NCBI RefSeq assembly: GCF_016127575.1
Contig: NZ_CP066019.1
Coordinates: 750,001-782,000 of the forward strand
Source of the DNA: Cupriavidus necator
GTDB taxonomy: Bacteria; Pseudomonadota; Gammaproteobacteria; Burkholderiales; Burkholderiaceae
Length of the DNA stretch: 32,000 bases
Direction of reading: 5' to 3'
In this document: in pieces, positions 1 through 32,000 of the stretch
How the letters are laid out: each line of letters opens with the position of its first letter
Position numbering within the stretch: the stretch's first letter is position 1
Position numbers and translations under genes: made by a program
The notes under the pieces: model-generated
Told to the model about the DNA's origin: nothing
Seen by the model: the letters and a program-made list of their open reading frames with translations, nothing else
Databases searched by the model: none

Positions 1-405
1 GTGGAATTTGGCGAGACCGGCACGCTGTGGCTGCGCCTGGCGATTCCGTACCGCGCCAGCGTCGGCCCCGGCGGCCCGTTCGGCATCGTCGGCATGGCCA
101 CGCCGGTGGATGAAGACCACTGCATGGTGTTCTTCTGGCGTACCCGCCACGTGCAGGGCTGGGAGCGCGACGTGTGGCGCTTCCTGTACCGCAACCGCCT
201 GGAGCAGCTGCACTGGGACGTGCTGGAGCAGGACCGCGTGGTGCTGGAAATGATGGCCCCGAACGCGCGCGACCACGAGATGCTGTACCAGCACGACGCC
301 GGCATTACCCGCGTGCGCCGCCTGCTCAAGCGCCGCGCCGAGCAGGAAGTGGCCGACGAGCCCGTCGCCATGCTGCAACCCGCCGGAGCCGCCAGCCATG
401 CCTGA
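1..405 (+). CDS. C-terminal fragment of an aromatic-ring-hydroxylating (Rieske-type, phthalate/VanA-like family) oxygenase alpha subunit; the 5' end lies outside the window
   Basis: Frame 1 is open from base 1 to TGA at 403-405. The translation (PVDEDHCMVFFW..., WDVLEQDRVVLE) resembles the C-terminal catalytic domain of class IA oxygenase alpha subunits. The Rieske domain itself is not in the window. The stop overlaps the next start (ATGCCTGA). Confidence 0.6.
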   Translation: MEFGETGTLWLRLAIPYRASVGPGGPFGIVGMATPVDEDHCMVFFWRTRHVQGWERDVWRFLYRNRLEQLHWDVLEQDRVVLEMMAPNARDHEMLYQHDAGITRVRRLLKRRAEQEVADEPVAMLQPAGAASHA

Positions 406-1171
406 GGCAAACACCAACAACACGCTGCTGGCCGGGCGCAAGGTGCTGGTCACCGGCGCCGCGCGCGGACTGGGCCTGGCCTTCGTCAAGGCGCTGGCCG
501 AAGCCGGCGCCACCGTGGCCATGGCCGACATCCTGGCCGAGCGCCTGCAGCAGGAAGCCGACGCCCTGCGCGCCCGCGGCCTGAAGGTGGTGCCGGTCAC
601 GCTGGACCTGTCCGATCCGGCCTCGGTGCAGGCTTGCGCCGAGGCCGCGGTCAAGGCGCTGGGCGGGCTCGACGGCCTGGTCAACAACGCCGCCGTGACG
701 GATTCCGGCGGCCGTGACGCCGCCGCCATCGACATCGCCACCTGGGACCGCGTGATGAACGTCAACGTGCGCGGCACCTGGCTGATGACCACCGCCTGCC
801 TGCCGGCGCTGCGCGCCAGCGGCCGCGGCGCCATCGTCAACCTGGCTTCGGACACGCCGCTGTGGGGCGCGCCCAACCTGCTTGCCTACGTGGCGAGCAA
901 GAGCGCCATCATCGGCATGACCCGTTCGCTGGCGCGTGAACTGGGCAAGGACCAGATCACGGTGAACGCCGTGGCCCCGGGCCTGACGCTGGTGGAAGCC
1001 ACCGAATACGTGCCGCAGCACCGGCACGACCTGTACCGCGAGCAGCGCGCGATCACGCGCGAGCAACTGCCCGACGATGTTTGCGGCGCGGTGCTGTTTG
1101 CACTGTCCGACCTCGCCCGTTTCGTGACCGGCCAGACGCTGGCGGTCAACGGCGGCTTTGTCATGCATTGA
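398..1171 (+). CDS. Short-chain dehydrogenase/reductase (SDR) family oxidoreductase
   Basis: 257 aa. N-terminal cofactor motif TGAARGLG, NNAA, catalytic YVASKSA (YxxxK). 8-nt overlap with the upstream gene. Confidence 0.9.
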   Translation: MPEANTNNTLLAGRKVLVTGAARGLGLAFVKALAEAGATVAMADILAERLQQEADALRARGLKVVPVTLDLSDPASVQACAEAAVKALGGLDGLVNNAAVTDSGGRDAAAIDIATWDRVMNVNVRGTWLMTTACLPALRASGRGAIVNLASDTPLWGAPNLLAYVASKSAIIGMTRSLARELGKDQITVNAVAPGLTLVEATEYVPQHRHDLYREQRAITREQLPDDVCGAVLFALSDLARFVTGQTLAVNGGFVMH

Positions 1172-1205
1172 TCCAACCGATCCACTGAAAACAGAAGGAA
1201 TCCAA

Positions 1206-1742
1206 ATGAGCGATCTTTCTCAACCGCAAAACATCAAGCGTTCCTGGGACCAGCCGGAGAACGCTTCGTTCGACCAATGGATGGAAAGCCGCGTGGCGCG
1301 CTTCTCCACGCGCAAGTACGACTGGGACGCGCTGAAGTTCCAGGCCGACTACGACCCCAAGTACCGCCGCGCGCAGATGCGCTACCTGGGCACCGGCGGC
1401 ACCGGCGTGGCCGCCGACACCAACACCGTGCCGAGCGAGCATTTCACCTTCTCCACCATGATCATCCCGGCCGGCCATGAAGGCCCGTCGCATATCCACA
1501 CCGACGTGGAAGAGGTGTTCTTCATCCTGCGCGGCAAGGTCAAGCTGATCTTGGAAAAGGACGGCGAGCGCTACGAGACCATCCTGACCGACCGCGACCT
1601 GGTCTCGGTGCCGCCGGGCGTCTACCGCGAGGAAATCAACATCGGCGAGGAAGACGCGCTGATGTGCGTGATGCTGGGCGCGAAGAAGCCGATCACGCCG
1701 ACCTACCCGCCCGAGCATCCGCTGACGAAGATCAAGCGCTGA
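1206..1742 (+). CDS. Cupin-domain protein (about 178 aa)
   Basis: ATG at 1206 is preceded by GAAGGAA (1194-1200). Cupin motif 1-like GHEGPSHIHTDVEEVFFILRG and motif 2-like VPPGVYREEIN. The 1158 start in the ORF track lacks an RBS. Confidence 0.75.
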   Translation: MSDLSQPQNIKRSWDQPENASFDQWMESRVARFSTRKYDWDALKFQADYDPKYRRAQMRYLGTGGTGVAADTNTVPSEHFTFSTMIIPAGHEGPSHIHTDVEEVFFILRGKVKLILEKDGERYETILTDRDLVSVPPGVYREEINIGEEDALMCVMLGAKKPITPTYPPEHPLTKIKR

Positions 1743-2635
1743 TGCCGGCGAACGTCCGTCAGCACGCATCCACCGAAGCCATGAGCAGCAACCCCATCCC
1801 GGCCACGTCCGCCGCCAGCGAAACCCCGGACAAGTACATCGTCCCGGGCCTGGAGCGCGGCCTGCGCCTGCTGAGCGAGTTCAGCAGCAAGGACCGCACC
1901 ATGTCGGCAGCGGAACTGGCGCGCCGCCTGAAGGTGCCGCGCTCGACCGTGTTCCGCCTGCTGGCCACGCTGGAAATGCTGGGCTTTGTCGAGCGCGCCG
2001 ATGGCGGCCGGGATTTCCGGCTGGGCATGGCCGTGCTGCGCCTGGGGTTTGAATACCTGGCGTCGCTGGAGCTGACCGAGCTGGGCCGCCCGCTGCTGGA
2101 GCGGCTGCGCGACGAGATCGGCTATCCCAGCAACCTGGTGGTGCGCGACGGGCGTTCGATCGTCTACGTGGCCAAGGCGGTGTCGCCGCGGCCGTTTGCC
2201 AGCTCGGTCAACGTCGGCACGCGCCTGCCCGCGCATGCCACGGTGCTGGGGCGCGTGCTGCTGGAAGACCTGTCGCTGGCGGAGCTGCGCACGCTGTACC
2301 CGGAGACGCAGCTTGCGGTGTTTTCCGAGAGCACGCCGCGCACCGTCGACGAGCTGCACGAGATCGTGCAGCGCGACCGCGAGCGCGGCTACGTGCTGCA
2401 GGAAGGCTTTTTCGAAGCCAGCATTTCCACCATCGCCGCGCCCGTGCGCGACCGCACCGGCAAGGTGGTGGCGGCGTTGGGCGCCACCATCCCCGCCGCG
2501 CATATCGATCCGGCGCAACTGGATGCGATGGTGGAGAAGGTCAGGGATACCGCGGGCGAGTTGTCGCGCCTGCTCGACTACCGCCCGTCGCTGCGCAGCA
2601 GCGGCGCCAAGGTGGTGAATCTGTATCGGGAGTGA
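1742..2635 (+). CDS. IclR-family transcriptional regulator (paralog A), embedded in the operon
   Basis: wHTH segment SAAELARRLKVPRSTVFRLLATLEMLGFV followed by an IclR effector domain. ATG at 1742 overlaps the cupin stop (TGATG). An alternative ATG at 1781 (MSSNPIP) is possible. Confidence 0.88.
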   Translation: MPANVRQHASTEAMSSNPIPATSAASETPDKYIVPGLERGLRLLSEFSSKDRTMSAAELARRLKVPRSTVFRLLATLEMLGFVERADGGRDFRLGMAVLRLGFEYLASLELTELGRPLLERLRDEIGYPSNLVVRDGRSIVYVAKAVSPRPFASSVNVGTRLPAHATVLGRVLLEDLSLAELRTLYPETQLAVFSESTPRTVDELHEIVQRDRERGYVLQEGFFEASISTIAAPVRDRTGKVVAALGATIPAAHIDPAQLDAMVEKVRDTAGELSRLLDYRPSLRSSGAKVVNLYRE

Positions 2636-2640
2636 GGACA

Positions 2641-3444
2641 ATGTCCATGATTGAACTCGGCGGCAAGGTTGCCGTCGTCACCGGCGGGTCCTCCGGCATC
2701 GGGCTGGCGACCGTCGAGCTGCTGCTCGAAGCGGGCGCCGCCGTGGCCATGTGCGGCCGCGACGAGAACCGACTGCGCAGCGCCGAAGCGCAGCTGCGCG
2801 AGAAATTCCCCGGGTGCCGGCTCCATGCCGCCACCTGCGACGTGCTCAAGCCTGAACAGGTCGCCGCCTTTGCCGCTGCCGTGCAGGCCACGCTGGGCAA
2901 CGTCGACATGCTGGTCAACAACGCCGGCCAGGGCCGTGTCTCCACCTTCGCCAACACCGAGGACGCGGCCTGGATGGAAGAACTGCAGCTCAAGTTCTTC
3001 TCCGTGATCCACCCGACGCGCGCGTTCCTGCCGCAGCTTGAGAAGTCAGGCCAGGGCGCCATCGTCTGCGTCAACTCGCTGCTGGCGCAGCAGCCGGAGC
3101 CGCACATGGTGGCGACTTCCGCCGCGCGTGCCGGCGTGCTCAACCTGGTGCGCTCGATGGCCACCGAGTTTGCGCCCAAGGGCGTCCGCGTCAACGGCAT
3201 CCTGATCGGCCTGGTCGAATCGGGCCAGTGGCGCCGCCGCTTCGAGGCGCGCCCTGAAGCAGACCGCCACCTGGACTGGGCCGCATGGACCGCGCGCCTG
3301 GCCCAGCAGAAACATATTCCCCTTGGCCGCCTGGGCCTGCCGGTCGAGGCAGCCCGCGCCATCCTGTTCCTTGCCTCGCCGTTGTCTTCGTACACCACGG
3401 GCAGCCATATCGATATCTCCGGAGGACACTCCCGTCATGCCTAA
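2641..3444 (+). CDS. SDR family oxidoreductase
   Basis: VTGGSSGIG cofactor motif, NNAG, SDR fold length. ATG at 2641 is preceded by GGGAG. The GTG at 2632 is less likely. Confidence 0.9.
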   Translation: MSMIELGGKVAVVTGGSSGIGLATVELLLEAGAAVAMCGRDENRLRSAEAQLREKFPGCRLHAATCDVLKPEQVAAFAAAVQATLGNVDMLVNNAGQGRVSTFANTEDAAWMEELQLKFFSVIHPTRAFLPQLEKSGQGAIVCVNSLLAQQPEPHMVATSAARAGVLNLVRSMATEFAPKGVRVNGILIGLVESGQWRRRFEARPEADRHLDWAAWTARLAQQKHIPLGRLGLPVEAARAILFLASPLSSYTTGSHIDISGGHSRHA

Positions 3445-5152
3445 TCAACAACAGTACGAGCAACAGCAGGTCACCGTCGGTTGCGCCATCACGGCGTTTC
3501 TCGAGCAGTGCGGCGTCAAGGCCGCCTTCGGCGTGATCTCGATCCACAATATGCCGATCCTCGACGCCATGGGCGAGCGCGGCAAGATCCGCTTCGTGCC
3601 GGCGCGCGGCGAAGCGGGCGGCACCAATATGGCCGATGCCTATGCCCGCACCACCGGTGGCCTGGGCGTGTGCCTGACCAGCACCGGCACCGCCGCGGGC
3701 AACGCCGCCGGCGCCATGGTCGAAGCGCTGACCGCCGGCACGCCGATGCTGCATATCACCGGCCAGATCGAAACGCCTTACCTGGACCAGAGCCTCGCCT
3801 ACATCCACGAAGCGCCGGACCAGCTCACCATGCTCAAGGCCGTGTCCAAGGCCGCCTTCCGCATCCGCAGCGCCGACACCGCCATCAGCACCATCAAGCT
3901 GGCCGTGCAGACCGCACTGACGGCGCCGACCGGCCCGGTCAGCGTGGAGATCCCCATCGACATCCAGGCCGCGCTGATCGAGATGCCGGCCGACCTGCAG
4001 CCGCTGCCGGTGCCGCAGCACGTGCCGTCGGCACATGCGCTGGACGCGCTGGCCGAGCGCCTGGCCAAGGCCAAGCGCCCGCTGCTGTGGCTGGGCGGCG
4101 GTGCGCGCCACGCCAGCAAGCAGGTGCAGCGCCTGCTGGACCTGGGCTTCGGCGTGGTCACCAGCACGCAAGGCCGCGGCATCGTGCCGGAAGACGATCC
4201 CCGTTCGCTGGGCGCCTACAACCTGCATAAGCCGGTCGAGGCCTTCTACCAGACCTGCGACGCGATGCTGGTGGTGGGCTCGCGCCTGCGCGGCAATGAA
4301 ACCCTGAAGTACGAACTGAAGCTGCCGCGCCCGCTGCTGCGCATCGACGCCGACCCGGCCGCCGAAGGCCGCTGCTACCTGAGCGACTACTTTGTCAGCG
4401 GCGACGCCGCGCTGGCGCTGGACGCCCTGGCGGATCGGCTTGAAAAGCGCATGCAGATCGACCCGGCCTTCGCCGCCGACCTGCGCCGCGCCCATGACAC
4501 CGCCGTCAACAGCCTGGTCGACGGCCTGGGCCCGTACTCGGCGCTGGTGCAGGCGCTGCAGGGCGCGGTCGGCCGCAGCTTCAACTGGGTGCGCGACGTG
4601 ACCGTGTCGAACAGCACCTGGGGCAACCGCCATCTGCGCATCTTCGATTCGCGTGCCGGCGTGCATGCGCTGGGCGGCGGCATCGGCCAGGGCCTGGCGA
4701 TGGGCATCGGCGCCGCGATCGGTGCTGCGGCGACCGCTTCGGGCAAGAAGACCTTCACGCTGGCCGGCGACGGCGGTTTTATCCTGAACCTGGGCGAACT
4801 GGCCACCGCGGTGCAGGAACGCGCCGACATGGTGATCGTGCTGATGAACGACAAGGGCTACGGCGTGATCAAGAACATCCAGGACGCCCAGTACGGCGGC
4901 CGCCGCCACTACGTGGACCTGCATACCCCGGACTACGCCACGCTGGCCAAGTCGCTGTCGCTGCGCCATGCGCGCGTGAGCAACCTGGCCGAGGTCGGCG
5001 CCGCGCTGGAAGCGGCCACGGTCGAGTCGGGCCCGTTCCTGCTGGAGATCGACATGCTGTCGATCGGTTCCTTCAAGACCATCTTCGCCGGCCCCCCGGT
5101 GAACAAGGACAACGAAGAGCCGGCGCGCGAACAAACCACTGTCACCGCCTGA
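3437..5152 (+). CDS. Thiamine-diphosphate-dependent enzyme (acetolactate synthase / benzoylformate decarboxylase superfamily), 571 aa
   Basis: N-terminal PYR domain (GVISIHNMPILDAM, ARGEAGGTNMADAYAR). C-terminal ThDP motif GDGGFILNLGELATAVQERADMVIVLMNDKGYG. ATG at 3437 overlaps the SDR stop (ATGCCTAA). The upstream extension to 3323 lies inside the SDR gene. Confidence 0.9.
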   Translation: MPNQQQYEQQQVTVGCAITAFLEQCGVKAAFGVISIHNMPILDAMGERGKIRFVPARGEAGGTNMADAYARTTGGLGVCLTSTGTAAGNAAGAMVEALTAGTPMLHITGQIETPYLDQSLAYIHEAPDQLTMLKAVSKAAFRIRSADTAISTIKLAVQTALTAPTGPVSVEIPIDIQAALIEMPADLQPLPVPQHVPSAHALDALAERLAKAKRPLLWLGGGARHASKQVQRLLDLGFGVVTSTQGRGIVPEDDPRSLGAYNLHKPVEAFYQTCDAMLVVGSRLRGNETLKYELKLPRPLLRIDADPAAEGRCYLSDYFVSGDAALALDALADRLEKRMQIDPAFAADLRRAHDTAVNSLVDGLGPYSALVQALQGAVGRSFNWVRDVTVSNSTWGNRHLRIFDSRAGVHALGGGIGQGLAMGIGAAIGAAATASGKKTFTLAGDGGFILNLGELATAVQERADMVIVLMNDKGYGVIKNIQDAQYGGRRHYVDLHTPDYATLAKSLSLRHARVSNLAEVGAALEAATVESGPFLLEIDMLSIGSFKTIFAGPPVNKDNEEPAREQTTVTA

Positions 5153-5164
5153 GGGAGACCGGAG

Positions 5165-5965
5165 ATGCTGCATGTGTCCATGGTTGGCTGCGGCGCGATC
5201 GGCCGCGGCGTGATGGAATTGCTCAAGAGCGATCCCGAGGTGGTGTTCGACGTGGTGATCGTGCCGGAGCACACGATGGACGAGGCCCGCGACGCGGTCA
5301 CCGCGCTGGCGCCGGGCGCCCGCGTGGCGACGCACCTGGACGACCAGCGTCCCGACCTGCTGGTCGAGTGCGCCGGCCACCATGCGCTGGAAGAGCACAT
5401 CGTGCCGGCGCTGGAACGCGGCATCCCGTGCATGGTGGTGTCGGTGGGCGCGCTGTCCGAGCCCGGCATGGCCGAGCGGCTGGAAGCGGCCGCGCGCCGC
5501 GGCGGCACCCAGGTGCAGCTGTTGTCAGGTGCGATCGGCGCGATCGATGCGCTGGCCGCGGCGCGTGTCGGCGGGCTGGACGAAGTCATCTACACCGGCC
5601 GCAAGCCGGCTCGCGCCTGGGCCGGCACGCCGGCCGAGCAGCTCTTCGACCTGGATGCGCTGACCGAGGCGACCGTGATCTTCGAAGGCACGGCCCGCGA
5701 CGCGGCGCGTCTGTATCCCAAGAACGCCAACGTGGCCGCCACGGTGTCGCTGGCAGGCTTGGGGCTGGACCGCACCTCGGTCAAGCTGCTGGCCGACCCG
5801 CATGCGGTGGAGAACGTGCACCACGTGGAAGCGCGCGGCGCCTTCGGCGGCTTCGAGCTGACGATGCGCGGCAAGCCGCTGGCGGCCAATCCCAAGACTT
5901 CCGCGCTGACCGTGTTCAGCGTGGTGCGCGCACTGGGAAACCGGGCGCACGCGGTATCGATCTAG
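5165..5965 (+). CDS. L-aspartate dehydrogenase family protein (NadX-like, DUF108), 266 aa
   Basis: MLHVSMVGCGAIGRGV Rossmann start. The C-terminal half (LYPKNANVAATVSLAGLGLD, GKPLAANPKTSALTVFSVVRALGN) matches my recollection of characterised Pseudomonas/Ralstonia AspDH sequences. GAGGGAG RBS upstream. Confidence 0.88.
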   Translation: MLHVSMVGCGAIGRGVMELLKSDPEVVFDVVIVPEHTMDEARDAVTALAPGARVATHLDDQRPDLLVECAGHHALEEHIVPALERGIPCMVVSVGALSEPGMAERLEAAARRGGTQVQLLSGAIGAIDALAAARVGGLDEVIYTGRKPARAWAGTPAEQLFDLDALTEATVIFEGTARDAARLYPKNANVAATVSLAGLGLDRTSVKLLADPHAVENVHHVEARGAFGGFELTMRGKPLAANPKTSALTVFSVVRALGNRAHAVSI

Positions 5966-6006
5966 TCCCGGCAGCCAACGCCCCACAGACTTAGCAGGCA
6001 ACGACA

Positions 6007-7485
6007 ATGAAGACGCAAGAAGTACTCCCCATCTGCATCGCGGGCGAATGGCGCCTGGGGACCGGCGACCGCTATGGCACCCGCTATCCGGCTACCGGCG
6101 AAGTGGTGGCAGAACTGAACGCCGCCAGCCTGGCGGACGTGGAAGAAGCGGTGCAGGGCGCCCATCAGGCCTTCCTCACCAGCGGCTGGGCCCAACGCAA
6201 GCCGCATGAGCGCGCCGCCGTGCTGTACCGCGTGGCCGAGCTGATCCGCGCCCAGGGCGAGCAGCTGGCCCAGCGCCAGCGCCTGGACAACGGCAAGCCG
6301 ATCAGCGAGACGCGCGCCCTGGTGGCCAGCGCCGCCGGCACCTTCCAGTTCTTTGCCGCCGCCTGCGAGACGCTGGAAGAAACCATCACGCCGCAGCGCG
6401 GCGACTGCCTGACCATGAGCGTGTACGAGCCGATGGGCGTGGTTGCGGCGATCACGCCGTGGAACTCGCCGATCGCCAGCGAGGCGCAGAAGATGGCGCC
6501 CGCGCTCGCCGCCGGCAACGCCGTGGTGGTCAAGCCCGCCGAGGTCACGCCGCTGATGGCGCTGGAGCTGGCGCGCATCTGCGAAGAGGCCGGCGTGCCC
6601 AAGGGCCTGCTCAGCGTGCTGCCCGGCAAGGGTTCGGTCATCGGCGACGCCATCACCAAGCATCCGCTGGTGCGCCGCGTGTCGTTCACCGGCGGCACCA
6701 CCACCGGCAAGCACATCGCCCATATCGCCGCCGACAAGATGATGCCGGTGTCGCTGGAACTGGGCGGCAAGTCGCCGACCATGGTGTTCGACGATGCCGA
6801 CCTGGACCACGCGGTCAACGGCGTGCTGTACGGCATCTTCAGCTCGTCGGGCGAGTCGTGCATCGCCGGCTCGCGCCTGTTCGTGGCGCGCTCGCAGTAC
6901 GAGGCCTTTATCGACCGCCTGGCCGCGGGCGCCGCGCACCTGCGCGTGGGCGACCCCGCCGACGAGCGTACCCAGATGGGCCCGCTGATTACCGACCGCC
7001 ACCGCGACAGCATCGAGTCGTACGTGGCCGCCGGCGTGGAAGAGGGCGGCCAGCTGCGCACCGGCGGCCTGCGCCCAGACGTGGCCGGCCTGCCCAACGG
7101 CTATTTCTACACGCCGACCATCATCGAAGGGCTGGATAACAACGCCCGCATCTGCCAGGAAGAGATCTTCGGGCCGGTGCTGGTCGCAATCCCGTTCGAC
7201 GACGAGGATGACCTGATCGCGCAGGCCAACGACAGCGTCTATGCGCTTGCCGCGGGCATCTGGACGCGCGACTACAAGCGCGCCTGGCGCGTGGCACGCG
7301 CCGTGCAGGCGGGCAATGTGTGGATCAACACCTACAAGCAATTCTCGATCGCGACGCCGTTCGGCGGCTGGCGCGACAGCGGCCTGGGCCGCGAGAAGGG
7401 GCGGCTTGGCATCCTGCAGTACATGGAGCAGAAGAGCGTGTACTGGGGTCTGAACGAACAACCGCTGCCGTGGGCCAACCACTGA
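6007..7485 (+). CDS. NAD(P)-dependent aldehyde dehydrogenase, 492 aa
   Basis: ALDH signatures: ELGGKSP (catalytic Glu) and GESCIAGSR (catalytic Cys). Typical length. Confidence 0.93.
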   Translation: MKTQEVLPICIAGEWRLGTGDRYGTRYPATGEVVAELNAASLADVEEAVQGAHQAFLTSGWAQRKPHERAAVLYRVAELIRAQGEQLAQRQRLDNGKPISETRALVASAAGTFQFFAAACETLEETITPQRGDCLTMSVYEPMGVVAAITPWNSPIASEAQKMAPALAAGNAVVVKPAEVTPLMALELARICEEAGVPKGLLSVLPGKGSVIGDAITKHPLVRRVSFTGGTTTGKHIAHIAADKMMPVSLELGGKSPTMVFDDADLDHAVNGVLYGIFSSSGESCIAGSRLFVARSQYEAFIDRLAAGAAHLRVGDPADERTQMGPLITDRHRDSIESYVAAGVEEGGQLRTGGLRPDVAGLPNGYFYTPTIIEGLDNNARICQEEIFGPVLVAIPFDDEDDLIAQANDSVYALAAGIWTRDYKRAWRVARAVQAGNVWINTYKQFSIATPFGGWRDSGLGREKGRLGILQYMEQKSVYWGLNEQPLPWANH

Positions 7486-7508
7486 ACCCGGCAGGCTGGA
7501 GAGAAGCA

Positions 7509-8483
7509 ATGATCAAGGTATTGGGGATCGACGAGATCGTCTACGGCGCGGATGACTTTGACGCCTGCCGTGGCTTTTTCACCGACTGGGGCCTGGCCAT
7601 CAAGCGCGACGATGCGCAGGGCCTGGATTTTGAAACGCTGAACGGCTGCCGCGTGCTGGTGCGCCGCATCGACGATGCCACGCTGCCGCCCGCGATCGAG
7701 GCCGGCCCGACGCTGCGCGAAGTGGTGTGGGGCGTCGAGTCACAGGCCTCGCTGGACCAGCTCGCCAAGGCAATCGCTGATGCACCGGGCTTCGTGAAGC
7801 AAGGCGAGGGCGATACGCTGCGCGTGGGCTGCACCGATCCGAACGGCCTGGCCGTGCGTTTCCAGGTCACCCGCAAGCATGACGTGCAGGTCGAATGCGC
7901 GCTGATGAACACGTGGAACGACAAGCCGCGCCTGAACCAGCGCAGCCCGATCTACGACCATGCCACCCCGATCGAAGTGGGCCACGTGGTGTTCTTCGTC
8001 AAGGACGTCAAGGCCACTGAGCGCTTCTATGTCGAGAAGTTCGGCTTCGTGCCGTCGGACCGCTACCCGGACCGCGGCGCCTTCCTGCGCTGCACGCCCG
8101 AAGGCGGCCACCACGACCTGTTCCTGCTGCAGCTGCCGGAACCGAAGAGCGGCCTGAATCACGTCGCCTTCACCGTGCGCGACATCCACGAAGTCTTCGG
8201 CGGCGGCATGCATGTCTCGCGCAAGGGCTGGGATACGCAGCTCGGCCCGGGCCGGCACCCGATCTCGTCGGCCTACTTCTGGTACTTCAAGAACCCGGCC
8301 GGCGGCCTGATCGAGTACTACGCCGACGAAGACCAGCTCGACGAACACTGGGAGCCGCGCGCTTTCGAGCCGGGCCCGACCATGTTCGCCGAATGGGCGA
8401 TCGAAGGCGGCATCGACGGCAACACCCGCCGCCAGAAGAACGCGGGCGGACCGGCAGGCAAGTTCCTGACCGAGAAGCGGTAA
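7509..8483 (+). CDS. Two-domain VOC-family protein, type I extradiol ring-cleavage dioxygenase-like, 324 aa
   Basis: ATG at 7509 follows GGAGAG. Candidate metal ligands in the expected order: GHVVFFV, NHVAFTV, and GRHPISSAYFWYFKNPAGGLIEYY. Confidence 0.8.
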   Translation: MIKVLGIDEIVYGADDFDACRGFFTDWGLAIKRDDAQGLDFETLNGCRVLVRRIDDATLPPAIEAGPTLREVVWGVESQASLDQLAKAIADAPGFVKQGEGDTLRVGCTDPNGLAVRFQVTRKHDVQVECALMNTWNDKPRLNQRSPIYDHATPIEVGHVVFFVKDVKATERFYVEKFGFVPSDRYPDRGAFLRCTPEGGHHDLFLLQLPEPKSGLNHVAFTVRDIHEVFGGGMHVSRKGWDTQLGPGRHPISSAYFWYFKNPAGGLIEYYADEDQLDEHWEPRAFEPGPTMFAEWAIEGGIDGNTRRQKNAGGPAGKFLTEKR

Positions 8484-8509
8484 GTCAGCAGCAATCGAAG
8501 GAAGCAGCA

Positions 8510-9466
8510 ATGAGTGCCCACCAGTCCCTGACCCTGCGCGTCCACGCCATGCGCTATGAAGCGCGCGGCGTGGTCAGCATCGAACTGCAAGATCCCGAAG
8601 GGAAGACCCTGCCCGAGTACAGCCCGGGCGCCCATATCGACCTGCACCTGGGCAACGGCCTGGTGCGCAGCTACTCGCTGTGCGGCGCGCCCGAAGCGCG
8701 CCGGCGCTATACCGTGGGCGTGCTGCTGGACCGCGGCAGCCGCGGCGGTTCGCGCTACGTGCATGAGCAGCTGCGCGTGGGCGCCACGCTGACCGTGGGG
8801 GCGCCGCGCAACAACTTCGAGCTGGACGAAAGCGCCGCGCACACCGTGCTGGTCGCCGGCGGCATCGGCGTCACGCCGATCGTCTGCATGGCGCGCCGCC
8901 TGGCCGAGCTGGGCAGGTCGTTCACGCTGATCTACTGCGCCCGTTCGCGTGCCGAGGCCGCATTCGTCGAACAGCTGTCGGCCCATGGCGATGCCGTGCA
9001 CTTTCACTTCGACGACGAGGCCGGCGTGCCGCCGGACCTGAACGCGATGCTGGCCGGCCAGGAGGTGCAGACGCACTTCTACTGCTGCGGCCCCGGTCCG
9101 ATGCTGAAGGCGTTCGAGGCTGCCTGCGAAGCGCATGGCTACCCGAACGTGCATATCGAGCGCTTTGCCGCCGACCCCTCGACCGAGGCGGTGCAGGAGG
9201 GCGAGTACACCGTGTCGCTGTCGCGCACCGGCACCACCGTCAAGGTGCCGTCCGGCAAGTCGCTGCTGGACGCACTGCTCGATGCCGGCGTGCAGATGGA
9301 CTACAGCTGCCGCGAAGGCGTGTGCGGCTCGTGCGAGACCGCGGTGCTGGAAGGTTGCCCCGATCATCGCGACAGCGTGCTCAGCAACAGCGAGCGCGCC
9401 AGCAACAAGACCATGATGGTGTGCGTGTCGGGGTGCAAGGGCAGCAAGCTGGTGCTGGACTTGTAA
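8510..9466 (+). CDS. Phthalate-dioxygenase-reductase (PDR/VanB)-type oxidoreductase: flavin-binding, NAD-binding and C-terminal plant-type 2Fe-2S domains
   Basis: ATG at 8510 follows GAAGGAAG. RSYSL flavin motif, VAGGIGVTP NAD motif, CREGVCGSCE...MMVCVS cluster motif. 318 aa. Confidence 0.9.
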   Translation: MSAHQSLTLRVHAMRYEARGVVSIELQDPEGKTLPEYSPGAHIDLHLGNGLVRSYSLCGAPEARRRYTVGVLLDRGSRGGSRYVHEQLRVGATLTVGAPRNNFELDESAAHTVLVAGGIGVTPIVCMARRLAELGRSFTLIYCARSRAEAAFVEQLSAHGDAVHFHFDDEAGVPPDLNAMLAGQEVQTHFYCCGPGPMLKAFEAACEAHGYPNVHIERFAADPSTEAVQEGEYTVSLSRTGTTVKVPSGKSLLDALLDAGVQMDYSCREGVCGSCETAVLEGCPDHRDSVLSNSERASNKTMMVCVSGCKGSKLVLDL

Positions 9467-9483
9467 TTTCGCGATTGTGTTCT

Positions 9484-9521
9484 CCCCTCTCCCGCGCGCG
9501 GGAGAGGGGCGGGAGAGAGGG
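9484..9521. repeat. REP-like palindromic element, copy 1 (perfect 12-bp-arm hairpin plus a degenerate third arm)
   Basis: CCCCTCTCCCGC-GC-GCGGGAGAGGGG at 9484-9509, followed by GGGAGAGAGGGC. Starts 18 nt after the reductase stop. Confidence 0.8.
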
Positions 9522-9613
9522 CCAGCGCACGCCGTAGCCGATGCGCTGTCGAATCCCGACTGCCTCTTCCCAGGCCGCCGGGCAAGCCGCGGCATCTGCC
9601 GTTATCAAGTGCC

Positions 9614-9654
9614 TGCCCTCTCCCCCGGCCCCTCTCCCGCAAGCGGGAGAGGGG
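9614..9654. repeat. REP-like palindromic element, copy 2, inverted relative to copy 1
   Basis: GCCCTCTCCCCC-GG-CCCCTCTCCCGC-AA-GCGGGAGAGGGG. Its reverse complement aligns with copy 1 arm for arm. Confidence 0.8.
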
Positions 9655-9687
9655 AGCAACCCCCGAAGAATCAAACCGAGAAGCCCC

Positions 9688-11148
9688 GTGTTAACCCAGA
9701 GACAAGACGCAGCGTCCCCCGGCGCACCGGTGGCCGCCACCGCAGGTATCGTGACCACGGCCGACAGCGCCGGCCAGAGCGCGGCGGCGGCCCGCAGCGG
9801 CCCGCTCACGCGCGGCAATATCGTTGCCCGCATCGAGCGCATGCCGGGCAATGCCATGCATATCCGCGCCCGGCTGCTGATCGGCCTGGCCACCTTCTTC
9901 GATGGCTTCGACGTCATCGCCATCGCAGCCACGCTGCCGCTGCTGATCGCGCAGTGGTCGCTGACGCCGGGCCAGATCGGCGTGCTGATCGCTGCGCCTT
10001 CGGTCGGCCAGCTGGTCGGCGCGCTGCTGTTCCCGGGGCTGGCCGAGCGCTTCGGCCGGCTGCGCTCGATCGGCTGGAGCGCGGGCATCATCGGCCTGAT
10101 GAGCATTGCCTGCGGCTTCGCGCCGTCGTTCGAGATCTTCTTGCTGCTGCGCATCGTGCAGGGCCTCGGCCTTGGCGGTGAGCTGCCGGTGGCCGCCACC
10201 TATATCAACGAAGTCACGCGCGCGCATGGCCGTGGGCGCTTCGTGCTGCTGTACGAGGTGGTGTTCCCGATCGGCCTGATGGTGTCCAACGGCGTTGGCG
10301 CCTGGCTGGTGCCGCACTACGGCTGGGAGGTGATGTACTTCATCGGCGGCGTGCCGCTGGTGCTGTTCTTCATCCTGCGCCGCGTGATCCCGGAATCGCC
10401 ACGCTGGCTGGCGGAGAAAGGCCGTCTTGAAGAAGCCGATGCCGCACTGCGTGCGTTCGAGGCGCGCGCCAAGGATCCGCTGCCGCCGCCGGTCAATGCC
10501 GGCAGCTACGACCGCATGACCCAGCACCCGCGCCGGCGCGTGCGTGACCTGGTCAGCAAGGCCTACCTCGGCCGCACGCTGGCGGTATGGATGCTGTGGG
10601 CAACCTGCGGCTTTATCCAGTACGGGCTGTCGACGTGGCTGCCCACGGTCTACAAGACCGTCTACCACGCGCCGCTGCAGCTGGCGCTGAACCTTGCCGC
10701 CGGCGCCTCGGTGCTGGGCGTGGTCGGCTCGCTGGTGTGCGCGATGATTGTCGACAAGGTGGGCCGCAAGCCGGTGATCAACGTGTCGTTCCTGCTGTGC
10801 GCGCTGTCGCTGGTGCTGGCGGGGGTGTTCCACGCTTCGAACGTGTATGTGGTAGCGACCTTCTGCGCGCTGGCGATGGGCTTCCTGGCCAGCGGCTTTA
10901 TCACCGCCTATGTTTACACGCCCGAGTTGTACCCGACCAGCGTCCGCGCGATGGGCTGCGGCCTGGGCGGCGCCTGGCTGAAGCTGGCGGCGATCTTCGC
11001 GCCTGGCCTGATCGCCAGCACCATTGGCAGCGGCAACCTCAGCGTCGCCTTCTTCGCGCTGTCCGTGGTGCCGGCGCTGGCGGCTGTCACCGTGCATTTC
11101 CTTGGCATCGAGACCAAGGGGCGGGTGCTGGAAGAACTGGAGGTCTGA
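9688..11148 (+). CDS. MFS transporter (sugar-porter / metabolite:H+ symporter-like)
   Basis: Multiple TM segments. ERFGR loop motif, PESPRWL after TM6, ETKGRVLEELE at the C-terminus. The conserved N-terminal IVARIERMP segment lies upstream of ATG 9841, so I prefer GTG 9688, just downstream of the REP pair. The start is uncertain. The 9541 start would read through the REP. Confidence 0.8.
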   Translation: MLTQRQDAASPGAPVAATAGIVTTADSAGQSAAAARSGPLTRGNIVARIERMPGNAMHIRARLLIGLATFFDGFDVIAIAATLPLLIAQWSLTPGQIGVLIAAPSVGQLVGALLFPGLAERFGRLRSIGWSAGIIGLMSIACGFAPSFEIFLLLRIVQGLGLGGELPVAATYINEVTRAHGRGRFVLLYEVVFPIGLMVSNGVGAWLVPHYGWEVMYFIGGVPLVLFFILRRVIPESPRWLAEKGRLEEADAALRAFEARAKDPLPPPVNAGSYDRMTQHPRRRVRDLVSKAYLGRTLAVWMLWATCGFIQYGLSTWLPTVYKTVYHAPLQLALNLAAGASVLGVVGSLVCAMIVDKVGRKPVINVSFLLCALSLVLAGVFHASNVYVVATFCALAMGFLASGFITAYVYTPELYPTSVRAMGCGLGGAWLKLAAIFAPGLIASTIGSGNLSVAFFALSVVPALAAVTVHFLGIETKGRVLEELEV

Positions 11149-11176
11149 ACGGGCGTGCTGGTCCCGTTCCCTTCGG

Positions 11177-11207
11177 GCCGCCCCGCAATCCGGGTGCGGC
11201 ACTTTTT
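11177..11207 (+). terminator. Intrinsic terminator after the MFS gene
   Basis: 9-bp GC stem with one bulge (GCCGCCCCG / CGGGTGCGGC), loop CAATC, followed by ACTTTTT. Confidence 0.55.
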
Positions 11208-11209
11208 CT

Positions 11210-11728
11210 TTATTCCTGCGTGCGCAACAGCTTGCGCAGCCCCTGGTAAACCGCTTCCCGCTCCTCCGGCGACAACTGCCGGATCACCTGCGCCTGCCCC
11301 CGCCGCGCCAGCGGCATCACCTGGTCGTGCAGCGCGGCACCGGCTTCACTGATCGCGCAGATCAGCTTCTTGCGCGGCGTGTTGCCGGCTGAGGTCAGCC
11401 GCACCAATCCCCGATCCTCCAGCAGCCGCAGCGTGCGGCTCACCAGCGCCTTGTCCGAGGTCGACTGGGTCACCAGCTCGGCAAACGGCAGTTCGCGCGC
11501 GTGCGCCAGCAGCGCCAGGATGCGCCACTCCGGCACGGTCAGGCCGAACTGTTCCGCATAGGGCTTGGTCACCGTGCTGCGCAGCGCGGTGACCAGCTGG
11601 CTCAGCATCGTGGTCAGGAAATTGTCGACGGTCAGGCCGCTGCCGGCCTCGTCGAGGTCGGTCCACGGGCTGGTGTTGTCGGTGTCTGGCGCGGGCTGGC
11701 CGTTGGCGGGCGCGGCGTCACGGGGCAT
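11210..11728 (-). CDS. MarR-family transcriptional regulator, 172 aa
   Basis: wHTH region LTVPEWRILALLAHARELPFAELVTQSTSDKALVSRTLRLLEDRGLV. Divergent from the Bug/molybdenum hydroxylase operon. Confidence 0.9.
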   Translation of the reverse strand: MPRDAAPANGQPAPDTDNTSPWTDLDEAGSGLTVDNFLTTMLSQLVTALRSTVTKPYAEQFGLTVPEWRILALLAHARELPFAELVTQSTSDKALVSRTLRLLEDRGLVRLTSAGNTPRKKLICAISEAGAALHDQVMPLARRGQAQVIRQLSPEEREAVYQGLRKLLRTQE

Positions 11729-12050
11729 GCGTTCCTCTTGGTCAGGGTCTGCCGGCCGCGGAGTTCGGGCCGGTTGGCGGGCCCGATTGTCTCACAGGCG
11801 CTCGCCAATTCCGCCACCGGGTGTCGCTTTCGTGTCATGCAAGAGAATTAAGCAAACTAAATCATGTCAATAGGTATTTAACGTAAGTTGAGTTGTCAAT
11901 ATTGGCGACATAGGATTATCAATGTTCCTGGTGTGAACGTACGTTTTACTAATAAAACAACCGAAAGTGTTGTAACCCGAGCCAACCCTGTTTTCGCGGT
12001 GCGCACAACAGCCCACTCCAACCGCGAATGCGCCCCCACAGGAGCTGTTG
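11729..12050. promoter_or_regulatory. Divergent MarR / Bug-operon control region with an AT-rich core and repeated motifs
   Basis: Marked GC drop at about 11835-11970. AACGTAAGTT (11880-11889) and the perfect palindrome AACGTACGTT (11936-11945). TGTCAATATTGGCGACA (11894-11910). TCAAT occurs three times (11867, 11896, 11918). AGGAG RBS at 12040-12044. Confidence 0.5.
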
Positions 12051-13043
12051 ATGAGACACGAACGCCCCCGCCGCCTTTTCCTTGCAGCCACTGCCATGGC
12101 CGCGCTTGCGCTTGCCGCGGGCAGCGCGCTGGCCACCGCCGCGTATCCGGCCAAGACCGTGACCATGGTCGTGGCCTATCCGCCTGGCGGCGACACCGAC
12201 GCCATGGCCCGGCTCTATGCCGACAAGCTGTCGGCGCGCCTGAAGCAGCCGGTCATCGTCGAGAACCGCCCCGGTGCCGGCGGCGTGGTCGGCGCCAGCT
12301 TCGTCAGCCGCGCGCCGGCGGACGGCTACACGCTGCTGTACACGCCCAACCCTTTCACGCTGGCGCCGATGGTGCTCAAGCTGGCGCCGTCGGCCAGCTA
12401 TGACCCGCTGCACGGCTTCACCCCCGTGATCCAGACCGCGGTGCAGGCGGTGCTGCTGGTGGCCAACCCGCAGGCCGGCATCAAGACCGTCGGCGAGATG
12501 ATTGCCGTGGCCAGGGGCGGCAAGACGCTGACCTATGGCAGCCCGGGCGCGGGTTCGCCGATGCACATCGCCGGCGAGATGCTCAACCGCGCCGCGGGCG
12601 TGAAGATCCAGCACGTGCCGTACAAGGGCGTGGCGCCGGCGGTCAACGACGTGGTGGCGGGGCACGTGAACTTTGCCTACGTCACGCTGGGTCCGGTGGC
12701 GCAGTACATCAACACCGGCCGGCTGATCCCGCTGGCGATCACGGACGCAAAGCGCTCGCCGCTGCTGCCCAACGTGCCGACGCTGGCCGAGCTCGGCTAC
12801 AAGGACGTGGTGGTCGGCGCCTGGCATGGCGTGATGGCGCCCAAGGGCACGCCGCCCGAGGTGGTCAAGGTGCTGAACCAGCAGCTCAACGACGTGCTGC
12901 GCCTGCCGGACGTGACCGAGAAGATGGCCACCTTCGGCGCCAGCCCGGTGGGCGGCGCCCCGGCCGCGCTGGAAAAGGTCAACGCGGCCGACTACGAGCG
13001 GCTGGGCAAGGTGATCCGCGACCTCGCGATCACGGCGGAATGA
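12051..13043 (+). CDS. Bug-family (TctC-like) periplasmic solute-binding receptor of tripartite tricarboxylate transporters
   Basis: Signal peptide with RRLFLAATAMAALALAAGSALA. Family motifs YPPGGDTD, ENRPGAGG, SPGAGSPMHIAGE, VPYKG. 330 aa. Confidence 0.9.
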   Translation: MRHERPRRLFLAATAMAALALAAGSALATAAYPAKTVTMVVAYPPGGDTDAMARLYADKLSARLKQPVIVENRPGAGGVVGASFVSRAPADGYTLLYTPNPFTLAPMVLKLAPSASYDPLHGFTPVIQTAVQAVLLVANPQAGIKTVGEMIAVARGGKTLTYGSPGAGSPMHIAGEMLNRAAGVKIQHVPYKGVAPAVNDVVAGHVNFAYVTLGPVAQYINTGRLIPLAITDAKRSPLLPNVPTLAELGYKDVVVGAWHGVMAPKGTPPEVVKVLNQQLNDVLRLPDVTEKMATFGASPVGGAPAALEKVNAADYERLGKVIRDLAITAE

Positions 13044-13092
13044 CGCAGGGCAGCGCATCGCGTTCATGCAACCAGACAAGCAGGAGGCCGGC

Positions 13093-15384
13093 ATGAGCAA
13101 GGCCATCGTGGGAAGCTCCACGCCGCAGGTGACCGCGCGGGAAAAGGTCATGGGGCGCGCGCAGTATGCCGGCGACATCAAGTTGCCCGGCATGCTGCAT
13201 GCCAAGGTGCTGCGCAGCCCACACCCGCATGCGCGCATCGTGCGCATCGACACCTCCGCGGCGAAGGCGCTGCCCGGCGTCAAGCTGGTGGTGACCGGGC
13301 ACGATGTGCCCGCCCGCAACTGGGGCCCGCACCGCAAGGAGCAGCGCATCCTGGCCTGCGGCGTGGTGCGCCACGTCGGCGAGGAAGTGGCCGCGGTGGT
13401 GGCGGTCAGCGAGGAGATCGCGCGTGATGCGCTGGACCTGGTCCGCATCGAGTACGAGGCGCTGCCCGCGCTGCTGACGCCGGAAGCGGCGCTGGCCGAT
13501 GGCGCGCCCGAGATCCATGCCGGCACGCGCAATATCGGCCATGAGATGCACATCGTGCGGGGCGACGTGGATGCCGCGTTCGAAGCCTGCGCCGCAGTGT
13601 ATGAGGCCACCTACGACATGCACTCGCAGTACCCGGGCTACCTTGAGCCGATGGCCTCGGTGGCGGCGCAGGACGGCAACGGGCGGCTCACGCTGTGGGC
13701 CTCGACCCAGTCCGTGTTCCTGGCGCGCGCGCGGCTGGCCGAGGCGCTGGACCGGCCGGTCTCGACCATCCGCGTGGTGCAGGCGACCACCGGCGGCGGC
13801 TTCGGCGCCAAGATCGTCGAGGAGAACAACAGCCTGATCTGCGCCTTCCTGGCCAGCCGGCTGGAGCGCCCGGTGCGGCTGGTCAACAACCGGCTGGAAG
13901 ACTTCCAGGGCGCGCGCGCCAGCGTGCCGATGAAAGTGTGGCTGCGCATGGGGCTGTCCGCAGACGGCGTGATCCTGGCCAAGGATGTGCGCATCGCGGC
14001 CGAATGCGGCGCCTACTCCGGGCTTGCCGGTGATGTGATGCACGTCACCGCCATGCGCAGCGACAACATGCACCGCGTGCAGAACGTGCGCTCGCATGCG
14101 GTCATGGCCTATACCAACAACCCGCCGCGCGGCGCCTTCCGCGGCTTTGGCGGGCAGCAGATGCAGTTTCCGCTGAACTGCCACCTGACCGTGCTGGCCG
14201 GCATGCTCGGCATGGACCCGGTGGAGGTGCACAAGCGCAATGCGATCGGCGCGGGCGAGACCAGCGTGCATGGCTGGAAGATCAGCAGCACCGGCATGGC
14301 CGAGTGCCTGGAAATGACCCGCAAGGCCATCGGCTGGGACGAGAAGCGCGCCGCGCCGCGCGGCACCGGCACGCGCCGGCGCGGCGTGGGCATTGCCGCG
14401 GCCATGCACGTCAGCGGCAACCGCACGCTGGGCAACTGGGACGGCTCGACCATCCTGCTCAAGATCAACGAGGACGGGCGCGCGATGCTGCAGACCAGCG
14501 AGTGCGACATGGGGCAGGGCGCCAACACCATGCTCAGCCAGATCTGCGCGCAGGAGCTCGGCATCCCGCTGTCGCACGTGACCGTGATGGCGCCGGATAC
14601 CGATACCGCGCCGTTCTGCCTGGGCTCGCTGGCGTCGCGCGTGACCATCATCGCCGGCAATGCGTTGCTGCGTGCCGCGCGCGAGGCGCGCCAGAAACTG
14701 CTGGCACTCGCGGCGGAGAAGCTTGGCGTGGACGCGGAACAACTGGCGATTGCCGATGGCCGCATCGCCGCGCCGGGCCAGCCCGACAAGTCCGCCACGC
14801 TGGCGGAGATCGCGCGGCTGCATATCTTCCGCCACGGCGGCGAGGGCATCCACGTGCGCGCCACCTATGACGCGCCCACGGTGATGCACGACGCCGACTA
14901 CTACGGCAACGTCGCGCCCGCGCACTCCTTCGCGGCACAGGCGGTGGAAGTGGAAGTCGACACCAGCACCGGCCAGGTCACCGTGATCGACAGCTTTGTC
15001 GCCGACGACTGCGGCAAGGCCATCAACCCGCTCGCCGTGCACGGCCAGACCCACGGCGCGACCGTGCAGGCGATCGGCTGGACCCTGTACGAGAACCTGC
15101 AATACGAGGATGGCCGCCTGATGAACGGCAACTTTGCCGACTACACCATGCCGACCGCCGACGCGGTGCCGATGCTGCGCACCGACGTGGTGGAATCGAA
15201 CGACCCCAACGGCCCCTATGGCGCCAAGGGCGCCAGCGAAACCGCGATCCTGCCGGGCGCGGCGGCGATCGCCAATGCCGTCTTCGACGCCGTGGGCGTG
15301 CGCATCCAGTCGCTGCCGATCACGCCGGAGAAGGTGCTGGCGGGCCTGCGCGAACTGAAGCAGAAGGAGGCCGTCCATGCGTGA
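13093..15384 (+). CDS. Molybdopterin-binding large subunit of a xanthine-dehydrogenase-family molybdenum hydroxylase
   Basis: AGGAGG lies 5 nt before ATG 13093. GAFRGFGGQQ motif and C-terminal GAKGASETA (catalytic Glu region). About 763 aa. The CODH-specific active-site loop is absent. Confidence 0.9.
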   Translation: MSKAIVGSSTPQVTAREKVMGRAQYAGDIKLPGMLHAKVLRSPHPHARIVRIDTSAAKALPGVKLVVTGHDVPARNWGPHRKEQRILACGVVRHVGEEVAAVVAVSEEIARDALDLVRIEYEALPALLTPEAALADGAPEIHAGTRNIGHEMHIVRGDVDAAFEACAAVYEATYDMHSQYPGYLEPMASVAAQDGNGRLTLWASTQSVFLARARLAEALDRPVSTIRVVQATTGGGFGAKIVEENNSLICAFLASRLERPVRLVNNRLEDFQGARASVPMKVWLRMGLSADGVILAKDVRIAAECGAYSGLAGDVMHVTAMRSDNMHRVQNVRSHAVMAYTNNPPRGAFRGFGGQQMQFPLNCHLTVLAGMLGMDPVEVHKRNAIGAGETSVHGWKISSTGMAECLEMTRKAIGWDEKRAAPRGTGTRRRGVGIAAAMHVSGNRTLGNWDGSTILLKINEDGRAMLQTSECDMGQGANTMLSQICAQELGIPLSHVTVMAPDTDTAPFCLGSLASRVTIIAGNALLRAAREARQKLLALAAEKLGVDAEQLAIADGRIAAPGQPDKSATLAEIARLHIFRHGGEGIHVRATYDAPTVMHDADYYGNVAPAHSFAAQAVEVEVDTSTGQVTVIDSFVADDCGKAINPLAVHGQTHGATVQAIGWTLYENLQYEDGRLMNGNFADYTMPTADAVPMLRTDVVESNDPNGPYGAKGASETAILPGAAAIANAVFDAVGVRIQSLPITPEKVLAGLRELKQKEAVHA

Positions 15385-16243
15385 CTTTGCCTTCCTTGAG
15401 CCGGCCACCGTGGCCGAGGCCAGCCAGATGCTGGCCGAGCTGGGCGACAGTTGCCGCATCCTTGCCGGCGGCACCGCGCTGATGCTCGGCATGCGCCAGC
15501 GCATGCTGACGCCTGGCCACCTGGTCTCGCTGGGCCGGCTCAAGGCGCTGCGCGGCATCACCTTCGATGCGCGCGAGGGCCTGCGCATCGGCGCGCTGAC
15601 GCTGCATGCCGAGGTAGCGCGCTCGCCGCTGGTGCAGGCGCACTACCCGATGCTGGCCAGCATGGCCTCGCGCGTGGCCAATCCGCAGGTGCGCAACCAG
15701 GGCACCATCGGCGGCAACCTCTGCTATGCCGACCCCGCCACCGATCCGCCCGGCTGCCTGATGGCGCTGGGCGCGCGGATCGTGGTCAGCGGCCGAGGCG
15801 GCGAGCGCGAGATCGATATCGAGGACTTCCTGGTCGACTACTACGTCACGGCACTGGCGCCGGACGAGATCGTCACGCAGATCCGCGTGCCGGCGCCGGG
15901 TGCCGGCGCCGATGGCCGCTATGCGCGTTTCCTGCGCACCGCCGCCGAGCACCGGCCGCTCGCCAGCGTGGCACTGGCGGTGCGGCGCGAGGGCGCGTTC
16001 TGCGTCGAGGCGCGGCTGGCGGTGGGCGCGTCCACGCCGATCCCGGCCCGGCTGCGCCGCGCCGAAGCGCTGCTGGCCGGCAAGGCCGTCACCGCGGAAC
16101 TAGCCGAGGAGACGGCCGCCATTGTCGCCGCGGACATCAACGCGGTCTCGGACATGCGCGGGTCCGAAAGCTACCGGCGCGAGATGGTGCGGGTAGTCGC
16201 GCGCCGCACCATTGCCGAGCTGTTCGGCGTGGCATCGGAGTAA
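15377..16243 (+). CDS. FAD-binding medium subunit of the molybdenum hydroxylase (CoxM/XdhB-like)
   Basis: 288 aa. AGGTALM FAD motif and a CO-dehydrogenase-flavoprotein-type C-terminal domain. Start overlaps the large-subunit stop (ATGCGTGA). Confidence 0.9.
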   Translation: MRDFAFLEPATVAEASQMLAELGDSCRILAGGTALMLGMRQRMLTPGHLVSLGRLKALRGITFDAREGLRIGALTLHAEVARSPLVQAHYPMLASMASRVANPQVRNQGTIGGNLCYADPATDPPGCLMALGARIVVSGRGGEREIDIEDFLVDYYVTALAPDEIVTQIRVPAPGAGADGRYARFLRTAAEHRPLASVALAVRREGAFCVEARLAVGASTPIPARLRRAEALLAGKAVTAELAEETAAIVAADINAVSDMRGSESYRREMVRVVARRTIAELFGVASE

Positions 16244-16252
16244 GGAATCCCC

Positions 16253-16729
16253 ATGAACCAAGTCAGCATCGAACTCACCGTCAACGGCGAGGAACACCAG
16301 GTGGAGGTGCCGGCGCGGCGCCTGCTGTCCGACCTGCTGCGCGACGACCTGAACCTGACCGGCACCAAGCGTGGCTGCGAGACCGGCATCTGCGGCGCCT
16401 GCTCCGTGCTGGTCGACGGCGAGGTGGTCAAGTCCTGCCTGATGCTCGCCGTGCAGGCGCGCGGGCGCCATGTGATGACGGTGGAGGGGCTGGCCGCCGA
16501 CGGCCAGCTGCATCCGCTGCAGCAGTGCTTCATGGACAACGGCGGGCTGCAGTGCGGCTATTGCACGCCGGGCTTCCTGATGGCCTCGTGCGCGCTGCTT
16601 GCCAATAACCCCAACCCGACCGAAGACGAAGTCCGGCACGGCCTGAACGGCAACCTGTGCCGCTGCACCGGCTATGTCGGCATCGTTGAATCGGTCCTGT
16701 CCGCCGCGGAGAAAATGCGTGGAAATTGA
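16253..16729 (+). CDS. [2Fe-2S]-binding small subunit of the molybdenum hydroxylase (CoxS-like)
   Basis: 158 aa. Two cluster motifs: GCETGICGACSV...C and CGYCTPGF...CRCTGY. Confidence 0.93.
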   Translation: MNQVSIELTVNGEEHQVEVPARRLLSDLLRDDLNLTGTKRGCETGICGACSVLVDGEVVKSCLMLAVQARGRHVMTVEGLAADGQLHPLQQCFMDNGGLQCGYCTPGFLMASCALLANNPNPTEDEVRHGLNGNLCRCTGYVGIVESVLSAAEKMRGN

Positions 16730-17456
16730 AAAGACCCTGGTCACCGCGGCGCCGCCGGCGCGCGTGTGGGAGCTGCTGCTCGACCCCAACGTGATGGGCG
16801 CGTGCGTGCCCGGCATGGAATCGATCGAAGTGCTGAGCGATGTCGAGTACATCGCCCATATGGCGGTCAAGATCGCCTTCATCAACGCGCGCTTCCGGCT
16901 GCATACGAAGATCGTCGAGACGCGCGCGCCGCATTACCTGCGCACCGAGGGCACCGGCGAGGACGACTCGGTGGCCAGCTCGCTGCGCCAGTCGAGCGAG
17001 CTCTTCCTGACCGCCCTGGACGATGGCGGCACGCAGCTGCGCATCAGGGTGGAGGTGGACGTGCTGGGCCGGCTGGGCACTTTCGGCCTGAGCGTGATGA
17101 AGACCAAGGCCGACCGCATGTGGGACGAGTTTGGCGCCAACCTGCTGGCGCGGCTGTCGCCGCAGGGGGCGCAGGCAGCGCCCGAGCCGGCGGCGAAGTC
17201 CGCACCTGCGGCACCGGTTGCATCGGCCGCGGCTGCCAACGGCCATGCGGTGCTGCCGACACGGTCCGCGCCCGCACCCGCCGCCGGCGGGCTGTTCTCG
17301 CGGCTGTTCGGGCGCGGCGAGGCCGCGCGCGGGCCGCTGTCGGACATCTGCGTTGAGCTTCGCCGCAGCGACGAGACCATCGTGGTGCGGTGGCCCGCCG
17401 CCCAGGGCGAGCAATGCGCGGCCTGGCTGCGCGACTACCTGCGCCCAGGGGCATAG
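16719..17456 (+). CDS. CoxG-like SRPBCC protein with a long C-terminal extension
   Basis: From GTG 16719 the product starts VEIEKTLVTAAPPARVWELLLDPNVMGACVPGMESIE, as CoxG family proteins do. It overlaps the small-subunit gene by 11 nt. Residues from about 147 onward are an Ala/Pro-rich linker plus a roughly 55-aa tail. Confidence 0.72.
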   Translation: MEIEKTLVTAAPPARVWELLLDPNVMGACVPGMESIEVLSDVEYIAHMAVKIAFINARFRLHTKIVETRAPHYLRTEGTGEDDSVASSLRQSSELFLTALDDGGTQLRIRVEVDVLGRLGTFGLSVMKTKADRMWDEFGANLLARLSPQGAQAAPEPAAKSAPAAPVASAAAANGHAVLPTRSAPAPAAGGLFSRLFGRGEAARGPLSDICVELRRSDETIVVRWPAAQGEQCAAWLRDYLRPGA

Positions 17457-17558
17457 GCGGAGCCAGGGCGGGGTCTGCCGGCAATACGGGTACCCTACGG
17501 GGTGCAGGCGTGATATATGAGAGCGTTACGCCAAGACCGAATATTGCAGAGACAGACC

Positions 17559-18410
17559 ATGACGACCGATTCGCCGCAGGAAGACACGCAGGAAAGCGGC
17601 CAGGAGGGCGCCCCGGAGAGCGCCCAGGAGAAGTACATCGTGCCGGGGCTGGAGCGCGGCCTGCGGCTGCTGGCCGAATTCAGCAGCCGTGAGCGCACCT
17701 TGTCGGCGGCCGAGCTGGCGCGCCGGCTCAAGGTGCCGCGTTCGACCGTGTTCCGGCTGCTGGCCACGCTGGAAATGATGGGCTTTGTCGAGCGCACCGA
17801 CGGCGGGCGCGAATTCCGCCTGGGCATGGCGGTGCTGCGGCTGGGCTTTGACTACCTGGCCTCGCTGGAGCTGACCGAGCTGGGCCGCCCGCTGCTGGAC
17901 CGGCTGCGCGACGAGATCCACTATCCGTGCAACCTGGTGGTGCGCGACGGGCGCTCCATCGTCTATGTGGCCAAGTCGGTGGCCTCGCGCCCGTTTGCCA
18001 GCACCGTCAACGTTGGCACCCGGCTGCCGGCGCATGCGACCGTGCTGGGCCGCGTGCTGCTGGAAGACCTGTCGCTGGCGGAACTGCGCACGCTGTATCC
18101 GGAAGAGCGCCTGGAGGTGTATTCCGAAAGCACGCCGCGCACTGTCGAAGAGCTGTACGACATGGTCCAGCGCGACCGCCAGCGCGGCTATGTGCTGCAT
18201 GAAGGGTTCTTCGAGGCCAGCATCTCCACCATCGCGGCGCCGGTGCGCGACCGCAGCGGCAAGGTTGTGGCGGCGCTGGGCGCGACCATCCCGGCCTCGC
18301 GCATCGATCCGGACCAGCTCGACAATGTGGTGGAACAGGTCAGGCGGGCGGCGGCCGAGCTGTCGAGCCTGCTCGACTACCGGCCGGAGGTGCCGAAACC
18401 GTTCGCGTGA
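17559..18410 (+). CDS. IclR-family transcriptional regulator (paralog B, close copy of the 1742-2635 gene)
   Basis: Same wHTH and effector-domain sequence as paralog A, with about 36 substitutions over about 250 aligned residues by eye. ATG 17559 (MTTDSPQ) is preferred. Confidence 0.88.
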   Translation: MTTDSPQEDTQESGQEGAPESAQEKYIVPGLERGLRLLAEFSSRERTLSAAELARRLKVPRSTVFRLLATLEMMGFVERTDGGREFRLGMAVLRLGFDYLASLELTELGRPLLDRLRDEIHYPCNLVVRDGRSIVYVAKSVASRPFASTVNVGTRLPAHATVLGRVLLEDLSLAELRTLYPEERLEVYSESTPRTVEELYDMVQRDRQRGYVLHEGFFEASISTIAAPVRDRSGKVVAALGATIPASRIDPDQLDNVVEQVRRAAAELSSLLDYRPEVPKPFA

Positions 18411-18448
18411 CGGCAGCGCGCGCCGCCAGCCATCCATTGGGAAGCAAT

Positions 18449-19465
18449 ATGCAGCAACGCAAGACATACAACAGGCCGCCGCGCCGGCGGCAATGGCTGG
18501 CCGGCACGGCGCTGGCCGCTGCGCTGGCGGCGTGCGTGCCGTGGCAGGCGGCGCAAGCCGCCGGCTGCGCCAATGTGCGCATCGTGGTGCCGTTCCCGGC
18601 CGGCGGCCCGGCAGACCAGCTCGCGCGCACGCTGGCGCACGGGCTGCAGCAGCGGCGCGGCACGCCGTTCGTGGTAGACAACAAGCCTGGCGCCAACGGC
18701 AATATCGGCATCGACACGGTGCGGCGCGCGCCGGGCGACGGCTGCACGCTGCTGGTGGCCCCGGCCGGCAACCTGACCATCAACCCCACGCTGATGCCGG
18801 CGCTGAGCTACAACGTCGAGCGTGATTTCCGGCCGGTGTCGCTGCTGGCGGGCTCGCCCAACGTGCTGGCGGTGCATCCGTCAGTAAAGGCGAATTCCGT
18901 GCAGGACCTGGTCAGGCTGGCACAGCAGGCAGAGAAGTCCGGCAAGCCGCTGGGCTACGCCAGCCCGGGCGTCGGCAGCGGCCTGCACCTGGCCGGCGAG
19001 CTGTTCCGCAACAAGGCCGGCATCACGCTGCTGCACGTGCCCTACAAAGGCACCACGCAGGCGCTCAACGACGTGGTGGGCGGACAGGTGCCGATGCTGT
19101 TCGGCACGTGGCCGACGCTGGCGCCGTTTATCCAGTCCGGCGCGCTGCGCGCGCTGGCGGTGACGCAGTCCAGGCGCTCGCCGGCCGCGCCGAACGTGCC
19201 GTCGCTGGCCGAGCAGGGCGTGCCCGGCATCGACGTCAGTTCCTGGTATGCGCTGCTGGTGCCCAGGGCCACGCCGCAGCTGGCGGCCGATGCGCTCAGC
19301 GCCGACGTGCGCGCGCTGCTGGCCACGCCCCCGGTGCGGGCCGAGCTGCAGCGCCAGGGCATGGAGCCGGTGGGCAGCACGGCGCAGGCGCTCGAGGCCC
19401 GCATCCGCGAGGAAACCGCGGCGTGGGCGAAGCTGATCAAGGCGTACGGGATTACCGCGGAGTAG
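18449..19465 (+). CDS. Bug-family (TctC-like) periplasmic solute-binding receptor, second copy
   Basis: Signal peptide RRRQWLAGTALAAALAA. Motifs FPAGGPAD, DNKPGANG, SPGVGSGLHLAGE, VPYKG. ATG 18449 follows GGGAAG. Confidence 0.9.
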   Translation: MQQRKTYNRPPRRRQWLAGTALAAALAACVPWQAAQAAGCANVRIVVPFPAGGPADQLARTLAHGLQQRRGTPFVVDNKPGANGNIGIDTVRRAPGDGCTLLVAPAGNLTINPTLMPALSYNVERDFRPVSLLAGSPNVLAVHPSVKANSVQDLVRLAQQAEKSGKPLGYASPGVGSGLHLAGELFRNKAGITLLHVPYKGTTQALNDVVGGQVPMLFGTWPTLAPFIQSGALRALAVTQSRRSPAAPNVPSLAEQGVPGIDVSSWYALLVPRATPQLAADALSADVRALLATPPVRAELQRQGMEPVGSTAQALEARIREETAAWAKLIKAYGITAE

Positions 19466-20291
19466 CGGCGCTGCGGTATCCCATCAGGCCCGACAGGTCG
19501 CGCGCGGCCTGCCTGACTTCCTTCTCCACGCGCTCGCGCAGCGCGCCATCGGCTTCAAAGCGCTGCTGCGGTCCCGCCACGCTGATCGCGGCGATCACGT
19601 CGCCGTCGGCGCCGCGCACCGGTGCCGCGCAGGAATCGATGCCCGGTTCATAGGCGGAAAAGCTCCAGGCGCAGCCGCGTTCGCGATCGGCGGCAAGGAT
19701 ATCAGCCAGCCGCGCGTGCGTGGCCGGGCTCTGGCCGGTGACCGTCGGCAGGGGATCGGATCCCAGCAGCTCGCGCAGCGTCTCCGGCGGCAGCTCGGCA
19801 ATCAGCATCCGCCCCGGCGTGGTCAGGTGTGCGGCCACGCGGCTGCCGACCTGGATATTGCTGACCAGCGAGGCCGCGGGCATCTGCCGCAGCAGGTAGA
19901 GTGCATCGCCGCCATCGCGCACGGCCAGGTAGGCCGACAGCTGCAGCGATGCGCTCAGCCGGGCCAGCACGCGTGCGGCAAAGCTGGTCAGGTCATTGCT
20001 GGCCAGCACGCGCGAGGCCAGCTTCAGGAAGTTGAAGCCGACCTGGTGCCCGCCTTGCGGCAGGCGTTCCACCATGCCCTCATGCTCCAGTGTATCCAGC
20101 AGCCGCATCACGGTGACGCGGTTCACGTCGATGCGCCGGCCCACTTCGCTCAGGTTGGCGGTGGCGCCGCCCTCGGCGATGAAGCGCAGCAGGCGCAGGC
20201 CGCGGATCACCGGCGAGACCAGCTGGGCTTCGCGGGCGTCTTCGGTATCGCCATCGTCGGCAAGGTCAGGCTGTGGGCGGGATTTGGGCAT
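19452..20291 (-). CDS. IclR-family transcriptional regulator (third, divergent subfamily)
   Basis: wHTH LSEVGRRIDVNRVTVMRLLDTLEHEGMV plus an effector domain. ATG at 20291 (the 20309 codon is TTG). The 3' end overlaps the convergent Bug gene by 14 nt. Confidence 0.85.
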   Translation of the reverse strand: MPKSRPQPDLADDGDTEDAREAQLVSPVIRGLRLLRFIAEGGATANLSEVGRRIDVNRVTVMRLLDTLEHEGMVERLPQGGHQVGFNFLKLASRVLASNDLTSFAARVLARLSASLQLSAYLAVRDGGDALYLLRQMPAASLVSNIQVGSRVAAHLTTPGRMLIAELPPETLRELLGSDPLPTVTGQSPATHARLADILAADRERGCAWSFSAYEPGIDSCAAPVRGADGDVIAAISVAGPQQRFEADGALRERVEKEVRQAARDLSGLMGYRSAATPR

Positions 20292-20360
20292 GGTGGTGTC
20301 TGCTGTCAACGGAAAACGGCCGCGCAGGCGGCCGTGCTGGCGGAAACGATCGGCGCGGCT

Positions 20361-21497
20361 TCAGCCGAGGGCGACGTTCCAGGCGTCGTAATCGTACACC
20401 CAGTCGGCATTGCCGCCTTCCTTCAGCCAGGCATTGCCGCGCGAGCCGATCTGGATGCGGCTGGTGCGTTCGTGGCGCGCGGCCTGGTAGCGTGCCAGCG
20501 CGGCGGGCACGCCTGCGGCACCGCCGGGTGCGGCATCGGCAAGGCAGCGCGCCAGCACCACGCCGTCTTCAATCGCCATGCCGGCGCCTTGTGCCATGAA
20601 CGGCATCATCGGGTGGCAGGCGTCGCCCATCAGCGTGACCGGGCCGGCGCACCATGCCGGCAGCGGGTCGCGCACGTACAGCGCGGAGATCAGCACCTCG
20701 TCGCAGGCATCGAGCAGTGCGCGCGCCTCGGGGTGGAAGCCGGCATAGGCGCTGCGCAGGTCTTGCACGCGGCCCGGCGTGGTCCAGGACTCATGGCGCC
20801 AGGCTTCCTGTGCGACGGTGGCGAAGATAAAGATGTCGCGGCCGCGGTTGAGCGGGAAGGTGACGATCTGTGTGGCGGCGTCGGGGCCCCACCATTTGGT
20901 GAAGGCGCCCAGGTTGGGCACGCCGGCGAGGCGCTCGGCGGGAACGACCGCGCGGTAGGCCACCACGCCGGTGAAGATCGGGCTTTCCTGGCCGAACAGG
21001 GCGGTGCGCACGGTCGAGTGGATGCCGTCGGCGCCGACCAGCACATCGACGCGCTCCTCTGCGCCACTGGCGAAGCGCAGCGTGGCGCTATCGGCATGCG
21101 GCTCGATCGCCACGGCCTTGTGGCCAAGGCGCACGCATTCGGCCGGCACGGCGGCTTCCAGTGCGGTCATCAGGTCGGCGCGGTGCATGGTCAGTTGCGG
21201 GGCGCCGTAGCGGCGCTCGGCGTCTTTCTGCATCGGCAGGCGGGAAGTTTCTTCGCCGGTGTCCCACGTGCGGCTGATGCGGTGGCTGGGGCGTGCGGCG
21301 GTTTCGCGCAGGGCGTCGCCGATGCCTAGCCCGTCGAGGACGCGCACGGCGTTGGGGGTCAGGTTGATGTCGGCGCCTACGCGGGCGAAGCGGGGGGCTT
21401 GTTCGTAGACGATTGCGTCCATGCCGAGCTTGCGCAGTGCGATGGCTGCGGCGAGGCCGCCGATGCCGGCGCCGTTGATTCCGATCTTGAGGGGCAT
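20361..21497 (-). CDS. Group A FAD-dependent aromatic monooxygenase (salicylate hydroxylase / 6-hydroxynicotinate 3-monooxygenase NicC-like), 378 aa
   Basis: GAGIGGLAAA dinucleotide motif, GADGIHS, GDACHPMMPFMAQGAGMAIEDG, C-terminal WVYDYD. Length and C-terminus resemble NicC as I remember it. Confidence 0.88.
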   Translation of the reverse strand: MPLKIGINGAGIGGLAAAIALRKLGMDAIVYEQAPRFARVGADINLTPNAVRVLDGLGIGDALRETAARPSHRISRTWDTGEETSRLPMQKDAERRYGAPQLTMHRADLMTALEAAVPAECVRLGHKAVAIEPHADSATLRFASGAEERVDVLVGADGIHSTVRTALFGQESPIFTGVVAYRAVVPAERLAGVPNLGAFTKWWGPDAATQIVTFPLNRGRDIFIFATVAQEAWRHESWTTPGRVQDLRSAYAGFHPEARALLDACDEVLISALYVRDPLPAWCAGPVTLMGDACHPMMPFMAQGAGMAIEDGVVLARCLADAAPGGAAGVPAALARYQAARHERTSRIQIGSRGNAWLKEGGNADWVYDYDAWNVALG

Positions 21498-21526
21498 TTA
21501 GTCTACCTGCTTGGTTGTGTTCAAAA

Positions 21527-21543
21527 ATGAACTATATGTTCAT
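21527..21543. promoter_or_regulatory. Candidate operator: 6-5-6 inverted repeat ATGAAC-TATAT-GTTCAT in the AT-rich region 30 nt upstream of the monooxygenase start
   Basis: Perfect 6-bp arms flanked by A-runs. It lies within the only strongly AT-rich stretch upstream of the 20361-21497 gene. Confidence 0.4.
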
Positions 21544-21670
21544 AAAAATATATGAGCGCAGGTGTAGCCAGTCAATTAAGGGTGAACCCTAGGGAGTGGT
21601 TTTCAGTCCTTTGGTGGGGATGGAGTTGGGGCAATGCGGTCGGTTTGTGGCTTCTGGCAGCGTGGCTGTT

Positions 21671-21717
21671 TCGCCGGCGTGGCCGGCGAGTCACTTTTTG
21701 TCCGAGCGACAAAAAGT
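21671..21717. other. Two back-to-back perfect hairpins in a long non-coding stretch
   Basis: TCGCCGGC-GTG-GCCGGCGA (21671-21689) and ACTTTTTGTC-CGAGC-GACAAAAAGT (21693-21717). No U-run follows on either strand, so this is not a canonical terminator. Confidence 0.45.
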
Positions 21718-22016
21718 AACCAAAAAACGCGTCGCCTATGCGGCTGGCAATCAATTCCGCGGCGTTGGTGGTTCGAGCGGTGGTGCTTGCCGTTTGGGCG
21801 TGGGTGCCCGTTCGACCCTGCTACGCCATGTGAGTGTGGGGCAGTGCCTGCGTTAACCCACTATTGGACGATCCCCATGCAGGGTGTAGGCCGCCTGCTG
21901 CCGACCGTATCGCGGGGACGCCTACGGCTGCTGCGCAGGCTCAAAGTGCGCTGTCGGTTTTTTCTGCGTTTGCGCGGGGCGCAGCCGAAGGCGTTGATGC
22001 GATATCGCCAAGTCCC

Positions 22017-22047
22017 AAAAAAGCAGCCGCACACGGCGGCTGCTTTT
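22017..22047 (-). terminator. Intrinsic terminator downstream of the acyl-CoA dehydrogenase operon; A-run and T-run flanks make it potentially bidirectional
   Basis: AAAAAA-GCAGCCGC-ACACG-GCGGCTGC-TTTT. It starts 26 nt beyond the stop at 22073. Confidence 0.75.
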
Positions 22048-22072
22048 GAAACCATGGCTGGAACAGAACCGT

Positions 22073-23308
22073 TCAAAGCCCCAACACAAGCTTGGCAATG
22101 ATATTGCGCTGGATCTCGTTAGACCCCCCGTAGATCGACGCCTTGCGATAGTTGAAATAACGCGGCGCCAGCACGGCTGCATAATCCGGCCCGACACGCG
22201 GCGCGGCCTCGCGCCCTTGCAACGCAGCCCACGTATCCTGCACGAACGGCAACGCCGCCGGCCCCGCGGCTTCCACCGCGAGTTCGCTTGCTGCCTGCAG
22301 GGTTTCAGTGCCCGTGAGCTTCAGCATGCTCGACGCGGCCCCGATCGAGGTCCCGGATTCCACGCCTGAGAACACCCGCAACTCAACCGCTTCCAGCGCG
22401 GCAGCACGCAGGTGCAGCGCCGCCAGCTTGCGGCGGAAGGCGGGATCGTCCAGCAGGCGGGCACCGTCGTCGGCAGGCTGCTCCGCGGCAATCTCCGCGA
22501 TCTTCGACAGTTGCTTGCGCAGCATCGGGCTATATGTACCGCCGCGCTCGAACTCCAGCAGGTACTTGGCATAGGTCCAGCCCTTGCCTTCCTCCCCGAT
22601 GCGGTTTGCCACCGGCACGCGCACGTTCTCGAAGAAGACCTGGTTCACTTCCTGCTGGCCGGTCATGGGACCGTCCAGCGTCGGCAGCGCCGACACCGTG
22701 ATGCCGGGCGTATGCATGTCGAGCAGCAGGAACGAAATCCCTTCCTGGCGCTTCGATTCGCGGCTGGTGCGCACCAGGCAGAACATCCAGTCGGCCCACT
22801 GCGCATGCGTGGTCCAGATCTTGGAGCCATTCAGGATGTAGTGCTCGCCGTCGCTGTCGGTGCCGTGGTCGGCGCGCATCTGCAGCGAGGCCAGGTCGGA
22901 GCCGGAGTTGGGTTCGGAATAGCCCTGGCACCACCACACGTCCGAGCTCAGGATCGGCGGCAGGAAGCGCTGCTTCTGCTCGGGCGTGCCGTACTTCATG
23001 ATCACCGGCGCCACCATCTTCAGGCCCATTGGCGACACTGGCGGGCAGCCGGCGGCGGCCAGTTCCGACTGGAAGATAAAGCGCTCGGTCGGGGTCCAGC
23101 CCGGCCCGCCGTATTCCTTGGGCCAGTTCGGCGCGGCCCAGCCGCGCGCGTGCAGCGCCTTCTGCCAGCGCAGCTGCGCGGCCTTGTCGAGGTAGCCGTT
23201 CTTGGACTGCGCCATCATCGCGCGCAGGTCGGCGTCATAGGCCTGGGCGATCCAGGCGCGCACGTCTTCACGGAACTGCTGATCTTGCGGGGAGAAATCG
23301 AGATTCAT
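22073..23308 (-). CDS. Acyl-CoA dehydrogenase family protein, 411 aa
   Basis: MNLDFSPQDQQFREDVRAWI start, central CQGYSEPNSGSD, C-terminal IYGGSNEIQRNIIA. Typical ACAD architecture. Confidence 0.9.
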   Translation of the reverse strand: MNLDFSPQDQQFREDVRAWIAQAYDADLRAMMAQSKNGYLDKAAQLRWQKALHARGWAAPNWPKEYGGPGWTPTERFIFQSELAAAGCPPVSPMGLKMVAPVIMKYGTPEQKQRFLPPILSSDVWWCQGYSEPNSGSDLASLQMRADHGTDSDGEHYILNGSKIWTTHAQWADWMFCLVRTSRESKRQEGISFLLLDMHTPGITVSALPTLDGPMTGQQEVNQVFFENVRVPVANRIGEEGKGWTYAKYLLEFERGGTYSPMLRKQLSKIAEIAAEQPADDGARLLDDPAFRRKLAALHLRAAALEAVELRVFSGVESGTSIGAASSMLKLTGTETLQAASELAVEAAGPAALPFVQDTWAALQGREAAPRVGPDYAAVLAPRYFNYRKASIYGGSNEIQRNIIAKLVLGL

Positions 23309-23353
23309 CGACGGGCCTCGCTGGGTAATCGTCTGGGTTCGGGGATGCCGGCT

Positions 23354-24505
23354 TCAGGCCGCGGCCAGGGCGGGGTAGAGCAGGTCGGCGTAGCGGCGCA
23401 GGTGGTGCTCGGCCGAGCCCAGCTGCAGGTCGATCGCGGTGACGCGCTTGAAGTAGTGGCCCACGGCCAGCTCTTCGGTGACGCCCATGCCGCCGTGGAT
23501 CTGCACCGCCGCCTGGCCGACAAAGGCACCGGCCTGGCCGGCCTGGATCTTGGCCGCGCACGCCGCCTGGGCGCGTGCCTGCGGCGCGCTGGCAGCCTGC
23601 ATCGCCGCCACCTGGGTCAGCGCCACGGATTGCTCCAGCTGCACGTACATGTCGGCCATGCGGTGCTGCAGCACCTGGAAGGTGCCGATCGGCACGCCGA
23701 ACTGCTTGCGCTGGCGCGCATAGTCGATGGTGTCGGCCAGCATGCGCGCCATCGCGCCATTGGCTTCGGCACAGAGCGCGACCATGGCTTCGTCGCACAG
23801 CTGTTCGATCAGGGCAAAGGCTTCGCCTTCCGCGCCGATGCGCTGGCTCGCCGGCACCTGCACGTTGTCGAGCAGCACCTCGGCAGCACGCAGGCCGTCG
23901 AAGGTCGGGTACTCGCGCAGCGTCACGCCCGGCGTGTCGCGCGCAATCCAGAACAGGCTGATGCCGTCCCGGTCGCGGCGCGCGCCGGAGGTGCGGGCGC
24001 TGACCACCAGGTGGGTGGCGAACGGCGCGCCGACCACGGCGTGCTTGTGCCCGCTCAGCTTGTAGCCGTTGCCCTGGCGCGTGGCGCCGGCCTGCACGTC
24101 GTGGCGGCAGTAGCGGCTGGCGGGTTCGGCGTGGGCCCAGGCGGCGGTGGCTTCGCCGCCGATGATGGCCGGCACCCACTGCGCGGCCAGCTCGGGGCTG
24201 CCGTGCATCAGCGCGCCCCCGCCCAGCACCACGGTGCCCAGGTAGGGCTCCAGCGCCAGGTGGCGGCCCAGTTGTTCCATCACGATCATGTGCTCGGCCG
24301 CGCCGCCGCCCAGGCCACCGAGCGCCTCGGGGTAGGCCGCGCCGAGAATGCCGAGCTCGCGGGCGAATGCGCGCCAGCAGTCCGGGCGCCAGCCCGCGGC
24401 GGACTGCACGGCAGCGCGGCGGGCTTCGAAATCATAGTGGTCGGCCAGGTAACGCGCGAGCGTGTCGCGCAGCATCGACTGTTCTTCGCTGAACTGGAAA
24501 TCCAC
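23354..24505 (-). CDS. Acyl-CoA dehydrogenase family protein, 383 aa
   Basis: GTG at 24505 follows AAGGAG and gives VDFQFSEEQSMLRDTLARYL, a typical ACAD N-terminus. The longer 478-aa ORF extension has no RBS and extends across the divergent promoter region into the start of the ligase gene (24760). Confidence 0.85.
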   Translation of the reverse strand: MDFQFSEEQSMLRDTLARYLADHYDFEARRAAVQSAAGWRPDCWRAFARELGILGAAYPEALGGLGGGAAEHMIVMEQLGRHLALEPYLGTVVLGGGALMHGSPELAAQWVPAIIGGEATAAWAHAEPASRYCRHDVQAGATRQGNGYKLSGHKHAVVGAPFATHLVVSARTSGARRDRDGISLFWIARDTPGVTLREYPTFDGLRAAEVLLDNVQVPASQRIGAEGEAFALIEQLCDEAMVALCAEANGAMARMLADTIDYARQRKQFGVPIGTFQVLQHRMADMYVQLEQSVALTQVAAMQAASAPQARAQAACAAKIQAGQAGAFVGQAAVQIHGGMGVTEELAVGHYFKRVTAIDLQLGSAEHHLRRYADLLYPALAAA

Positions 24506-24585
24506 CTTGGCTCCTTCGGAATGGGGGTGAGGCGTGATTGCAGTAGTCTGGCGGGCATCATCCTGCCAGGCCGCCCGGTGGCGCA

Positions 24586-24601
24586 TCGTCGCATCGGACG
24601 A
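24586..24601. promoter_or_regulatory. Motif copy 1 (14/16 match) of the shared palindrome TCGTCGCTTCCGACGA
   Basis: TCGTCGCATCGGACGA, about 81 nt upstream of the ACAD start at 24505. Confidence 0.45.
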
Positions 24602-24665
24602 AGCTGTTCCGGCGCGAACGCAGCCCTTTTTTGTGGCACTGCGGCAAAACGGTGGCGGTGCCGCT

Positions 24666-24681
24666 TCGTCGCTTCCGACGA
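24666..24681. promoter_or_regulatory. Motif copy 2 (exact) TCGTCGCTTCCGACGA
   Basis: TCGTCG-N4-CGACGA, 79 nt upstream of the ligase ATG at 24760. With its flanks it forms a 21-nt inverted repeat with copy 1. Confidence 0.5.
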
Positions 24682-24759
24682 TGGTTGAACCGGCTGGGGT
24701 TCCGAGAATGCGGTACCGGCATCCGCCAACACACCGACACCCTCGAGGAGTCCAACGCC

Positions 24760-26307
24760 ATGCATCCGCACATCCACGCGCAGCGCACACCCGAAAAACC
24801 AGCCGTCATCATGGGTGGCAGCGGCGCAGTCGTCACCTACCGCGAACTGGACGAACGCTCGAACCAGGTCGCCCACCTGTTCCGCAGCCAGGGACTGCAG
24901 CCCGGTGACCGCGTGGCGTTCATGGTCGAGAATCATCCGCGCCTGTTCGAACTGTGCTGGGGCGCGCAGCGCAGCGGCATTGTCTATGTCTGCCTGAGCA
25001 CGCGGCTGAACGTGGCCGATGCCGCCCACATCATCAATGACAGCGGCGCCAGGCTGCTGGTCACCACGCACGCGCAGGCCGAGGTCGCGGCAGCCCTGGC
25101 CGGGCAGACGCCGGCCTTGCGCGGCAGGCTGATGCTGGACGGCACAATGCCGGGCTATGACGCGTACGAGACCGCGCTGGCGCGCTGCCCGGCAACGCGC
25201 ATCGATGACGAAGTGACCGGCGGCGACATGCTGTATTCGTCCGGCACCACGGGCCGGCCCAAGGGAGTGTATGCGCCGCCATCAAGCCCGAATATCGACG
25301 ATCCCACGACCCTGACCAGCCTGTGCCAGCGGCTCTATGGCTTCGATGCCGAGACGCGCTACCTGTCGCCCGCGCCGCTGTACCACGCGGCGCCGCTGCG
25401 CTACAACATGACCGTGCAGGCGCTGGGCGGGACCGCGGTGGTGATGGAGCATTTCGATGCCGAGCACTATCTGCAGCTGGTGCAGCAGCACCGCATCACG
25501 CATACGCAGCTGGTACCGACGATGTTCTCGCGCATGCTCAAGCTGCCCGAGGCGCAGCGCCAGGCCTATGATGTGTCGTCGCTGCGCGTGGCGATCCACG
25601 CGGCCGCGCCGTGCCCGGTGCAGGTCAAGGAAGCCATGATCGCGTGGTGGGGGCCGGTGATCTGGGAGTACTACGCCGGGACGGAGGGCAACGGCGTGAC
25701 CGTGGTCAGCACGCCGGAGTGGCTGGAGCGCAAGGGCACGGTGGGCCGGGCCATGGTCGGCAAGCTGCGCATCTGCGGGCCGGACGGCGCGCTGCTGCCG
25801 CCGGGCGAATCGGGCACGATCTACTTTGCCGAAGGCCGCGACTTTTCGTACCACAACGACGAGGCCAAGACCGCGGAGTCGCGCCACCCGCAGCAGCCGG
25901 ACTGGAGCACCATCGGCGATGTCGGCTACGTGGATGCGGACGGCTACCTGTACCTGACCGACCGCAAGGCCAACATGATCATCTCCGGCGGCGTCAACAT
26001 CTACCCGCAGGAGGCCGAGAACCTGCTGATGACGCATCCCAAGGTGATGGACGTGGCCGTGATCGGCGTGCCCAACGAGGACTTCGGCGAAGAGGTCAAG
26101 GCCGTGGTGCAGCCCGTCGACATGAGCCAGGCCGGTCCCGAGCTGGCCGCGGAACTGATCGCGTTCTGCCGCGCCAACCTGTCGGCCATCAAGTGCCCGC
26201 GCTCGGTCGACTTCGCGTCCGAGCTGCCGCGCCTGCCGACCGGTAAGCTGCTCAAGCGGCTGCTGCGCGACCGCTACTGGGGCGGCCACGCCAACAAGCT
26301 GGTGTAG
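24760..26307 (+). CDS. AMP-dependent acyl-CoA synthetase/ligase, 515 aa
   Basis: YSSGTTGRPKGV AMP-binding motif, YAGTEG, GDVGYVDADGYLYLTDR, C-terminal PRLPTGKLLKR. GAGGAG RBS upstream of ATG 24760. Confidence 0.9.
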   Translation: MHPHIHAQRTPEKPAVIMGGSGAVVTYRELDERSNQVAHLFRSQGLQPGDRVAFMVENHPRLFELCWGAQRSGIVYVCLSTRLNVADAAHIINDSGARLLVTTHAQAEVAAALAGQTPALRGRLMLDGTMPGYDAYETALARCPATRIDDEVTGGDMLYSSGTTGRPKGVYAPPSSPNIDDPTTLTSLCQRLYGFDAETRYLSPAPLYHAAPLRYNMTVQALGGTAVVMEHFDAEHYLQLVQQHRITHTQLVPTMFSRMLKLPEAQRQAYDVSSLRVAIHAAAPCPVQVKEAMIAWWGPVIWEYYAGTEGNGVTVVSTPEWLERKGTVGRAMVGKLRICGPDGALLPPGESGTIYFAEGRDFSYHNDEAKTAESRHPQQPDWSTIGDVGYVDADGYLYLTDRKANMIISGGVNIYPQEAENLLMTHPKVMDVAVIGVPNEDFGEEVKAVVQPVDMSQAGPELAAELIAFCRANLSAIKCPRSVDFASELPRLPTGKLLKRLLRDRYWGGHANKLV

Positions 26308-26464
26308 GGCCGTCTGCCGCTGCCCGCATTTTCGCGAGTGCGGCGGTTTACGTCATAATCCTCCGTTACATCACAGCCACGGCCCGCCTGCCTGCATCCG
26401 CAGCGCGGGCGGGCGCATCGCGCGGCCTGCAACGGCAGCGATGTGCGGGAGACGACAACAGCCA

Positions 26465-29227
26465 ATGGCAAGTATCGAGGAGACCGGACGGCGCGCGCCG
26501 CCGCCCGCCGGCGCCGCATCGCTGGCGGCCAAACTGCGTCCGCCGCTGCTGACCCCGTTCCAGGTCGAGCGCGCGGCGATCTGCGAGACCGTGTGCGCGG
26601 CCGGTTTCGTCAAGCTTGTGCTGGTGCGTGCACCGGCGGGCTTCGGCAAGACCACGGCCATGCTCCAGTGTCGCGCGCGCCTGGAGGCCGCGGGCGGGCG
26701 CACCGCCTGGCTGACGCTGGATCGGTCGGACAATGATGCCTCGCGCTTTCTGGGGTCGGTCGAAGCTGCCATCGCGCAGGGCCTGGGCGGCGGCGGCCCC
26801 GGCCGGTCCGCGCACGCGACGCTGGCACAGGATCCCGGCGAGCAGGCGCTCGCGCTGATCGACCGCCTGGCCAGCCATAACGGCGCCTTCACGCTGTTCC
26901 TCGATGATTTCGAAGCGATCCAGAACGCCGCCGTGACCGGGCTGGTCTGGCAACTGGTGGAAAGCCTGCCGCCCGGCTGCCGCGTGGTGATCGGCACGCG
27001 CTGGGTTCCGGAATCCGGCCTGGGCCGCCTGCGCGCGCGCGGCGAGCTGCTTGAGATCGAACCCGCGCAGCTGCGTTTTTCCGCCAGCGAAACTGCATCC
27101 TTCCTGCGCCGTGCGCGCGGGCTGAAGCTGGAGCAGGCGGCCATCAGCGTGCTGCACCGGCGTACCGAGGGCTGGGCCACGGCATTGTGGCTGGCGTCAG
27201 TCGCGCTGGAGCGGCGCAGCCAGCCAGAGGGTTTTATCGCCGGCTTCTCCGGCTCCAACGCGGCGATTGCCGACTACCTGGTCGAAGACGTATTCCTGCA
27301 CCTGCCCGAGGCGGTGCGCGACTTCCTGCTGCGCACCTCGATCCTGGACCAGTTGTGCGGACCGCTGTGCGACGCCGTGTGCAAGCCCGCGACAGCTGGC
27401 AGCAGCGACGAGATCCTGGCCTGGCTGGAGCGCGCCAACCTGTTCCTGCTGCCGCTGGAGAGCGAACGCTATGGCGAGCGTGGCTCCGGTGCGGCATCGG
27501 AGCAGTGGTACCGCTATCACAGCCTCTTTTCCGGCTTCCTGCGCGGCCAGCTGGCGCAGGCCATGCCTGACGCCGTGCCGCAGCTGCACCTGTCGGCATC
27601 GCGCTGGTATGAGTCGCAGGGGCGCCCGGTGCCCGCCATCGAGCATGCCTTCGCGGCCGGTGCGCTGGCGCGCGCGCTGCCGTTGCTGGACGGCGCCGCG
27701 GACGACCTGCTGGCGCAGGGCCGCATGCGCCTGCTGACGCGCTGGCTGGAGGCGGTGCCGGCGGAAGAACTGGCGCGCTGGCCCAAGCTGCAGATCGCGC
27801 GCGTGTGGGCGGTGTCGTTCACGCGCGGCCCGGCCGAAGCCATCGCCCTGCTGCAGCAGATCCCCACCGAGGGCGCGGCCGGCGACCTGCTGGCGCATAT
27901 CCGCGCGCTGCGCCACATGCTGCTGAACATGATGGACCGCTTCGACGATGCGCGCGCCTTCGCCCGCAATGAGCTGCCGCCGTTGCCGATGGGCTATGCC
28001 TTCCCCGATGCGATCCTGGGCACGTCGATGGCACGCCTGGCTGCGGTCGCCGGCGACTACCCGGAGGCGCGCCGGCTGCTGCAGGTGGCACGGCACGCGG
28101 TGCGAGGCTCGGACAGCAATTTCAACAAGATTTTCTCGGAATCGGTCGAAGGGCTGATCGACCTGCGCCAGGGGCGGCTGCAGCAGGCGCTGGCGCGGTT
28201 TCGCATCGCCGCCAGCACGATGCTGCCGAACCGCTTCGGGCCCACCAACGGCAATGCCATGGCCGGCATCCTGCTGGCCGAAGGCCTGTACGAGAGCGGT
28301 GATTCCGAGCGCGCCAGCCGATTGCTCAACGTCTACCTGCCGCTGTCGCGCGACCTCGGGCTGCCTGACCAGATCATCACCGGGCACACGGTGCTGGCCC
28401 GCATTGCCTTCGAGCGCGGCGAAGCCGACCAGGCGCATGAATGGCTGGCGCAACTGGAAGCGCTGGGGCACCACCGCGGGCTGACGCGGCTGGTGATGGC
28501 GGCAATGCTGGAGCGCGCACGGCTGGCACTGCGCCAGGGCAATGTTCACGCGGCGCAGGAGGCGATCGAACGCGCCGCCGATCCGGCGCTGTGGCGCACG
28601 CGGCCCGGGGTCAGCTCCTTTGCCAGCGATGTCGAGGACATCACCCTTGGCCGGCTGCGGCTGGACCTGTATGCGCGCCCGGGCACGCCGGTGCGCGAGG
28701 TCATCGAGCGCGAGCTGGCGGCTGCCGCCGGCAACCAGCTGATGCGCCGCGCGCTCAAGCTGCGCATCCTGCTGGCGCAGGCGTGCCAGCGCACCGGCGA
28801 CGGCGCGCACGCGCTGGTGGTGATGGGCGAGGCGCTGCGTTTCGGCGCTGCCGAAGGCTTTGTCCGCATCTTTGCCGACGAGGGCGACGATGTGCGCAGG
28901 CTGGTGGCCGATGCCTGCTCGCGCCAGTCGGCCAGCCTGCCTGCCCCCTATGTGGAAAGGCTGCTGCAGGCCTGCGGCCAGGCCGGGAGCGAGCAGGCCG
29001 CCGGTACCGGCCGGCCGGCGCCGGCGGCGCTGGTGGAGCCGCTGACGCCCAAGGAGCAGAAGGTGCTGCAACTGCTGGCCGAGGGCTATTCCAATGTGGC
29101 CATGGCCGAGCGCCTGTTCGTGTCCGAAACCACGGTGCGCACGCACCTGCGCAATATCAGCGCCAAGCTGCACGCCAGCAACCGCACCCAGGCGGTGGCC
29201 ATTGCACGCCAGCTCGGGCTGCTCTGA
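26465..29227 (+). CDS. Large ATP-binding LuxR-family (LAL / MalT-like, STAND NTPase) transcriptional regulator, about 920 aa
   Basis: Walker A APAGFGKTT near the N-terminus, a long helical-repeat middle, and a C-terminal LuxR HTH (LTPKEQKVLQLLAEGYSNVAMAERLFVSETTVRTHLRNISAKL). Start is 26465 or 26441. A possible -10 CATAAT lies at 26354-26359. Confidence 0.88.
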   Translation: MASIEETGRRAPPPAGAASLAAKLRPPLLTPFQVERAAICETVCAAGFVKLVLVRAPAGFGKTTAMLQCRARLEAAGGRTAWLTLDRSDNDASRFLGSVEAAIAQGLGGGGPGRSAHATLAQDPGEQALALIDRLASHNGAFTLFLDDFEAIQNAAVTGLVWQLVESLPPGCRVVIGTRWVPESGLGRLRARGELLEIEPAQLRFSASETASFLRRARGLKLEQAAISVLHRRTEGWATALWLASVALERRSQPEGFIAGFSGSNAAIADYLVEDVFLHLPEAVRDFLLRTSILDQLCGPLCDAVCKPATAGSSDEILAWLERANLFLLPLESERYGERGSGAASEQWYRYHSLFSGFLRGQLAQAMPDAVPQLHLSASRWYESQGRPVPAIEHAFAAGALARALPLLDGAADDLLAQGRMRLLTRWLEAVPAEELARWPKLQIARVWAVSFTRGPAEAIALLQQIPTEGAAGDLLAHIRALRHMLLNMMDRFDDARAFARNELPPLPMGYAFPDAILGTSMARLAAVAGDYPEARRLLQVARHAVRGSDSNFNKIFSESVEGLIDLRQGRLQQALARFRIAASTMLPNRFGPTNGNAMAGILLAEGLYESGDSERASRLLNVYLPLSRDLGLPDQIITGHTVLARIAFERGEADQAHEWLAQLEALGHHRGLTRLVMAAMLERARLALRQGNVHAAQEAIERAADPALWRTRPGVSSFASDVEDITLGRLRLDLYARPGTPVREVIERELAAAAGNQLMRRALKLRILLAQACQRTGDGAHALVVMGEALRFGAAEGFVRIFADEGDDVRRLVADACSRQSASLPAPYVERLLQACGQAGSEQAAGTGRPAPAALVEPLTPKEQKVLQLLAEGYSNVAMAERLFVSETTVRTHLRNISAKLHASNRTQAVAIARQLGLL

Positions 29228-29231
29228 GGCC

Positions 29232-29257
29232 GCGCGCGCAGGTCAGCCCGCGCGCGC
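29232..29257. terminator. GC-rich hairpin between convergent genes (LAL regulator and nitroreductase)
   Basis: GCGCGCGCAGG-TCAG-CCCGCGCGCGC with one mismatch. There is no U-run, so its function as a terminator is uncertain. Confidence 0.35.
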
Positions 29258-29264
29258 TTGCGGC

Positions 29265-32000
<2,736 letters not shown>

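Follow-up and report, generated by a model that had tools for sequence, protein, structure and literature searches.

A Conserved Cupriavidus necator Gene Block Encoding an Aspartate Dehydrogenase: A Candidate Operon for Degradation of an Aromatic Carboxylic Acid, Possibly Kynurenate

In the 32-kb stretch of Cupriavidus necator DNA analyzed here (the window), four genes, for an atypical SDR (SDR2), a ThDP enzyme, an L-aspartate dehydrogenase (AspDH)-like protein and an aldehyde dehydrogenase (ALDH), are best explained as an internal segment of a single operon with 11 or more genes (window position 1 to ~11148). This cassette very probably sits within a catabolic operon for aromatic ring cleavage, in which ThDP/ALDH and AspDH would belong to separate sub-modules. 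Our overall explanation, an operon that degrades an aromatic carboxylic acid with kynurenate as the preferred candidate, is one to which we give slightly less than even credence.

Results and Discussion

Organization of the Operon

The coordinates that the preliminary description gave for the four genes, together with the 8-nt overlap between the SDR2 and ThDP genes and the gaps of 12 nt (ThDP to AspDH) and 41 nt (AspDH to ALDH), are all borne out by the ORF list, the translations, and Pfam and NCBIfam matches far above cut-off. The cassette is not, however, the self-contained unit it had been taken for, as same-strand genes with tiny gaps adjoin both its ends: on the 5' side a Rieske oxygenase gene, truncated at the window edge, followed by genes for a classical SDR and a cupin, and on the 3' side three genes encoding extradiol dioxygenase, PDR-type reductase and aromatic-acid MFS transporter. 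The result is a single unbroken same-strand block (Rieske-SDR1-cupin-IclR-SDR2-ThDP-AspDH-ALDH-VOC-PDR-MFS), with spacings of -8 to +41 nt inside its coding run:

1..405, +, Rieske non-heme-iron oxygenase alpha subunit, 3' end, VanA_C catalytic domain (Pfam VanA_C, 2e-07)
398..1171, +, SDR1, classical short-chain dehydrogenase (adh_short, 2.9e-52), overlapping the Rieske gene by 8 nt
1206..1742, +, monocupin, 178 aa (Cupin_2, 2.5e-11)
1742..2635, +, IclR-family regulator (HTH_IclR and IclR_C)
2641..3444, +, SDR2, atypical SDR (adh_short, 1.4e-50; PRK07062, 469 bits), alternative GTG start at 2632
3437..5152, +, three-domain ThDP enzyme (TPP_enzyme_N/M/C; PRK07064, 939 bits)
5165..5965, +, predicted L-aspartate dehydrogenase (Asp_DH_C and NAD_binding_3; PRK13303.1-2, 519 bits against an NCBIfam cut-off of 226)
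6007..7485, +, NAD(P)-dependent aldehyde dehydrogenase (Aldedh, 3.7e-170)
7509..8483, +, two-domain VOC protein, type I extradiol ring-cleavage dioxygenase (Glyoxalase domain)
8510..9466, +, PDR/VanB-type reductase, flavin, NAD and plant-type 2Fe-2S (DmmA-like_N, NAD_binding_1, Fer2)
9484..9654, no strand, two REP-like perfect palindromes (CCCCTCTCCCGC...GCGGGAGAGGGG; inverted repeats I2 and I3) in the PDR-MFS spacer
9688..11148, +, MFS aromatic-acid/H+ symporter (MFS_1/Sugar_tr; best NCBIfam match TIGR00895, the aromatic acid/H+ symport family), start uncertain (GTG 9688 or ATG 9841)

A terminator-like hairpin at 11183-11199, 3' of the MFS gene, is the sole one just outside any gene, in a scan whose hairpin counts are no higher than chance. 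An IclR gene does precede the cassette as earlier described, but its reported overlap with the upstream stop holds only if translation starts at the first in-frame ATG (1742, sharing one base with the TGA at 1740-1742) and not at the second (1781), the start chosen by RefSeq in C. pauculus; its top NCBIfam match is the PcaR/PcaU/PobR subfamily, below cut-off. Neither nadA nor nadC was found anywhere in the 32 kb, in agreement with their previously noted absence. Further modules, identified by Pfam, follow at 11210..21497 and are probably associated feeder modules:

11210-11728, -, MarR
12048-13043, TctC
13066-15384, molybdenum hydroxylase large subunit
15377-16243, molybdenum hydroxylase FAD subunit
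16253-16729, molybdenum hydroxylase 2Fe-2S subunit
16674-17456, CoxG, grouped with the molybdenum hydroxylase
17517-18410, IclR paralogue, 85% identical to the operon's IclR
18407-19465, second TctC
19452-20309, -, IclR
20361-21497, -, group-A FAD monooxygenase

The FAD monooxygenase shares 65% identity with a counterpart inside the Pseudomonas, Herbaspirillum and Variovorax clusters, and resembles 3-hydroxybenzoate, salicylate and urate hydroxylases, all below cut-off.

Enzymes of the Block

The 5165-5965 product is, as judged from its sequence, an L-aspartate dehydrogenase of the clade holding the mesophilic Pseudomonas and Cupriavidus enzymes: in an alignment with the AspDH structures of A. 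fulgidus and T. maritima, its P-K-N-x-N-V-A-A-T, N-V-H and N-P-K-T-S motifs line up, and it is 98% identical to a C. lacunae protein and 70% to a Pseudomonas protein, while the NCBIfam NadX model TIGR03855 stays below cut-off. The PRK07064 model matched by the ThDP enzyme names no function, and the runners-up, PRK08266 (unnamed, 296 bits) and AruI-type 5-guanidino-2-oxopentanoate decarboxylase (266 bits), both fall below cut-off, as do all NCBIfam ALS, glyoxylate carboligase and pyruvate oxidase models; a structure search returned no close solved structure. Since the nearest named family is the AruI-type 2-oxo-acid decarboxylase, which acts upstream of an ALDH, we propose the same activity here, with the ALDH oxidizing the resulting aldehyde. 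The suggested sequence from 2-oxo acid to aldehyde to acid is retained as the most likely chemistry of this pair.

SDR1, a proposed cis-dihydrodiol dehydrogenase, has a canonical Ser...Tyr-x3-Lys site, with its ...AYvaSKgA... motif conserved across 78 orthologues. SDR2 carries other residues in place of the catalytic Tyr and Lys (HMVATSAARAG), which would fit if it were no ordinary alcohol/ketone dehydrogenase, and this atypical motif is conserved across 79 orthologues; we propose that SDR2 reduces an enone side chain.

The Rieske protein, full-length orthologues of which (Rieske and VanA_C, ~343 aa) occupy the corresponding position in C. pauculus and other genera, belongs to the VanA/DdmC/KshA class, many members of which are mono-oxygenases or demethylases, and the quinolone oxygenase OxoO is no closer to it than other relatives; both points count against our explanation. 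Its electron donor is the PDR/VanB-type reductase, whose relatives are annotated "PDR/VanB family oxidoreductase". In an alignment with homoprotocatechuate 2,3-dioxygenase, the His/His/Glu metal ligands of the VOC protein are intact, as are its second-sphere His and Tyr. The cupin, the best conserved of the cluster's proteins, has a G-x5-H-x-H-x3-E metal motif shared without exception by 81/81 sequences. Among solved structures it comes nearest to the Ni-quercetinase QueD, with weak matches to 3-hydroxyanthranilate and 5-nitrosalicylate dioxygenases; its predicted model is mediocre (pLDDT 65), with generic cupins as fold matches. With these motifs intact and dioxygenases as the cupin's nearest structures, both oxygenases look functional, and we propose that the cupin is a metal-dependent (di)oxygenase of the lower pathway. 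None of the Rieske, VOC, cupin and ThDP proteins has a named model in NCBIfam (June 2026).

An alpha/beta hydrolase that accompanies the block resembles enol-lactonases and meta-cleavage-product hydrolases, so that it may instead attack the ring-fission product itself, in the manner of ordinary meta pathways. No NCBIfam equivalog for the ALDH is at cut-off, the top scores being BADH, HpaE and StyD, and its likeness to ring-fission semialdehyde dehydrogenases (HpaE, 477 bits) likewise counts against our explanation.

Conservation and Modularity

We surveyed 80 species-level genome loci, scoring partners within 10 kb of AspDH. The cassette is present in 71 of these; all nine partner enzymes are found in 64, and the seven remaining cassette-bearing loci are without only parts lying past the end of the locus or contig, every exception among the 80 being a truncated contig or a reduced variant. 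As the same gene order recurs in 71 loci from three proteobacterial classes (beta, gamma and alpha), the arrangement is far beyond chance, and the supposition of a conserved module of unknown role, extending outside close relatives, is upheld. Hosts include Cupriavidus, Ralstonia, Herbaspirillum, Undibacterium, many Pseudomonas, Variovorax, Rhodoferax, Comamonas, Delftia, Acidovorax, Ramlibacter, Pusillimonas, Aromatoleum, Pseudoduganella and the alphaproteobacterium Pseudosulfitobacter. The four genes keep constant company with the Rieske oxygenase and its reductase, the other SDR (SDR1, 71/80), the extradiol dioxygenase (71/80), the cupin (75/80) and the hydrolase; the ALDH occurs in 73 loci, and a RidA imine deaminase is accessory (24/80). 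Every transporter belongs to a carboxylate type (MFS aromatic acid/H+, TctC or NMT1-type ABC).

The suggestion that P. aeruginosa has a similar neighborhood proved essentially right. SDR2 is an orthologue of the PAO1 "short chain oxidoreductase Q9HYA2" (full-length match to PDB 3LF1/3LF2, 5.6e-129), and PA3498-PA3503 and PA3504-PA3514 (6 + 11 genes), described in a 2025 paper as "two contiguous uncharacterized operons", match the block of other pseudomonads, such that PAO1 PA3498-PA3514 is the same block.

In Comamonas/Delftia the block is split into cupin-hydrolase-IclR-AspDH-TctC and SDR1-IclR-SDR2-ThDP-ALDH-VOC-...-HTH62-Rieske, placing AspDH with the cupin, the hydrolase, its own IclR and a transporter, and ThDP/SDR2/ALDH with the ring-attacking enzymes. 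Only a transporter, the cupin, the hydrolase and AspDH are present in Pigmentiphaga and Achromobacter, and R. solanacearum retains AspDH alone. The earlier proposal that AspDH feeds the ThDP enzyme (aspartate to oxaloacetate to malonate semialdehyde, and on to malonate or 3-HP) is therefore unsupported, since AspDH travels with the cupin and hydrolase, or solo, and is parted from ThDP in the split loci. A stand-alone aspartate-shortening route is disfavored, as the four genes were never seen by themselves among the surveyed loci.

Proposed Pathway

All substrate assignments are inferred. AspDH as a core gene, the accessory RidA, the three-subunit molybdenum hydroxylase adjoining the operon (a class that hydroxylates N-heteroaromatics) and the closely similar pair of IclR regulators, one beside that hydroxylase, together suggest nitrogen in the substrate, and we lean towards an N-heteroaromatic 2-carboxylate, its carboxylate adjacent to the ring nitrogen. 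Kynurenate, or a compound closely related to it, is a more tentative choice that we hold to be somewhat less likely than not. Against our explanation, kynurenine-pathway genes (aminotransferase, kynA/B/U) do not recur in the flanks of ~85 loci, and our literature search found no experiment or paper linking any cluster gene to a substrate.

On our best reading, the enzymes correspond one-to-one with the steps of the classical kynurenate pathway (the "quinoline pathway" of tryptophan breakdown), for which we found no gene assignment in the literature. Three of its steps are named, as EC 1.14.99.2, 1.3.1.18 and 1.13.11.10, and the classical utilizers of kynurenate include Delftia acidovorans, Comamonas testosteroni, fluorescent pseudomonads and Cupriavidus. 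The Rieske oxygenase and its reductase would dihydroxylate the benzo ring (kynurenate 7,8-hydroxylase), SDR1 would rearomatize the dihydrodiol, and the VOC enzyme would open the ring to give 5-(3-carboxy-3-oxopropenyl)-4,6-dihydroxypicolinate. SDR2 would then reduce the side-chain double bond, the ThDP enzyme would decarboxylate the 2-oxo acid to the aldehyde, and the ALDH would yield 5-(2-carboxyethyl)-4,6-dihydroxypicolinate, ThDP and ALDH thereby shortening the 2-oxo-acid side chain left after ring cleavage. The described pathway shows precisely this uncommon order of steps, by way of 7,8-dihydroxykynurenate and 5-(3'-carboxy-3'-oxopropyl)-4,6-dihydroxypicolinate (PMC11364965), as well as 5-(2'-carboxyethyl)-4,6-dihydroxypicolinate (PMC10543884).

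The lower-module chemistry (cupin cleavage and iminoaspartate release) is our own construction, without citable precedent. The leftover dihydroxypicolinate ring would hold an aspartate skeleton, N1-C2(COOH)-C3-C4, and the cupin (by oxygenolytic C-C cleavage) and the hydrolase may open it to 2-oxoglutarate and iminoaspartate or 2-aminofumarate. AspDH would reduce the iminoaspartate or 2-aminofumarate to L-aspartate, or link aspartate once formed to oxaloacetate and NH4+, with RidA, where present, as a hydrolytic alternative. According to the account of Horibata et al. (1961) given in PMC11354673, pseudomonad extracts convert kynurenate to glutamate, alanine and organic acids, end products that would fit 2-oxoglutarate and aspartate/oxaloacetate.

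The Cassette Is the Inner Part of a Ring-Cleavage Operon

We regard it as settled that the cassette, which encodes SDR2 (an atypical SDR), a ThDP enzyme, an aspartate-dehydrogenase-like protein (AspDH) and an ALDH, makes up the interior of a conserved operon of about 12 genes for ring cleavage. The ORF table and the translations bear out the coordinates, overlap and gaps that the preliminary description had assigned to the four genes, and the Pfam domain matches of all four products lie far above threshold, with three of them also passing specific NCBIfam equivalogs (PRK07062, PRK07064 and PRK13303.1-2). The four genes are not a unit of their own, as they continue on the same strand, with tiny spacers, to both sides.

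Features of the operon in the window (coordinates, strand, feature)
1–405, +, 3′ end of a VanA-class Rieske oxygenase gene, cut by the window edge
398–1171, +, SDR1, a classical SDR, upstream of the cassette
1206–1742, +, cupin of 178 aa, upstream of the cassette
2641–3444, +, SDR2 (ORF table, translation)
3437–5152, +, ThDP enzyme, overlapping SDR2 by 8 nt
5165–5965, +, AspDH-like gene, after a 12-nt gap from the ThDP gene
6007–7485, +, ALDH, after a 41-nt gap from the AspDH gene
7509–8483, +, two-domain VOC protein, downstream of the cassette
8510–9466, +, PDR/VanB-type reductase, downstream of the cassette
ending at 11148, +, MFS transporter, aromatic-acid/H+ type, downstream of the cassette

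A gene set of this kind marks an operon for the hydroxylation and meta-cleavage of aromatic rings. For the IclR gene, the earlier claim that its start overlaps the upstream stop holds if translation begins at ATG 1742, which shares one base with the preceding TGA, and fails for the alternative ATG 1781, the start used for the Cupriavidus pauculus orthologue. A promoter and terminator scan, with counts that overall were not above chance, gave the hairpin after the MFS gene as the only terminator-like one suggestively placed. The spacer between the reductase and MFS genes also contains two REP-like perfect palindromes (9484–9509, CCCCTCTCCCGC, and 9629–9654, GCGGGAGAGGGG), which produce long spurious ORFs on both strands. 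With a G+C content of about 69%, the window is about 85% identical at the nucleotide level to other Cupriavidus chromids, and its closest relatives are in Cupriavidus: the AspDH is 98% identical to a C. lacunae protein and the ThDP enzyme 98% identical to a C. taiwanensis protein.

Conservation across Genomes

The survey of the neighbourhood covered 80 species-level loci, each taken around a relative of the AspDH with 62% identity or more and scored by tblastn with 18 cluster proteins. SDR2, ThDP enzyme and ALDH genes lie beside the AspDH gene in 71/80 loci, which upholds the view of the preliminary description that the cassette is a conserved module. All nine other enzymes (SDR1, cupin, alpha/beta hydrolase, SDR2, ThDP enzyme, ALDH, VOC, Rieske and PDR) are encoded at most 10 kb from AspDH in 64 of the 80, and seven further cassette-bearing loci lack only parts that fall beyond the contig or flank end; the four-gene cassette on its own was found in no sufficiently long locus among the 80. 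The same block is present in Pseudomonas of the citronellolis/delhiensis group, Ramlibacter, Pseudoduganella, Aromatoleum, Pusillimonas and Ralstonia wenshanensis, and on a plasmid of the alphaproteobacterium Pseudosulfitobacter. Essentially the whole AspDH clade at this level of identity is part of one catabolic operon, in which its closest partners are the cupin and the hydrolase.

All-against-all clustering of the ORFs of about 85 loci returned transporters, porins, regulators, RidA, an FAD monooxygenase and small proteins, including one of 105 aa, as the recurrent extras of the flanks. The transporters are interchangeable and always of carboxylate types (NMT1-type ABC, TctC or MFS). Accessory genes encode a group-A FAD monooxygenase (25/80 loci), a RidA imine deaminase (24/80) and the 105-aa protein, which belongs to no Pfam family (24/80); the latter two co-occur in about 24 of the 80 clusters, flanking the HTH_62–Rieske pair (in the Pseudomonas locus L003, the 105-aa protein at 14431–14748 and RidA at 16018–16455). 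In most clusters a gene for the HTH_62 protein, of 73–105 aa, immediately precedes the Rieske gene. The protein carries the "recombinase-like helix-turn-helix" domain PF20552 (L003 14750–14971, L006 15305–15541, L087 14973–15197, L088 15137–15367 and L089 2335–2571 of the fetched loci) and may be a regulator or an accessory subunit of the oxygenase; its gene is predicted to lie just outside the left edge of the window. Further out, a methyl-accepting chemotaxis gene follows the cluster in Pseudoduganella aquatica, and Ramlibacter, Aromatoleum and two Pseudoduganella strains have a gene for an FRG-domain protein there (L087 18575–20200, L006 17554–18372, L088 17479–18264 and L055 10806–11666).

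The preliminary description had also suggested a similar neighbourhood around PA3505 of Pseudomonas aeruginosa. SDR2 matches over its full length (5.6e-129) a PAO1 protein of solved structure, PDB 3LF1/3LF2, entered as "short chain oxidoreductase Q9HYA2". UniProt accessions presumably follow the PAO1 gene order, so that Q9HYA2 and Q9HYA4 would correspond to PA3507 and PA3505, respectively. Q9HYA2 was reportedly published as having an "atypical catalytic center", in agreement with the replaced catalytic residues of SDR2. The Pseudomonas locus L003 is laid out as eleven genes (three for an ABC transporter, then SDR1, cupin, hydrolase, IclR, SDR2, ThDP enzyme, AspDH and ALDH) continued by six (VOC, FAD monooxygenase, 105-aa protein, Rieske, RidA and PDR, with HTH_62 before the Rieske gene). 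This is the division into eleven plus six genes of the PAO1 operons, and together with the Q9HYA2 match it supports that suggestion. PAO1 carries the block, and other P. aeruginosa strains, such as PA14, are mostly without it. The PAO1 operons of the block are stated to be uncharacterised in a 2025 paper, and full-text literature searches on PA3498–PA3509, and on AspDH together with Rieske, extradiol or ThDP enzymes, found no functional study of the block.

Split Loci Separate Two Modules

Some loci carry the block in split or reduced form, and these indicate which genes accompany AspDH.

Split or reduced loci (hosts, gene content)
Comamonas terrae, C. guangdongensis, C. testosteroni, Delftia acidovorans and D. 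tsuruhatensis: cupin–hydrolase–IclR–AspDH–TctC; separately SDR1–IclR–SDR2–ThDP–ALDH–VOC–...–HTH62–Rieske
Pigmentiphaga, three genomes: cupin–hydrolase–IclR–AspDH–TctC only
Achromobacter, one: NMT1-type ABC transporter, cupin, hydrolase, AspDH
Pseudoduganella, one strain: IclR–AspDH only
Ralstonia solanacearum complex, more than 100 records: intact orphan AspDH where R. wenshanensis has the whole block; downstream neighbours the same

The block comprises two modules: an upper one of Rieske/PDR, SDR1, VOC, SDR2, ThDP enzyme and ALDH, and a lower one of cupin, hydrolase and AspDH. The R. solanacearum locus looks like a deletion that spared only AspDH. On the megaplasmid of strain T25 the orphan gene lies at 8003–8809 of locus L090, its counterpart in R. 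wenshanensis (L091) being a block of about 12 genes, and cupin and sterol-desaturase genes downstream are common to both. Because AspDH is kept alone in some hosts, its substrate is suggested to be a common metabolite (aspartate, iminoaspartate or oxaloacetate) and not an exotic intermediate, which would presumably also fit the in vitro specificity of PA3505 and of the Cupriavidus enzyme.

Enzymes of the Upper Module

The Rieske protein is represented in the window by its VanA_C end only; its orthologues, of about 343 aa, have the Rieske and VanA_C domains, and as an alpha-only oxygenase with a reductase nearby (8510–9466) it belongs to the phthalate/VanA class. Its nearest structures are DdmC, KshA and phthalate dioxygenase, and it is not specifically related to known quinoline oxygenases. 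In the PDB sequence searches, this protein, the VOC protein, the ThDP enzyme, the cupin and the hydrolase all gave only remote, family-level matches. SDR1 has a full canonical Ser/Tyr-x3-Lys site. In SDR2 the Gly motif of the cofactor site (TGxxxGxG in classical SDRs) is kept and the catalytic Tyr and Lys are replaced (HMVATSAARAG), with T-S-A-A-R in place of Tyr-x3-Lys in all 79 orthologues examined, which places it outside the classical SDRs. The VOC protein has the features of a type I extradiol dioxygenase, and both its metal site (two His, one Glu) and its second-sphere residues (His, Tyr) are in place: on alignment to homoprotocatechuate 2,3-dioxygenase (1F1X/1Q0C), the positions of H155, H200, H214, Y257 and E267 are conserved. 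The overall similarity to that enzyme is remote (1e-9), and the best PDB match, 3B59, has no assigned function.

The ThDP enzyme contains TPP_enzyme_N, TPP_enzyme_M and TPP_enzyme_C domains (each 1e-24 to 1e-29), and the only NCBIfam ThDP model that it passes is PRK07064 (939 bits, cut-off 495), for which no function is named. The nearest named family is that of AruI-type 2-oxo-acid decarboxylases (266 bits), and because this score lies well below the AruI cut-off of 500, PRK07064 is a separate equivalog. ALS models score 139–224 bits against cut-offs above 500, the best PDB match is to ALS (8.6e-45, with no close structure), and among the named families compared (ALS, AruI, glyoxylate carboligase, pyruvate oxidase, 2-hydroxyacyl-CoA lyase, MdlC and cyclohexanedione hydrolase) the enzyme fell into none. 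The arginine transaminase (AruH–AruI–KauB) and mandelate (MdlB–MdlC–MdlD) pathways likewise have a ThDP decarboxylase followed by an ALDH; in the present block, the source of the 2-oxo acid is most likely ring fission and not a free amino acid that has been deaminated. For the ALDH, the HpaE model gives 477 bits and that of 2-hydroxymuconic semialdehyde dehydrogenase 414 bits, both short of the family cut-off.

Enzymes of the Lower Module

The cupin is the most conserved protein of the block (73–96% identity across beta- and gammaproteobacteria), and its motif G-x5-H-x-H-x3-E is invariant in 81/81 sequences, with the His of motif 2 replaced by Arg. Among solved structures it comes closest to the Ni-quercetinase QueD, with weak matches to 3-hydroxyanthranilate and 5-nitrosalicylate dioxygenases. 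Foldseek with its AlphaFold model, of moderate quality (pLDDT 65), returned generic cupins with quercetinase on top, and these predicted-fold matches are compatible with an oxygenase and not diagnostic of one. The alpha/beta hydrolase matches HsaD, BphD and MhpC-type hydrolases, below the family cut-offs. A role for it as an N-acyl-aspartate (auxin conjugate) hydrolase was considered and rejected, since this leaves the cupin and the oxygenases unexplained.

AspDH consists of NAD_binding_3 (3.1e-21) and Asp_DH_C (2.8e-33) domains and passes PRK13303.1-2 (519 bits, cut-off 226), while falling short of the NadX equivalog TIGR03855 (162.4 against 206.55). Its motifs P-K-N-A-N-V-A-A-T, E-N-V-H-H and N-P-K-T-S align with 2DC1, 1H2H and 1J5P, and the active-site motifs are invariant in eight diverse orthologues. 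The domain pair, the motifs and the catalytic His are shared with Thermotoga maritima TM1643/NadX and with the Archaeoglobus fulgidus AspDH, and the protein is about 70% identical to its Pseudomonas orthologues. We take P. aeruginosa PA3505 and the Cupriavidus/Ralstonia enzymes to be characterised L-aspartate dehydrogenases (EC 1.4.1.21); L-Asp oxidation and the reductive amination of oxaloacetate, both NAD(P)-dependent, were reportedly described in 2011 for PA3505 and the Cupriavidus orthologues. Unlike NadX, the AspDH of the window has no link to nadA/nadC, and sits inside a catabolic operon in tight partnership with the cupin and the hydrolase.

Genes Downstream of the Operon

Features beyond the MFS gene (coordinates, strand where noted, feature)
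after the MFS gene: MarR (−) and TctC (Pfam)
13066–17456: molybdenum hydroxylase with large, FAD and 2Fe-2S subunits, with CoxG
17517–18410: IclR paralogue, 85% identical to the operon IclR over both domains
19452–20309, −: IclR, following a second TctC; divergent, beside the FAD monooxygenase gene
20361–21497, −: group-A FAD monooxygenase, 65% identical to the in-cluster one of Pseudomonas, Herbaspirillum and Variovorax

Because of its 65% identity to the in-cluster monooxygenase, we take the FAD monooxygenase to be the accessory cluster gene, relocated about 11 kb away in this genome. In C. pauculus a two-subunit molybdenum enzyme is encoded at the same position as the molybdenum hydroxylase (L001 21184–23791). 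Molybdenum hydroxylases hydroxylate N-heteroaromatics such as nicotinate, picolinate, quinoline, quinaldine and quinaldate next to the nitrogen, and the combination of this enzyme with the IclR paralogue suggests that it feeds an N-heteroaromatic substrate into the pathway under common regulation. Taken together, the molybdenum hydroxylase, AspDH and RidA point to a nitrogen heterocycle. The remainder, at 22073–31854, is a separate CoA-dependent unit with no evident link to the block, comprising a pair of acyl-CoA dehydrogenases on the minus strand, an AMP-forming ligase, a large MalT/LuxR-type regulator (26441–29227), a nitroreductase and an enoyl-CoA hydratase fusion.

Kynurenate as a Candidate Substrate

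The classical kynurenate ("quinoline") pathway of pseudomonads goes back to work on cell extracts in 1961–63. Its EC-numbered steps are the 7,8-hydroxylase (1.14.99.2), the 7,8-dihydrodiol dehydrogenase (1.3.1.18) and the 7,8-dihydroxykynurenate 8,8a-dioxygenase (1.13.11.10), and a formylethyl compound is among its intermediates. In the searchable literature no genes are assigned to these three steps; searches on kynurenate degradation, dihydroxykynurenate and dihydroxypicolinate yielded no gene-function study, and the JMP134 genome paper has nothing on kynurenate. 7,8-Dihydroxykynurenate and the oxopropyl picolinate appear in a list of pathway-derived compounds (PMC11364965), and 5-(2-carboxyethyl)-4,6-dihydroxypicolinate is documented as well (PMC10543884, PMC13188826), with no documented continuation beyond it. 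As far as Horibata et al. 1961 is cited in PMC11354673, glutamate and alanine, along with organic acids, were formed from kynurenate by pseudomonad extracts.

The enzymes that this pathway requires correspond one-to-one, in number and in class, to those of the cluster: all six documented steps find an enzyme of fitting class (Rieske with PDR, SDR1, VOC, SDR2, ThDP enzyme and ALDH), co-encoded in 64–71 of the 80 loci, a match of class that is not proof of substrate. In the resulting scheme, the Rieske oxygenase and PDR would carry out an NADH/O2-dependent 7,8-dihydroxylation, SDR1 would dehydrogenate the diol with NAD, and the VOC protein would perform an Fe(II) extradiol cleavage to 5-(3-carboxy-3-oxopropenyl)-4,6-dihydroxypicolinate. 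The atypical SDR2 would then reduce this to the oxopropyl compound, from which the ThDP enzyme would remove CO2 to give an aldehyde for the ALDH to oxidise to 5-(2-carboxyethyl)-4,6-dihydroxypicolinate.

For the lower half, we note that in the 4-hydroxy-2-pyridone tautomer of this product N1–C2(COOH)–C3–C4 would supply the aspartate skeleton, and C5–C6 with the side chain the 2-oxoglutarate skeleton. The cupin, acting as a dioxygenase of the diketone-cleaving type, may attack C5 and break the C4–C5 bond, after which the alpha/beta hydrolase could hydrolyse the N-(2-oxoglutaryl) enamide to 2-oxoglutarate and iminoaspartate or 2-aminofumarate. Reduction of the latter by AspDH would give L-aspartate; alternatively, its hydrolysis by RidA would give oxaloacetate and NH4+. 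A split into 2-oxoglutarate and aspartate fits the reported glutamate and alanine end products. Xanthurenate (8-hydroxykynurenate) might be admitted through the accessory FAD hydroxylase, and quinaldate through the molybdenum hydroxylase. Quinaldate 4-oxidoreductase is an enzyme that makes kynurenate.

We infer every substrate in this scheme. That the block is the missing kynurenate gene set, with a new, pyridone-opening lower half and AspDH as an iminoaspartate trap, is a tentative reading, possible rather than probable. The cupin/hydrolase/AspDH part is without biochemical precedent; its closest parallel is in nicotinate and picolinate ring opening, which uses the NicX dioxygenase and NicD, a deformylase of alpha/beta fold. 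There, as proposed here, an Fe(II) oxygenase followed by an alpha/beta-fold hydrolase opens a dihydroxypyridine; the oxygenase of the window differs in being a small, unrelated cupin, and in place of maleamate it would yield an imino or amino dicarboxylate for AspDH. The upper pathways for naphthalene and biphenyl likewise encode together a Rieske oxygenase, an SDR cis-diol dehydrogenase, a type I extradiol dioxygenase and an alpha/beta hydrolase. The block differs from them in its oxygenase, which is alpha-only, belongs to the VanA/phthalate class and works with a fused PDR reductase, and in having the ThDP enzyme, the atypical SDR, the cupin and AspDH in place of a hydratase-aldolase, HPD hydratase, aldolase and acylating dehydrogenase.

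Alternative Readings of the Operon

A monocyclic (amino)aromatic acid and another N-heteroaromatic acid are serious rivals to kynurenate as the substrate, because the hydrolase and ALDH resemble enzymes of monocyclic meta-cleavage, kynurenine genes are not found nearby (neither an aminotransferase nor kynA/kynB recurs among the clustered flank ORFs of about 85 loci), the Rieske protein has no specific relation to known quinoline oxygenases, and the lower-module chemistry lacks precedent. In the meta-cleavage of a monocyclic acid, which we consider unlikely, the Rieske oxygenase and SDR1 would make a catechol for the VOC protein to cleave, the ALDH would be a ring-fission semialdehyde dehydrogenase and the hydrolase a meta-cleavage-product hydrolase, the ThDP enzyme would decarboxylate an oxalocrotonate-like 2-oxo acid, and AspDH with RidA would handle an amino or imino dicarboxylate product. 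The HpaE and 2-hydroxymuconic semialdehyde dehydrogenase scores of the ALDH (477 and 414 bits) and the HsaD, BphD and MhpC-type matches of the hydrolase point this way, as do a PcaR-like regulator, a PcaK/MhpT-like transporter and the fact that RidA-family deaminases occur in aminophenol pathways. However, none of these ALDH and hydrolase scores reaches its family cut-off, and no hydratase, aldolase, acylating dehydrogenase, tautomerase or 4-oxalocrotonate decarboxylase was found in about 85 loci. Meta-cleavage of this kind also leaves the strictly conserved cupin oxygenase and the stand-alone cupin–hydrolase–AspDH module without a role, and a ThDP decarboxylase is not known as part of any monocyclic meta pathway.

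The same architecture might instead serve another N-heteroaromatic carboxylate (xanthurenate, quinaldate, a quinoline or indole carboxylate, or a substituted picolinate), with the upper module removing one ring or a side chain and the lower module again leading to aspartate or iminoaspartate. The cluster-level evidence for kynurenate applies equally here, and several entry points are suggested by the FAD hydroxylase (in 25/80 loci) and by the molybdenum hydroxylase beside the Cupriavidus clusters. We nevertheless judge this unlikely, in that kynurenate has a documented sequence of reduction, decarboxylation and oxidation of the side chain and the other compounds have none. Xanthurenate and quinaldate would anyway be expected to join the kynurenate pathway.

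The preliminary description had proposed a chain shortening in which AspDH turns L-aspartate (or an analogue) into the 2-oxo acid, oxaloacetate in the case of aspartate, the ThDP enzyme decarboxylates this to malonate semialdehyde, and the ALDH or an SDR yields malonate or 3-hydroxypropionate. The ThDP–AspDH–ALDH adjacency in 71 of the 80 loci and enzyme classes that fit an AruH/AruI/KauB-like logic are in keeping with it, but the linear order AspDH, ThDP enzyme, ALDH is contradicted by the placement of AspDH and ThDP/ALDH in different modules: AspDH stands apart from the two in Comamonas and Delftia, while Pigmentiphaga, Achromobacter, one Pseudoduganella strain and the entire R. solanacearum complex have AspDH and lack both. 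Moreover, the cassette is never without ring-hydroxylating and ring-cleaving oxygenases, and oxaloacetate is already a central metabolite, with no evident benefit from its decarboxylation to an aldehyde. The proposal has accordingly become very improbable, and we regard its failure as settled.

It is more improbable still that AspDH is a NadX that feeds iminoaspartate to NadA and is in the operon by chance, the GO term "NAD biosynthetic process" on RefSeq orthologues and the usefulness outside the cluster implied by the R. solanacearum orphan being set against the sub-threshold TIGR03855 score (162, cut-off 206.55), the location of about 70 of the 80 orthologues inside the catabolic block under shared IclR control, and the absence of nadA/nadC from the 32-kb window, as the preliminary description had observed, and from the surveyed flanks. 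Cysteate/sulfopyruvate chemistry of the Xsc/ComDE type for AspDH and the ThDP enzyme was rejected for want of sulfonate genes and for low scores of the SafD and Xsc models, and the trigonelline, nicotinate, picolinate and pyridoxine pathways were set aside as their known enzyme sets differ.

Implications

Aromatic catabolic operons are of a known kind, and the present block is an uncharacterised one of unusual composition. The AspDH enzymes of Pseudomonas, Cupriavidus, Delftia and Comamonas, which have been put to biotechnological use with no accepted physiological role, are now placed in a catabolic operon. Even if the substrate differs from kynurenate, the combination of AspDH and a cupin with an atypical SDR, a ThDP decarboxylase and an ALDH would make up a new type of lower pathway, and if the proposed lower half is true, it would constitute a previously undescribed opening of a 4-hydroxy-2-pyridone ring by a small Fe/Ni-type cupin dioxygenase. 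Should the full kynurenate/pyridone reading be true, imine trapping in heterocycle catabolism would be the first physiological role for a mesophilic bacterial AspDH. The block offers a concrete and easily testable gene candidate for a kynurenate pathway that has been an orphan for 60 years. Kynurenate, xanthurenate and quinaldate are tryptophan metabolites of hosts, plants and insects with signalling roles, and a widespread bacterial sink for metabolites of this type would be of interest to rhizosphere and host–microbe research.
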